Shown one piece after another: positions 1 to 64,000 of a DNA stretch of 64,000 bases. The position numbers and the translations under genes are program-made. Each line of letters begins with the position of its first letter. Within the stretch, counting starts at the first letter, position 1. The notes beneath the pieces are model-generated. The model saw only the letters and a list, made by a program, of their open reading frames with translations, was not told the origin of the DNA and searched no databases. The stretch is from assembly GCA_001643675.2 (NCBI GenBank), contig LSRY02000043.1, positions 558,001 to 622,000 on the forward strand, read 5' to 3'. The DNA comes from Monocercomonoides exilis PA203. Taxonomy: Eukaryota > Protista > Preaxostyla.

Positions 1-916
1 AATCGGAACTATTAAACTCTGCACGGCAAAGGCGGATTTTGATCTTCATTTCAAGGGAAATAGAATAACCATGTTAATAAAGACACTTCAATGAACAATT
101 ATCTTTTTCGAAACTTCATCTTTCGTGTTTTTAAAATTCTCTTTCATCTAATAACCAATCATTTCATCAAAACTTAAAAGCATTTCTTTTATCCATCTCA
201 CTTCTTTCAATTTATTCCAAAATAGTCTTTTCATCTTCATATCTCTTTCTCTCTGCTTCCTGTAACTTTTTTTCTTGTTCCAATCACATTTTTTTGGTGA
301 GCACTTTCCCACTTCTTCCATTTTCTTTTAATCAACATTATCGCTATGTGATTTGAACAAATCATCTTTGTTAAAGTCTCTTGTTAATTCCATTTCCTAT
401 TCTCACAATCAATATGCCCAATTATTTTCATCAAAAAACCGAAAAGAAAAAGCAAAAACTAATATGAATCAAAACTAATAAAAAAAATATAAACACCTAT
501 TCATGTGCAAGAATGGCTTATTTTTCTACATTTTTGCGTTGAATTTGGAACTTAATTCATTCTCTGAATCGTTAAATCATTAGCAAAAATTCATTTCTGT
601 CAAATAACATTAACGAGGTAAAATTTTAATACAAACGCAAAACATGTGAAAATATTATTAAATTGAATACTCATATCATATCAGCGATATAGAAATAAAC
701 ACCTCTGAAAGTTCAAATAATCAAAATAATTAAACAGCATCTGAAAATTATTCTTAGGGTTCATCAAAATTAATTTTTATTATTCCAAATATCTTTAAAC
801 AATTGTTCAATGAATGGAAGATTTAAATATCGCACTTTGAAGTTGCCCTGAGCGACGTGAGAAAAAAAGTTTAAAACGTATATCACCAATTTTCTTCTTG
901 AATATATATATATATA

Positions 917-1274
917 GGGTGGTCCTAAATATTTTGCAAAAATTATTAAAAATGGGAAATTGAAAATGAATTATCAAAAAAATTTCGATAAAACTGAATT
1001 CATTTTACATTTATCAGTTTGAAGGTGATCAAATATATGATAAGCTTCAATTTGTTGCAGTTTGGAGCTTCCGAATAACCGAACAATTCATTCCTTGAAA
1101 ATGAATATTTTTCTAAATTTTTGAACTTATATGATTTTTCAAGAATTTGATTGATGGACAAGACGATTGCAATTAATTACAACTTATAATGGTAATTATT
1201 TTTATGAAAGATTTTTTATCATATCAATTTTTGTGCCATAATTAATAATTTTTACAAAATATTTAGGACCACCC
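917..1274. mobile_element. 358-bp MITE inserted in a (TA)n tract
   Basis: TIR GGGTGGTCCTAAATATTTTG(C/T)AAAAATTATTAA (33 bp, 1 mismatch) at both ends, flanked on both sides by TA dinucleotide runs, so the TSD could be TA or TATA. No ORF. Confidence 0.9.
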
Positions 1275-2539
1275 TATATATATATATATTTTATCAAATG
1301 ACAAAACATATTTAACATATCAAATTGATGCAAAACTTCCAACAAATGCCTCCATCACAACATAACAACCAAGAGGCGGACCCAAGAAAACTTGTTGTTA
1401 CAATTGAAAATCAAGAAAGACTAATACACCTTTAATTTCCGATAGTGCACAATCAAATGAAAAAATTTATGAAGGGAATGAAGTTTTGGTTTGTTCAAAT
1501 TATCAACAGACTTTGCTTCCTCGAAAATCAAAGTTTATTTGAAATCAAAAGTTATTTCAAATAGTTGGGAAAAGAAATGAGAAGACAAAAAAAGATTTGA
1601 ACAGTCTGTGAACGAAAAATGACAATTCAAATATTTAAAGAACTGAAAATGGATGTGATCAAAATGAGCGGAGTGATGATGAATTTTGCATGAATGAAAG
1701 TGATATAAATTTTGATGAAGAACTGTTGTCAAATCCACAACACAATTGTTCTTTTTGGATGAGTGTTCAAAACAATAAAAGAATTAAAGCAATAAGTAAA
1801 AATCAGAAAAAGGAGAAATCATTAAAAATGAAAAGAAAATAATAGTTGGAGACCTGAGAAAACTTTCAGTTGATTTTTCAACGATTCAACATTTTGAAAT
1901 CAACACCTTAAAAATTTAAATGACATAAAAACACTTGAAGAGAGGGCATAGGTGTAAATTGAACCACTTTTTGTGAGCACTTTTGAAATTTTTTAACTAA
2001 ACGCCGTTAATATACATAATTAAACAAAGCGGTTCAAGGAGTGAAATTTCGAAATTCGATCATGAAAATTTTCAAAAAAATTTTTGATATTTTGCAACCC
2101 ATAATATTTTCATTGAGATCAAAAGAATTAAAAATTCAATTTGACAACTTCACAAAGTTTAAAGCAACTTTGCAATGAAAAGGCCAAAGAAGAACTAATT
2201 TTTTATTGTTTGTCTTGGAGTATTTTCACTTTCACAGTTTTTAATACAGTTATTATTAAATTATTCAATATTTTAATTATGCATTTGTACACACATAAAT
2301 GTGGACATCGTGAGTTTTGCAATTGCAAATACCTAAAATGATAAACATGATGTTTGCATATTAATTTTTTGTTTATAAGAATATCACTGTTTTTTCATTG
2401 CTTTTGTATTTGTTTCTATATTAATGTTAAATATTTGCAACATAAACTTGTTTATCATTGGAATTGTGGACATATGTTTAAGTATTTATCTATTTCATTA
2501 TCAGTTTTATTCGCAGGCGTTTCAGTGATGATTGAAGGA

Positions 2540-3476
2540 TCAAAATGAAAGAATGAAAGGAAATGATTAAAGTGAAATGGATGGAATGACCAAAGGCAGA
2601 TGCGTGCAAGGCGGGAAGGTGTGTAGCGGGGATAAACATAATGCAGCTGAGCTCTGCAATCAAAGTGTTTATCAGAAGGCATGAGAGTGAAATAGCAACG
2701 ATCGGTGTGTAGAAAAATGTTATAATAACAGAGAAAGGAAAGACAGTGAGTGTTATTGAGACGAATACTCTTTCTTCTTAATCAGCAACGCTGTTCACTG
2801 TGATGAGCTGGCAGTTGGAGTCGAAATATTATTGCTTGCTGAAATAACGGCAAATCCCAGGTCTGAAGAAGGTCATCCAATAAAATCATTCGTACTTGTG
2901 CTGGCACAGCCACAGCTGCCAATAACTGCCGTTGAGATGAAAAAACAAAGTTCTGCTGCAGCCCCTCGTCTCCACGCTGCACCCCTCCCAATCTCCGTTT
3001 CCATTGCTCCCATCCCCTTCTCCGCTGTTTTGGCAAACCCAGGCACCCGGATCATCGAAAAATTCTTCTGTGGCGAAACATCCCCAGCTACGCCCTGCTG
3101 AGAAATAAAAAACGAAAAAAAAGACATGCAGAAGGTGTAACACGATAACAGCTCCCTCGTGAGGCAAACAAAATGGCACACCTCCACCAGCCTGGCAGAT
3201 TAGATAACATTCTGAAAGGAAACGGTGACACCCACCGACACCAAGCTGCCCCACATGCCCGCTCACGCAACCCCACCACAACACATTTCCAGCACAGCGC
3301 GTAGAAAGAGGCATCACATACATGTTCCATGAGCATGAACAGCCCTCAGATAGATGAATCGCTGCCCCATTTCCCCGCCAGCTCAGAGACTCTGCAGCCG
3401 TATAACCTAAAGGTTCATATAACTCCCCACGAGGATGCTGTACTCTATATCTGCACCATACAGAATCGTTTTTCAA
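2540..3476 (-). pseudogene. GC-rich degenerate host-gene fragment (cargo of element A), Cys/Gly-rich surface-protein-like
   Basis: Abrupt rise in GC inside an AT-rich element; broken reading frames with GNGAAIHLSEGCSC-type segments (ORF 2886-3476). Confidence 0.45.
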
Positions 3477-3899
3477 AAAGCTCGTTGATTATTTTGGCTA
3501 ATTATTGATTTTCATTTCACATTCACAAACTTTTTATTAACGAATTCATTTCTTCAAAAATATTTCAAAAAAATGCTTTATGTTGAACTTAAAGTTGTCT
3601 ATAAGAGCTGATTTCCAAAAATTCAATTCATAATTTTCGCAAATGTGTTAATTTAGCTTGACTGTTTTCTAAATAAAATGCATACTTTGCTTCTCCTGTG
3701 TTTTTCTTGTATTCATCAACTCTTTTCAGAAACATGGATGAAATAAAAATAGCGCTGCAAAAAAAAGCAATTAAAAAAACAAAAATGAATTGATAAAGAT
3801 AATTTGAAAAAATCAACAGCAATGAAATAAAAATTCAAAAAAATTAAGATAAACGAGTTTGTAATTAAGAAATCAAAGATTTCGTAATCTGATCAAACA

Positions 3900-4770
3900 A
3901 ATGAAGTTTCTTTGAATATTTACTGCATACCACTTTCAATTGCCTCCTTGTCTTAACCTCTGAGTTTTCTCCTCCTCTTTATCCTTCTTCACTTCTCGTT
4001 CAGCAAAGCTCTATTGCTTCAAAATTCCCCTTGACCATCTCAATCTCCTTTCCTCGAATTTCTGAAAGCAAAATCTTACAGCCTCTATCGTCAATTGCGT
4101 CTGCTTTTTTTTCGCTGCTGTTTGATGTGGTTTGTGATCATCCATTATTACCTCCTCTTTCATTTCTTGCCTCGAAAAGGCTCATCCTTTCCTCAGCTTC
4201 ATCTTCATTCCCCGCAACCTGCCACATATCATCCTATCTCTTTTCACTTCTCCCATTTTTTACTCTGTTTTCTATTCTGTTTCTTCTGAAACATGCAGTT
4301 GCTTTCAATTCTATCATTAGAAACAGATACTTCAAAGACATTCCTCCAATTTTTACATAAAGATTTTTTCGCATGCAAACACTCCTCAAAACCTTTTTCT
4401 TTCCCGCAGCAACTTCTTCACTTCATGACTCTTCTTTTTCTTTCTCTTTACCCAACATTCCATAGATCCTAAACTCAATGATCAAGTTCCTGTGTGACTA
4501 ACAATCTTTGTCTAACAAGCTATTTCTTCATTCTCTCTTCTTTCAACATTTCTCGCTTCAAATTCACTGTGCATACAATCATCTCGTCAGTTGTTCTTCT
4601 TCTTTCCATGTTCCTCCAAGATGCATAGAAAATGACAAGGAAATAATCATTCCTTTTTCAGCATCTTTAACTTTAACTTTGTTTTTGTTAGATCCATCAA
4701 TTCACTTTATGTGTCATCTCTTTCGTCCAGAATCGCTTCCGTCTTTTGAAAAGCAGCGTTTAATTCAACT
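3900..4770 (-). pseudogene. Degenerate charged/coiled-coil host-gene fragment (second cargo of element A)
   Basis: Minus strand reads as E/K-rich codons (e.g. VELNAAFQKTEAILDERDDT*SELMDLTK) with many stops. Confidence 0.4.
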
Positions 4771-5285
4771 TCTATTTTATCAATTGTTTATTAAGGAAAT
4801 AAAAATAAGAATGATAAATATTTTATAACTATTTTTTAAAAATAAGAAACATTGATAAACAATAATCCAAACGTATTTCATTAATAGCTTTATTTGATTT
4901 TGCTTGATTAACAACAACTATTATTGAGTGTACGCTATTTATAAATCCAACTATTTAATCAGTTAAAAATTATGATATAAAGGAAATATAAGAGGAAAAT
5001 ACTCCAAGACAAACAATAAAAAATTAGTTCTTCTTTGGCCTTTTCATTGCAAAGTTGCTTTAAACTTTGTGAAGTTGTCAAATTGAATTTTTAATTCTTT
5101 TGATCTCAATGAAAATATTATGGGTTGCAAAATATCAAAAATTTTTTTGAAAATTTTCATGATCGAATTTCGAAATTTCACTCCTTGAACCGCTTTGTTT
5201 AATTATGTATATTAACGGCGTTTAGTTAAAAAATTTCAAAAGTGCTCACAAAAAGTGGTTCAATTTACACCTATGCCGAAGAGAG

Positions 5286-6115
5286 TACAAGAGATTGATT
5301 GAATTGGAGTGAATAATACGGAAGAGTTGAAACAAGAGAGCTTCGACAAATAAATCAAACAGCTCGTCCAAACATCTCCCCAGCACCGAATGCTCAAAGA
5401 CACCGCTTAGATGCACCATCGAGATTATCCATTGCATCGAGAACAGATAAGAAAGAAGTTGTTTTGCCACAAAGAAATAAAAGTGTTCCATTAAAAGAGC
5501 AGTCAGAAAGATCTCACATTTTGGCATATAAAATGTCCACTCAATTTTGCCATTGTTTGAAAAATTATGCTTGGGCTCTTGAAAAAGTTCCTGTGTTCGG
5601 CTTTTAATAATACTTGGGAAGAGCATTATGGTACTCAATGCAAACAATTCGAAGAACCATAATTCCATGTTTATAAGAACTTTCAGAATTTGAAACAAAC
5701 GAAATTGTTGATGAATAAGAAAGACGAATTGTTTGAAGAGTTTTGATGGAAACACATAACGCCAAAGATCAATTGTATCAAAAGGAGAACAAGGATGTTA
5801 TTTTGAGAAAAGAAATTCTGAACGAATCACACAAAAAGGAAGCATTGATTGTGGGAGATTTTGATATAATTCTGGAATCGATGCAGGCCTAAATTGTGGA
5901 AAAACTCAGAGAAGCTCCTTTGTTTATTTTCGCTCTTTCTACAAATGCATAAGCCCACTCATGTTCGAATAAAATAATGAAGGATATTGTTCGTGTATTT
6001 GCAAAAAAAGAACCTTCTTTTGCTAAAGAAAAATTCAATTTAGCATTTGGAAAAGGAATAAAAGGAGATGACCATTGCGTCATATTGGAAATTGATTTGT
6101 GTTTCAAACATCATT
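5286..6115 (+). pseudogene. Degenerate ORF interrupted by element A; weak EEP/APE-nuclease-like motifs
   Basis: Manual translation gives ...EALIVGDFDII... and ...GDDHCVILEID..., echoing the GDFN and SDH motifs; several stops. Similar coding-like sequence at 1325-1944. Confidence 0.3.
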
Positions 6116-6159
6116 AAAACTTCATTTAGCGGTTTGAGGAATTCTTAATTCAAGAACAT

Positions 6160-9100
6160 GGGTGATTTTTTTTGACTTCATTAAAAAAGATCAAAAATCG
6201 AAAAAATAAAATCTCTTGTGGTATTTATTGATCAAAGAGTTTAATTGAATTTTTGAGTTTTTAGCTTTTTAAACTGTAATATATATTTGTTTTATTGTTT
6301 TATTTAAAAAAAAAAAACATACCTTTGTGTTTTGAAAGAAAAAGAATTTTTGATCAAGTTTAAAAAAAATATTTTGAAAAAGAAAGAATAATCAAACTTT
6401 TAAAGGAAAATAACTATTTCCAAACAAGTTAAACATAACTTTATAAAGTAAAAATTTGAAAAAGAACATTCATAATCGCACGAATACTTGAAATTTGATT
6501 ATTTCAAATAAAATCCAATGAGTTTTTTGTTTATCCAGCTAAAAATTAATCACCAAGTTTCAGTTACAGCCGTGCAGTTTAACGGACTCATCAAATGGAA
6601 ATTGTGTTTAAAAGGAACCAACAATCAATCAGAACAACTGATTCAATCTTGTCATTTCTTTTTTTATTCTTCGAATAAAAAGCTCTTCCCACTTCATTTT
6701 CAATTTATAGCTCCTCTTCCTTCTGTTTCGAATCAATTTATCCAAATATTCCTTTTGAAAATACCGCTGATATTATTCACTTTCATTTTCAGTACTTTCT
6801 GCTCCATTCTTCTCGTTATGTTCATCAATTACTCTGACAACACTTGCATATCTCCGAAGAAACACGTGCTTTTTATTTTTTTCACCAAGTTCATCTGCTT
6901 CTTTGTTATCCAAAAAGTGTGCGAAGGAGCATGAAGAATGGATGTGCATTTTGTGTGTGAATCCCTTGTCACTTCTGTGAAAGAGCCCTTGTTCGCCTTC
7001 ATGGGAAACATCACTCAGAAAGAAAATTCGGCTGTTGGACATGCAGAACAGAAGCAATTGGAATTTCTATTAATAAATCTTTACCAACGGGCATACAGCT
7101 AACAATGAATATGTGGATAATCATCTTGGCAACAAAGCAACGCATTGCTGGCTATCAAAGACGCCCTGAAAGAGCGTGTTCAACCCGATGGGCTTCTGAA
7201 GAAGGTGCAGAACATAAGTTCGAGATTTTTGAGTGAGCTGATTTGTCTGTAAATTGGTTGTGTGATAACCAAATGGAAGAATGGAGTTTAGATAAAGTTG
7301 AAGAAGAAAAGAAAGCAACAATTGGAGAAAGTGTGGAAGTTCGGATGAAGTTGAATTGAAGCGAAACGATTAATCCTCGTCTTTTCAGTCATAGAAAATC
7401 ATTATTATTTTATTCACCACTCCTCAAATATCTTTTTTTCTATATTTCTAATTAAATTTCATACAGACGATACCATTTGTTGTCCAAAGGAAAACTCCTT
7501 CTTTCCTTTCTTTAACTTTCTCTATTCATCATTAAACAGTTTTTCTCAAACGAATATTTGCCCAGTCACATTTGTAACGATTATCCAATTAAACCACTCC
7601 CTCTTCTCCTTCAACATTACAATCACATTCAACAAGAATAACTTTCTCTTCTTCTTCTCCAACTTCTTCATTAACTACTTCCACATTTATTTCTTCTCCT
7701 TCATCTCCTTCATTTTCGACTTCTTCTTTTATGAAGATTAATTCTCATTCAAAATATCCAAAATATATCTATCCTTCTCTTTCCTCTTCTTCTCATTTGT
7801 TTTTGTCTTTTTCTTCTTCCTCTTCTTCTTTATCTTTTAGAGAATAAGAAGAAAATTATAAAGAAAGAGAAATATAAACAGAAAGGAATATATCAAGACA
7901 CAATTCTTCTCTTTCTTCTCTTTTTCTTCTTCTCCCTCTTCTTCCTCTCCTTTCTTTCAACACATTAGAAATTAGTTCTTTATTCTCTTTTCTTTCTCAA
8001 TTTGCACATTCTAAATACTTTCTCATTTCGCTCATATGCTGAATCTTCACTCTTCTGCGTCTTGTTGAAGCTTTGCGGAATTTTTGTTTCTTTTCTTTTG
8101 CTTCCTCCTACGATAAATGAGTTTCACTTTTTGTTGAATTTGCTTCATCCAGTATCTTCGCTTCTCTCTGCTCTTATTTTGCTAATGTTCCATTGTTCTC
8201 ACACCCGCTTTGCCTCTCTTTTCCTTTTTCTCATCTCTCATCAATATGTCTTCCACATTTATCTCATCTTTATCAAAATCGAATCATATTTCTTTTTCTT
8301 CTATTTCTCATCTTTATCATCATTATTATTTCTTTTATCATATCTTCTTTTTCCCTTCCTTCACTTCTTCTTTTTTCTTTTCAATCTCATCCTCCTAACA
8401 GATTGTTAAATTAGCTGCATTTTGTGTTGTGTTTCAGAAATATGGCTTCTCACACCTGGAACAATACCTTCCGCGAATATTTTTGCAATGCAGGGGTCAT
8501 CTGCAGAAAGTTGCTGTTTTTCCGAAGCAAAAGTTGATAATTGATCTGGTGATAGGGTTGCAGGAGGAGAATATCGAAATGGAGATGTTTAACTTGTTGC
8601 TACGGTGAATGTGCTGGACAACTAGAAGACAACGACCTGATGCTTCAGCTGTGCTCGCTGGACTTGATGGTGCGGAAAATGCGAACAGCTTTGCTGTTCT
8701 GGCCAAGAGAAAGAGAGTCATTTCAAATAAAAATTCCATGTTGAGTGCTATTAGTGAAGTCCATTTCGTTGTTGCCTAATGGGTTGCTGAAGAAGCCATG
8801 TTGCAGATGCGAAATACTTCTGCTTATTGAGCATCACTTATGAATCGCTGAAGAGCTATTCGGAAAACTGTTGTGCTTCCAAGGGAAAATGGAACACCGC
8901 TCTGGGCAATGGATTTTTTGGCTGTTACACTCGCTGTACTGCTGTTTCACTTGGATATGTTACTGCAGAGTGGATTGAGCAAGATGGCAGTAAAGAAGGA
9001 GTGGGTCATGCTGAAGTGGCTTCCCTGCTGATTTGGAACAGAAGAAGCAGAAGAAGAAGGAAGTGTGTACAGCAAGGGATCCGCCAAGGAGTCAGTAGAA

Positions 9101-11170
9101 GGAAGAGTGGGACAATACGAAGGAAAAGCGACAGCTGGTGAGGATGCAGTTGTTGAAAATAGCTACAACAGCGATGAGAAAGATGTGGCGAAGTGAACAG
9201 GTACAAGATTTCCAGAGGTTCAATCGACTTTCACGTCAGCAAGGGAGATATGGGTGTCGAAGAAAAAGGAGGCAAAGATTCAGGATGCGTTGCTGATGGA
9301 AGGTGCGATGTGGAGTACGGCTGTGAAGAGTGAAGCGCAGGAGGCAAGCGGGGAGCATCACGGCGGGCAAAGGAGACGATGTCTTGGTAGACGAATATCT
9401 GCTGGGCGCGTTAGAAGGTGATGAAGGGGAGAAGTTCGATATCTGCATCGAAATCCAAATCAAGATCCGTATGGAAGGAGTCGGAACAACAGTTTGAGGT
9501 GTTTGTATCGAGGGAGTGCTGTGTGAAGTCGATGGAAAGGAGGGACTCGTTGATCTGGGCGGGGATGGAGGAGTACCGGAAAAAAACATCCTTTCCGAAG
9601 AAGGCGTCTTTCAGGCGAAGTGGAAGTTGAGGATGGAGAAGGGGAGATGGGGGCCGGCTGTGGACAGCTCGAATCCTCTAAGCTCGTCGAGGGCGCTCAG
9701 GTTCACGCTGGGCATGTTCCAGTTGAAATGATCTGCATCCATTTCTGCCTTCATCTAACTCCCTGACGCAAACACCTTTCTGCCCTTCCACGTATTGCAT
9801 CTGGCAAACATCACGTGCTCGAGGGCAAATTGCCTGGTGGCATCTGCCTCCCCCATCAACACCCCTCTGCCCAGGCCAGAGCTTTGTTCCTGCCTCCATT
9901 ATTTGAAACAGTGTCTTCCTTGAAGCACGAATCATGAATCAACAGGACAGCCCCTGCCTCCAGCTTTGTGGCAACACATTCTTCTTTGTCCTTCGTTTGG
10001 TTCCTCATTTCCTTCTCTGCTTCGCATCTTCCCACTCCCACAATCTTCACCTGCTCCCCTTCTCAACTCGACTTCTGTATATGATCAAAAATCATTTTGC
10101 TTCCCTTCACAATGCTGTAGTCTGTGCACTCTGTCAGTAAAAATATGTAACAAACCTTTTCGCCCAGTATTTCGAAGTCGCTCAGTATCAAACTTTCAGA
10201 TCCGAGTATTATCAGCTAGAAGCTCAACCTCTCCTCATCTCCAAGTTGCAAGCTGCGACTTGTGTTGCACTATTCGTATGATTGTTTTGTCTTTGAGGCT
10301 GAGCAAGCGGTTCGATGAACCAAAAGCTGTCTAAATTATGGATCAAATTATAAGTCAGAAGAATATTTATCATCAATTGATACGGAGTTGTTGGTGAATT
10401 TAGAAGATGAATAATTGTTTCAAAACAATAATTGAAGAAAGGCAGTGGGCGAAGTTATCAGTCATACAACAGATGGTTGAACCTAAAAGGAGGAAGTGGA
10501 AGAAGTGTCGTTGAAGAAGAAGCTTGAGGAAGATGAGAAGGAAGAAGAATGGATGTCTGCGAGGAAATCATAAATATGCTTAGGAAGTTTAAAATTTATC
10601 TGAAAATGAACTTCTTGAATTGCATTGCCTTTTCCTTTGCATTTTTAAAACAAAAATTTTCAATAACATTTTTTGATCAGTTTATTTGGAAATTCATTTT
10701 ATTTAGTAAAACAAACACAACTCATTGTTTTTTTGATAAATGTTATTCACAATAACACATTTATAATGCAATTGATTTTGAAAATATGATATATTCAGCA
10801 AATTATTATAAAATTTTAAAAACAAATTTCAAATTTTCTTTTCAGAAATTTTGTTACACATATTTTTTCGAAGAAGAAGAATGATTATGTTTTTGTGATA
10901 ATTGTTAATTAATTTTTTAAACTGGCAAACTTATGTTTTGTCTGTGTGTTGAAGTTTTGATATTTTTTGGATAACATTTTCTATTTTTTGAAAATATGAA
11001 ATAAAAAGTATAAAAAACAAATTCAAATCTACAATTAATTAATAAATATAAAATATTAAACTACATTTTCGAATAATATATTAAAAAAACTTTCAAATTA
11101 ATACAACCCTTATAGAAAAATTTTCTTGATCAAACGTCGGAAATTTTTATGATATCAAAAAAAATCACCC
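6160..11170. mobile_element. 5-kb non-autonomous element with short TIRs, 4-bp TSD and mosaic cargo (Sola-like ends)
   Basis: Left end GGGTGATTTTTTTTGACTTCAT; right end, reverse-complemented, GGGTGATTTTTTTTGATATCAT. ACAT directly flanks both ends (6156-6159, 11171-11174). Same terminus as the GGGTGATT MITEs elsewhere in the window. Confidence 0.8.
6650..10560. pseudogene. Mosaic of degenerate host-gene fragments inside the 5-kb element
   Basis: Blocks with distinct composition and purine skew (pyrimidine-rich 7480-8400, GC/purine-rich 8430-9720, switch near 9730), many short broken ORFs, no intact gene. Confidence 0.5.
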
Positions 11171-11999
11171 ACATGGATCAACGTTCATTCAATTCGACAA
11201 TTGGAGACTTGGAGAATTGAAGAACCAGCGTGTTTGGGGATTGAGAAAAGGGGAAATAAGAGTGAGAATTCAAAAGGATGAAACGCAAGGAGGATATCCA
11301 AACAATCTATTTGTGGTATAATTTTTTGATTTATGAAAAAATTCACATTTTGTTCCAAACTTCTTTTGCTTTCATATCTTAATATGTTTGACATTATCAC
11401 GATTAAAATTGAATTTTTTATATTTCCATTATTATAATTTAGACAAACAATTCAGAACAAACGTTGTTCTTTTGGAAATGACAGAAGAATATGTATGAAA
11501 TGTGATTCAGAGCTCAACATTTTTACTCGAAAATTCGAAGAGAAAGGAAAGAAGCAAAAAAGAATTGTTTGTGCTGTGGAAGAAAATTTGTTATTATCTG
11601 GGAAGAAATGTAGACAATTATTAATGTAGTTAGATGAAAAATGAGTCATTCAAAATGACACCAAAAGAAGAAGCGATGCTCATGAAATGGACAGAATTCA
11701 ATCATTATTTATGAAATATGAAAAGGAAAGAGAAGTGGCTAAAATTTTTGAAGAAGAAAGAGGACCTAACATTGTTCACCGAAGGGAAAAGCAGAAAAAC
11801 ATGTTTTGTTAAGTATTTCTATCTAAGAAATTATTAGTGCAACAATCTCAAAGACATTTCACTGATGCGACGAGAGGTTTTCAGATGGGTGGAGAGCGAC
11901 AGTAGGCTGTAGATAGCTTAGTGAGAGAGAAATAAAACATAATCTTGCATTGGCATTTACATACACGCAGCAAGGAATTTATTCACGTAGATATGATGT

Positions 12000-14080
12000 C
12001 TGATTTCATTTTTTTAACTGCAAGAAAAAAGCCATAACAAATCTCATTTCGCTGAAACTGCTCCTTCTTCTTTCTGCTCTTTCTCTTCTTCTTCTGCTTC
12101 TTCTTCTTCTTCTTCAACCTCTTCCTCTGCTTCTTCTTGTTTTTCATCATCTTCATCAAAATCTTCTTCTTCTTCTTTTTCCTCCTCCTCCTCCTCTGAT
12201 TCTGTTGATTCAGCTTCAGCATTAGCATCAGCTTCTTCCAATTCTCAGAACTCGACCGAGAATACTTCTTCATCTCCAACGCAAACAGCACAAAATGAAT
12301 CAGATAAAACACAATCTTCCACGTCATCTTCTTCTTCTGCTGCTTCATCGTCTTCTTGCGCATCCGCTTCATCAAAATCATCATCATTTTCTTCTTCTTC
12401 TTCATCTTCCTCTTCCCTCTCCAATCCACCAGCACAGCCAGTCCAGCCATTCATTTTCCACACTTCCCAAGAGATGAAGCTGTTTATGATGAGACAGCAG
12501 CAGCTGATGTATGCAAACATGATGATGTCGAAGAAGGAAGAGGAGAAGAAGAAGGAGAAGAAGAAGAATAAGAAAGGAGGGGTGAGCGAGAAAGGAGGAA
12601 GGAATAAGAAGAAAGGAAGAAGAAGAAGAAGAAAAAGAAGAAGAAGATGATGATGATGAAGATATTGGAGTGTATGAAGAGGAGAGGGAAGAAGAAAGAC
12701 AAAGAAGCTGCAGAGATGGTGGAGAAAGTGGAGAGAGAGAAAGAAGAGGAGAAGAAAGAATTAGAATTAGAAAGAGAGAAGGAGAAGGAAGAGTGGAAAG
12801 CGGAAGAAGAGAGGCCGAAGGAGGAGATGAGGAATATGAGTGAGCAATTTGAGAATGAAAAGAAGAATTTGGCAGAAGAACATGCAGCAGAAGTGGAGGC
12901 GATGAAGCAGGCGATGAATGGCATAGCGAAGGAGAACCAGAGAGAGATGGAAAAGAAAGAGGAAGAGTGGAAGATAATAGCCAGAGAAAAAGAAGAATTG
13001 CGGGAAGCGGAGAAATGAGAGCTTTCGGAGAAATTGAGAGTGTTAAAGGAAGAATTGGAGAAGGAGAAATCAGAAAAGGAGCTATTGAATGAGGCAGCAA
13101 AAGCAGTGAAGCTGAATGAAGAAGCACTTCCTGAGACTCTTAAAGAGCATTACTCAAAAGATTTGACATTGGAACAAGAACAGACAAAAGAAGCAGAAAA
13201 AAGAAAGAGAAAGAAAAGGAGAAGGAGAAGGAGAAAAAGAAAGAAGATGAAAAAAGAGCAGATAATGTTGCAAATTTTCTCACTTCATCTTCTCCTCTTT
13301 CCCTTCCCAATGAAAACAATGAAATTGATAATCTTTTTGCCTCTCTACCAAAAGATGTGCTGAAGACAAAAGAGACAGAAGAGAAAACCAGCTCAGATAA
13401 AGATGAGGGAGAAGACTTGTTTGTGTCTGAGAATCAGAAACGAACTTAAATTAAACCAGCAACTTCATCATCATCATCATCAGAATTAACATCACCAATA
13501 GATACTTCTGTTTCTTCTTCTGTTGAAACAGCTGCTTCTGCTTCTAACTCTGAAATTGCTCTTTCTGGATTGAATTCTTCGCTTTATCATCTTCTTCATC
13601 TTCTTCATCTCTTATTCCACCTCGCTTCGCTGCCCGCTTAACTCTTCTGGATCCCTTGCTCTCAGATACAACGGACCAGTCACTCTCCGAATTCACAAAT
13701 ATTACCGCAATCGCGTCTGACTTGAAATCTCAGTCAAACAACGAATTTTTGCGGAGTAATTATCAGCAAGCAGAGAATCTGTAAAACTCTTCACTGAAAT
13801 ATAGTCTTGCACATAAGCTGCTTCGTGTGGCTGAGTAGGGGAATCTGACTGAATGCATAAAGAATCAGAAGAGCTGGAGGAGGAGTGTGACTTATGCTAC
13901 GAGGGACATGTATTTTCAGAATGGGATTATAGAAGCAGAGCTGTGGAGGGATGCAGGTTACGAGAGGATGGGGAAGGAGAGGAGGAGGAAAGTGAAAGAG
14001 AGAAAGAAAAAGAAAGGGTTTTGCAGCAAATGCTCCTGGCTGAGATGAAGAAGCTGGAGAAAAAAAAGAGAGTGTGATTT
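12000..14080. pseudogene. Degenerate Glu/Lys-rich low-complexity/coiled-coil gene remnants on both strands
   Basis: Acidic ORFs 12044-12520 (-) and E/K-rich ORFs 12647-13363 and 13853-14077 (+), separated by stops. Confidence 0.4.
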
Positions 14081-14668
14081 TGATGGAAAGAAAGTGAGTG
14101 TTTGTGTGGCGCTTTATATTCTTCTCCTGTTTCTAATAACAAAGTCAAGAAACATCCATTGTATTCATTTTTTTTTTTGATTGCGGTCTTCGACAAACTC
14201 ATCACAATCAACGCCTGCTTCATGGTGATTGTGTGGAAGGAAGAAGCAGGGAAGATGGCTTCCTGCTCCACTCTTCCGCACTTCGACTCTCCACTCTGCG
14301 CTTGTTTTGATCAGAGCAAGTGAAGACTCATCAGCAGTCCATACGACGGTATTGCGATTATCGATAACAAAACCAAAGAGGTTGTCAAAAAAGTTGTCAG
14401 TACTCTGTTTCTCACAGTGCCAAAAGTGCAGTCCAAGGCTAACGAGTTCATTTCGTATGAACTATCATATGACCTATCAACTCAACATGCTTTTGCTTCA
14501 TCTGACTGTTTATACAACAAAGGGTATTCTGATAATGTTTGATTTTGTTAAGCTCAATCTCAATCTCTCTTTCATTTACACTTTTTGGTTCATACCTCTT
14601 TTGCTTTATTCTTTGACTTCAATGAATTTATTTTCTTTTTTTCAATTTTCTGAACCATAAGAAAAAAT

Positions 14669-15011
14669 ATGAACATAAATAAAACTGAACATTCATATTT
14701 TGCTAAGCCGCGTTCAACAAAAAGTTGGCAAGAAAGCTTGATACTAAATAGAATTAAGCATTTAGATCCTGACGATCCCGAGGGGTGCTTGATGCACTTT
14801 CTTTTCAACTTCAAAAATGGAAAACCCTTTCGGGAAGCCATCGAAACCATTTTCCAGAGTTTGTTATTATTTCATAATTTTATTGTTTTATTTGTCATTC
14901 ACTTATTTCAAATATTAATTGATTTCTAACAATTTTTTATTTCTAACAGAGAAAATTGAAAAAATTGAAAACAATCTATCGAAATATTATAAAGTCACTT
15001 CAAAAAAAGAT
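14669..15011 (+). pseudogene. 5' part of the Sola-like transposase gene, separated from the rest by element B
   Basis: Coding-like sequence (...IYRNIIKSLQK) runs up to the TSD and resumes at 19039 (DRVNLLSFLSSVLTMKELSSFGFAVSRGEYYYSR), with an apparent 1-nt slip in the A-run. Confidence 0.55.
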
Positions 15012-18000
15012 GGCATAGGTTCAAATGCGTTCCTTTTGCAATTTCCCTTTTTAAACGCTCAATTCATAACGAAAAATTAGATAATAATTATTAAAAAACT
15101 TTTTATGGACCGATTTTTCGAAAAAATTTTTCTTGTTGAAAAAAATAATTTTTGAAAAATGACCCATAAAAACATGAATTTCATTAAAAAAATATTCATA
15201 TTTCATAGATAATGGAATTTTCACACATCAAAAGTGTTTGCATGATTATATAGACTTATTTTATTTGTTAATTTTCATTAGAAAAAATATAAATCACGAA
15301 CAAAAAAATTAATTAAATATCTTTGATCTAACCCACAATAAATTTATTTATTATATGAAAAGTTAAATATGCTGTTTGAGCAGAAATCGAACTCAAAAGT
15401 TTGTGATTCGCTCACTTTTATATGTTAATATAAGTATATAATGATATGCGCACTAGTTTTATATTGAAAACTGATTTTATTATAAGTGACACAAACGCAT
15501 GCATTTTTACTTCCATGTTGTTAAGCTGAAAGATTAAAATTTCAATATTGGTTGCAATGGAACACAAAAGGTGTTATATGATTCATTCTGTCAACAAAAT
15601 ATTCATTTTTTTTTTTTCAAATATTTTCTATTCCTTTGATATGTCAATGAATTTTTATATTAGTCTCGATCAAAACATGCTTTTATGAATAAATCTTGCA
15701 AAAATTAACAATAATCACACAAAACAATTCACTATTGTATTATATAAACAATGAACTTTATAAAAGTTTGTTTTTTCTTTATAAAAAAGAATTGTTTGAA
15801 TGAGATTTATTTAACTCTAACAGTGAATTTGATGTTGTGATATGTAAAAGCGAGGAAGATCCATGCTTCACAATGTGGAAAGGGATGGAAAACATAAAAG
15901 GCGAAGAAGGAAATATAACAATTCAGATTGAAGGATCCACAGTTATTCAAGATTCATTCAACTAGTCCAATTATCAGATCAAAAAGTCACCTTTGATGGG
16001 AGAATAGAATTTGAAAGCAATATTGAATTTTGAAAAGGCAATTGGAAGTCAACTGGAATATTTCATGGAAAATGATATTCATCTTGAATTGTTCAACATC
16101 CAACTTCATCTGACATCGGGATTTGACAACTCAGCCAAAACAATTATTTCAAACAAAGGAGGAGAATTGGTGATACGCGAATGTTCATTCCATTCAGAAG
16201 CAGTAGTTAACAAAAGATTTGATTGTGTATTTGTGGATGTGATTGGAGGAAGTGTGGATGTGAAAGATGAAGGATCATTCACTCAAGAATGGCTTGTTGG
16301 ATGTTCGAGTTCATTGACAATGAGCCGACTTTCATTTGTTGTGAAAGGTCAGTTGAAAACGAGGAGAAATTCATTCATTCATTCAACATCAACAATCAAC
16401 ATGACGAACTGTTCAGTCTCATTTGAGAGTGGGGAATTGATCGATGGAATGATAGGATACAGCATCATTAAGATGACAGGAGGAAATCTGATTGCTGATG
16501 GATTTGTGATGAAAGAGTGTGTGCTGACGAAGTGTGTGAGAGAGAGAAGCACAGAACGCGGAGGGATGAAGATGTTGATGAAGAGAGGAGATACGGATGT
16601 GAAAGGGAGTGGGTGTTTGTTTGGGATGTGTGTGTGCTCAACAGGGAATGGAAGGGGAAAATGGATGATGATTGATGCACTTGATTTGAATGGTGAATGC
16701 TCCAACACGAAAATGCCAGCACTTGGGCTGAGATTGGAGAACATCCGATTCATGATGAATGATGCGTTTGTGGGGAAGGATGTGTTCATCAAGTGCCACT
16801 CGATTGGGAAACAGGTCAATAAAACGCTGTTTGAACTGAACTTCAGCCAGGAGGCACTGAAGGGGGAGAACTCGATGTGTGGGAGCGATGGAGAAGGGAA
16901 AGTTGATGTTGATCTGATGCTGCTGATTACGTTCAATTATTCTTCATAGGTGTATGTGTGTGTGAATGGGAGTGGCAACAGGCAGTGTGGAGCACATAAC
17001 GGTCCGTGTGAGAGCATTGGAAATGCTGTGCAACACATTCAAAAAAGTGTTGTGAATATGATTCTGATTGATGGGGAAGGGATGATGGGAGAGGGATGCG
17101 TGATTGGGGATGTGAGGATGGTGTCGATGCGGAGGGAGAAGGCGACAGTGCATTTTGAGGGGAAGATGGAGGAAAGAGGAGAGAAGAGGAGAGGAGCATG
17201 ATGGTGTTTGTGAATAAGAGTGTGGCGGAGAGGTGTTTGTTTGTGTTAGGAGAGGCATTTGAAGGGGTTGAAGAGAGTGTTTTGAAAGAGAAGGATGAGA
17301 GATTGGAGATTTCAGAATGCTTTTTCAACTCAACAGCAATGGATCTTGTGATGAAAAGCATGATTCTTCATGTCGAGAGTGGAGAGTTGAAGATGAGCGA
17401 AACGTTGTTCAGTGGAATTCATTCAGCTGTGCCACTTCTGTCATTCTGTGGAGAATCGGGTGCATCAATTGTTGAAACCCGAATGTTGAATATCGAGTGT
17501 GAGGGGGAAGTTGTGAGAGTTGGGGGAAAAGCGAAGACAGAGATGAAGGAAGTGAAGTTTGAGAATATCTAAGTAGCTTCTGAATGAAGCGTGTTGAAGA
17601 TGGATGGAGCTGAAAGGGGGTTGAGTGTGCTGAACTGCTCTTTTGCTCAATGCAAGTGCACAAACAAGAGAGGAAAGATGATGAGGATATGTGAATGTGT
17701 GGATGTGAGAATTGGATCGAGTACGTTTGATGGAGAGGAAGGAGGTGAAAGAGAAGGAAAGCATGGGAATGAGGATAATGGAAGAGGAGAAGAGATTTGC
17801 AGATTGAACGAATTTCTTTTTGATGTTGTGAAGAGTTCTGTGATGATGAAAGATTCTTCATTGTCGAATTCACAAGAAGGTGGAATAACAATGAGCATAG
17901 AAAGAATTAGAATTATAACAGAAAACATTCAACATTATTTATTGAGACTTCTTCATTTTGCAGAAACTGCAATAAACTTATTTTTTTGTTGCAAATTCTA

Positions 18001-19030
18001 GGTTGTTATTGTTTTTAATTGTTTTGATAGAGCTGCATGTATATAAATATCTTATTCATTTTTGCTTGATGTTTTATTAACGATTTTGAGGATAAAATGA
18101 TTTTAATATTTTTGAAATAGACACGATAAGAATTATTTCAAAAGCAGTTTCACAATTTGAAATATTTATTCGCTAAACTCGCTTTTCATTGTTTGAATAA
18201 AAAACATTTCTATTTACGTTTGTAACATGTAATTATCAACGAAAATATGAAAAGAATAAAAAAATAAACTTATAAAATAAATTCACAATTATTCACAATT
18301 CAAAATAATTTAGAGACTTTAAAAGATTAATAAAACCAAATAATTTCCGGTTTCATTGCATTTAAAAAAAGAAATTCTGAATTAAAAGTTAAAAAAATGA
18401 AAGAATATGTTTGTTTTTCAAAGATTCAAATAAACTTAACATTGTTTATTCGTTAGGAGGTTTTGCTAATATTTTTTTGAACCATTGCAATCCTCTTTGA
18501 AATTTAAATTTTGTAGCCGTAAAGCTTTCAAGCTAAAAATAACATGTTTATCTGTTTGAAATAAGGAGCTGTTTTCAATATAAAACTAGTGCGCATATCA
18601 TTATATACTTATATTAACATATAAAAGTGAGCGAATCACAAACTTTTGAGTTCGATTTCTGCTCAAACAGCATATTTAACTTTTCATATAATAAATAAAT
18701 TTATTGTGGGTTAGATCAAAGATATTTAATTAATTTTTTTGTTCGTGATTTATATTTTTTCTAATGAAAATTAACAAATAAAATAAGTCTATATAATCAT
18801 GCAAACACTTTTGATGTGTGAAAATTCCATTATCTATGAAATATGAATATTTTTTTAATGAAATTCATGTTTTTATGGGTCATTTTTCAAAAATTATTTT
18901 TTTCAACAAGAAAAATTTTTTCGAAAAATCGGTCCATAAAAAGTTTTTTAATAATTATTATCTAATTTTTCGTTATGAATTGAGCGTTTAAAAAGGGAAA
19001 TTGCAAAAGGAACGCGTTTGAACCTATGCC
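15012..19030. mobile_element. Non-autonomous long-TIR DNA transposon with host-gene cargo (Merlin-like ends), element B
   Basis: 460-bp inverted repeats 15012-15471 and 18571-19030 starting GGCATAGGTTCAAA(T/C)GCG, nearly identical; exact 8-bp direct repeat AAAAAGAT at 15004-15011 and 19031-19038; no transposase inside. Confidence 0.96.
15800..17900 (+). pseudogene. Captured, degenerate fragment of a large Cys/Gly-rich repetitive (beta-helix/surface-protein-like) host gene family
   Basis: Consecutive ORFs 16011-16949, 16950-17201, 17198-17572 and 17591-17900 of similar style (CSF, GGxxxI, CGAHNGPCESI motifs), separated by single stops or frameshifts; no proper start or end. Confidence 0.75.
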
Positions 19031-19038
19031 AAAAAGAT

Positions 19039-21270
19039 CGCGTGAATCTATTATCATTTCTTTCTTCTGTTTTGACAATGAAAGAACTGTCAAGCTTTGG
19101 TTTTGCAGTATCTCGGGGAGAATATTACTATTCCAGAGATAAGGCCAAAGTCGAAATGGATGGCTCAAGTCCAGAAGCAAACAATGGTTTCGATGAATCA
19201 GGTATTCTATTTATATTATTTCTTTCGTTGAATGATTCATTCACATTTTCATGTTATATGTTATAAGCTGAGAAAGATTACAGCCAAGTTGAAAACTGGC
19301 TTAGTCACCACAGTTTCTGTAGCTGCGAAAATGGAAGAAGAGTGAAAAAAAGTTGGAAAAATTGAAATATTTCGTTTATTTTTGAATGAATTTTTTGCTT
19401 TTTTGATGATATGAATATAATTTTTATGATTTTTGTTGCAAGTTCATATAGTTCCTCATCTTCATGTAAGGATCAATCATCAAAAAGTCATCAGGATTAC
19501 GAGAAAAAGAATCATGCATCTTCTTTTTCCACATGTCTCAATGATTTGACCGAAACGTTGAATCGAGCAATTTATAACGAAAATAAAAAAAGAAAAGATA
19601 ATAATGTTGATTGTGAACTGAAAAACAATAGAAAAAGAAACTTAAAAAAAAAAGGAAAATGATAATAACAAAAAGATAAAAGAAAATACAATAAATGCTC
19701 CATCGATTATTCATTCTTCGACTAGTGGAGAACATGAATATCAAGAGAGCGACAATTCACTTTATGAAAAGGATTGTGAAAGAGAAATTGAAAGAAAAGA
19801 TAAAGAAAAGGAAAAAAAAAATGATGATAAAAAAGAACTTGGAGATGATAAGAAAAAGAAAAAGAAAAATCGTGTATTTTTTCCAAATGAAAAGAGAATA
19901 ATTGTAAAAACTAAAAAGCAATTATTCAATGAAATGAAGAATGATATCGAAATTAAAATGGCTTATTCCACGTTTTGTAAAAAAACGAAGAATTTCAAAA
20001 AAGCAAAAAGGAGGACTGATTTGTGTGATGTGTGCGAGAGAGGAAATTTTTTGGAGAAGAAAGAAATAGAATTGAAAAAGAAAAACTTGTCTTTGAGTTT
20101 TGAAGAAATAGAAGAAAAGGAATTAATTGAAAAACATAAAAAAATGGCTCATTGCCTTAGAAATTTTTTTTTGTTATTTATCAAGAAATTGCATGAAAAA
20201 TAATGAAGTTTCAATAATTATGGACTTCAAAGAAAAATGGGCATTGCCCATAATGATGAATGAAACTGGTCGTAGCTTTTGCAACAAAAAGCAAATTATT
20301 CAATTGTGTTTTACTGTTTTTAAAGTTAATAAATTTAACATTTTGGAAAAACATTGTTTTACTTTTTTTTCAGAAATTTTATCTCATGATTTTTGTTTTG
20401 TTTGTGAATGCATAACTCAATTATTAAAATTTGATTTATTTGAAAATGTTAATTTTTTTCACTTTTATTGTGATAATGGCCCTCATATTAGGAACTCTAA
20501 TTACCTTCATTTTTTATTTTCAAATTCTTCTCCTTTTTTTTGTAATAAAAAATGTTCTTTATCTTTTTTTACTAAACATCATGGAAAAAATGATTGCGAC
20601 AGCGAATTTAATCATTTGACTAATTTATTAAATAATAATTTAAATAATACTGTTTTAAATACTTTAGAACATTTAATTTCTTTTTTTGCTCTTTAAATAA
20701 TTCCAATAAATTGTTAAATAAAAATTCCAATATTTTTCTCTCCAATTTTTCTTCTTTAAATAATGATTTTTTTCAATATTTAGTAATTAATAACGATTCG
20801 GCTGGAATGGAATTGGCAACTTTGCAAATGAACAAAGAGAGCGAAAGTATTTTTAATCCAAAACATTACTTTTAAAAGTGTGATGTTTTCTTTACAATTT
20901 TTTTTTAAATAATTTTTTTTATCATAATTTTTTTTTTAGACACGAAACATTATCAGAAACAAATTTGGACCAGCTGGTAATATTTGGTATGAAAAAATAT
21001 ATATTTTTTGAAAAAAAAGAAAGAGAATTATTTGCTTCTCCGATAAGCTCAGAAAAATTTGAATTTTAGAAAAAAATTAAATACTCGGAAAAATTAATAA
21101 AAAATAAAAAAATTAGAAAAACATTCGAAAGAAAAAATGAAAAAGACAAAGAAACAGAAGGAAATAATAAAGTTGGAAAAACAGTGAAAAAAATTTAAAA
21201 GAAAGATTATTTATGATAGATTCTGTATTTTTTAATAGATATGAGAATTTTTCTTCTTTATCAAAAAATG
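19039..21270 (+). pseudogene. Sola-like (DDD) transposase pseudogene
   Basis: Motif order AYSTF..K.FKKAKRRTDLCDVC...H (Zn-finger-like), IMDFKEK, SHD, FYCDNGPHIRN, FFTKHHGKNDCDSEF; frameshift between ORFs 19934-20203 and 20127-20696; further stops. Confidence 0.75.
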
Positions 21271-21281
21271 ATTTTTTATAT

Positions 21282-21549
21282 GGGGGAAAATACGGACTTT
21301 CAAGCTTTTTTTGCACTAGGCATTAAATATTTATTTCACTCATAACTTTATTTCGCTTTCTTTGATTTCAAAAAAATTTTGATTTTCATATCAGCAAACA
21401 AACCTAATTGATGCTTCAACAAAATGTTTTGTGTCTTTAAAAGTATTTCAAAAAATGGACCCATTTTTATTGCATTTTTAGATTTCAAAAAGTTAATGAA
21501 AAGTGCATAATTTTTCTATGAAAATGCCTGAAGTGAAATATTTTGCCCC
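21282..21549. mobile_element. 268-bp MITE (GGGG ends), TSD ATAT
   Basis: Ends GGGGGAAAATA and TATTTTGCCCC; ATAT on both flanks; diverged inverted copy at 22973-23239. Confidence 0.85.
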
Positions 21550-22013
21550 ATATAGCAAAACAGCAGATATGGAGCGACAAAAAGAAGTTATGAAAGGTAT
21601 GTCAGAAAAAGTTAATTTTCCAATTTTTGATAATTCAAATAATTCTCAAAATAACAATTCATTTATATTTCCTTTTTTAAATTCTTATTCTGATTTTTCT
21701 AATTCTTTTTTGAATGAAGAAAGTGGCGCAGGTATGACATTTAATTCAAATAATTCATTAAATATTGATATAAATAACAACAGCATGGAAATTGATTTTT
21801 AAAAATCTTAAAACAAAAAATACAAAGAAATTATTTTTTATTCTTGCTTATCTAATGATAACAAATTAAATTTGTTTGAGGACGTGACTGAATCCTTCCT
21901 GTTCTTGTTTTATTTTTAGTAAAAAAAAAGATTTGCAGGCTTTGGATCCAGATTCAGTCTCCCAGGAGAATAAAAAATAATTTCTCAATAATTCACAGAA
22001 AAATAATACATAT

Positions 22014-22266
22014 GGGTGATTATTTTTGAAATCACAACTTTTTTCGGAGTTTCGATTTTTTTATTTTCGTTTTGTCAATTTCTTGAAAATTATCATTCGA
22101 GTATTAAAAAAATTGCAATTGTTCAAAAAAGCACTCATTTGAGCTGCATTAATGTCATTTTTTTTGTAGACGGTGTAATCACTTTTAAATGTTCACTGAC
22201 AAAAATGCAAAACAAATTTTCAAGTCAAATTTTTCAACGAAAAAAATTGATTCAAAAAATGAACAC
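22014..22266. mobile_element. ~255-bp GGGTGATT-family MITE, right end decayed
   Basis: Left end GGGTGATTATTTTTGAAATC preceded by ATAT; degenerate right end GATTCAAAAAATGAACAC followed by AAAT at the expected distance. Confidence 0.6.
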
Positions 22267-22407
22267 AAATACATATTCATATTTGTATAAACAATCTTAG
22301 CGTATTCAGAAATCAATGTTTATATGAAAGGAAAACAAAATTTTAACAGAAATTATTTTGTTGAAATGGAAGATATAAAAATTATTTATTATGTGATTAA
22401 TATTTTG

Positions 22408-22475
<68 letters not shown>

Positions 22476-22972
22476 AGAAAAAAAAAAAGAATGTCTTTTT
22501 TTAAAATTCAAAATGTTTCCAAAACAGAAAATGAAACTTTTACCATTGAAAAATCATCTTTAAGAAAAAAATAATGAACCCACAATCTTTAATGACAAAG
22601 TTGCTGACAATGATTCTCTGAAAATTGTTCACAATTGAAAAGACATTTATGGAAATGCGAATGAGAAGATGTTGAAAACAATTGATACAACATCATTACC
22701 AGTTTCAACACCTCTTCTTTCTTCTCCTCGATATTTTTCTGAAACGCCAAGCCGTTTCAGTCGTGGATTGAGAACGTTTGGAGAAAATGTTTTCAATCCA
22801 TACATTCAACGTGGAATTTTTTCTTCAAGAGAAACGGACAAATCTCATCGGTGGTCGTTTGTTATGTATATTTTGTTCTGTCAAGCATATCATTTTGAAC
22901 CATTACCGCTTGACCCAAATGCAATGTATGGATTTGTGAAACTTCTTGAGATTGCGTTTGATTATTCATTTT

Positions 22973-23239
22973 GGGCAAAACATTTTGTTTCAGGCATTTT
23001 CATCGAAAAATTATTCACTTTTCATGAAATTTATGAAATCAAAAAACACAACAAAAATGGGTCCATTTATTGACATTCGTGAAATGTTGGAAAACTTTAT
23101 GATTCGATTTCAATGATGCCTGTTAACGGGAATGAAAATCAAATTTTTTCTGAAATCTGATAAAGTGAAATAAAGTTATTAGCGAAGTTATTTTTCAATG
23201 CATTATGCAAAAAATGCTTGAAAGTCCGTATTAATCCCC
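22973..23239. mobile_element. 267-bp MITE, inverted diverged copy of 21282-21549, inside the recombinase gene
   Basis: Reverse complement aligns along its length (AATACGGACTTTCAAGC, ATGGACCCATTTTT, ATGAAAATGCCTGAA); TTTT on both flanks. Confidence 0.8.
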
Positions 23240-23363
23240 TTTTTAAAAATTTTTCTTTTTTTACAAATTAACGAATGCATTCATGTGAAAAAACTGAAAT
23301 GGAAATATATTCTTATCAAGGCTTTTTCCTCCATTTCAATAAAATTTCTTTGAGTGAAAAGAT

Positions 23364-23603
23364 GTCAAAATTTTTTTGAAAAGTTCCTTTTGTTTAATTT
23401 TCAAATAAAGAAAAATTTTCATATACCGATCAAATTTCTGTTCCCACTCACGAAACTACTCAATAACAAAAATAATAACATTGCCAAGATCTTATATTCA
23501 TGACAGAGAAATTTGGTGAGTGTGAAAAGAAATTTGATCGAAATATAAATTTTTTTCTTTATTTGAAAATTAAACAAAAGGAACTTTTCAAAAAAATTTT
23601 GAC
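23364..23603. mobile_element. 240-bp fold-back MITE (GTC ends), TSD AGAT
   Basis: ~90-bp imperfect inverted arms beginning GTCAAAATTTTTTTGAAAAGTTCCTTTTGTTTAATTTTCAAATAAAG; AGAT on both flanks. Confidence 0.92.
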
Positions 23604-25008
23604 AGATATTTGTATATAAAAATATTTTTTCATGAATTTTGAACTATTATTGTGAATTTATTTTTTTCGAAAAATAAATAAATAAATACACTTGACTGTT
23701 CTTAAAGTTGGAAATCATAAGGTACTTCAGGATGTGAAGTCCAATCCTTTGAAGTCAGATGCTTGGATATGAAAAAACGCATGCGTCCAGACGTGTCTTC
23801 GATCATTAAGGAAGCTTATGGAGCGTTAAATACGGACTGTTCATCCTCTTGTTGCTAAGGGCTTCATTCTTTTTTGCGGAAAAGTATGTTTCAACTTATT
23901 GACTAGCATTATGCATGTCATCACTCCTTCAATAAAAAGAATAAATAACGAAAAAATAGGAAAGAAGATAAATAACAAAACAAACGCAGAAATAAATGAG
24001 GCAATAAGAAGTTTAAAGAACGATAAAGAAGTCAATAAAAAAGGAAAAGAAAGGGAACCTGCGCTGATCACTGACGTCGCTCGCATTGTTCATAAACTCC
24101 CCGATGATCTGGATTCTAAATATTTGGAAGCTTCACTTTATCTAGTGGGCGTTCAAACTGGAGCAAGGGCAATTACGTTATCAAGCCTAAAAATGTGTGA
24201 CATTAAAAGAGTTATACAATCGAAAGAAACAAACAAACTTCTTGTTACCTTTTGCTACAACCGGACAAAAGGTTCTTCGCATTGGGATCATCATGAACTA
24301 TTGAAGTATAGAAGGAGAGTTGCAATGAAAACAATGCAGCATTTTTTCTTTCGATGCACTTGAATTAAAGCGTTTGTGTATGTTTGAGTGAGTGGATGTT
24401 GAAGAAAGAGGAAGTTGAAAATGAAATTCCTGTTTTGTGAATCTTTACAGATGTAATGAGAGAGAGGTTCAAAATGAAGGCCGAAAATGCAGGATTCTAT
24501 CGGAATCTTTTCTGCTTCCACTCTATACGAAGTGGATTCAGATGCCCCGCCCTCAATAAGAGTGGAAAGAATGATGATTCGAAGAAGGCTGTGCTTGAGA
24601 AGACAGCAACGATGTTTGTTGTTACCTGATAAACTACAAACAAACGAATCAAGATAAAAATAAAAAAAATAAAAATTGTAGAATAAAAAATACAGGATAC
24701 AATTAAATGAAATTTAAACTATTATATTGGGTGTTGATTTTTGAAATGAAAAAAGTCTTTTAAAGTTTGATTTTTTATAAATGTTAAATACTTAACAATT
24801 TATCAATAAGCTAATGCAATAGATGAACTGAAAACAAAGAAATCAGGAATGGGATTGTTTTTTTTTTTTATTATTTATATTCATTAATTTGGAAACAACA
24901 AAAATTTTGTTATTCAAAAATTTTATCGAAATAAAATCTCTTTTTTTTTTAAAATTACATACTCGGTTTTTCATAGCGGTTCGATAATAAACAGTCACAA
25001 AAAAATAT

Positions 25009-25264
25009 GGGTGATTATTTTTGTAATCATATCTTTTATCCGGGTCTGAGTTTCAAAAGTGTATTTGTTATGAGCTATATATTTTTCATTCAAATATTGA
25101 ATGGTGTTTTATTGTTTGAAAATCAGACGTTTTATTTAATAGAAAAACAGTGGAGTCTTTATTTAACTTTGTTAATATTCATTGTTCATTTACAACTAAT
25201 AAATATGAATTTTTTCGATCCGACAATTTTCACTGAAGATTTATGATTTCTAAAATAATCACCC
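25009..25264. mobile_element. 256-bp GGGTGATT-family MITE, TSD ATAT
   Basis: GGGTGATTATTTT...AAAATAATCACCC with ATAT on both flanks. Confidence 0.9.
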
Positions 25265-25869
25265 ATATTAAAGATTTTTTTTTTGTTTTTATACATTTAT
25301 TTTTATTTCATCTATTTTCTATTTTCTATTTTTTCACCCACTATCCTCTCATTCTTGTTTTATTTTATTTTAATATTTTTTCTTTGTTATGATGTTTTTT
25401 TTCTAAACATCTGCGTCACATGACTTTTGACGTGAACATTTTTGGAGTGTCGTGAAGTGACAGAAAAAATATTTTTATTCACTCATTTTTTTCTAATTCC
25501 ACTTTTGTAAAAAATAAAAATTATAAAAAACAATTGATATATTTTTCTCTTTTATTAAATGTAATTAAGTGTGTTACTATAACAAAAATTATTATTGAAA
25601 TGTTCATATATAATATTTTTTGCACAACGGGTTGTGTCGTGATCATTTTTTTATGGTATATATACCATGTCACTCGCGTCACTGCCTGTCACTGACGTGA
25701 TTTAAGTAAATGGTCCATTTTTTCAAATGTTCGTGTTTTTAACTTGTTAAAATATATTCATTAAAGATTTCAACTGGTTAAAATTTTTGTATTTATCGTT
25801 TATGAATAATTTTTATTTTTTCATTTTTTCTTATATTTTTTCTAACTTATTTCAATCTTTAAAGTATGC

Positions 25870-27640
25870 CCTTCACATAGATATGGATCGGACAAAATAT
25901 GTGCTTATCAAAACTCAAACAATGGCAGGAGTTTAGAGGCTGAGTATCAGAAGCGAATAACGGTTCGGAGAAGATTGGACGTGCCGTAGCGTGCGAGGTG
26001 CTGTGGGAATTTGTCAGCAGGCATGGGATGTTGAAAAGAGCAGAGCAGCAACAGAGTTGGTTGTGATGGAGTCACAGTTATTCATGTTTTCAATGATATT
26101 TCAAAATTGAAATGGGAGATTGAGGAGGAAAGAGGGATGCGTGCTGGTGGTTGAGGAGTGTGTGGTGAGATGGGAGGAGCTGACAAAGATCGATATGCAG
26201 GTGATCCAACAGAGGAGGGAGCGTGCGGAGGTGGGGAGCACAGCAGTGAGCGATATGTTTGGTCCTGGGAGCAGATGCGAGCTGAACCGGATGGTTAAAC
26301 TGCAGGCGCAATTGGTGTGTTTTTCTGCTCCGTGCTTTCAAACGTCAGCTGGACAAGCAGCGGGGGGCAGGCGCGGCTGGAGCTAGCAGTGCGGGAGCTG
26401 GTGCAGTGAAGGCTGTACTTCCAGATAATTGTGCGGGGGGCAGATGGGGGCAAGCGGGTGAGGACATACCGTTTTGAGAGCACAGGGCAGAATATGGAGC
26501 TGCGGGGGTTCGGGAGAATCGGGCGGGAGGTGATTGAGGAGAGCGAGGCAGAAGAGGATGTGCTAGCGCGGGTGGTGTATTCGAGCGAGGAACTGACTGT
26601 GGAGGAGTGGAGAGGCGGGGAAGGGGGATAAGGGGGAGAAGGGAGGGCAGGTGTGGAGACAGGGAAGGATGAGGCAGGGGAAGGAAGAAAGTTCAACGCA
26701 ACAGCAGCAATTATCTGTGGAAAGGAGAAAGAAAGGGGTAGGCAGGGGGAGGGGCCTGTTTGAGCTGTATGGGTGGACGATCATACTGCATATTGAAGTG
26801 AGGACGGTGGGTGTGACAGTGGCGATGACTGTGGGGTTCTACGTGCAGCAGCGACGGAAGAGGAAGCAGCAGGAGCAGCGGCTTGTGCAACCCAAGGAGA
26901 TGGTAGAGTTGAATAGGAAGAGCAAAGTGTGGAACGGATGCTCCGAAAGCATAGAAGGAATTGAAGGTAGAGCTGGAGAAGAAAGTGGTGATGAATGATG
27001 GAGATCCATGATGGAAATAAAAAAGGGAATGGAGGACGTGGAAAGGGAAGAGTGGAGGGGAAGTGTGGGGTTTAGGAAGAGGAAGATTATTCTGAACATC
27101 AAGTCAGAGAATTGTTTGAAGTTGCGAATAAGAATGCAGGACGGATGCTGGAGCTGCTGCTGCACTGTGAGTAATTTTCAGAGAAAGTTGTGTTATGGGG
27201 TGTGCGCGGGTGCCATCACATCCTGCCGAGCGGGGAGTCCTGGATGCTGCTGATGAACTTGAACCAGTGAGCAGTGATGGTGAATGGACAGGATGTGGTG
27301 GTGAAGCAGGATGGGATCCAACGGCGAGGAGAGTTGCGGACGTCGGAGGAGTGGGAAACGCAGTCAAAGTCACCGGAGATTTTTGCAAGGGAAGGCTATG
27401 GAAAAGAAATGAGGAAAAGGGAGCTTAGGGAAATGGCAGAGGCAGTGCGGCTGGCGAAAAAGAAAAATAATAAGAATAAGAATTAGATAAAGATAAAGAT
27501 AAAAATGAAGATAAAGAAATAGAAATAGAAATAGCAAAAGAAGATGAGAAGAGGAGGAGGTGAAAGAAAAAAGAGAAGACGAAGAATTCAATGGATAAAA
27601 AGAAGAAAAAGAATATGATAATGATGACCAATGAATGTGA
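25870..27640 (+). pseudogene. Degenerate GC-rich host gene, probably a single-pass membrane protein
   Basis: G-rich coding-like block with many stops; hydrophobic stretch followed by a basic QQRRKRK stop-transfer-like sequence in ORF 26651-26998. Confidence 0.45.
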
Positions 27641-27946
27641 AAAAAAGGATAAAAATCAGAATGGCCTTTAAGAATTGCTATTACACACATTGGTATTTCA
27701 TTCATTCAAAAAAATGTTCACATATGCGAGCGGAACAACTGACAAATGAAAATAAAGAAACAAATTAAGAATACAGAAAACAAAATAATTTATAATTTTT
27801 GAAATCATTTTTTTTATATATGAAACAAGAAAGAATTTTGTTCTTTATTCATGGATAATGTTCCCTTGGTTCAAATTTATTTAAAAAAATTCGCATAATT
27901 ATTATTCTTGTTAAAACAAACTATTCTTAACAAAAAAGAATTAATT

Positions 27947-28186
27947 GGGTGATTCTTTTTGAAAAGTCACAAACGTTTAATTTTCAAATATATCAAAAAT
28001 ATCATATCTTGATCAAATTTCGGTTCCCGCTCATGCAACTTCACAGGAATGTGTTAAATGGCATTGTCAAATTATGTCCTCCGCTTTGGTAAAGTTGCAT
28101 GAGCGGGAACCGAAATTTGATCAAGATATGATATTTTTGATATATTTGAAAATTAAACGTTTGTGACTTTTCAAAAAGAATCACCC
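27947..28186. mobile_element. 240-bp fold-back MITE with perfect 95-bp arms, TSD AATT
   Basis: 27947-28041 is the exact reverse complement of 28092-28186; 50-bp spacer; AATT on both flanks. Confidence 0.95.
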
Positions 28187-28940
28187 AATTATCTATTGCA
28201 AATGACAATAAGCATAATGGAAAATCGTTAAAATATTGTCGATTGAAGAGAAAATTTTTTGTTCACAAGAATTTAATCAAGTTTGATTCTTTTCAAAAAT
28301 GACTATAAAAAAATATGCAAGATTGAAAATAGTTATTCGAAAACATTAACAAACAAATTATGCAATCTTGTTGCACATTTGAAGTGAAAGTTATAACCTC
28401 TGTGAAAGTGTGAAAAAGAAATGAAATGAAATAATTTTTTATTAAGGTTTATTGATTGAAAATTGTGCTGAAGTCTTTTTCGAAAATTAAAAATTGTTGG
28501 TTAGTGTTTTTTTCCTTTTCAAAACAAATTTCAAAAAATTGTTTGTTCCTATCAAAAATAAAAAATAAAAAATAAAAAAACTGACGGGCACTGATTGACT
28601 TGGTCTCGCCATTTCCAAGGTGACGCAGATGTTTATTTTTTTCATTATTACAAGTATAGGCTTATGGGTGGAACAAAAGTCCAAAGGTGAAATATTTCGT
28701 CCCATTTGCTTTTCATTCGTTTCGATCAGGTTTCATTTTGGTAATTTTAATAATAATAATTATAATAATTATAATAATTATAATAATTATAAACTGAATC
28801 ACAAGTTAATAAATCTTGAAGGCCAGAAACGACATCTGATCCTCTTTTTGTCACAAAAAACTGATCACTCCTATTTGAAATAGAGCAATTATTACAAAAA
28901 ATACGCATTTCAACATTTTGTATAATGAAAGCAAACATAT

Positions 28941-29166
28941 TGGATAATTCTTTTTGAATAGTCGCAAAAGTTTAATTTTCAAATAAAAGAATAATTTCAT
29001 TTTTTCATCAATACTCTGTACCCACTCATGCGATAACACAATTATAGAAATAATATCATTATTTAGGTTTTTGTATCCATTAAAGTGAAGTTTCAAACGT
29101 GGGAACAGAAAATTGATGAAAACGTGATATTTTTTTATTTGAAAATCAAACAAAAGGAAATTTTCG

Positions 29167-29230
<64 letters not shown>

Positions 29231-29237
29231 ATTTGTC
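28941..29237. mobile_element. Diverged fold-back MITE copy with a poly-A expansion in the right arm
   Basis: Shares TTTTTGAA.AGT...GTTTAATTTTCAAATA and ATTTGAAAAT.AAACAAAAGGAA arm sequences with the 240-bp family; ATAT at 28937-28940 and 29238-29241. Confidence 0.65.
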
Positions 29238-30199
29238 ATATCATAAATATCTCAACAATATTTGAAAGCAGAAAAAGAAGTCTCTCAAAAACAAAAGACA
29301 GTTCTTTTGGCTGATTCTTCCCTCCAAAATAAGTGTCGCAAAAATAATTATTCTTAAATCCATCCCACACGTCGAAATTATACGAAAAGATTCTAAGAAG
29401 ATGAAACAGATACATGAATGTTTTTTACAAACTATTCATTGAAGAAATGTTTTGAAATTTAAGATTAAGAGAAGCCATGCATTAACAAATGGCAGAAAGA
29501 GGACACATACCGCGATTGTTTTTCAAGTCTCTTTGAGAAGAAAGAAGCATGACAACGCAGGATCTTGTTTATCCTTTCGAAAACAATTAAGCAAATATTG
29601 AAGAAGAAGAAAAGTGAAAGATATGACGATCATTGTTTTATCAGAAAATTAATTGATTCGTTTTTTGAACACAAAATAACGTCAATAATACGTTTTTTTA
29701 TTGTTTGAATCACTTTTTTATTGTTGTTTAAGTTTGCATATGATGAAAAGAAATATATTATACTCGGTCATTGCTAAATGAGAAATGAAATAGTTTTCAT
29801 CATTTTTTTTCTTTTCTAAAATTCGAATAAATCTTTTATGAACGAAAATTTGGACAATGTTACAAACTCAATAAAAAAATTTATTTTTGTTTCATTTTGT
29901 TTTTTTCATGTTATGTCGCAATTTCTTCTCCACTTCCGACTTGAATTTTTCACGACATTTTTTTAAATAAAACATTTCTTCACACATGCAAACAAATTCA
30001 TTTTGACATTAAACCTGTTTCGAATGAAAGAGGAAAGATCGGAGGTTGGTGAATTTTGCTTTCATTAAAAACCTACGGGTTTCATAATGAGAAATCCCAC
30101 AAATTCACGTCAAAAAATTTTCAATGAAAAATTACAACTACTGAGCAATTTGCAATTTAATGTCAATATGGAAAATTAATTACTGTATTTGAATTTCTA

Positions 30200-31359
30200 A
30201 ATAATGGGAACGAAAAAATTACATATGAGCCAAATTGACGAAAAGGAAAAGCATACTATTGAAGTGTTGGATCAAAGAATACAGGAATCAGCTTTGCATT
30301 ACACAACTGACAAAATCAACTCCAAACTTTAAAGATCTTCGCAAGAATTAGAAGAAATCGTTGAAGAAAAAAAAAGGTCAAATTCCGACTGCAATAGAAT
30401 ATGAACCTATAAATATTCCAGATGATTGCTTGCAATTAGTTGAATGTGAAGTTTCAAAAACAAAAAGGAAGTGAGGACCTCAGAAAAAAGCTGTGGTACC
30501 AAAGATCAATACAAAAGAGAGAAAAAAGTACAACATGATTCCGAATAACATGAGGAACTTACAAAAAGCAGACAAGAAGGATGGAAAGACTCTCGCAGAA
30601 TTATCAGAAAAATTCAATGTTATTTTATTTACAGTTTCAAAAATTGTGCACGAAGAAGAGCCTCCAAAACAGCGAGGAGGAAAGGTTTGCGAAAAGATAA
30701 CAAAAGAAGCATCTTAAAAAAAAGGCAGAAATAATATATCAAAAACCAACGGTTGCAGCAAAAGAATAGGAAAACTCAGTTGCAGATGTTTGCACATCAC
30801 AGCTACTTGTTTCAGATGTTGCAAAGCACATCAATTCTAAAAAAAAAACAGAGAACATGAGTGTCAGGTTTTTTATGTGAAAAGATTGAGAAAATAAGAA
30901 AATGCAAAAGTGGACGAAAAAACTAAACAACTAGAAAAAGAATTCATCAAATGTTTTTTTAAAAAAAGAGAGAGGGGTGGAAAGATGATAATTTACATAG
31001 ATAAGACAGGATTTAATCCCTTGAACTGCAAACAGAAGGACGCTCACCAGCTGGTCAATGATGCATTCATTTTCGATAAAAAAAAAGTCGAAACAGTCCC
31101 TTCAATAACTGCAACTTGCGAATTCTTCTGTACAACGTGCTTGACAATTGTTGATAAAACAGTTAACGATCAAAGCCTTCGAGTGCTTTTGTTATCATTG
31201 ATAGAAGAGTCGGACACATTCGAAATACTTTTAAACGTTTTCGTTACAGATAATATTGGATAACGCAAAACAAAAAAGTCACAGATTTTTATTTTTTCGA
31301 ATAATGATGAAATTCAAACCATTGCATCAAACAGTTGTTAGTTGAATTCCTTTGAAAAC
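30200..31359 (+). pseudogene. IS630/Tc1-mariner-type transposase pseudogene
   Basis: HTH-like GKTLAELSEKFNV...TVSKIV followed by RGG; IIYIDKTGF (first D motif), FVTDN (second D), decayed ...LNSFENV (SPxLNPIE motif); multiple stops and frameshifts. Confidence 0.8.
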
Positions 31360-31617
31360 GTGTAATGAATTTTATAATCATAACTTTTTTCAAAATGTTG
31401 ATTTTTCAACTATTTTGTTTCTTCAGAGAAGAATTTTTTATTTGAAAGAAAGAATTTCAGAAAATTGTTTGTAATAACGGTATTTGAGATTATTTTCATA
31501 AAAATATGATTGTTGAAAAGAGTTGTAACTTTTCAGTGTTAATTTAATAATTATCCAATGGAATTCAATAACCGATAATATTTTTCAGAAAAAATTCGAT
31601 TGTAAAAATAATTACAC
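31360..31617. mobile_element. 258-bp diverged MITE (GTGTAAT ends) truncating the Tc1-like transposase
   Basis: Left GTGTAATGAATTTTATAATC vs right reverse complement GTGTAATTATTTTTACAATC; start resembles the 22014 element; TSD not conserved. Confidence 0.6.
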
Positions 31618-31847
31618 ATATCTAAATGGAAAAATATTTGAGAGCTTGAATCATAAATTATTTTGTTTTCGCCTTTTCTGTTTCAAGAATATTAGCTTGT
31701 TAATCGGCTTTATGAAGAATTTTCCAGTCTATTGAGAAGTAAACAAATTTTTACTTGATTTGATTGTGTAAAACACTGTTTGAGATCGTGCCAAAGTTTT
31801 TTATTCCTTTGTTTCCCCAAAACAGTTATCCCTATATAATAGACTAG

Positions 31848-32445
31848 TCCATGGGGCAAAAATGTTACCACACAGTAACATCACTGCCTATGGATATTTC
31901 ACAACATCCACTCCGTGTACTTGGTGAAAGGCCTGGTACGAACACTCCATTTTGGGTGACCAAATGGGTTATTCTGATTTACTGTAGGTTTCCCCCCTTC
32001 ACGAATTTTACAACACATACCGGGGATAAATGGGAGAATCTGTCACACTTTGGGAAACACAATATTCACAACAGGTCGCCAAAGATAAATGTTCCTTAAT
32101 AGACTTTTTTGTTTGCGAAGCAACACAAAAAAATGAACCAAGAACACTTTCACATGCACTTGGCGATTACAGCCCAAAAGAACATCCAGAGATTGTGCTA
32201 AACTAATCCAACATATTACTCTGTCAAAACAACCCATTCAGTCACTTGTATATTTAGAAGGCATACCTTATGCAGAAATGTTACTGCTCGCAAACATTTC
32301 TCCTTATAGCCCATAAACATACCTTATATATCGAAAAAAAGAATTCGGTTCGACTTTTTTTTGACTCTCAAAAATATAAGTATATAATATAAGCATATAT
32401 TCATAAGGCAGAAATGTTACCACTTAGTAACACTTCCGCCCAATG
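31848..32445. repeat. Three dispersed palindromic units GGCAGAAATGTTAC-N6-GTAACAyTTCyGCC
   Basis: Copies at 31848-31894 (spacer CACACA), 32268-32308 (spacer TGCTCG, more diverged) and 32402-32445 (spacer CACTTA). Confidence 0.85.
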
Positions 32446-32670
32446 TAAATACTAAGTCACAATATATTATATTTTTCTATATTTGCTTATTTTTTAAAAA
32501 GACAAAAACATACAAAGTATTATATTAATACCTCATATATCAGTCTTGGATTCGAAAGTGATATGACAAAAAGGAGTACAATAGAAAATAAAATAACCAA
32601 ATCAAAAAATAATAGGTATTCAATAAGCACTGAATACTCTGTTATCCCCGTTTAATTTGTTTATCCCTGT

Positions 32671-33246
32671 TTAGCGCTTTCCTTCCCATGTGCACGGGCA
32701 TCTTATATGCGGACATATAAGAGGCTCTTCCCTTTTGTCCCCTTGTCTGGCCAAGCGATGACATCTTTTTCGTGATTCATTCTCTTCGTGTGTTTCCACA
32801 GTCAGATTCAGAACGGTTGAATCACTATCCAGATGGCTCACTTCCAAGCCAGGCGGAATCTTCGCTCCCATGTTCATCCATCTCCATGCCAGATGGTGAA
32901 CTTCGACCTTCCAATTGCAGCCAACAACACATTGCACAGAAATCTGAGGATAAACACTTCGCTTATCCTTTCCAACTGTTTTGGTTCCAACAAGATTCAT
33001 TTTAATAAAGAATTCATTTCCGCGCTTAACCCTCGTGTTCATGCTTCTTGAGCCTGTAAGAAAGTTCGCCATTATAAAGTGTATTTCCACGAAATTGAAT
33101 TCGTTAGCTAGGGACTTATGTTCAGGCTTTTTCCAACTTTCATCCTTCTCATAATCTATTCGAGCATGCAAGGGATTGTAATGCTCCGAAAAGCCACCTT
33201 TATCACCACTTCTAGCGTTCTCATCGGCATCTTTCATGAACCTCAT
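32671..33246 (-). CDS. His-Cys box (His-Me finger, I-PpoI-like) endonuclease domain; C-terminal part of a longer disrupted gene
   Basis: YPQISV...VHHLAW...LEVSHL...L.VETHEENESRKRC...CPH..CPC matches the His-Cys box catalytic pattern (SHL, ExxxxNxxRxxC, CxH..C). Confidence 0.85.
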   Translation of the reverse strand: MRFMKDADENARSGDKGGFSEHYNPLHARIDYEKDESWKKPEHKSLANEFNFVEIHFIMANFLTGSRSMNTRVKRGNEFFIKMNLVGTKTVGKDKRSVYPQISVQCVVGCNWKVEVHHLAWRWMNMGAKIPPGLEVSHLDSDSTVLNLTVETHEENESRKRCHRLARQGDKREEPLICPHIRCPCTWEGKR

Positions 33247-34155
33247 CCACCATTCCCTCGTCTTCTTAGAAGTCGAGTTTCATTCCAAGCTACTTGGAGA
33301 TTTTATACTTGCCAGACTACTTGCCGATTCAGCTAAGAATCGGACAAGCTGGGATTCTTTAAATCCCAAAGTCACCGAAACAGGCAATTTCAAATCTCTT
33401 TTTGCTTGAACATATAGCCTGGTGGCTATGTTCATAAGACTGTCATTGGGAGAGTCTTCATTCGAAGCAACTTTCAAAATGAAAGGCAACTTCATTATCT
33501 CCGCTTCACAAAGGCGAAGATGAAAACGATCGTCCTTCAATTTTTGAATACACAAGGATTCCTCCTCGTATTCAAAGAATTGAAAACAGAAGTTGTTCTC
33601 CAAATCGTCACTTACAACGATTTTCCTTTCCTTTTTCAAAAAAGGAAGTGGCTTTTTGGTTTTTTCAACCAACGGGTCAATGTTAAAGGGTCCCCATCCG
33701 ACTAGAGTAGTTCATCCAAATAGGATAAACTTTTTTTTTTTTTGATGTTCTTCTGTATCTTCTTTTAAAGAAACAAGTCCCTGAACACATATTAAAAAAC
33801 AAATCTAACTGCAAACCTTCGTCATCACTGTCAAACATCAGAGACACCTCCATTGAGTCAGAACTGACATCAAGTTCGGTTGTCTCAGTGACATCGTCAT
33901 CCTATGGCAAAGTGTTTCGAAATTGTTGCAGTTGGGAGTTGCCAGTCGAACACTTTTCCTCCTCCTTTTTTTTATATTAACAGACTGATAAGCCTGAGAG
34001 TAAACCAGTTCAACACTCAGAGGCTCCTCCAGCGCAGCAGGCACCAGCAATCGCGGCCACTTCCTCACTTCATAGTCTTCGACAGGGGTTGGTGCCGTAA
34101 CCAATTTCCCTTCAAAATGAATGCAAAATACAAATCGACATGAGAAAAAAACCAA
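33247..34155 (-). pseudogene. Upstream part of the His-Cys box gene (in-frame TGA, probable 36-nt intron, frameshifts)
   Basis: ORF 33280-33672 is in frame with the nuclease ORF, separated by one TGA (...SPSSLE*NSTSKKTREWWMRF...); GT..AG T-rich segment at 33781-33816; further coding-like sequence 33838-34155. Confidence 0.55.
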
Positions 34156-34989
34156 CCTATATACTTGGTGGAATAAACTTTCTTTTCAATCCAACCCTCG
34201 GTAATGGAGTCGTTGTATTCATCCGCTTTGCTGTTCAAACATTGTTTGACTGTTCATTAATATTCAAACGATTTCAGAAAAGTGATTTGTTATTTGCATT
34301 CTTTGAATATTTAAAAAACAAACCAGATAATTGTTTTTTGAAAGAATTTCAAAAAATGAACAAGTATGATAGGTTTGTGATAAAATATACAAATTCAAAT
34401 TGTCCAACACAAACACATTTTTATTAATCGATAGGTACCTTTTGGATTCATATTCTCTTAGAGAATATATTACGAAATTTTTATTTTGAACAATTTATTT
34501 ATCAACACCGCAAAAGAATATTAATTTCAATGATTATCCATAAATTATTTCGAATCATGATTATTAAAATATCTTATATAAAAAAATTTATCAAAAGCGC
34601 TGAACAATATTTTTTTTAAAACATTTCCCATAATCACATACAGAGAAATTAGATTATATTGGTTATAATTTGATCTTAAAATTTAAAAAACCTTCTGTAC
34701 ATAAAGAGCATAACTTGTATTTTAATGAATATAGATGCATTAGATAGAAATTAGTTAGACATTAGTATATAGCACTTTATTTATCGGTATTGCACTGAAT
34801 TCTTTTGTTGTTCAGCATTTTGCAATTGTTATTTATTTGGGGAAAATTACTGATTATATTTAGTTTTCAGTTGATATAGAGCATTTGAAATTTATTGTGA
34901 AAGGGATGCAATGTTTCATTAAAAAATTACGTTTACAGAGAGTCTTTTTGCAACAAAAAATTCTTCTCCTTAAAGATGATCTATTTTCA

Positions 34990-36255
34990 ATATAATGAAT
35001 GGAGATTTCAAACAAAAACTGCAGACTCATTATCAATTGGATGGATTTTCGAATGACAATGCGAATTTTGATTTCTTAAAAATTCTACAAAATATGGAAA
35101 ATTATTGCCATCCAACATTAGAAAAGAATGCTTGTAGAAGAAAACCGAGATGACAAAATGCGACAAGTTGCAGGCACTTTTCAGATTTTACAAAAATGTT
35201 TCTCAATTTAAAGTGCAGAAGAAAGATCAACAAAATGCCAGTTGTACACATATGTTTTTTATTCAGCACCAAAAGGAGCAAAAGTCGCATCGACAAATCT
35301 TTTGCTTATGTCAATGACTAACGGAGCAGATTTTGATCGTTTGCAATACGTCAAGCCTTTTGTCGAATTGCGTAACACTCAAACTTCAGTTGAGAATGCA
35401 GCTGAAACTTTTTGGATCAAATGAACGAAGGATAAGATCCAAATGAATGCCATTTTTCTGGGGAAAAGAGCATTTATGGAATTAGCGTGGCTGAGGGCTC
35501 AGATGAATTGAAACAAAGCAGACCACTAACATTAAAGATAAAAGAACATGAGTCACCAGAATCTGGCACATTGACAATTCAAGAGGATTCAATCAAAAAT
35601 GAAAGCCTTTTTATTTCATGTCAATTCAAGAGATTGGAAATAACTTCAAAAGCTTGCGTTGGAGACGATGTTAAATCTATCCGCTTAGAGGATAAGAAAG
35701 ATTATCTTTTTGTTTTTAGTGGAAGAACTTGTGGAGTCATGGGATGTGCTACCATTGCATGTTCATCTGGAATGAGAATGGAATGGCTCGAGGGTTATGG
35801 ATTTCCGACAGCGTATGGACTCTTTTGTCATCGTTTACCATTCGAGAAGGAGTTTGGCGTTGCACATAGAGTGTTCGTTGCGATAGATCGAATTTTAAAA
35901 TTGGAGCCGCTTTGATTGAGGCTTTTATAATTTTACAAAATAATTGAATCGATCATCTTGGAGGGACAAGTGCAAAGTTCGATGGAAATATTCTTCGTTT
36001 CGAAAGCCATGTTGTAGCTTGTGAATTTCTAAATATTTCATGCGCAGTTTCATTGGAGATTGACATGAATAACAAAATTTGTGCAAATTTCATTTCGGAA
36101 AACGGCTCAAGAGTTGTTTGTTTCGTTTTCCAAATTCTGTGTTGATTGCCATAACAAGTGATAAATATGGGTTCTCGATTGCTTTGCATTCATTGTTAAA
36201 AGTGAAGAAGCCAATGCTCGAAGAGAAGCTTTCAGATGAATTTGTTGAAATGCAC
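34990..36255 (+). pseudogene. Degenerate unknown gene divergent from the nuclease gene
   Basis: Coding-like composition; ORFs 35242-35424 and 35487-35915 separated by a stop and frameshift; no recognisable motif. Confidence 0.4.
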
Positions 36256-36728
36256 TGAAATGGCAGTTAAATGCAGATTATATCGATGCTTGACCATACA
36301 GTTTTATTGAATTCTCCGAATATTTTTTTAACTGGTAGATTTTTTTTTTTAGATTTTTGAAATAAAGCAATGTGATATAAACATTTTAATTTTGTTTTTC
36401 CTGTGTCTTTCTTTCTGTTATTGTAATTTTTGATCAGTAAAGAAGGCTTCTTAAATTTTATTTTCTTCATTTTCCATTTTATTTTTTAGCAAATGGAAAA
36501 CATAAATCTCATGCAATATTCTTCTTTTGATTTTTCTTTTATGAAAAGACAAATGGATATTCTGCTGGATGAATGGCTTTTATTTTCAAAGAGAAAGCAA
36601 TATTTTGCTCAAAAAATAAAAGAATACTTTGAATAATCTTCTGAAAAATGTTGTTGAATTGCGATATGAATTGTTAAAAAAATACGCAAAATAAATCTTG
36701 AGTCATGAAGCGAAATCTATTTTGTTAT

Positions 36729-37400
36729 TCAAACATTTACAAAATAATCAACTATATCCAATGAAACTCGGAAATAAAACATACTGTCAAATTTAGGAAT
36801 AATTCTATAAAGGCTTGTGATGATATCTTCATAGCCTTCTTCTTCTAGCTCTTCAAATAACTTCATCTTTGCTGGCCTTCTTTTCGCTTCTTCAATTTCG
36901 CTTTCTGCCTTTCTTTTCAATCTGATTGTAATTTTCAAGCAGAATTTCAAGTGTCTCAATAACAAATTGCTGATCAATGTTGGCTGCTGCATCTCCTCCA
37001 TAATTAGATTAAACACACCTCCATTCAAAAAGACAACAGTACGAACATTCTCCATATTTATAATTGTGTGTAAAAGAGAAAGGCCCTCTTCATATATTTC
37101 ATTTTCACTCTCTCTCTCGCTGCTCTGCAAATCCCAACAACACACCGAATCACTTCATCGTATTCTTCTTTCCATGTGGGGAAAAGCAAAAAGAACGCGT
37201 TCAATTTTTGGAGCCAATTCTTTATGATAGTCATGCCTTTCCATTCTCTTCCCTTCTTCCCTTTCTCTTCTTTCCTCTTCCAATCAACATATTTCGATAG
37301 CTCATCCAATTCTCTTGATGCTTCTCTCGCAAAATGCAGTTCATTCGCAATCATCTCTTCCAAGCTTTCATCATTGCAAAGTCTATTTATCAAAAACTTC
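36729..37400 (-). pseudogene. 5'-truncated, frameshifted member of an expanded helical-repeat gene family
   Basis: Overlapping ORFs 37058-37393 and 36729-37145 (SLEEMIANELHFAREASRELDELSKYVDWKRK ... FEELEEEGYEDIITS ... DYFVNV), joined by a frameshift in a GA repeat; recognised from memory as a Monocercomonoides multicopy family. Confidence 0.7.
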
Positions 37401-37932
37401 CAAGAAGATTGTTTGATAGTCCATATTTTGTGTGAATGGATTATTTTTGATTCTATTTTCTAACTTTTTTTTTTGAAAAAATCATTGATTTGAATTGAAT
37501 TAAACTAACAAGCAAAAGTGTTGTGACTGAAAAGTTTTCACATTGAAATGTTTTTTTTAAAAAAAAGAAAAAAAAATCTAAGAAAAACATCACTTCCACT
37601 TGAAAAATTCAATTATAAAAACTCTTATTCTTCAAAAGGGGAGATAAAATCAAAAATTAAAAGAGAAGCTTCAAAAAGTTGAAATATCACACTTAAAAAC
37701 ACTATTCAGAGGATGACAGATTTAGAGAAGTTTGACTTTTGCTTCAAGAAATTCATTCCACGGGTGTTCAAACAGACGAGAAAATTCAACTTAAACAAAA
37801 ATTCTTTAAAAATAAGCATTACAAAAAAGAAGCAGGAGATGAACACGTTATTGTTTGATGTGTAAAGATTGGTATTTGACGCAAAAAGAATATACAAATT
37901 CATGTTTAAAACAACAAGAAGAGTTTTGTAAA

Positions 37933-37981
<49 letters not shown>

Positions 37982-38177
37982 AGATATAAAATTAAATAAA
38001 ATAATTCAATCAAAAAGAAATTAAAAAAAAAAAAATCTTTTGTGGAATTTGAAGTACATCAAAACGCTTCAACCTATTTTTTCTATGGAAATAGCAATAC
38101 TAACTATTATCAATATACTCTCAATACTAACAATGTTGCATAATTTGCCTATCTAGATATCATCATTTTGATGTTCA

Positions 38178-41100
38178 TTAAGAATCTTTGAAAGACGTCG
38201 AATCTGGATATTCCTTCTTTGCTTTTGAGATAATCTTCTTAAAATCTGAAAACGGTCCTCTGGGAACTTTCAAAGTGAACAAAACAGAGCAGCAATTCTC
38301 ACACAGCGCTTGCGAAACTCCGATGGAGCGCTCCATCAAATCCTTCAGGGTGTTCACAATGTTCAATTTGATGTACTGCTTCTTCTGCTCATCGCTCATC
38401 GTTGTACAAGCAGCGACAAGACTCCCTGTCAAATTGAGTTTTATATCCAAGATATCAGGTGCTCCTCTGTACGTGTTCTTCCTGTGATCATCTCCTGGCT
38501 GCGCAATCGGCCAGGCGTCCGCTGGCGAGTCCATGTAGAACCTCAGCACATCATCCAGTACATTCATCCCGTCTGCCGCAAAGAACTGCGTGCTGAACTG
38601 GAACGTCGACACCAGCTGCGCAAGCGCGCCCAGCCCGTTCTTCACCACCACAGGGCACGTGCGGTAGTTCTGAGTAATAACCTCCATGATCGACGTCACT
38701 GCCCCCAGCCCTCCAAAGATTTTCTGGTTCTTCGGCACAAAGCAAAGCCCGTACATTATCCCCAGAAGAAGCTCAGTGAATGGCGTGTTGGTGGAGCAGT
38801 ACTTGCTCAGCAGATAGCTCAAAATGGGAACCACATCGCTGTTCTCCAGCTCCGCGCGCGACTGCTTGTGCGACAGCGACATCGCACACAGAACACCCAC
38901 AGCATTGTGGATGGTGTCCAGCGAGAACCGCTTGTGGTCATTGACTGTCGCTGAGACTGCTTGAAGCACACCCGACTGGAACAGGAGATCCAAGTTGTCC
39001 TTTGTCTGCGTCGCGTAGAAGTGCAAGATGGAGCAGCCGTACTTCACCACGCCTTCGTCGACGTCGCGGTGGATGCTCACAATCTGCGTCAGCAGCGGAA
39101 TCACACTCGGCGCCTCTCTCCCGACAGCCACACGCCCATCCCTCGTCTCCAGCACATTGTTCATGATGTGCAGCGAGTTTCGCACAATCACAAAGAACCC
39201 GTCTTTGAACTCCTCCGCCAGGTGGAACAGGTCTGTGATGCCTCCTCTGACCACAATCATCTGGCACACATTCTGCTCCACTGATAAGTTCACCAGCGCT
39301 CCTGTGGTCAGCCTTGCCAAATCGTCGTTAGTCTCTTTGAACTTCTGCTTCAGCTGGTCAATCAGCGACTTCTCTGCCGATGCGCGCAGGATCTCCTCCA
39401 TCTCTGACGTCGATGTCGAAACCTGGTACAAGAAGCCAGTCAGATACTTCAGCACAAACTGGTCGTAGTACGCCTGCTGCCGCAGCACATGCGCCACACG
39501 CTTCATAATCCCCTGCTGAAGGATGAGCGTGCGGCAGGCAGGAGTCGCCGAGAGGAAGCAGATCATTTCTGAGTAGAAGAGCACTATGCTCGACCGCACT
39601 TTCTCGCTCATAAACATGGCTGTCAGATACGGAATCACCTTGTAGTTCAAAAACGACTCGTGTGTTTCCTTCAGCCGAGACAGAAGCGACAGCAACGACA
39701 CCAGGTCCAGCAGCCTCCCACGGTGGTTCTTCCGCAACTGCTGCATAATCAGCTTGATCAGCTCGTCATCGGCCATCACTTTCACCTTCGTGACTGCTGA
39801 GCGGTTGTAGAACAGAGCAATCACTCGGAAATATGCATTCCAGATCGTCTTTCTGTCTCCCATCACCAGCGCCTCCTTCAGCTTGTTGACAACAGTCTTG
39901 ATGATGTTGTCAATCGCCTTCAGACCTTTCGTCTTTGACGTCTGCGACAGGAAATACAGCGTGTCCTTGTGCTTCGCATCCAAATACTTCGCATGCTCTT
40001 CTCTTCTTCCTTTCTTCGTCGTCAGCTCAACTTCAATCAGATTCGCTGGCACCAGATACGGCTTCTCCTTCAACAGATCCTTTCTTGCTTCAGCTAAGTC
40101 CTTCTCTTCTTTGAACAGCTCAGCGATATACAGCGCACTTATCCTCTTCAATGCCTCTTCAGATGGAACAATGTGTTTCGTCTTCTTCTTCAGCTGCTTC
40201 ACTCCCTGTGCCCCAGCATTGATGAATGGCTGCAGATCGTCCAGAACAGAATCCAGCGCCTCTGTCTCTTCTTCGTCCTCTTCAGAAGTAGAAGAAGAAG
40301 AAGCAGAATAATATTCTTTTTTCTTGTCTTTGCTGCTTGAAGTGTATATCGTGCGTGTCATGATCAGCTGTGTCAGTGGCACAAGCTTCATGTCCTGATA
40401 CTTCGACTCTTTGTCTTTCTCTTTGTCTTTTTTGCTCTTCTCCTTCTTCTCAGCAGAAGAAGACGCAGATGATGGCGATACGGGTGGGCCTGATGCTGAA
40501 GAGCCTGTTCCATCATCATCGTCGTTGTCATCGTCTGACTCGTCAATTTCTTCATCTTCGAAGAATTCCTCCTCCGCCGACCGCTTCCTCTTCTCTTTCT
40601 CTCTCTCCTGCTTCCTCTTCTCTCTTCTCTTCCTCGCCAGTTCTCTCTCCTTTTCTTCTCTCTCTCTCTCCCTCTTCTTCATCTCCGCCCTCATCTTACT
40701 TCTATTCACCTCGTTCTCGTCTGGCGTGATATCACTGTCATCCAACCCGTCTTCCTCAATCTCCACATCCAATTCAACCTCCTCTCCTTCCTCTCCGTCT
40801 GCCTGCACATCCACATCCACCTCTTCTCCATCGTCTCCGTCTGCCAAAATGTCTACATCCACAACTTCCCCATCACCTGACACACCATTTCGCCCCATTC
40901 CGATTTTGCCCCTCTTCTTTTTCGATGGCTCCATTTTTTCTCCTCTTCTTCTTGCTCCTTTCTCCTTCATGTCCTTCTCTTCCCTTTTTCTCCTCTCCTC
41001 CTCCTCCACTTTCCTTATCCTCATCTCTTCTTCATCATCTTCCTCGCTCTCGTCGTCTTCTTCAACCACGCCAAGATTGAAGAAACCATCTGATGTTACC

Positions 41101-44100
41101 ACATTTCCCACAATACTAGACTCCATGTTCCCATAGTCCATTATATCATCCACCTCATCTTTTCCACCTCTCCTTCCTCCTTCTTCCCCATCCTCTTCTA
41201 ATGAGTCTAAATCAAGCTCTGCCTCCAAATCATCATCGTCATCATCATCGTCATCATCACTGGAACTTGAGTCTGATTCAATTGGCTTTCCGTCTTTGTC
41301 CTTCGCTCGCTCGCCTTCTCCTGCTGCACCCGAAGCGCTTAAGGAAAGCTGTTTCTCTTTCTTCTCTTTTTTTTCCTTCTTCTTCTTCTTCTCCTTCTCC
41401 TTCTTTCTCCGCTCTCTTTCCTCAAGCAGCTTCTTCTTCTTCTTCAGCGACGGAGCAAACTGTGTTGGCTTAGCATCGTCTTCAATTGCAAATTCTTCTT
41501 CTTCCTCTGAAATTTCCTCTGCTTTCCTCTCCAGTTCTGCAAGCATCGCCATTTCTTGTTCTCTTTCTCTTTTTTCCTCTTCTTCTTTCTCCTTCCTCAA
41601 ACGCTCAATTTCAGCTAGTCTTTGCAATTCTCTCGCTTTTGCTTCAGCTTCTTTCTGTTTTCGTGCTGCTTCTAAATCAGCTAATCTCTTTCTCTCTCTT
41701 TCTTCTGCTTCAATCTTCTTCTTCAGCTCTTCTTCTTCTCTTCTCTTCCTCTCTTCCTCTTCTTTCTTCTTCCTTTCTTCCTCTTCTCTAATCATTCTGT
41801 CTTCTTCTTCTAATAACCTCTGAAGCTCTTCTTCTTCCTCTTTCTTCTTTCGCTCCTCTTCTTCTTTTCTCTTCTTTTCTTCCTCTTCTTTTCTCTTTCT
41901 TTCTTCTTCCTCCTTCCTCTTTCTCTCTTCTTCTTCTTTCCTCTTTCGTTCCTCTTCTTCCTTTCTCTTTCTTTCTTCTTCTTCCTTCCTCTTCCTCTCT
42001 TCCTCCTCTTTTCTCTTCCTTTCTTCTTCTTCCTTTCTTATTCTCTCTTCCTCTTCTTTCTTCTTCCTCTCTTCTTCCTCTTTCCTCTTCCTCTCTTCTT
42101 CTTCTTTCCTCTTCCTTTCCTCTTCTTCTTTCCTCTTCTTCTCTTCCTCCTCCTTTCTTATTCTCTCTTCTTCTTCTTTCCTCTTCCTTTCCTCTTCTTC
42201 TTTCCTCTTCTTCTCTTCCTCCTCCTTTCTTATTCTCTCTTCTTCCTCTCTCTTCAGCCTTTCTTCCTCCTCTTTCTTCAACCTCTCCTCTTCTTCAATC
42301 AAGCGTAACCTTTCTTCTTCTTCCTCTCTCGCCCTTTCTTCTTCTTCCTGCTTGTTCAGCAAATCCAGTTCATCCATAAAGTCATCATCCAACACAATTT
42401 CCTCTTCTTCTCCATTATCCCCCTCGCCATTTTCTTCTCCTTTCGCTTTTTCTCCTTCATCTTTGTCGCTTTCCCTCCCAAAAAGAGCCTTGTCCATCTT
42501 TTGGTCTTTGATAAACTTCTCCACAAGCAACATGTGGATCGCTGCCTCACTCATCACCACTTTCTTCCCTTTGCCTCTCTTGCTCTTGTTTGCTTTCCTC
42601 TTCTTCTCTCTTTTTTCCTTTCGCATCTTCTTCTCTTCCTCTGAAAGCTTCTTCCTTCGCTTCCTCAGCTCCACTGGCACTCCCTCTGGATGCTCCCTTA
42701 AAGGAACAATCTTCCTCCTCTTTACAATTATTGTTTCATATATTTGCTTATGATACTTCTTCACAGTTGATCCGCTTTTTCCTTCTTCTCCTTCAACTTT
42801 TGCCTCGTATTCCACAGCGCCTGGCTCACCTTCCTTGCAATCCACCCATTTGGGTACTTTCTCCTCTTCTTCCACAATAATCGCCACCATCGGCTCGTCA
42901 AGCTCTTCCGACGCCTGCACGTTTTTCCCGCTTCTGTTCTTCCTCTCCTTTATCAGCTCCTCTTTGTCCAGAGGCAGCCATTCGTCTCCCTTCGCACTCA
43001 GCAACAGCGCCGTGTCAGCTGCCGACAGCTCATTCAGCGGTGGGAGATTGGGTGTGTGGGGGGGAGATTGGGAAAGAGTATCAGCATTTGGCTCAGAGCC
43101 TTCGGAAGGAGGCATCGGAGGCGGTGGGAGATCAGAAGGAAGTGCTGACTCGTCCAAAGGAGGAGGCTCCAGATCAACCCAGTCGTATTCCCAGTCGCTC
43201 TCTTCCTCGTCTTCGAACTCGCTTTCTTCGTCGAACTCGTCGCTGTCGCTCGAGCTGTCTTCTTTCCCTTCGCCTCCGCTGCCTTCTTCTCTCTTCTTCT
43301 TCTTCTTCTCGCTGTCTGCCTCGCTCTTCCGTTTGATGTTCTGGAATCTCTCATCTCGCCCGTCCAGATCGCCCTTCGACACATCAATCTCTTCTCCTTC
43401 CTCGGCCAGGTGCTCCTCCACACTCACCACGTTTCCCTTTGAATCCATCACAATCGTCTGCACAACACCATAATCGTACCCTTCGTCTTCATCATCTGCA
43501 GATATGGAGGACGAAGAAGATGAGGATGAAGATGATGTGCTAGCAGATTCGTCTTTTCCTGTCTCTTTTGTTCCTTCCGCTTCCAAATCTCCTCCTTCTC
43601 CTTCTAATGCTCCTGCTGTTTTGGTTACGCTTCTTCGAACTCTCTTCCTTCCTGTGCCATTTGCATCCAATTCCTCTTCCTCCTCTTCTTCACCTCCCTC
43701 GCCTTCAACAATCGTTCTCCCGCTTCCGCCTATTCTTCTGCGCCCGCTTGCCCCAGCTTTGCCTGTTGTTCTCTTTTTGATTCTGCCTCTTCCCGTGTCT
43801 TCCTCTTCCTCCTCCTCAATGACTTCTTCGTTGTCTTCTTTCAGACTCTTTCCATCTTTTTGATCTTTAACTTTAGATCGAAGAGATGGACGTACTTTTC
43901 TCACTATCCCTCCATATCGAATAAGTCTTGCCGCCAGCGTGTCACTAACAACTCCCTGAGGAGTTGGAAGTCGTTTTGATAAAACATTACTCCTTTGTTG
44001 CGCTTGATCAAGTTGCATAAATCTGTTTCGAACAGTTTCAAAGCTAAAATCAGAAAAATCTTGTTGCTTCATGAATTGACGTCTCCATTCATCTGTACTC

Positions 44101-44521
44101 ATCTCTTCTCCATTTTCGTCTCTTATAACAATTCGAACTTTCCTGAACACTCTTTCATTTCCATTTTCTTTTCCATCTTTTTGTCTCAAACGGAAAATTA
44201 TTCTTTTTTTCTCTGGGACGACCACAGGATGAAGACGATAATACTCTAAATAACAATAATTTTATAATAAAAAATATAAGTAGCTTTGCACAAAAAAATT
44301 CAAACCAATTGCGTGGCTATTCACAAGGTTAATAAACTTTGATGTTGTTGGAAGAGGAATTCCATGCTTTTCAGAAACGGTTCCAAAAGCATTCACCAGA
44401 TTTGAAGGAACTCCGTTCTTATATAATTCCTTCAATGTTTCAGTCACATCACCGAGCTTATCCTTAAAAGCAGGAGGAATCTGCTCTGGCTTGATTCCAC
44501 ACTTTGAAGGCCATTCAGCGT
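38178..44521 (-). CDS. Large protein: acidic/charged N-terminal region, EEERKRK coiled-coil repeats, C-terminal armadillo-like repeats (5' exon unresolved)
   Basis: 2015-aa open frame. A 60-nt GT-AG intron at 44246-44305 joins the upstream exon in frame (HAI-EYYRLHPVVVPE). The last ~550 aa show ~42-45-aa helical repeats (GALVNLS, GVLCAMS, GALAQLV, GGITDL). Confidence 0.88.
41750..42340 (-). repeat. Coding tandem repeat, 8-aa unit KEEEERKR (single-alpha-helix/coiled-coil type)
   Basis: About 20 or more degenerate 24-nt units in the translation. Confidence 0.9.
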
Positions 44522-45269
44522 CTGAGAAATAAATATTAAAATAAAAAATAGAATTTCGATTTAAATGTTCGTTTGACTGATTAAATTTCAAGTTAAGTTT
44601 GCAAACCGTTAAACATGAATTAAAATATTTACCTCCAAACTTGATCTAATGCATTTTTTGATTAATTTTTCATTACTGATCAAAGAATTAATAAAATCCT
44701 GAAAACACCATTGAAGTTTAACAATCAAAATTTCAATTCTATATTTAAAAAAAAAGAATCAAATCTTTATGTTGGAAAATGTTTTCTCATCATATGCAAA
44801 TTTGTTATTTGCACTTTTTTGTAAAAAAAAATCAAACTTATTTTTTCAAAATTTTCTGTAAAATGAAATATGAATATTCATAAATTAAAAAAACATTTTT
44901 GAAATAAATAGAAAACTTATTATTTTTTGAAAAATTATTCATTGTATCTATTGAGGATATCAAACGAACAAAACGTGAGTGAAAATCAGTATTAATGAAA
45001 ATGAAAATTTCAAATGAAATAATTAATTTAGATTAATTTGCATCAAATAGGGAAATAATATGTTAAAAAAAAAAAAAATAAACGAATTCCAAAAAGCATA
45101 AGCAGTTAATAAATCAAGAATAAATAAAGATTCGTTCATTGAAAATTGCACGAGCATTTCTTTCCCAGAATCTGAATTGAATTATTTTTTTTCGAAATAT
45201 TTATTTCAATTTATTATTCATGAAATATACATTTTAAATATTTATATTTCGAACAATAATATTTCTTAT

Positions 45270-45524
45270 GGGTGATTATTTTTGAAATCATATATTTTCT
45301 CAAAGTTTGTGAAATTTTCTCTTTCACGGTTATTTGCAAAAGAATTTTCATAAAAGCGTTTCATGTTTTTAAATTACTGTCTTTCAAATGCATGTTATCA
45401 TTAAAAGACAGAGAAGCACATTTAAGACTATTATGAAAATATTAGATAAATTTCTAAATGTTAGCAGTAAATTGTTAATTCGAAATTTTTGATAGGAAAA
45501 ATATGAAATCAAAAAGAATCACCC
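45270..45524. mobile_element. 255-bp GGGTGATT-family MITE
   Basis: GGGTGATTATTTTTGA...TCAAAAAGAATCACCC; flanks TTAT/ATAT (1 mismatch). Confidence 0.88.
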
Positions 45525-46027
45525 ATATTCGTGAAATGATAATTCGATTTCGGAATAGACATTTCAATTTCGAAAAAGAATATATCAAATTCGAAACAAT
45601 TAAATTTTGACCATTTATGTGAATAGTTTGCTTTGTGAAATTCATGCACACTTTTTAATTTGTGATCAGACTGCTTTTTTTTTCAGTTTTTGAAATTGAT
45701 GATTTTTCAAAAAAGAAACAAGCGATTTAGAATTTTTTGCATATTTTATTTTTTGATTATCAAAAATGAAAAATATCAACTATTTAATGAATTGAAGCAT
45801 TTTCTGCATTTTGTAGAAATATTTTGTGTTTTTTGAAACTGAAAACTTTTTATATGGGATATTATCTTTGATTCCATATTTTTGTAATCAAAAATTTTCG
45901 TTCGAAATTATGTCTTTAATAACAACAAAAGAACACTGAAAAGTGAAAATACTAATAAAAAATATCTCCATCTTTGCTACAGCTTAATATTTGCATTTGA
46001 AATATTTTTTGATAAAATCTATCATAT

Positions 46028-46265
46028 GTCAAAATCTTTTTGAAAAGTTCCATTTGTTTAATTTACAAAAAATAAAAAATTTCATATTTCAATCAAATTT
46101 ATGTTTTCACTCACCAAATTTTGCTGTCATTGAAACAAATCCTTGTCAAAGTTATTTTATTCGTTTGGGTGTGATTTTGTGAGTGAAAACAGAAATTAGA
46201 TAGAAATATGAAATTTTTTATTTTTTGAAAATTAAACAAATGGAACTTTTCAAAAAAATTTAGAC
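46028..46265. mobile_element. 238-bp fold-back MITE (GTC ends), TSD ATAT
   Basis: Inverted arms homologous to 23364-23603; ATAT on both flanks. Confidence 0.88.
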
Positions 46266-46340
46266 ATATAAAAATCCAAAATCTCTATTCAATGATAAAC
46301 AACTCTTGAAAAATCAACACTCCGAAAAAAGATACGATTT

Positions 46341-46580
46341 GTCTAAATTTTTTTGTAAAGTTCCTTTTGTTTAATTTTCAAATAAAATGAAAATTTCATA
46401 TTTCAATCAATTTTCTGTTCACAATTATGAAATTTCACGAAATTAGAAATAAAAACAATGTCTTGATTTTGCTTTTATATCAGCAAAATTTGGTGAGCGT
46501 GAACAGAAATTAGATCAAAATATGAAGTTTTCATTTTCTTTGAAAATTAAACAAAAGGAACTTTTCAAAAAAATTTTGAC
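46341..46580. mobile_element. 240-bp fold-back MITE (GTC ends), TSD ATTT
   Basis: Inverted arms homologous to 23364-23603; ATTT on both flanks. Confidence 0.9.
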
Positions 46581-47046
46581 ATTTCAAAAATATTCACCCA
46601 TTTATTTTATTCAGTAGTAATTATTTTTCAGTATTCAAATTTCAGTTAAACATTTTTTGTTGAGTGAAGAAAATTCTTTTCATTCAACAACAGAATCATT
46701 TCCATGAAATATTTATGACAATCTTCAAAAAATCAATATATTTTTAAAAACTCAATAATTATTCAAGAATGATAGTTTGTTGCTAGGTGAATTTCAACAT
46801 ATTATTCACTGATATCCATCAACATGAAATCGAAAAAATACAGTCAAGAATTATTTTCAAAATAGAAATATTCTTTTTCGAATTCAAATTATTAATTTAC
46901 GAAATTGAATTATTTTTGGTGTATATTTCATAAATAATAAATTGAAATGAATGTTTTGGAAAAAAAAAAAATCAATTCAGATTCTGGGAAAGAAATGCTC
47001 GTGCTGTTTTCAATGAACGAAACTTCACTTATCCTCTATTATTTCA

Positions 47047-50000
47047 TCAAATGGCATTGAGGGATCCAACAAATTCATCCAAATCTCCTGCTTCAACATC
47101 AAATGATAAAAATAATTTTAGCGCTGCTTCGACGCGGCTTGGAAAAAAAAGTTGAGAATTCAAAGAAGACGGAAATTGAACTGAAGAATTCACTGATGGA
47201 CATTCTTCATTGTCATTCATGTTGAGTTCAATCCCCTTTTCCTTTGTGAGCAAAAACTGAAAAATAATTCATCATTTTTATTAGAAAAGCGAATTTATGG
47301 AAAAGTTTAGTTATGAAAAAATATCAAACATCATTACACCCTCACAAATTTCTGAAATAAACAATTCAAACTTTTTGTGCTCGATCAATCACTTTTTTCG
47401 AAACTCCAGCCAGTTTTGCACAGAATAATGAAAAACTTTCAGTTGTTTTTCCTGGGATAAGTCGATAAGAAAATGAAATATCTGAAAATGGAATGGAATA
47501 AGGAAGTTGAGGAGAATGTTGCATTGATAAAAATTTTGACTGAGAATTGTTGTGACTCAGATGAAATTGCATGGTACAAAAGGACATCAACGATGATTGA
47601 GGAATCATTCTGCAAAAATGCAAGTGAAAACAACAATTTGAAGTAATTATTGAAGAAAATCTTATTTATATTGATGATCTGATAAAAAAAAAGCATACTC
47701 TTCATCAAATAAATCTGGAAAATGCGTATTAATCAAAATAAGAGGGCAATTCTCTTTTTGTTCAATAAAGAATTGAATGCAAGAAGATAGCAGTGAAACT
47801 CCATCTGAAATAGAAGAAATAAAGAGAGAAAGAGAGAAAGAGAGAAAGAGAGAAAGAGAGAAAGAGAGAAAGAGAGAAAGAGAGAAAGAGAGAAAGAGAG
47901 AAAGAGAGAAAGAGAGAAAGAGAGAAAGAGAGAAAGATTAAAAACAATGTACAAAAAGAAATTATTCAAATTCTAACTTTTGAAAAAAAAGGTCAGTTAG
48001 ATTTCATTCAACTCTTTCAAATTCTTCATAAGCATATTTTTCATTTTGCAAACCAATGTGATTTGTTCCCTTTCCATATTCATCGATAAGAAGAAGCGAA
48101 TGCCGAGAGGCATTCTGCATCATTGTAGACATTTGCATTGAATCAATCATAAAACTACTCAAAGGAGTGGAAACAGATTCAGTTGTCACAATCCTACAGA
48201 AAATGTGATCAACAAGTCCAATCTTATTATGCATTTATTGGAATAAAAAGCGAATATATTACATTAAACAATGATGTAATAAAAAGCTAACACTTTTCGC
48301 ATACTGTTGCAGCTTTTGCTGGAACAAAACTGCCAATGTGCGCTAAAAACACAATTTGAGCAACTTGCTTCAGATACACTGTTTTACCTGATGAATTTGG
48401 ACCTGTTATGAGTAGAATGGCTTCTGGTTTGTCTTTATTGATATTTCAAAAAAAGTGTTAGCGGAATTTACAAAAAATAAAAATGAAATTTTAATTTCAA
48501 AAGTTGAAAATCAAATTCAAATGTAATTATTAAAGAATAAATTAGAAAAGATTCAGATGAATACCTCCTTTCAAATGTGTATCGTTCGGAACAAAGAAAG
48601 GAACGCAAAGCTCCTGCAGAAGATTTCTTCCTTCGCTAATCGTCAATTCAGGCTCATCAACTATTTGCGGACGAGTTAAGTGATATTCATATGCAGAAAC
48701 GGCAAATGAAATATAACTAATAGATACAGTTGTTTTGATAACAGAGAATACATGAAACGTTTCAAAAAATTTTTACAAATAATAAAAGGTTACTCATCAA
48801 ATAAAGTCAAAAAGAAAACATGAATTAAAATAAAATCGTTTGAAAACATTAATTTAAATTGCAACAATGAGAGATGCTGCGTTTGGCAAACCAATCCACT
48901 TCTGCAATAATATCAACTGCTTTTATTAATATGTCTGTACAATCATCAATCTTCAATTTCAGATCCGTAAACACTTTTCTTTCTTCATCTGCAATTTGCT
49001 CTGTAATATCTCCCAAAGTCAAATCCATCTCCTTCATTCTTCTGCTCTTGTAATAGCGTGTTGCATCGATTTCAAACTGATACGTTAGTCCGCATTGCTT
49101 CTCTATCAGTGCAAGCTCATCTCTCCGAGACTGAGAAAGTTGAAATGTGGCTGATAACAGTATAATACATGTTCCAATGAAAGAAAGGTTTTTGAAATGT
49201 TAAAAATTATTTATAATTTTGTTTAAAGAGTTTCTGAAATTCTTCAACAACAAGCAAACTTCTTGTGTAATCTTCTTCTTGTGACAAATGTTCTGTTTGG
49301 ATATCCTCAAATCCAGAAAATTCTTTCAAATGGATGGCGATAAGATACCCAAGATTAGGGAAGAAAGCTACGGACAGACGATGAATAAGACCTTTTGGCA
49401 TAGACTCGATCTCTTCCTTAGCAACGTTGCTCTGATTTAAAAAATTGATTGAAAAAGAAATGTGAATGATTGAATCAATAATTTATCAAAGAAAAACAAA
49501 TAAAACAAATAAAACAAAATAAAAAAGAATATTTACACAGTATTTGTTTCTTTCATTTTGCACAATCCAGTTTTTTTCACAAAATATATCATACCATAAG
49601 ATCAGCCAAAGATGAATATGTCTCCTTCAATCTGTCAAGTGTGGAATTAATGCCTCTTCTCACTCTTGCTTCGTCTCCTTTTGGAACTGCAACTTCTTTC
49701 GACTGAAATTCATTGCCTTTTGGATAGTTATCATCTTCCATTATCTCATCATTTTCATTTGCTTTAACTTTCTCGTTTCCACTTTGTTCATCTTTCATAA
49801 TAATCCCTTTTTTTCTTTTTGAAGAAATGATATTTTGCTTCTTTAATTCCTTAATTTTTTGTGTATCAAGTTTATTTTTGACATTTGATTTATCCAATAT
49901 CTCTTTATTTTCACGGAAGTTACGCTCTTTGTCTTTGAAAGGAAAAGAACGATAAGCATCAAAGCTTTGCATTCCTTCGGAGATAAATGCTGTTTTTGTA

Positions 50001-52078
50001 TTTCCAAATGATTCAAACGGCTTCACTTCATTGTCGAAGTCGGAAAAATAACTGTTATCATCATCATCATCGCCAAAAGGGATTAGAAGAGGTGAAGTGA
50101 TTCTATAAGGATGAAAAACACTTTCTTGGAAACGTTTTTTATGCAACGGTCCAAAAATACTTGATTGTGAAGAGTATGCATCCAACAAGTTCGAACGCTT
50201 TTCAAAGTCATCATGAAATAGCCCGGATTGAGTTTTTCTATCATTAATCCTTCCAAAGCTTTCGTTTTCCATTTCTTCATCTGTCTCAGGGTTTCTTGAA
50301 AGTTTTGTTCTTTTTTCTTGTGTCAAAGAGTTTGATGAATTCGAATCTGAAAATACTTCATTATTATCGGACTCAAAAACTTCGTTTTGCTGTTTATTCT
50401 CTGAAGAAGGTTCCATTTTCCCATCAAAGTCAATTGTGCCAAAAATTCTATTTGCCAATTCATTTAACGTTGATGTTGGAAAAGAAGCTACATCATCCAA
50501 AATTGGATATTTCTTTGTTAGTGAAGGATCGTAAAGCGTGAATGAAGAAAGAGTTTCTATAGCTGCACAACAGTTCAAAATGGTCTTATAAAAATAAAAA
50601 AAAAGAACATGCAAGCAAACGAACGGGAAAAAAAGTCAAAATAATCGTTCACAAATTTGAACAATTCAAAAGCGTAAAGTTTTTTTGAAATTTTGATTTA
50701 TGAATTAAAATTATGTACACACTTTCAAGAGAGACTCATATTGATTCATTGTGTTTGATCCTTTCTTCAATGAAAGAAGAATATGGTTAAGAGGTTTAAC
50801 CTGTGAAATAATTACTGACAAATCTCTCATAACCTCTGGACTAAGAAAAAAGTATTTGAAACATGAAAAAAAAAGAAAGAGAAAAAATTCATTTTAAAAA
50901 ATCAAAAAATTAATACCCTAGTGATTTTAAGAAAAATTCAATTGTATTCAATCGATTGTTAATGCAAGCTTTATCGCAAATTGGACGATGAAACCATTGT
51001 CTTTTGGAATAAAAGAAATTTGGAGTAAGGAATCATCAAAATGAAATAAATCACAAAATCATTTTTGTGAAACAAATATTTGAAACAAATCAAAAAATAA
51101 AAGCGTACAATGAATAAATAAAACAGATAACTTTAACATCTTTGCACCAGGTTGGGATGAGGTATTGTCCATCAATGAAAAAAGCGACATTCCTTCTTTT
51201 TGAATGCCAATTCCATGCATCGATGGATGTCGTTCAGTTTGAAATATCTGCAAAGCACTAAACGCGCTCCCATCCATTGTAACAATTTTGGATCTGAAAT
51301 GTTGAGTTTTTAAAAAATGAAAATTGAAAATGTTTCAGAAAGAATTATTTGTTAATGGCAAAAAAAAAGATTGAACATACAAATCAATTTGAGAAAAGCT
51401 TTCAACAATTATAGTTCCTTCATTTAAATTAACTTCAGCACCAATTATTGGATTTTTATGCAAATATGACAATAACGCTCCAACAGCTTTTGTCACTTGC
51501 TGCTTACTGAAATCAAATACGAGAGAAAGACTTGCAGCACCGACAAGCAAAGGTCTGGAGCTTGTTGCGGGCACATTACCTGCTCTTAGCATAGAAATGT
51601 ACCTTCGAGCGCATTCTTCAGAAAACATTCCTGAAGCAACTGAAATTACTCTGTATTCAACTCCACTCACTATAAAATTTGAAAAGAAATAATAAATGAA
51701 AAAGAAATTTAAAAGTGATCAAAACAATTTTTCTCCAAAGCAATTTTCAATTGTTCTTGGGAATTAGATGCGATAATGATTGAAGATGGATGCAGTTCTT
51801 GAATGAACATTTGAAGAAGAAGAAAATCTTCTTCTTCATTCACTTCAGCGTACCCTATTTCATTTAAATCTGGATTATATGAAGCAAGTCCTAATCTGTT
51901 CAAGAAATTAAAAATATTTTTTTCAGTTAATGCTTAGAAACCTTTGTTTGTTCCATGATATTGAAAGGATTGTCTTTCAATTTCGAAAATTCATGAGTTG
52001 TTAAAAATGATATTTTAAATCATAAAAAAGGAAATGTTAAACTTCGCGCCAAAATGGCTGCAATCCAGGTTGACTCAT
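47047..52078 (-). CDS. MSH5: Meiotic MutS homolog 5, multi-exon
   Basis: Exons encode [40 protein letters not shown], Walker [32 protein letters not shown] (~48310-48420), SSFMID, Walker [13 protein letters not shown], and YRLIPG...[15 protein letters not shown]. Many short GT-AG introns; start codon is a best guess. Confidence 0.93.
47821..47936. repeat. Intronic 8-bp microsatellite (AGAGAGAA)n, ~14 copies
   Basis: Perfect tandem octamer inside an MSH5 intron. Confidence 0.95.
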
Positions 52079-52309
52079 TCAAAAATCATTTTTTCCAGAC
52101 AAAAAATAATATATTGGGTAAAAAACTTTTATTTCGATAAGTTATTGATATTTGCTTCAAAAAGGAGGCAATAACAGAAAAATAACATCATAAAACAAAA
52201 TGCATTCTGAGAGAGGATTTGTTGTCCATTCCAAAAGTTTGCTCATAATTTCAAAATCCTCCAAAATATTTATTATCGTTCACTAAATATTGAAAATGAA
52301 CAAGAAAGA

Positions 52310-55300
52310 TCATTTGGTTGAAGAAGGCAAAGGATTTGAAGAAGATTGATTAAACTTGGTTGAATTGGATGAATGATCAGACTGAAATGAAGTGTTTGAG
52401 GAAGATGGCAAAATTGCAGAATATTCTTGAGAAGATGAAATGGAAGAGGAAGGTTTGGCTAATCGTGAAGTGATTGCAGATGATACAGTTGATGTGGAAT
52501 ATGGAAGTGTCTTTTGCGTGTTTAGTGGCGTGGAAAGAGGAGAATTGCCTGGTCTGAAGCGAGTTGAAGTGGAAAGAAGATAACTTCGTGGTTGCAATAA
52601 GGCAGATACCTGAACTTTTTTCTTGCTGAAGATGATAGAACAAATACATAAAATAATTATCATAAAAAAAAAGTAGGATTCAAAAAAATAAATGAAAATA
52701 AGTTTCAAATATTCAAAAACATCTCATATTCATGGATGGGAAAAAATTATAGATTCAAACTTCAATTGTCTCATTGTATCACTTTGCGAAGCAGATATAT
52801 CTGTTTCTGGATCAGTTGCTTTAAAATTCCTCTCCGCTCCCGCTCTTTCTTCTCTCATTGCCTGTTCTTGTTTGAACTTGAATTTTTCCTTCAAAACAGC
52901 AAGCTCCTTTTCTGCAAATATTTTGTCCTTCTTCAAATTAAGTATCATTTCTTCCATCTCTGCACACTTCGCTGCGATGCTTTCATACTCCTCTGTCAGC
53001 TTCTCCAGCCTTGTTTGCAGGTCGTTTATCTCCTTTTGCTTCCTCTTCTGGTCCTCGCTGATCTGCTTCGCCCGCTGCTCGGCATATTCCTTCTTCAGCT
53101 GAAGCTCCATCGTCTCTAAATTCATCAGACGTAGTTTTTCTTTGTTTTCATCCAATTTCTCTTCCAATTCCTTTGTTTGCCCTTTCAGTTGTGTTGAATC
53201 GCCTGCAAGTCGTTCTTTTTCTCTCTCCATCTGTCGAAGGGCTGTTGTTAGTTTCGCATTTTCCTGAGTAATTCTGTTTAATTCTTGCTTATCACTCGCT
53301 GAAAATTGCTCTTGTTGTTGAAGATTGTCACTCAAAATATCGAGTTTTTGCTGAATTAATACAACTTCGTTCGTCTTTTCAGCACATTTGTTTTCTGCTT
53401 CTTTCAATTTCTTTTCCAATTCGCCTATCAACATTTCTTTTTCATTGATCTTACTCTTTTTGTTGGTTAGCTCATTTTTCAATTCTTCCATTTTCTCTCT
53501 CATTACCTTGTTTGCCCTTTCAGCCGTTCTGAGATCTTCTTCTGGAACCGTTTTGATCCGCCTTGATTCGAGTTCCTCGTTTCTCTTCTGTAGCAATTCA
53601 ACCAATTCCTTTGTCTGCTTTAGTGTTTCTTTTGTTTCCATTTCTTTTTCTCTCTCTCGAGTGGAGCTTGCTTCCAAAGAACTGTTTTTCTTTTTCAAAA
53701 ACGTTATTTCTCTTTCTAAATCGCGTAATCGTGCCGAAAAACTGGAACAAAATTGGCGAATCGACGACAGAATTGATGAAAGTGGAATGGAAGATGAAGA
53801 AAATGAACCAGAAAGTGAATATTGAGTTGAATTTGTTGGCAATGATTCTTGTTTCGCATTCATTTCTGTACGCTGTTTTCTGTTTGAAGATGTCCTGCTT
53901 TTCACAATTTCCACAAACAGCTTCGAAACAGGAAAAGGAAACCAGAAATTATCCTTCCCGTACATTTTGATTCCATAGCTCATCAACGAACTCGAGTTTT
54001 CTTCCTCTTCTTCTTGTGAGCGTGGATCGAAATTCGAGAGCACACGCAAAGCAGCCTCGCCTTCTTCGTCTTTGCCCAACCCTTCCACTTCGGGAATGAT
54101 CGGATCTTCGGCAATAAACGACGAATCACACAAAAATATCCGCCTTCGCCCAAATTTAAAGGTTGTTCCGAACATTTCATTTGTTGCTGAAAGCAATGAA
54201 TTCAAGCGATTTGAAGCGAGAACAGCAATTGTTGCGACGCGAAACAGGCGCAAATAGTTTCGAGGATTTGAATTAGAAGCAGAAGGATATGAACCTGCTA
54301 TTTGCGCTGTGGCTGAAGTGGATGGGCGAAGAGGTGTGAAGGGCAATTGTGGTGTGCGGAGTCGAAGTGAACGAGAAAAACGGAGAGAAGACAGAGTTGT
54401 GTCGAGTGAAGGAGATGATAAGCGGTTGAACGAAGAAGAAGACGAAGATGAGGAGGACGAAGAAGCTGAAGATGCAGATGCAGAAGCAGAAGCAGAAGCA
54501 GAAGCAGAAGCAGATGAAAGCAAAGCAGAATCTTTGTATCGGCGAATTCGAATGCTTCCTTCACGGAAATCACCTTCATTTGCAGCCATTTCCTCTGCAA
54601 TGCCATCATTTGAAGCAACTCCTCCTCTTCTTCCAAATGATTCTTCATTCTCTTCTCTTGCTCTGATCTCTTCTTCCAATGCTGCCAGCATATTCTTCAG
54701 CTCAATAGCTTCTTTTTCTGCCTTTTTCATTTCTTCCGTCAGAATTTGCTTGCCAAACAAGACGGAGAAATACCTCAAACGAAATGGTCTGAGCATCCTG
54801 GCCATCAAAGTCGTGCTTGCAAAAAGATGCAGAAGAAAAGTTCGTGATTGTTGAGCTTCCATTGACAAAGCATCATTCGCCATCTCTAATTTAGTTGCTG
54901 CCAGTTTTGACTCGCTTTGCTCTTCGATTGCTTGCTTCAACTCGTTTCGAAGCTGTTTTATTTCTTCTTCGGCTTCAATTCTAGCAGCTGTTTCGCTTTC
55001 AAGTTTCATTCTTTCTGCTTCGCTTGCCATTTTTTGCTTTTCTATTCTCAATTCGCACTCTTTGTCTTCAATTTCTTTTGCCATCTTTTCGTTTTCTTCT
55101 TTCAGTTTGTCCACTTGCTGTGTGAGAGATGAAACAGCAGAAGATGTTTCTTTCATTTTTTTCAAGTTCTGCTCGTTTGCTTCAAGCAAATTACGGACTT
55201 TTTGAAGAAGAAGAGAACGTGTTGTGTTCCAGTCAGATGCTTGCCCCATTTCATGCAGTGAAAAAGGCGTTGGCGAATATGCTGAAGATGCTGCTGAGTT

Positions 55301-57079
55301 TGTATAAGTTGGCAGAGGCGACGAAATAACAGAAGAACGCTCAAGTTTTGGCTCGGTTCTTTCATCAGCCCCTTGTTGCTTATTCTTATTTTCTGAATCT
55401 GTTATCATCTGCACAAGAGAATCAGCAAAATTCTGCCTATCAAGCAGCTCATTTTCTGCTATTTGCTTTTGGCGTGCCTCTTCCTCTTCTCTTCGCTCGC
55501 ATTCTTCTTTTTCCTTTGCAAGCTTATCTTTCTCATTCTCAAACTCTCCAATTTCCGCTTTCAACAGCAAAACAGTCTTCTGAAGTGAAGCAATGTTTCT
55601 GTCGCAAGCCAGTTTTTCCTTTTCGCTCTGTTCAAGTTGCTCGTATGCTTCTTTGCATTTGTATTTTGTCTCAAAAACTTCGTTCAAAAGATCGCTAATC
55701 CTCAAAGCCAAGCTTTCGACACTTTCAGCAACCTCTTTGTTGCATATGTGTTGTGTAATATCTGAAGAAGAGTCTTCAAAATCGTCAGCTTCACGAAATT
55801 CTTCTTCTTCATTTTCATTTTCATTTTCATGTTCTTTTCTTTCATTTCCATTTTCTTTTTCATCATTCAAATCTGTATTATCAACAGAATGGAAGTCATC
55901 ACTTGTCATCTTCTCATTTTCCATCTTTTCTATTTCTTCATCATTTTTTTGCTCATCTTGCTTGAATGTGACGTTTTTCGTTTCTTCAATTTTGGATTCT
56001 GATGCAGCAGATGTGAAAGCCATGTCATATCTTTGTAGATCTTCTTCTTGATCGAGTGCATTCTCAATGCTTCTCAAAAGTAGCATATGTGCTCTGCTTA
56101 TGTCTTGAACAAGTGATGCGTTTTCTGTTTCCATTTTGATCAGCTCTTTTTTTGTTGTGTGAGAAGATTCTTGAAGTTGACTGTTTATTTGTCTTTCTCT
56201 TTCAACTTCCTTCGCAAGTTGTTCTATTTTCTTTTGAGATTCGATCGCTTCTGGCCCATTTATAAGCAAATCGTTTTGAATCTTCAGTTCTTCGATTTGT
56301 CCTTCGTTTTCATTTATTTTGTCTCTCAACTGATCAATTGTTCTATCTTTTTCACCAATTGTCAACTCATATTCGTGAAGTTGTTCTTTCAAATCGTCGA
56401 ATTTTCGAATTGACTCTTTGAGATTATTGTTTTGTTCTTTTTGCACTTCTAATTCATCCGCAAGCAAAATTGTTTCTTCCTCAATTTTCCCTTTTTCAAT
56501 TAACATCCCATTGAGTTTCTCGTTTTCTTTCAAAGATAGGTCATAATTTTCTTGCATGTTCTGCATTTCTTCGTTTAACTTATCGAATTGTTCTTTAAGG
56601 GAATCGCGAGTTTGTTGAAGGTCTTTCAATTCTTCATCCTTTTTTAAATTTTGTTCAATAAGTTTTTGATTTTCTTCTTTCTTAAGGTTTAAATCTTTTG
56701 AAATCTGTTCCTTAGCATCTCTCATTTCAATGTACTCTGTTTCATACGAATGTAATCGAGAATATGCAGACTTTAGTACGTAAAATGAATAATATTATTG
56801 TAATTTTAAAATGACACAAAATTAAAAATTATTACAAACATCTAACTCTGTCTCAAGTTTCGAAAAGTTTCTTTCTCTCTGTTCTGCATCCCTTTCAAGT
56901 GCACCTATTTTTGCTCCCAAATCATTTATTGTTTGTTCATATTCTTCTTCAATTGCTTGGTGCTGCTCTTGATCTTTCCTTCTCTGTTTTTGATAACTTT
57001 CCTCTCTTGCTTCTAATTGTGCAATCTTAAAACGCATTTCTGTGATGGAATCTTCTGTGCTCGGATTTGCGTTTTTCAT
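52310..57079 (-). CDS. Long coiled-coil protein, CCDC171-like, multi-exon
   Basis: Exons at ~56840-57079, ~52750-56770 and 52310-~52609; heptad-rich; contains TLMARMLRPFRLRYFSVLFGKQILTEEM and LRLFRVATIAVLASNRL, matching my recollection of the CCDC171/PACT-like FRxxVIAVLAANRL block. Confidence 0.8.
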
Positions 57080-57281
57080 ATTAAATTGAAATAAAAAAAG
57101 AAAAATAATATGAACTACTGATCATTAACAAATCTTATTTTTTCTGAGATTTCTCATCTAACAAAAAATACACAATTACAAAAATTCTTAAAAATGAAAT
57201 GAAAGATTTTGAAATTAAAACAAGCACTTTTGTATTCATTTTTTCACAAAAATCAACGTCTTTACAAAATGAAAATGAAAA

Positions 57282-60200
57282 CTAAAACGATAAACTGGAA
57301 AATAATCTTGAAGAAGACTTATCAAAAACCAAAGGAGTGTTCGAACTGCCAGTTTTTGGATGAAACAAAGAGCTGCGAGAAGACTGACGAGCAGTGCGAA
57401 AAGCAGAAATCTCTTCAGAATTCTGTTTATTCATCAAAGAATTCATTGAATTTTCAACAATTTTTTGCTGTTTCGGTCTAATTTTTGTTTTATTTTGTGG
57501 CAAAATCGTTTGAAATTTCTGCTGATAAGACGGCGGCAGCTGCTGAAGAGAAGAGACAGAAGGAAGCGATTGGCCCAAGACGAGAAACATTTGTGTATCT
57601 GGATGTGCATTGATGGAAGGGGAAGAACGAAAATGAAAAGGAGAGGAATAAGAAGAAGAGGAAGAAGAACAAGAAGAAGAAGAAGAAGAAGAAGAAGATG
57701 ATGATGATGATGTGGAAGAAGAAGGAGCGAAAGAAAGCGAAACACCAACAGACGAAATTTCGCTTGTTTCAGCATCAAGATGTGTAACAACATCCATTTT
57801 GGTTATGTGAACTGGATTTGCAAAGGAGCGAGAAGAAGAAGAAGAAGAAGAAGAAGTTTGACAAGGAAATTCTGTTCTAAGCACAGAAATTTCTTCTTTT
57901 TTTGGTAAAAATGATGATTTTGGGATGGAAAGAGGAGGAAAAATGGAAGGTGGGACAGGAGAAAGTGAATGAAAAGAATGAGCAGAAGAATAAGAAGAAT
58001 CAGAAGAAAAAGAAGAATGAGAATTAAAAGAAGAGGAGGAAGAAAAAGGACGAGAAGAAGAAGGACGAGAAGAAGAAGGACGAGAAGAAGAAGGACGAGA
58101 AGAAGAAGAAGAAGAGGGAGAAGAAGGAGAAGGAGAAGGAGAAGAAGAAAGAGAAGAAGAAGGAGAAGAAGAAGAAGAAAGCGAAATATTTTCTGAATTA
58201 ATACGACCATTGGATTTTGATGGTGATGATGATGATGAATTCACAAATGCATTGTCAGAAGGAAATGAATGTGAAGATGAAATGTCTTTGTTTATCTGTA
58301 GTGGAAGAGGAAGAGGAAGAGAATTAAGAAGAGGAGAAGTGAGAGGAGAAGGGGGAGGAGGAAGAGGAGGAGGAAGAGGAGGAGGAGAGGAAGGACGTGA
58401 ATGAGGTTCAGAGAAGGAATATTGTGGTGGTGTTATAGAAGATGAAGTGAAAGAAGAAGAGGAAGAAAATGGAGAAGAGGAAGAGGAGGAGGAAGAAGAG
58501 GATGAGGAAGAAGAGGATGAGGAAGAAGAAGAAGAATGAAACACACGAGCAGTTTTCGGTCTTGGCCTTGAATGATTTCTGAAGGTATCTTTTGACAAAG
58601 AGGCTGGAGCAGAAGAAGAAGAAAGACGAGGAGAAAAAGTGGAATTCGATGTTTTTGGGCGGATGTGACTGTTTGATGAGGGAGAAGAAGGAGAAGAAGA
58701 TAGAAAATGAGGAGAAGGAGGAGAAGGGGAATGGGAAGAATGAGATTGAGAAGAGAAAGAAGAAGAAGAAGAAGATGACGAGGAGGAGGAGGAGGAGGAA
58801 GAAGAAGGATTGAAAGATGGAGAAGAAGAAGAAGAGTAAAAACGAGAAGATGAGGAAGAAGAAGAAGCATGAAAAGAAGAAGGAGACTTGAAAGGAGTAG
58901 CTGAAAGAGATCTGACTGAAAGTGGAGGAGCAGGCATAGTTGCAATAGGAGGAGGAGGAGTTGAAGGTTTGGCTGTTTCTGAAGAAGAAGAAGAAGAAGA
59001 AGAAGGAAGTGAAGAAGAAGAAGGAGAAGGAGAAGAAGAAGAAGATGATGATGATGAATGAAGAGGAGGTTGTCGAGAAGGCAAGTTAGGATGATAAATG
59101 AAAGGATATTGTATCTTTTCTTCGATGCTGCCTTCAAATTCTTCGTTTTCTGATCGATTTTCTTTTTTGTATGATGATGAATTTGTGTTATCATAATATT
59201 CTTCCTCTTCTCCTTCTTCATTTCCTTTTTCAAATAAATTTTCATCATCATCATCATCATCTTCTTCTTCTTCTTCCTCTTCTTTTCCTCTTTCTTTTTC
59301 TTTCTTTATCATTTCTCCTTCTCCTCCTCTTCCTTCTTCAAATGAATCGATAACATTTTGTTGATCAAAAGTTATGTTCCTTTCACTTGTTTTCATTTTG
59401 TTTGAAGATTTCTTTGAAGATGGAGAAGCATATGGACGATGAGTGAATAGAGAAGAAAAATAGGAATTATCAGAAGAAGGAGGAGGAGGAGGAGAAGAAG
59501 ATGATGATGATGAAATTGATGAAGAAAACGGAAGATTTTCATTTGTATTTGTTTCTCCTTCTGTTAATTCTGCTCTTTCATTTGAAAATAACTTTTGACC
59601 AACTTTTTTGCATTCTGAAACAGAACATGAGTAATCTTCGTTCTCTCCAAAAACATTCTCATCGTCATCACAGTCATCATCATCATCTTCTTCTTTCTCC
59701 TTTTCTTCTTCTCTTTCTCCTTCTCTTTCTCTCTCCTCTCTTTCCTCTTCATTCCTCCCTTCTTCATTTATCTCTTCCGACTCTTCCATATCTTTCTTCG
59801 GAGCAGGGCAAATAGGAGAAATAACCAATGCTGAAAATTCATTTCCTGCTTCTCCTTTTCTGTTTAAATATGTTGACTTAACAGCTGCTTCACCATCATT
59901 TGTATTTGTATTTGCATTTGCATTATTATTATTGTTATTTTTATCATAACCAACATCATCAGAAAACGAAGATGATGATGAAGAAGAAAACGAAGAAGAA
60001 GAATAAGAACGCGAAGTTTCCGGCAGAATAATAGATGTTGGTTCCAAATTCAAACTGAGCTGCGGAATTTCGATGGGGCGCGGAGCAAACGACTCAAAAG
60101 AAGGGAAACGAGAATTGTCGAATGAAATGCAGTTGACAGGAGAGCGAGAAAGAACAGAAGCAGAATTGTTCTTTCGAAAAGAAGGAGGAGGAAGAGAAGA

Positions 60201-62946
60201 AGGAAAAGAAGTGGAAGCAAACAGTTCTGAAAGTGAGAAAGGTTTTTGTTCTATGTTTTCTTCGCTTGTTTGTTTGGGATTCAGAACATTGAGATCTAAA
60301 TGGGGTGAGTAAGAGACTGAAAGAGGAGAAGCAGAAGAAGAGGAAGAGGGAAAAGAAGCTAAAGTTGAAGAAGAGGAGAAAGAGGAAGAAGATGATGATA
60401 AATGTGAAGATGATGAGAATGCTGCATATGCTGACACTGGCCTACTGTTTTTGTTGTAAGACGAGTAGGAGCGAGGAGTGGGGCGATGATGATGAAGAAG
60501 ATATTGATTTTGTTGTTCCTGTTGATTATTATGATGTTTATTATTGTTATTATTATTAGTAGTAGTAGTATTAGTATTTTTATAATCATCTGCTCTCTTT
60601 CTTGGAATGCGAGGAAAATTGATGGTGGAAACAGAGCAAGATGCGAAGGAGCGAGTAGAAGCAGCAGAGATTGTTGACTGTGAAGGAGGGGTTATTTGCC
60701 TTTGAGAAATATTTTGAGTAACATTCTGTTTATTTTGTCTCCCCTTTTTGCTTTCTTTTCTCTGTTTTCTCTTGTTTTTCCCTTTTCTTTTCGATTCTTC
60801 TCGTTCTGCTTCTTTGAAGTTGTTGATTGTTTTCTCTCTGTTTGAGCGCGAGAGCAAGAAAGAGGCAGAAGAAGGACGAAAATACGAAGGCTTCTTCGGA
60901 AGAGGGCGGCCCCACTTTCTCTCTTTTGCAGGCAAAACTTGCTGGAAAATGGGGGTTTTTCTTTGTTTTTTCGTTTTTTTGAAAGAATGTGGAATTATTT
61001 GTTGATCAAATGAACGAAAAGATGCATCATCATCATCATCATCTTCTTCTTCTTCTTCATTATTATTGTTATTATTCTCATTGTTATTGTTATCTTCTTT
61101 TTCTTCTTCTGCTTCTGCTTCTTCTCTATCTTCTTCTTCATTGTCTTCATCTATTTCATTTTCATCAAATTCTTCAGTGTCTTCTGCTTTGTCACTTTGA
61201 TTTGTTTTTCTTCTGTTATTTTCAGTGCTAAAAAGATCATCTTTTTCTTCTTCAATTCTTTCATCTGACTTTATTTGTTGTTGAAAATTCTCAGGAAAAG
61301 AAGAAGAAGAGGAGGAGGAGGAGGAAGGACGAATACGAGGAGATAAAAGCGGAGGAGAAGGAGAGTTGGGACAGCAAGGAGAAGATGGTGGAGGAGGCGG
61401 AGAAGAAGAAGATGAGGAAGAAGTATTGGATGAAGAAGAACTCATTTGATAACCAGGAAATGAGCACTGAAAATCTTTCGGGTCAAAATCGACCAATTGT
61501 AAAGGAAGAGGTGAGGCGCCAACAGACCGAGAGGAAAGCGAAGAAATGGAGCGATCCAAGCGAAAACGGCGAGACGATGGGGAAGGAGAAGGAGAAGGAA
61601 TAGAAGAAGAAGATGAAGAAGAAGAGGAGGAGGAAGAAGAAGAATTGGACGAAGAAGAATTAATTGTAGAGGAAGAGGAAGATTTGCCAGATTTCGAAGA
61701 AAAAGTTTTTGGCCGTTTGGATGAAGCAGGTGCGGCAAGCGACGAGGAAGAAGGCGATGGCATTGTTGGAGAGGGACTTCGAGAAGGGAGAGGAGAAGAG
61801 CGAAGAGAACGAGAATAAGATTGGAAGGAATGAGATCTTTTGATTGGCAGACGACGTGATGATGTGTTGGAACGCGAGGTTTTTGTGGAGGATAAGGGTC
61901 TGGTTGTGGAGGGCGATGTTTTGGCAGAAGAAGAAGAAGAAGAAGAAGAAGAGGATTTATAGTAAGAAGAAACGGAGGAAGAAGATGTTGATGATGAAAT
62001 AAAAGCAGAAGGATCTGCATAGCTTTGCGAAAAGCGAGAAACAGAAGTGGAGGTTGGTGAGTTTAACTGCGAAAACAGCTGGTTTTCGTGAGAAGAGTGT
62101 TTTGCAGAGCTCAAAGATGAGCAAAGCGACAGAGCCGTGTAAGAAGGTGTTTGAAACCCGAATCGAGGTGAATGCGGAGATAGTGGAGACAAAGGGGTGA
62201 GGGGAGAGTGAGATGTTGGAGAAACAGATGAAAGCTCTCTTGATAGGCTGTGATCAATTCCATCGTCAGGAAACTGGAAATAGCTATCTCCAAGAGCATC
62301 TTTGTCCAATGGAATTGGTTCAATATCGCCCATTTTATGAGAATGTGATGTGATTTTTGGAGAAAGTGGAGACACCGAAGGGATAAATACATCATCTGTC
62401 CCGGCAGGATTTTGAGGAAAAAAATCGGCTGGCAAAACAATACCACGTTGCGTTGGGATGTTGATGTGTAAATTTCTTTGATTGACTATTTGTTCATCAA
62501 TGTCTCCGCTGTCATGCTCATTATCATTACTTTTGTTCAAAAGGACATGCTCATCGTCATTGTTATTATCATTCAGAGTTGTATGTTGCTTCTTTCGATG
62601 ATCCTTTTGATTATCCTTTTGATTTTCTTTTATATTGTCCTTTTTATTTTCCTTTTTATTGTCCTTTTTATTGTTCTTTTGATGGCGAACGTATGTGCGT
62701 TCGTATCTTCTTAAATTTCACATAAAAATAAACAAAGCAAGAATAACAAACTTTTTTCCAAAAATTTGCTCACGCTTTCCTTTGGAGTCTTACCAGCAAA
62801 ATAGAAACAAATAGAGTGAATAAAACTTTAAAAATTAGCATACTTAACAGCTCTTTTAAAAGTAACGAGAGTTCTTGATTTCTGGAATCCTCAAAGTTGT
62901 CATTTTGTTGGGTTTTCAGCGAAAGTAAAATTTGTGGAATGTTCAT
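57282..62946 (-). CDS. Very long Ser/Pro-rich low-complexity protein of unknown function
   Basis: 1752-aa open frame that extends upstream to ~62711; plausible small 5' exons up to the ATG at 62946 (MNIPQILLSLK...); poly-S, poly-N and poly-E/D tracts. Confidence 0.75.
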
Positions 62947-63212
62947 TTAAACTTGGCAGAATACACTTCTTTTGAAAAATATAAAGTCATTCAACTTTAT
63001 TTTGTAAATTTAAATCAGGAGAAATTGAAAAATCAAAATAATAAGGTTCAAATCACTGCTTTTTTAACTTTAAATTAGAATGAAAAAACTTTATTAATTT
63101 TCATTTTTTGCTTAATCTTTTAACATACGAATTTTTGAAAATGTCAGTCATTACTCTTCATCTGTGACCTTTGATCAAATCAATATTTTTGTTTCCCATA
63201 AAAAATATATAG

Positions 63213-64000
63213 ATGGCTTTTATTGATCATACAGAAGCTTTTAAAAGATTTAGAGTAACTCATGTGCGCCCTTCGCTTGCGAGAATGGGTGATTCTCCAT
63301 TTGTTGGAACTTCCATGATGACTCAAGTTGAAATGACAGAAGATGAATCTCAGAAACCTCAGTGGATGAAATTGACAGAACTCATAAAGATGATTGTTGT
63401 AGAGATACATAAAGGAAGTGTGAATTAATGTTAAACATATTTTAATTATAAATCTTTTGTAAAGTGGACGAATTGAATGGTCTTTACCGAAGTTCCACAA
63501 TTGTGCGAGATTTTGACAGTTCTGATGCATCAAGCAAAATTGAAGTTACGAGCGATCGAATCACGACTGTACGTTTTTTTGTTGCATTGAAACTTATTAT
63601 TTATCAACAATTTTTCCATTTTAACTTAGTTATTTTCGAAAGCCCAAAAAGCTGTGATGGCGCTTTTCCCGAAGCAGTATCATCAATATCTTGATAATCC
63701 AGATTTGCCTCTCCCGATTGGGGAAACGATTGCTAATTTACAAATCCGAAAGAATTTGCAAATGGAAATGAGCACAGAAATAACTGAGCTTTCTCAAGAA
63801 TTCCGATCAATGCAAAGAGTGCACATGCAGAGTTTGCTTTACTGCTTCACATATTTTAAAATTCATTCTTTTGTTTCATGTGCTGCATTTGTTTAGAGCT
63901 TCAAGGAAAAGACACTTCATCATCTTCTTCAGAGCCAACATCTTCATTTGATGAGCCGGAAATTGTGTATACTAGAGTTTGCTGGAAAATATCTAAGCAA
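63213..64000 (+). CDS. STX16: Syntaxin-16/Tlg2-like Qa-SNARE, 5' exons (runs off the window)
   Basis: N-peptide MAFIDHTEAFKRFR, PQWMKL, DELNGL...DFD...IEVTSDRIT and RKNLQMEMSTEITELSQEFRSMQR follow the Habc helices of syntaxin-16; short introns. Confidence 0.7.

Follow-up and report, generated by a model that had tools for sequence, protein, structure and literature searches.

A likely non-autonomous Merlin transposon with long identical arms and a decayed piece of a host gene family in Monocercomonoides exilis

The 64,000-nucleotide stretch analyzed here (the window; positions 558,001 to 622,000 of contig LSRY02000043.1 of Monocercomonoides exilis PA203) contains at 1945-5277 a 3,333-bp element, A. 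We regard A as likely to be a non-autonomous Merlin transposon, cut and pasted in trans, whose cargo includes a broken piece of an expanded host gene family, the piece itself likely acquired by Pack-type capture. The two arms (terminal inverted repeats, TIRs) are complementary at 283 of 283 positions, and the inverted repeat then continues, gapped, to ~329 bp, its inner ~45 bp being far less alike (Table 1). The 283-bp TIRs proposed earlier in a sequence-only reading of this DNA thus stand, with the weaker pairing as an addition. So does the exact target-site duplication (TSD) of that reading: GAAGAGAG flanks A on both sides, and of the lengths from 2 to 12 only 8 gives a match. Given the local base composition, the chance of such an 8-mer duplication is 1.9e-5.

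Table 1. Coordinates of the features of element A, and of element B for comparison, within the window.
Feature	Position	Strand	Remarks
Left TSD, GAAGAGAG	1937..1944	+	Exact 8-bp match to the right copy
Left arm, 283 bp, starts GGCATAGGT	1945..2227	+	Identical to the right arm
Left arm inner extension, degenerate	2228..2273	+	~66% alike to 4949-4994
Cargo 1, frameshifted internal piece of an expanded host family, broken by stops	2540..3105 (start approximate)	+	tblastn pieces 2605-3105
High-copy zone	2722..3453	.	Many collinear relatives elsewhere in the genome at ~85-88%
Stop-free frame, 200 codons, over the high-copy zone	2886..3488	-	No Pfam family
Cargo 2, likely decayed coding remnant, low copy	3871..4780 (approx.)	-	
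Right arm inner extension, degenerate	4949..4994	-	
Right arm, 283 bp	4995..5277	-	
Right TSD, GAAGAGAG	5278..5285	+	Exact 8 bp
Element B, same terminus type, TSD AAAAAGAT	15012..19030	.	Arms 459/460 identical, then ~60-78%

When the whole window was scanned for GG(C/T)A...T(G/A)CC end pairs with an exact 8-bp duplication, A and a second element, B, were the only ones. A search of JGI metagenome contigs for the A-type terminus pattern gave 0 matches. Every reading frame across the insertion point of A contains 11 to 23 stops per ~300 codons. This rules out an intact gene as the target, which was thus either decayed or non-coding.

The reads came from four runs, all of one sample, and the stretch is present in all four. 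Single-copy contigs at flank depth cross both junctions of A and show 0 differences over the 27 to 30 bases that they cover of each arm. In run X2, contigs that match the arm exactly have a depth of 202 to 214 compared with 97 for the flank, a ratio of ~2 (depth ratios are rough here) that fits two identical arms within A. These exact junction and arm contigs rule out an assembly artefact as the source of the identity between the arms.

A very probably belongs to the Merlin superfamily, as a non-autonomous member. The Merlin signature given in excerpts of PMC8101967 consists of GG ends, a TSD of 8 or 9 bp, and TIRs of 24 to 462 bp. Both arms of A begin with GGCATAGGT and thus with 5'-GG, A shares with B a TSD length of exactly 8 bp, and the TIRs of A measure 283 bp in the perfect part and ~329 bp overall. 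The same excerpts describe more than 100 Merlin copies in Monocercomonoides, falling into at least seven families, all with 8-bp TSDs. In the family alignments, F1, F2, F4, and F6 start with GGCAT, F5 starts with GGCAA, and F3 and F7 mostly start with GGTA. None of the seven curated families carries the arm of A, and most TIRs there are 23 to 29 bp long. A Pfam search in all six frames of A gave 0 families at E values up to 1, which rules out a decayed transposase as the interior. DDE_Tnp_IS1595 was absent between the TIRs in the same six frames, and A is therefore not classed as an autonomous Merlin. When the interior of B was included, 0 transposase families were found in 12 of 12 frames.

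Close relatives of both the A and the B arm types are present in contig excerpts of Monocercomonoides sp. PA203. As counted by eye, a 400-base excerpt of LSRY01001922.1 has 59 of 67 bases in common with window positions 5151-5217 and 13 of 14 with 5252-5265, the spacing of 34 bases being the same. An open reading frame starts ~240 bases inside this A-like end, and the excerpt stops before any DDE domain; in the hand translation, 11 of 22 residues match the N-terminal Cys-x2-Cys region of the Merlin LSRY01000732. The header of the contig (1_5730) suggests a tblastn hit whose end is close to base 730. This hit lies outside the arm, and the contig was thus apparently retrieved for another hit. 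By eye, the excerpt of LSRY01001541.1 shows an A-like sub-family end with the GGCATAGGT terminus, and that of LSRY01001580.1 has an end composed of the first 13 bases of A followed by B-like bases. Presence in this file of Merlin-hit contigs proves little in itself, since in LSRY01000583.1 a distance of 5 kb separates a B-type arm from a Merlin unrelated to it.

That A is instead a Pack-MULE, or a member of another superfamily with long TIRs (Mutator, P/Galileo, or hAT), we consider very improbable. Pack-MULEs typically combine long arms and gene fragments, the 283- to 329-bp arms of A agree with the long TIRs of Mutator, and Mutator-like elements are known in Trichomonas (PMC2725143, in part). 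However, A and B both have a TSD of exactly 8 bp, and 9- to 12-bp matches fail in them, whereas the Mutator TSD is 9 to 10 bp, the length from which the MULE case is argued in the available part of PMC8277862. In addition, A starts with GGCAT as local Merlin families do, and a related arm abuts, by eye and in an excerpt, the start of a Merlin-like open reading frame. hAT elements have short TIRs beginning with (C/T)A, whereas the arms of A are long and begin with GG. An 8-bp TSD, as found in A, would fit hAT too (PMC8903248, in part).

Element B has a terminus of the same type: 9 bases identical to those of A, 2 mismatches, and then AAAT in its left arm or AAAC in its right arm. Beyond base 15, the arms of A and B yield a weak, AT-rich local match (score of 38, compared with at most 36 among 500 crude shuffles), and tblastx between the two elements returned low-complexity scraps only. 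The earlier statement that A shares with B only a short terminus is thus borne out by the 9 bases and AAAT, with a marginal match beyond base 15. A and B also agree with its picture of different long-arm families that share one terminus type and an 8-bp TSD, and they were likely moved by related Merlin transposases.

Cargo 1 is homologous to part of MONOS_14585 (residues about 245-415), an M. exilis protein that was the only protein match (E value of 3.3e-16; 1 match among 297 candidates). This match makes cargo 1 a non-transposase gene fragment inside A, as expected of a Pack-TYPE element. In tblastn, residues 266-415 of MONOS_14585 align to cargo 1 in two frames, and cargo 1 is therefore an internal, frameshifted piece without the first about 240 residues. 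The MONOS_14585 gene model is uncharacterised and seems to be frameshifted itself in its last 100 residues. Its nearest Atlas cluster has 74 Preaxostyla members (score of 0.96), and the next clusters are DUF1565, Chlam_PMP, and Beta_helix (0.94). Searches of Pfam and of PDB sequences with MONOS_14585 gave 0 matches, and a beta-helix fold of the DUF1565/Pmp-like kind, as predicted by the Atlas comparison, is thus a lead only for this family. The frame at 2500-2890, used as a query against proteins of 568 to 2,000 residues, had 0 matches among 281. A codon-model scan, a weak test, showed nothing clear even in cargo 1, with z values of 1.0 to 1.5 and 100 shuffles per window. Tyrosine kinases are named as the largest family in the available part of PMC6759080.

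Cargo 1 overlaps the high-copy zone, where summed contig depth, which is not a copy number, was tens of times that of the flank in all four runs. The family of cargo 1 is so repeated that it may be mobile DNA itself. On the minus strand, the frame over this zone contains 0 stops in 3111-3470 (5 of 300 shuffles were as low); it is possibly a third fragment or an antisense shadow. These features bear on a different reading of the interior, namely, that A is a Merlin deletion derivative filled by nested, decayed repeats, with no captured host genes in a functional sense. It draws on the tens of relatives at 85 to 88% in the zone of cargo 1, on the ~35% of the genome reported as unclassified repeat (PMC8767320, in part), and on the protein evidence, the sole match being to an uncharacterised and apparently broken model and cargo 2 having no homologue. 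However, that match, by its predicted likeness, resembles beta-helix proteins and not any transposon protein, PMC8767320 suggests in the same part that such repeats are expanded protein families, and no TIR/TSD pairs turned up inside A. We therefore hold nested repeats to be quite improbable and a captured piece of a host family to be the likely content of A.

The interior of B offers a parallel to cargo 1. It contains, on the plus strand, a decayed beta-helix-like gene piece, which in the Atlas reaches TM values of 0.5 to 0.66 to beta-helix clusters, all below the bar for naming, and its six frames had one irrelevant match in Pfam (E value of 0.13). MONOS_14585 matches the cargo of B weakly (E value of 0.003), with the same cysteine motif. 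Given this match and the Atlas likeness, cargo 1 of A and the cargo of B are probably distant members of one predicted beta-helix superfamily. Such kinship counts against describing the captures as independent, as the sequence-only reading had done.

Cargo 2 is likely the remnant of a decayed gene, judging from its strand composition and stop depletion. Its purine fraction on the minus strand is 0.67, compared with 0.55 to 0.67 in the four long open reading frames of the window. Between 3871 and 4422, limits that were set post hoc, there are 4 stops in 184 codons compared with ~12 expected, and 2 of 300 shuffles were as low. The codon signal is weak, with a best z value of 2.1 that 5 of 100 shuffles equaled. 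No homologue was found among 224 candidates of 220 to 700 residues or among 1.84 billion representatives. Cargo 1 and cargo 2 do not really resemble one another (best blastn E value of 0.11), and tblastx between them gave low-complexity scraps only. Thus, the two fragments are distinct, as had been claimed, and the further claim that both are decayed coding sequence is secured by a homologue for cargo 1 and, for cargo 2, has strand composition and stop depletion in its favor.

Other copies of A are evident in the reads. Among the 8 of 46 pieces listed for the arms in X2, other contigs differ from A at 5 of 93 and 10 of 133 positions, each at single-copy depth; in the left interior, again among 8 of 46 pieces listed, other contigs of single-copy depth differ at 8 of 89 and 10 of 89 positions. 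Longer interior contigs differ from A by 2 to 3% (32 of 1,487 pieces listed). The outer 50 bp of A reach 12 to 20 times flank depth in X2, as a rough ratio, and at least two contigs bring other flanks at 1945 (in X2, 6 of 15 loose ends listed). A-type ends therefore outnumber interiors: about two sister copies match the interior of A at 90 to 98%, and many more elements share only its end. Flanks without variants and the depth of each sister, about that of the flank, are the grounds on which the sisters are taken as paralogues. Among the pieces listed, a single-copy relative fuses 3271 to 3806 in three of four runs, and one X3 contig links 4838 to an arm position via 35 other bases; we read these joints as structurally altered sisters of A. 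None of the five joints listed is an empty-site joint for A, which is no evidence either way because contigs drop rare variants. One interior common to all copies and derived from a transposase, the outcome that the sequence-only reading had set against its own proposal, was not encountered, as ends exceed interiors and transposase families number 0.

The sister copies also bear on whether A is a composite (macro-) transposon, in which two copies of one short Merlin end or MITE inserted in opposite orientation around an already decayed stretch and moved together, with the cargo as one passive block. The interior of A does resemble the flanks, AT-rich and decayed coding-like stretches alternating in both. 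Both cargo pieces occur in the same order in the sisters, the 3271-3806 joint of the single-copy relative fits a block as well, and a recent duplication of one end would yield identical arms. Against this reading, no TSD was seen at the inner borders of the arms, the outer 8-bp pair being the only non-palindromic one listed. Moreover, the older degenerate extension at 2228-2273 and 4949-4994 implies a long-standing pair of arms, and B has the same layered arms. A composite origin is thus unlikely.

The layered arms, perfect or nearly so on the outside (283 of 283 positions in A and 459 of 460 in B) and degenerate farther in, call for an explanation of their own. The arms of the sisters differ from those of A by 5 to 8%, yet the two arms of A are identical. 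Zero mismatches between them would be expected with a probability of 5e-7 at 5% divergence and of 0.003 at 2%. Cut-and-paste transposition does not recopy the TIRs. The near identity of the arms in A and B despite the divergence of the sisters suggests that arms are homogenised, and we infer that, once the sisters had split, the sequence of one arm of A replaced that of the other. TIR growth and conversion have been described for Galileo (PMC3573991, in part), and a literature search on TIR homogenisation, made in partial texts, returned nothing to the point. Layered arms are a warning that TIR identity may overstate the youth of such elements.

The history that would best account for A has four steps. 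The arms would descend from an autonomous Merlin family, from that end of it which lies ahead of the transposase gene. Genomic DNA (~2.7 kb) would then have taken the place of the transposase region, possibly in one single event; the probable route is gap repair following excision, with template switching, and gap repair is the capture model favored in the available part of PMC8277862. The loaded unit would next have been copied to about three places and decayed, mobilised in trans by Merlin transposase made elsewhere in the genome. Finally, the two arms of A would have been made identical, by conversion or by the copying of one end onto the other. Because the sister copies share both cargo pieces, a single event may have brought these in together, as a block that had decayed beforehand. 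It is unlikely that the cargo encodes a working protein, and, as it is decayed, this copy of A is probably without function.

A broader proposal, which we rate as rather doubtful, is that Merlin derivatives with long arms serve throughout the genome as a vehicle for copying and shuffling pieces of a large oxymonad beta-helix superfamily (likely surface or receptor proteins), form part of the 35% of unclassified repeats, and keep their arms identical by within-element conversion, so that a perfect outer layer comes to lie over an older, decayed one. On the main reading of A given above, Pack-type capture would also occur in the Merlin superfamily and in a metamonad protist. That reading also suggests, in a form open to testing, how an unexplained gene superfamily and the unclassified repeats of the M. 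exilis genome may have expanded.

The nearest known relatives of A are the IS1016/IS1595-related Merlin families F1 to F7, likely from the same organism, with which it shares GG(C/T)A-type ends and an 8-bp TSD (PMC8101967, in part). Those elements are ~1.5 kb long, encode a transposase, and have mostly imperfect TIRs of 23 to 29 bp, whereas A is 3.3 kb long, has no transposase, and carries foreign DNA between 283-bp perfect arms of a sub-family outside F1 to F7. A word check of the main text of PMC8101967 turned up no mention of non-autonomous copies, of MITEs, or of capture. Merlin-based gene capture was not found in the literature searched, which included parts of PMC8101967 and PMC6431247 and had subscription papers mostly outside its coverage.

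In its organization, A resembles the Pack-TIR elements of animals (PMC8277862) and the Pack-TYPE, Pack-MULE, and Pack-CACTA elements of plants (PMC8903248), which, in the parts of these papers available, are non-autonomous, have TIRs and a TSD, contain gene fragments, and are present in few copies. A has the non-autonomous build with TIRs and TSD that defines Pack-TYPE elements. Pack-TIR and Pack-TYPE elements are reported there for MULE, CACTA, hAT, Mariner, and PIF, and the word Merlin occurs 0 times in either paper, whereas the host of A is a metamonad protist. From the same parts, TIR transposons of any superfamily can be expected to show capture. The Pack-TIR study requires a TIR-free parental copy of at least 90% identity; the relatives of A, at 90 to 98% and 85 to 88%, were seen without locus context.

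The arms of A find their counterpart in the Galileo 2-TIR elements of Drosophila mojavensis, non-autonomous copies that have the longest TIRs (PMC3573991, in part). In Galileo, the TIRs lengthen as they take in sequence from one end, a process for which recombination and conversion are invoked in the same source. Unlike A, Galileo belongs to the P-element superfamily, has a 7-bp TSD, and has interiors derived from the element and not from host genes. For the cargo, the comparison is with the Pack-MULEs of Sphaerospora molnari, which differ from A in belonging to the Mutator superfamily and to an animal, and here two elements were examined; their cargo is proposed, in the portion of the preprint available, to coincide with highly diversified parasite gene families (bioRxiv 10.64898/2026.02.11.705288).

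B, the second long-arm element (15012-19030), has layered arms, as does A, the 3,333-bp transposon at 1945-5277; the B arms match at 459/460 positions and then at about 60-78% further in. A close relative of the B arm is contained in the excerpt of LSRY01000583.1, a Monocercomonoides sp. PA203 contig, in the supplement of a published Merlin paper (PMC8101967).

Within A, a few positions in 2580-2642, such as 2642, differ from the window in every listed contig, whichever of the four runs (read sets of one sample) it comes from. These divergent positions reflect either local assembly errors of the window or collapsed sister copies, that is, relatives of A seen in read contigs.

Repeats and reading frames in the window
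Feature	Position	Strand	Details
MITE-like element	916-1275		360 bp; TIRs ~35 bp starting AGGGTGGTCC
Stop-free frame	2886-3488	-	200 codons; spans the high-copy zone of A (2722-3453), opposite to cargo 1 (decayed host-family piece)
Two overlapping ORFs	19646-20696	+	transposase-like motifs CDxC, MDFKEK, CDNGPH, HGKNDCD
Older inverted pair	21263-23258		291 bp at 76%; ends unrelated
Palindromic MITE-like repeats, one family	23362-23607, 27942-28191, 28939-29172, 46024-46269, 46340-46581		~240 bp
ORF	23830-24363	+	motif resembling tyrosine recombinases
ORF	30898-31263	+	YIDKTGF motif
ORF	32671-33279	-	202 aa; weak Pfam matches HNH_3, zf-His_Me_endon
Inverted pair	45117-45264 / 46887-47035		84%; encloses two ~240-bp palindromic repeats

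The 360-bp MITE-like element, flanked on both sides by (TA)n, may be Tc1/mariner-like. Likeness among the palindromic repeats is 68-81%. A TSD was sought for the older inverted pair and none was found.

In Pfam searches, the 202-aa ORF matched HNH_3 (E = 0.016) and zf-His_Me_endon (E = 0.033), both below the cut-off. The overlapping ORFs and the YIDKTGF ORF had no Pfam match, and the ORF at 23830 had only irrelevant sub-cut-off ones. The motifs of the overlapping ORFs may be of the DDE/DDD type, the motif at 23830 resembles those of tyrosine recombinases, and YIDKTGF resembles a motif of Tc1/IS630 transposases.

Follow-up and report, generated by a model that had tools for sequence, protein, structure and literature searches.

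A probably Merlin-mobilised Pack-type transposon in Monocercomonoides exilis carries a decayed mosaic of receptor-like kinase ectodomain pieces

The analysed stretch of DNA from Monocercomonoides exilis, a gut-dwelling oxymonad protist that lacks mitochondria (the window, 64 kb), contains a 4,019-bp DNA transposon at positions 15012–19030, which is inserted in a transposase-like gene, and a second element with the same type of ends (Table 1). The 4,019-bp element is bounded by two terminal inverted repeat (TIR) arms of 460 bp, in which the sole mismatch is located at position 15. The next mismatches appear from position 461 on, and the arm similarity decays beyond 460 bp, out to ~560 bp. The ends begin with GGCATAGGT, and the left arm has a GC content of 23%. 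The element is flanked by an exact target site duplication (TSD), AAAAAGAT. When direct repeats of 2–13 bp were compared in the two flanks, a match was obtained only at a length of 8; this 8-mer has a frequency of 1.6e-4 within the window. The interior is composed of a 2.17-kb cargo (15762–17935) that matches a host multigene family and of non-cargo DNA that sums to less than 1 kb.

No transposase was identified in the element: all six reading frames, translated in full with each stop rendered as X, lack any Pfam family. Pfam likewise detected no transposase among 103 scanned open reading frames (ORFs) of the window, including no MULE transposase; weak matches under the curated cut-offs were disregarded. 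The paired arms and TSD, an empty site, the host gene fragments and the lack of a transposase confirm that the element is a real Pack-type non-autonomous TIR transposon. The earlier note on this DNA had called a Pack-type transposon with an exact TSD, arms differing at one base and no transposase, and all four calls are borne out.

Table 1. Features of the 4,019-bp element, its target gene and the second element.
Feature	Position	Strand	Basis and remarks
Second element, same end type	1945..5277	.	283-bp perfect arms, same first 9 bases, 8-bp TSD GAAGAGAG
Target gene of the insertion: multi-copy, broken, DDD-type transposase-like	14600..20700	+	Frame across empty site; conserved Asp
TSD, left copy	15004..15011	.	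AAAAAGAT; single copy at empty site
Left TIR, 460 bp, starts GGCATAGGT, 23% GC	15012..15471	+	Arm comparison; multi-copy family in read contigs
Decayed arm extension (to ~15570) and left internal AT-rich DNA	15472..15761	+	Block 15635–15748 common to other copies
Cargo piece 1, subfamily A ectodomain	15762..16265	+	~924 to 755 residues before membrane anchor; 75–88% aa identity; 3 stops
Cargo piece 2, subfamily B ectodomain	16254..16520	+	~1199 to 1110 residues before anchor; in-frame junction common to P0001, P0073, P0075, P0076
Cargo piece 3, subfamily B ectodomain	16506..17935	+	~667 to 200 residues before anchor; 3 stops, frameshift near 17187
Right internal AT-rich DNA and decayed arm extension (from ~18473)	17936..18570	+	Diverged relatives in read contigs
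Right TIR, 460 bp	18571..19030	-	Arm comparison
TSD, right copy	19031..19038	.	Flank repeat comparison

The empty site is observed in read contigs from four public runs, all of one sample. In two of the four runs, position 15003 is joined to position 19031, so that 4027 letters are skipped and 8 letters fit both sides of the joint. The flanks of the element have paralogs in the read contigs that are ~6–9% different, which makes a paralog the probable source of the empty form, although excision or allelic polymorphism may account for it instead. One exact contig runs through the left junction and includes 30 letters of the flank, a single letter fewer than the bridging rule requires; another crosses the inner border of the right arm. 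It is scarcely credible that the structure arose as an artefact of assembly or as an inverted duplication by chance. Assemblers can produce long near-perfect inverted repeats, and none of the listed read contigs spans the whole 15012–19030 stretch, but the exact TSD, the empty site, the exact contigs at these two borders and the continuation of a reading frame across the empty site argue for a genuine insertion.

Without the element, one frame of the target gene is open for 106 codons across the insertion site. The gene bears an intron. A word search for it returned 0 of 99, yet a full HMMER search with its domain (20205–20693) yielded 359 relatives; among the top 50 of these, the three Asp residues are conserved in 50, 50 and 49, respectively. 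None of 24 relatives reaches a Pfam cut-off; judging from its motifs, the gene may be Zator/Sola-like. No arms of an outer element were found around it. The DDD-type transposase-like gene is the target of the 4,019-bp element and not its mobiliser.

The window also harbours several other repeats and frames. A small MITE-like element with inverted ends is located within a TA-dinucleotide run (909–1282), and a ~240-bp palindromic MITE-like family, 66–83% alike, is found at 23363–23604, 27942–28191, 28946–29172, 46026–46269 and 46340–46581. Two older elements (21263–23258 and 45112–47040) display decayed inverted arms (76% and 84%, respectively) and no clear TSD. Three long poly(A) tracts (22409–22473, 29166–29228 and 37934–37980) possibly represent retroposed insertions. 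A 177-aa frame (23830–24360), for which Pfam gave only weak unrelated matches, resembles a tyrosine-recombinase or integrase fragment in its motifs. Three long low-complexity ORFs (38178–44261, 52730–56794 and 57282–62717, minus strand; 2027, 1354 and 1811 aa, respectively) have no Pfam match.

The second element resembles the first in its ends but differs in its cargo. Pfam searches of its ORFs and read-through frames identified no transposase. Its cargo is unlike that of the 4,019-bp element and is GC-rich, with 46% GC at 2500–3500 and 37% at 3900–4760; a 200-aa cargo frame matched none of 410 candidates, which comprised longer proteins only. The TSD is 8 bp long in both window elements. The motif GGCATAGG occurs four times in the window, compared with 0.39 expected, and all four occurrences are at the outer ends of the two elements.

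The arms of the 4,019-bp element belong to a multi-copy family. In run X2, the summed contig depth on the arm is ~700–8,200 and mostly above 2,000, compared with 90–100 for unique contigs; although depth is not copy number, this excess suggests that the family comprises tens of ends. At six positions (15045, 15047, 15244, 15411, 15440 and 15443), more than 95% of the run X1 depth has another letter, whereas the two arms of the element agree with each other. Because the two arms carry the same private changes, they have likely been homogenised against each other, as best explains this pattern. Regeneration of matching arms by recombination is described for maize Mu (PMC10401008). The near identity of the arms thus does not date the family, and arm homogenisation cautions against dating such elements by arm identity.

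The cargo source is the tyrosine kinase-like family of M. exilis, reported as the largest gene family of the genome (PMC6759080). A 313-aa cargo frame gave 72 matches among 1,725 candidate proteins, all named Monocercomonoides exilis. A precomputed kinase domain (PF07714) is present in 32 of the 72 matching proteins and a membrane-anchor-like segment in 42. The anchored proteins fall into subfamilies A (n=37) and B (n=5), which are ~28% alike. Language-model features, which provide a lead only, liken a parent ectodomain to beta-helix, Chlam_PMP and DUF1565 clusters, and no solved-structure match was found for a parent protein. The evidence supports single-pass receptor-like kinases with a beta-helix/Pmp-like ectodomain as the cargo parents, in agreement with the surface-protein cargo proposed earlier. 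In four parent receptors (P0007, P0014, P0038 and P0047), only the C-terminal 40% of PF07714 is matched and a motif scan of the kinase parts showed no HRD- or DFG-like motif; these four may therefore be pseudokinases. Loose fragments of the receptor-kinase family are also found outside the element, at 9390–9889 (minus strand) and 6941–7084 (plus strand).

The cargo comprises at least three non-collinear pieces from subfamilies A and B. It contains ectodomain only, without the N-terminus, membrane anchor or kinase, and has accumulated six stops and one frameshift; piece 1 is more decayed at its 5′ end. Between pieces 2 and 3, ~420–470 codons are lost in frame. Both junctions are in frame and lie on short look-alike motifs, as seen at the protein level only. 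The best amino acid identity of the pieces is 75–93% and switches between genes, so that no single parent emerges from the protein comparisons, one of which was limited to lengths of 549–2000 aa. Judged from its sequence, the cargo is a decayed pseudogenic mosaic and not a fragment of one gene. The earlier note had described ~2.1 kb of a multigene-family member inside the element; the host family and approximate size stand, but the single gene fragment gives way to pieces from two subfamilies. The note had also suggested that such elements drive amplification of the surface-protein families, which is not supported by a pseudogenic cargo of this content. The element copies gene fragments, not working receptors, and perhaps shuffles ectodomain segments.

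The 3′ end of the cargo gives a hint of its earlier state. The last 40 codons of piece 3 lean to subfamily A, with a mean of 61% to A compared with 42% to B over 30 aa, and B aligns collinearly too. The cargo is as long as the collinear A span, and a second rise in read depth is seen at 17819–18019. The cargo possibly began as one A fragment that later had its central part exchanged; at the protein level, an A-type 3′ end is weakly supported.

Mosaic sequences of similar composition are present among the gene models of the host. Of 76 family models, a count from which 150 target-gene relatives in the chimera output were left out, eight pass from a short A leader into B, and none of these A-to-B chimeras has an anchor. 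The first cargo junction is found in four of the 76, on two different contigs and again always without an anchor; three of these (P0001, P0073 and P0075) retain the stretch that is lost between pieces 2 and 3. The chimeric models include MONOS_17547, 9278, 16878, 16464 and 13946. In the read contigs, other copies share block 15635–15748 and the decayed cargo start at ~88%. Together, the chimeric models and the read-contig relatives fit sister elements without proving them. A contig of depth 3.9 that is 98.6% like 17993–18337 was not taken for a young sister copy. The opposite switch, from B to A, is observed in six of the 76 models (P0010, P0042, P0051, P0060, P0062 and P0068), one of which is anchored; MONOS_18046 is an anchored chimera of this direction. 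Segment shuffling may reach full-length receptors. The start codons shared by the chimeric models were rejected as evidence, as pure A models begin at those methionines too. Given the B-to-A models and these common starts, the receptor-kinase family also recombines outside elements.

These models bear on a tentative alternative, according to which the element itself is no gene shuffler. The cargo may have been taken in one step from an already chimeric host pseudogene, or a pair of small elements lying side by side may have formed a composite and moved along with the intervening DNA; for Pack-CACTA, capture between adjacent elements has been described (PMC6379663). By accession, the chimeric models form local groups on two contigs, and the B-to-A chimeras suggest that the mosaic may predate capture; the common methionines of pure A models make the shared starts weak evidence for sister elements. 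The alternative is opposed by the relatives in read contigs, which share internal AT-rich blocks as well as the decayed cargo start, by two different A-to-B junctions that come after one common short A leader, by the single outer TSD pair and by the restriction of GGCATAGG to the four outer ends in the window.

The termini of the element narrow the choice of superfamily. Termini of hAT or P elements are of the CA/TA type and are accompanied by 8-bp TSDs; to our knowledge, neither group starts with GG. The ends of the 4,019-bp element lack such CA/TA-type termini and start with GG. Merlin elements are defined by GG ends, 8–9-bp TSDs, arms of 24–462 bp and a DDE_Tnp_IS1595 transposase (PMC8101967). 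The terminal 5′-GG-3′, the 8-bp TSDs of both window elements and the 460-bp arms lie within this definition, although the arms of the M. exilis Merlin families measure only 23–29 bp. More than 100 Merlin copies in seven families, all with 8-bp TSDs, are reported from Monocercomonoides, and in the published alignments six of the seven families start with GGCA at one or both ends and three with GGCATA (PMC8101967). The Repbase rule demands that ends align to a classified family over bases 1–11 with at most one mismatch (PMC4455052); against families F1–F7, the ends failed this rule, with 4–5 mismatches to the three closest ends as counted by eye. A Merlin (IS1595-like) transposase is the probable mobiliser in trans. 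The Merlin assignment of the earlier note is likely, as the GG ends and the 8-bp TSD fit it, but is qualified by the Repbase comparison and by long arms that also fit MULEs.

Ends of the same type are present in three contig records of the supplement to the Merlin survey, each visible over 400 letters. In LSRY01001580.1_1_6496, an inward-facing end is located at ~337; compared by eye, it agrees in 28 of 32 bases with the 4,019-bp element and in 13 of 13 with the second one. The Merlin hit of this record would end near base 1496 if the flank is 5 kb and the contig exceeds 6,496 letters, a length suggested by neighbouring numbers, and the spacing between end and hit would be near that of autonomous copies. 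The README of the supplement describes coordinates as approximate and not all contigs as checked, and the records near LSRY01001580 include very short hits; the contig is regarded as a candidate autonomous partner only, and no autonomous element with these arms was observed directly. The other two records show no partner: the related end lies ~4 kb from the Merlin hit in LSRY01001541.1 and faces outward in LSRY01000583.1. Exact end patterns had no match in metagenome contigs or in viral contigs.

A Pack-MULE, that is, the same type of passenger moved by a Mutator-like transposase, is rather unlikely. The long arms and 8-bp TSDs of the 4,019-bp element do fit MULE/MuDR elements, whose arms commonly reach hundreds of bases and whose TSDs span 8–11 bp, some being 8 bp (PMC6446971). 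Gene capture is best known in MULEs, arm regeneration by recombination is reported for maize Mu (PMC10401008), and MULEs are present in Trichomonas (PMC6446971). However, both window elements have TSDs of exactly 8 bp, a length common to all seven M. exilis Merlin families, and the GGCA(T) start agrees with that of M. exilis Merlins, whereas the Trichomonas MULE group has TSDs of 9–11 bp and arms of 20–38 bp, and Monocercomonoides has no occurrence in the main text of that MULE survey (PMC6446971). Membership of some other superfamily, described or not, that combines GG ends with 8-bp duplications is improbable. The ends match no classified family by the Repbase rule, and 35% of the M. exilis genome is unclassified repeat (PMC8767320), but the adjacent DDD transposase, as the target, provides no such partner.

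Overall, we favour a non-autonomous DNA transposon that carries a broken mosaic of receptor-kinase ectodomains and is likely mobilised in trans by Merlin. A transposase encoded elsewhere would bind the GGCATAGGT ends and excise the element, which would reinsert with an 8-bp stagger, here into the gene of another transposon. The cargo would have been assembled as gaps were repaired with template switching between genes of the largest host family. The first cargo junction would predate this copy, with the internal deletion arising later, and the two arms would be homogenised against each other. A broader proposal, that long-armed Pack-Merlins are widespread in the M. exilis genome, recombine receptor-kinase ectodomain segments across subfamilies and feed them into full-length receptor genes, is doubtful at present. 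If it is true, transposon cargo accounts for part of the annotated expansion of the kinase family and for part of the unclassified repeat (35%).

Within M. exilis, the element can be set against the tyrosine kinase-like family itself (PMC6759080, PMC8767320). This family is the cargo source and the largest family, and it overlaps unclassified repeats, whereas the cargo keeps only pseudogenic ectodomain pieces. The unclassified repeats that overlap kinase genes in the assembly have been suggested to be mis-called gene families (PMC8767320). The 4,019-bp element shows that the reverse also occurs, as it is a real transposon carrying gene pieces, and some repeats that overlap kinase genes may be transposon cargo inflating gene counts.

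No report of a gene-capturing Merlin element, or of any gene-capturing element in Monocercomonoides, was found among the papers listed by the literature searches, those on Monocercomonoides and transposons being screened by title and abstract start; Repbase, the 2004 Merlin paper and survey supplements may hold cases. Pack elements, which the earlier note placed mainly in plants, are also known in animals (PMC8277862). The animal Pack-TIRs (Tan et al. 2021, PMC8277862) resemble the 4,019-bp element in that fragments are proposed to be captured at microhomology, when gaps are filled or templates switched, and in that multicopy cases spread by transposition. Their median cargo is 224 bp, compared with 2.17 kb here, and the main text of the survey does not contain the term 'merlin'. 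Pack-MULEs and the plant Pack-TYPE elements (CACTA, hAT, PIF and Mariner; PMC8903248, PMC6379663) are similar in being non-autonomous, in combining arms with a TSD, in containing coding fragments from multiple loci and in enclosing GC-rich cargo between AT-rich ends. In contrast to the plant elements, the present element resides in a protist host, has likely Merlin ends and draws its cargo from one very large gene family; neither 'merlin' nor 'protist' occurs in the main text of PMC8903248.

Among the closest known systems are also the Merlin families F1–F7 of the same host species (Lopes et al. 2021, PMC8101967), which share the GG start, the GGCA start in six of seven families and the 8-bp TSD. 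These families are 1.4–1.5 kb long, encode DDE_Tnp_IS1595 and have 23–29-bp arms, whereas the present element is 4 kb long, has 460-bp arms and contains host cargo without a transposase. Should the Merlin assignment prove correct, the gene-capturing TIR elements, which have been catalogued in plants and animals, would gain a further superfamily. The element works like a Pack-MULE and is likely a member of Merlin.

Follow-up and report, generated by a model that had tools for sequence, protein, structure and literature searches.

Group I introns of nuclear rDNA are the textbook home of His-Cys box endonucleases, the standard example of a homing enzyme tied to a single niche. What, then, is a gene of this type doing in DNA that appears to hold neither, and why do palindromes cluster on one side of it? 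We address these questions in a 64,000-nucleotide stretch from Monocercomonoides exilis PA203 (contig LSRY02000043.1, positions 558,001 to 622,000), here called the window. The original prediction, made on reading the bases of this stretch, was that an I-PpoI-like nuclease and the lox-like palindromes at its 3' side could be the signature of an undescribed element whose ends or guide RNA the palindromes define.

The nuclease half of that prediction is borne out. The intact minus-strand ORF at 32671-33246 (191 codons) does specify a nuclease domain of the I-PpoI (His-Cys box) type, with the whole fold at residues ~49-189; the identification comes from a profile search, an AlphaFold model and intact catalytic and putative zinc-binding residues. 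Pfam gave weak matches to the ORF (191 aa), HNH_3 at E 0.015 and PF05551 at E 0.029, the latter missing its gathering cut-off (15.0 bits vs 27). A profile built from the paralogues recovered 51 relatives; PF05551 is matched at E<=0.01 by 10 of 30 aligned relatives, with a best value of 4.6e-5. Nine positions are invariant in the 30-sequence alignment: H117, H138, E151, N156, R159, C162, C178, H180 and C185. In the beta-beta-alpha-metal active site, H138 and N156 are the equivalents of I-PpoI H98 (catalytic) and N119 (metal-binding). The window ORF retains both, together with the putative zinc ligands C162, C178, H180 and C185, which would correspond to the C-terminal Cys/His zinc site of I-PpoI-type enzymes. 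I-PpoI is the top PDB sequence match of the 30-sequence profile, at an E-value of only 1.3; a five-sequence profile found no match at E<=10 among PDB sequences. The alignment of profile to I-PpoI pairs SH..ES..N..R..C with I-PpoI residues 97-125. It reaches C125 only among the zinc ligands, and the other three are putative equivalents matched by order.

HMM and structure searches had been proposed as the check on this ORF, and I-PpoI emerged as its sole structural match. For the AlphaFold2 model (pLDDT 80), the only chains at Z>=2 in VIA-align are three I-PpoI entries (Z 6.3-6.8, rmsd ~4.0 A, 111-113 residues), the match spanning model residues 49-189 and I-PpoI chain 2-143. The top three Foldseek matches are also I-PpoI, all weak (E 0.14-0.33). 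The fold held in common with I-PpoI (1a73, 1a74, 1cyq, 1evw; PF05551) covers nearly the whole of that enzyme, and the nuclease part of the window gene (~150-190 aa) is similar in size to I-PpoI and its kin. The first zinc site of I-PpoI (C41, C100, C105, H110) differs in not being conserved: the motif SHLDSDS takes the place of SHLCHNTRC in I-PpoI. Word-index protein searches, in which ORF pieces were queried one by one, each as a separate piece, returned M. exilis gene models only (MONOS_5383, MONOS_11364 and MONOS_16664).

Is the gene really outside the usual niche? The predicted absence of an rDNA or group I intron context agrees with Rfam, which gave nothing at the gathering score in the 64 kb window (no rRNA, no group I intron) and, in 31400-37600, nothing relevant when the limit was relaxed to E<=1. 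The window gene, a true His-Cys box nuclease, is not located in rDNA or in an intron. The nearest relatives outside oxymonads were read in context on four contigs, each time within or next to eukaryotic LSU rDNA, and on two of these contigs (L044 and L057) group I introns pass the Rfam threshold. M. exilis itself has an rDNA-intron endonuclease, L1923 (C6, C96, C97; 185 aa), of the same superfamily and above the PF05551 cut-off. Its kinship with the window gene is remote (hhalign, 33 columns, probability 27%), which argues that the free-standing copies are not recent escapes from the L1923 intron. An intact, single-exon, free-standing homologue lies between ordinary genes in Streblomastix strix; in the tree it falls with the copies from M. 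exilis (SH-aLRT 91).

We found no description of a free-standing His-Cys box case in the searchable literature. A 2017 survey placed only 62 known members in the I-PpoI clade, all of them fungal (PMC5714182). Homing-type nuclease genes free of introns and inteins do exist in the yeast HO/WHO elements and the phage F-type endonucleases (PMC3943268). These resemble the present case in their low-number, decaying copies and in the target-like sequence beside the gene, but the enzymes are LAGLIDADG, GIY-YIG or HNH nucleases, whereas the window gene encodes a His-Cys box.

How many such genes does M. exilis have? We find four nuclease-domain copies, C40 (this window), C28, C64 and C16, and two further fragments, C54 and C59. 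The family is scattered across at least five contigs, its copies embedded in repeat-rich DNA. This dispersal sets it apart from I-PpoI, as do the small number of nuclear copies, their partial breakdown and the palindrome clusters beside the gene. No copy is free of damage, and each has its own lesions. The nuclease frame remains open in C40 and C28 (179-191 codons), where all invariant catalytic and putative zinc-binding residues are kept. The dN/dS of the nuclease domain is 0.25 between C40 and C28, 0.36 between C64 and C54 and 0.14 between C64 and C16. These ratios indicate that the paralogues diverged under purifying selection, and the family is therefore probably not simply dead DNA. Taken with the intact homologue in a second genus, they show that the His-Cys box family is able to leave the rDNA-intron niche and persist.

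The nuclease domain had also been read as the end of a longer, apparently spliced ORF, a description that holds in part. The frame is open upstream to ~33715, but a TGA at 33280-33282 severs the in-frame N-terminal extension (33283-33715, minus strand) from the nuclease ORF; in C28 the frame reads on here without a stop. Beyond the extension, 33716-34155 (minus strand) holds putative upstream exons and short introns, the splicing being predicted. One acidic putative exon of ~31 codons, running from DDDVTETTELDV... to ...SDDEGLQ, lies near 33.82-33.90 kb and a second near 33.98-34.16 kb; GT..AG sites and conservation in the C28 copy make both plausible. Next to an A13 run, at about 33.69-33.75 kb, lie further frame breaks and a stop. 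The extension, ~150-300 aa that set the window gene apart from I-PpoI, is homologous to those of C64 and C54 and has a dN/dS of 0.58. It matched no Pfam family, and a search for relatives outside M. exilis found none. Fungal DUF6532/DUF6698 came up in the ESM Atlas with scores <0.9, which we took as noise.

What of the palindromes? Three related ones lie 232-815 bp past the nuclease stop codon. The prediction of three arm-6 bp-arm palindromes at 230-820 bp is right in number and position, but the 6 bp spacer is present at only two of the three. Site 1 (31850-31893, core 31856-31887) is GGCAAAAATGTTAC-N6-GTAACATCACTGCC, with outer arms CCATGG../..CCTATGG; site 2 (32266-32308, core 32272-32303) is GCAGAAATGTT-N10-AACATTTCTCC; site 3 (32402-32445, core 32408-32439) is GGCAGAAATGTTAC-N6-GTAACACTTCCGCC. 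At sites 1 and 3 the arms reach ~20 nt. In the window the pattern scores 6 strand-hits, where 0.01 would be expected. The C28 copy has an extra, fourth palindrome, and all seven C40/C28 sites have the core AAATGTT-N10-AACATTT. Genome-wide (82 Mb), this type of pattern exceeds the control level only at C40 and C28. Between these two loci the palindromes are no better conserved than the surrounding DNA, and candidate small ORFs across the palindrome region are not conserved.

Related sites accompany other copies of the gene. Downstream of C64, 480-800 bp past the stop codon, is an array of six AGTTAG[GT]C units, four of them palindromic; this variant array is unique in the genome and has the same relative position as the C40/C28 array. 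C54 has one site; it is intermediate in sequence and lies 5' of the C54 gene copy. The general form beside the gene is AAA(T)GTTA...TAAC(A)TTT in C40/C28, with a diverged version in C64, and elsewhere in the 82 Mb both the C40-type and the C64-type motifs are at or below control level. This distribution indicates that the palindromes are specifically linked to the nuclease family. They co-occur with nuclease loci (C40, C28, C64 and C54) and not with recombinase genes, the two partners between which the prediction wished to decide, and they do not behave as a dispersed repeat, being found genome-wide only at nuclease loci. The idea had been staked on other nuclease copies also having palindromes. 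It fails at C16 alone, where there are no such sites, because C64 has its own array and C54 its intermediate site. Near the S. strix homologue a search for palindromes found none.

The comparison between loci has bounds. When the regions downstream of C40 and C64 were aligned as DNA at high sensitivity, no homology was seen past the coding end, so the arrays are comparable as motifs only and cannot be aligned, and the resemblance of their half-sites is that of a short AT-rich motif only. Pattern matches at C42, C27, C46 and C34 have no nuclease remnant nearby and were set aside as background. In generic palindrome-cluster scans of 138 kb of M. exilis DNA, which provide a rough background only, the C64 array alone passed; the window's own cluster was missed because of register differences.

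It is established that His-Cys box enzymes are homodimers recognising palindromes (PMC3943268, PMC3384342). Since such homodimers act on near-palindromic targets, the window palindromes are most likely cognate sites, that is, DNA bound or cut by the encoded homodimer. The reading we prefer, and to which we would give an even chance, is of free-standing His-Cys box nuclease genes that form a small lineage in oxymonads, with the palindromes as putative cognate sites of the dimer. Gene and sites would be inherited, and would diverge, as a single unit. The unit may have spread at low copy via duplication or homing-like repair copying, not by cut-and-paste transposition, and would now be largely decaying. 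Counter to the site reading, the window core of 7+10+7 = 24 bp, with arms of up to 20 nt, exceeds the I-PpoI target of 14-15 bp, and C16 and S. strix are without sites.

Did the locus arrive by transposition? The prediction asked whether a genome search would turn up shared boundaries and target-site duplications. The search found one other copy of a 5.7 kb block (31711-37411), at C28:354708-362005 in opposite orientation. The two copies are 80-84% identical over the nuclease gene and palindromes and 93% identical over 34571-37411, and C28 has a ~1.5 kb insertion at window position ~34575. Compared in inverted orientation, the block ends at 31711 and 37411 show no similarity (no terminal inverted repeats), and no target-site duplication was seen at either. 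The right end is also the end of a segment of a high-copy M. exilis family (36730-37411, minus strand; 855 first-look candidates), members of which recur at 2.6-3.3 kb from the C64 and C59 copies. Neither the ORFs of this family nor 34.9-36.3 kb matched Pfam. The duplication copied unrelated neighbouring DNA as well. Because the ends are not inverted and the right edge is that of an unrelated high-copy family, the block looks like a segmental duplication and not a transposition. The ends, target-site duplications and several same-ended copies by which a DNA transposon is recognised were not found here, which speaks against the palindromes as the ends of an element.

A discrete mobile element, in which the palindromes are ends or recombination sites and the mover is the nuclease, a tyrosine recombinase or a Tc1/IS630 partner, is already disfavoured, and we consider it very unlikely. 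Dispersal of the family on at least five contigs would suit it, as would dN/dS well below 1 between paralogues with private lesions in each copy, the pattern of transposon families. The arm-spacer-arm geometry is like that of lox/FRT-type core sites, with the 6 bp spacer at two of three window sites, and the C54 palindrome lies 5' of the gene while the arrays elsewhere are 3'. But there are only 4-6 copies, the genome is otherwise without such palindromes, and the duplicated block has ends that are not inverted, the right one belonging to another high-copy family. Unlike lox/FRT sites or transposon ends, the palindromes cluster on one side of one gene and have no recombinase or transposase travelling with them; unlike DNA transposon ends, they have no further genomic copies. 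Neither proposed partner fits. The tyrosine-recombinase-like ORF (23899-24363) has no Pfam support, is ~7 kb away from the block and has no counterpart at the C28, C64, C54, C16 and C59 loci, so that no recombinase gene is tied to the core sites as in a lox/FRT-like or Crypton-like system. The Tc1-like ORFs do not recur at other nuclease loci either, and that stretch is an independent multi-copy element with copies of its own that lack any nuclease. Might the palindromes act instead as RNA hairpins, in the 3' UTR of the nuclease transcript or as small-RNA precursors? They do follow the stop codon, on the transcribed side. Folding is better on the gene-sense strand at the window sites (-21.4, -13.7 and -25.5 kcal/mol, against -19.1, -7.1 and -13.9 for the other strand), at six of the seven C40/C28 sites (three of four in C28) and at all six C64 units, where the differences are small; site 3 on this strand has z -7.5. 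Such a bias is expected from G-U pairing on one strand and favours the RNA reading. However, covariation among the seven hairpins (20 pairs) scored 0.145 against 0.192 when shuffled, with all measures at or below shuffled controls, and two pairs were altered on both sides where 3.4 were expected. There is no Rfam match, and the sole C54 site is on the 5' side of its gene. Conserved arm sequence, variable spacers and the lack of compensatory change fit a protein site better than an element defined by structure only. We regard an RNA role as quite doubtful, and the guide RNA of the prediction loses its footing with it.

The palindromes might also have no function at all, being minisatellite-like local repeats copied along with a segmental duplicate of a decaying nuclease pseudogene. 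The block's lack of terminal repeats and its unrelated neighbour DNA are consistent with this, as are lesions in all copies, palindromes that are not islands of conservation, and the missing sites at C16 and S. strix. The C64 units lie 50-85 bp apart, much like a tandem repeat of 50-55 bp that has degenerated; local amplification could then account for multiple sites. Yet the gene has related palindromes next to it in two lineages with flanks too diverged to align, a third locus (C54) has an intermediate site, neither motif rises above control level elsewhere in 82 Mb, and the paralogues appear to have diverged under purifying selection; on balance we think absence of function unlikely. That selection, the clustering of oxymonad copies in the tree and the S. 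strix gene between ordinary genes could instead point to domestication: a protein specific to oxymonads, either DNA-binding or a nuclease, would descend from a homing endonuclease and serve the cell, and its M. exilis copies would be ordinary birth-and-death paralogues. The SMAD MH1 domain, an I-PpoI fold turned DNA-binding domain, is a precedent (PMC3384342). Against domestication, no M. exilis copy is intact over its full length, the surroundings are repeat-rich and the catalytic residues have been kept, not lost; it seems highly improbable. A bolder version of the cognate-site reading, for which the chances look rather low, is an undescribed selfish nuclear module: an escaped His-Cys box homing nuclease with co-diverging palindromic target-like sites, spread by break-induced copying. 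The co-diverging types would be AAATGTTAC in C40/C28, AATGTTAGTC in C54 and AAAGTTAGKC in C64. It would spread as the yeast WHO/HO elements do, though through an enzyme of another family.

If the protein does bind or cut the palindromes, the locus would hold a natural compact dimeric nuclease paired with a ~24 bp site, with diverged pairs within one genome. Such pairs would help in the study of specificity change among homing enzymes and might also serve engineering. On a smaller scale, 35% of the M. exilis genome consists of 'unclassified repeats' (PMC8767320), and the nuclease family puts a name to a small part of them.

The nuclease gene of the window belongs to a branch of the His-Cys box family that is oxymonad-specific, free-standing and extended, has private palindrome clusters and is now largely decaying in Monocercomonoides exilis. 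The original prediction treated nuclease and palindromes as one module. The coupling between the two stands; a mobile element defined by the palindromes, a guide RNA and partner genes do not.

The gene lies on the minus strand, in a frame that is open from about 33715 down to a stop codon at 32671-32673 and is broken once by an in-frame TGA (33280-33282). The last 191 codons, beginning with ATG, make up the nuclease ORF (32671-33246). The domain had been said to end a longer ORF: the same frame does run upstream to about 33715, but the TGA cuts it. The N-terminal extension matches no Pfam family, and a word-index protein search found no relatives of it outside M. exilis. The nearest database protein is M. 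exilis MONOS_5383. No Rfam family, rRNA and group I introns included, reaches gathering score in the 64-kb window, and there is no relevant match between 31400 and 37600 at E<=1, bearing out the claim that the gene has no rDNA or group I intron context.

Is the domain really I-PpoI-like? Against Pfam, the 191-codon ORF gives only sub-threshold matches (HNH_3, E 0.015; zf-His_Me_endon, E 0.029). The window ORF and the paralogue pieces, each kept separate and none joined across a stop or putative intron, served to build a profile. Among 1.84 billion representative proteins it matched 51 at E<=0.001. In an alignment of 30 of these relatives, 10 of which match PF05551 at E<=0.01, nine residues are invariant (H117, H138, E151, N156, R159, C162, C178, H180 and C185) and the consensus reads KVLVHxxxWR...ISHxDxD..VLNL..ES.E.NESRK.CH...CPH...PC. 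All four foreign relatives with readable contigs (L046, L044, L057 and L058) lie in or beside eukaryotic LSU rDNA, and the contigs of L044 and L057 reach the Rfam threshold for group I introns. L044, a eukaryotic rDNA unit with five such introns on metagenome contig ERZ27237525 k141_107273, carries, within 1.5 kb, a His-Cys box gene on each strand. On another metagenome contig, of 57 kb, the 1106-aa protein P0016 (L047:8001-11321) contains 15 repeats matching positions 83-127 of the His-Cys box profile, an odd repeat protein made from part of the fold.

The best PDB match of the 30-sequence profile is I-PpoI; it is weak (E 1.3), with an alignment spanning the catalytic SH...N..R..C. An AlphaFold2 model of the window nuclease (mean pLDDT 80, mostly high over residues 41-190) has three I-PpoI entries as its top Foldseek hits (E 0.14-0.33). 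In VIA-align these are the only chains at Z>=2, with Z of 6.3-6.8 over 111-113 aligned residues (model 49-189, I-PpoI chain 2-143). Taken alone, a Z below 8 for such a model would be middling support. But I-PpoI is the sole match, the alignment extends over the entire domain and the sequence evidence points the same way, so we take the domain to be a true His-Cys box nuclease, as predicted. Its catalytic His and Asn are in place, as are the putative ligands of a C-terminal zinc site; the first zinc site of I-PpoI is not conserved.

Searching the complete assembly (82.3 Mb, 101 contigs) at DNA and protein level located the domain in four places: the window copy on contig C40, C28:360.0-360.9 kb, C64:393.4-395.4 kb and C16:1062.5-1062.9 kb. 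Fragments lie at C54:4.9-6.5 kb, which ends before the catalytic half, and at C59:132.3-132.6 kb. No copy is free of lesions of its own: C40 has the TGA and frame breaks further upstream; C28 has one TAG, one TGA and three single-base indels; C64 has a TAG mid-domain; C16 has two stops; C54 is truncated. Nanopore error could account for the single-base indels but is an unlikely source of the stops that arise by substitution. Between C40 and C28 the nuclease domain shows a dN/dS of 0.25 (25.5 non-synonymous and 23.5 synonymous differences; chi-square against neutrality about 22 by our own calculation), and the N-terminal part 0.58. Values for C64-C54 and C64-C16 are 0.36 and 0.14. Purifying selection has thus acted between the paralogues, which means that the family still worked as it diversified. 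A nuclease frame of 179-191 codons remains open in C40 and C28, with all invariant residues kept, and in C40 it has an ATG start.

Where did the family come from? A PF05551 search found the I-PpoI-like endonuclease (185-aa ORF) of the L1923 group I intron in M. exilis 28S rDNA, at C6, C96 and C97. Its relation to the window gene is remote (hhalign, 33 columns, probability 27%), which rules out a recent escape from that intron. Streblomastix reads TAA and TAG as glutamine. Only when both are so read does a free-standing homologue in Streblomastix strix (273 aa) become legible: the gene of relative P0027 (L066:6001-6822; SNRW01000824.1) is then intact, with 273 codons in a single exon ending in TGA. 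Its assembly, SNRW01, is that of S. strix (PMC10703272). Ordinary protein genes (WLS-like_TM) flank it, and these neighbors give no sign of rDNA nearby. A quick maximum-likelihood tree groups it with three M. exilis copies (SH-aLRT 91), a provisional placement because long branches meet there.

The three related palindromes predicted downstream of the nuclease (31856-31887, 32272-32303 and 32408-32439) are confirmed: a degenerate pattern finds six matches in the window, three sites on both strands, against 0.01 expected. Genome-wide, it exceeds control level only there and on C28, which has the three orthologous sites and a fourth within an 84-bp indel. The C64 protein is 37-50% identical to that of C40 and the flanks do not align. 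At 480-800 bp downstream of its stop codon, C64 carries a separate array made of six direct AGTTAG[GT]C units at intervals of 50-85 bp; four of these form AAAGTTAGKC-N3-GMCTAACTTT palindromes. At up to two mismatches this pattern is unique in the genome save one unrelated match, and the control pattern is commoner. Just past the array are two GC-richer hairpins, TTTCCACGTATCAGGTGGAAA and GTGGTTGTCGTTGGACAACCAC (L039:6418-6470; C64:392417-392469). C54 has one site, AATGTTAGTC-GTA-GACTAAC, 65 bp past the end of homology with C64 and intermediate in sequence between the C40 and C64 types. With about nine background matches in 82 Mb and about 36 kb around family loci, we roughly estimate the chance of such a placement at 0.4%. 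Four other weak matches have no nuclease remnant within 5 kb. C16 lacks an array, since homology stops 56 bp after its stop codon, and the S. strix homologue has none. Within M. exilis the association therefore holds up, though not in every family member. Asked whether they go with nuclease or recombinase, the palindromes go with the nuclease family; of its other copies, C28, C64 and C54 have sites but C16 does not.

What might the palindromes do? His-Cys box enzymes recognize near-palindromic DNA as homodimers (PMC3943268, PMC3384342), and across the seven C40 and C28 sites AAATGTT-N10-AACATTT is conserved as sequence while spacers and outer arms vary. For these reasons we rank first the reading that the palindromes are candidate cognate sites of the encoded dimer. 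They may instead be functionless local repeats, consistent with a level of conservation between C40 and C28 that does not exceed that of the DNA around them. Hairpins in a 3'-UTR stay in play as an explanation, since the gene-sense strand folds more stably at six of the seven sites on C40 and C28 and, though only slightly, in each of the six C64 units. Covariation among the seven sites, however, is at or below shuffled controls by every measure, and the proposed guide RNA finds no support there either. A domesticated host gene is a further rival to the cognate-site reading.

The original prediction favored a transposon or recombinase system. The picture is instead one of segmental duplication in repeat-rich DNA; repeats make up 46% of the nanopore assembly, 35% of them unclassified (PMC8767320). 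Window 31711-37411 recurs once, on C28 in opposite orientation, at 80-84% identity over palindromes and gene and 93% over 34571-37411, with an insertion of about 1.5 kb in C28 (C28:357541-359018; L004:2542-4019) at window ~34575. The two ends of this block share no inverted similarity, and no target-site duplication was seen. Its right end, 37411, coincides exactly with the end of an unrelated high-copy family (855 first-look candidates) in dozens of the scored members. Members with open frames, none matching Pfam, lie at window 36730-37411, L040:1073-2418 (C64:397072-398417) and C59:135127-135922; the nuclease copies of C40/C28, C64 and C59 are 2.6-3.7 kb away, which may reflect either chance clustering in repeat islands or real linkage. 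C52 carries a third copy of window 35.3-36.7 kb. The proposed partners fare no better. The tyrosine-recombinase-like ORF (23899-24363) lies outside the block, unconfirmed by Pfam. The Tc1/IS630-like element just left of the block (29600-31361) recurs at 75-82% identity in at least six other places (C91:1638606, C8:16666, C7:1562076, C9:994889, C13:961967 and C13:981439), none beside a nuclease gene. Neither kind of ORF was found near the C28, C64, C54, C16 or C59 nuclease copies. The block has no inverted ends, its right edge belongs to another family and the proposed partners do not recur. It does not look like a transposon that ends in the palindromes or is served by a recombinase, and no nuclease copy in M. 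exilis is intact along its whole length.

Further left, a repeat of about 375 bp (29237-29612) looks like a MITE and occurs at least 20 times, at about 80% identity, on many contigs; many of these copies have no nuclease. Shorter repeat pieces lie at 28790-29170. Very long minus-strand frames occupy 38178-44225 (2015 aa), 52730-56725 (1331 aa) and 57282-62540 (1752 aa); they match no Pfam family and have low-complexity E/K/S-rich repeats and strong GC and AT skew. The window also contains pure poly(A) runs of 79 bases (22410-22488) and 62 bases (29167-29228).
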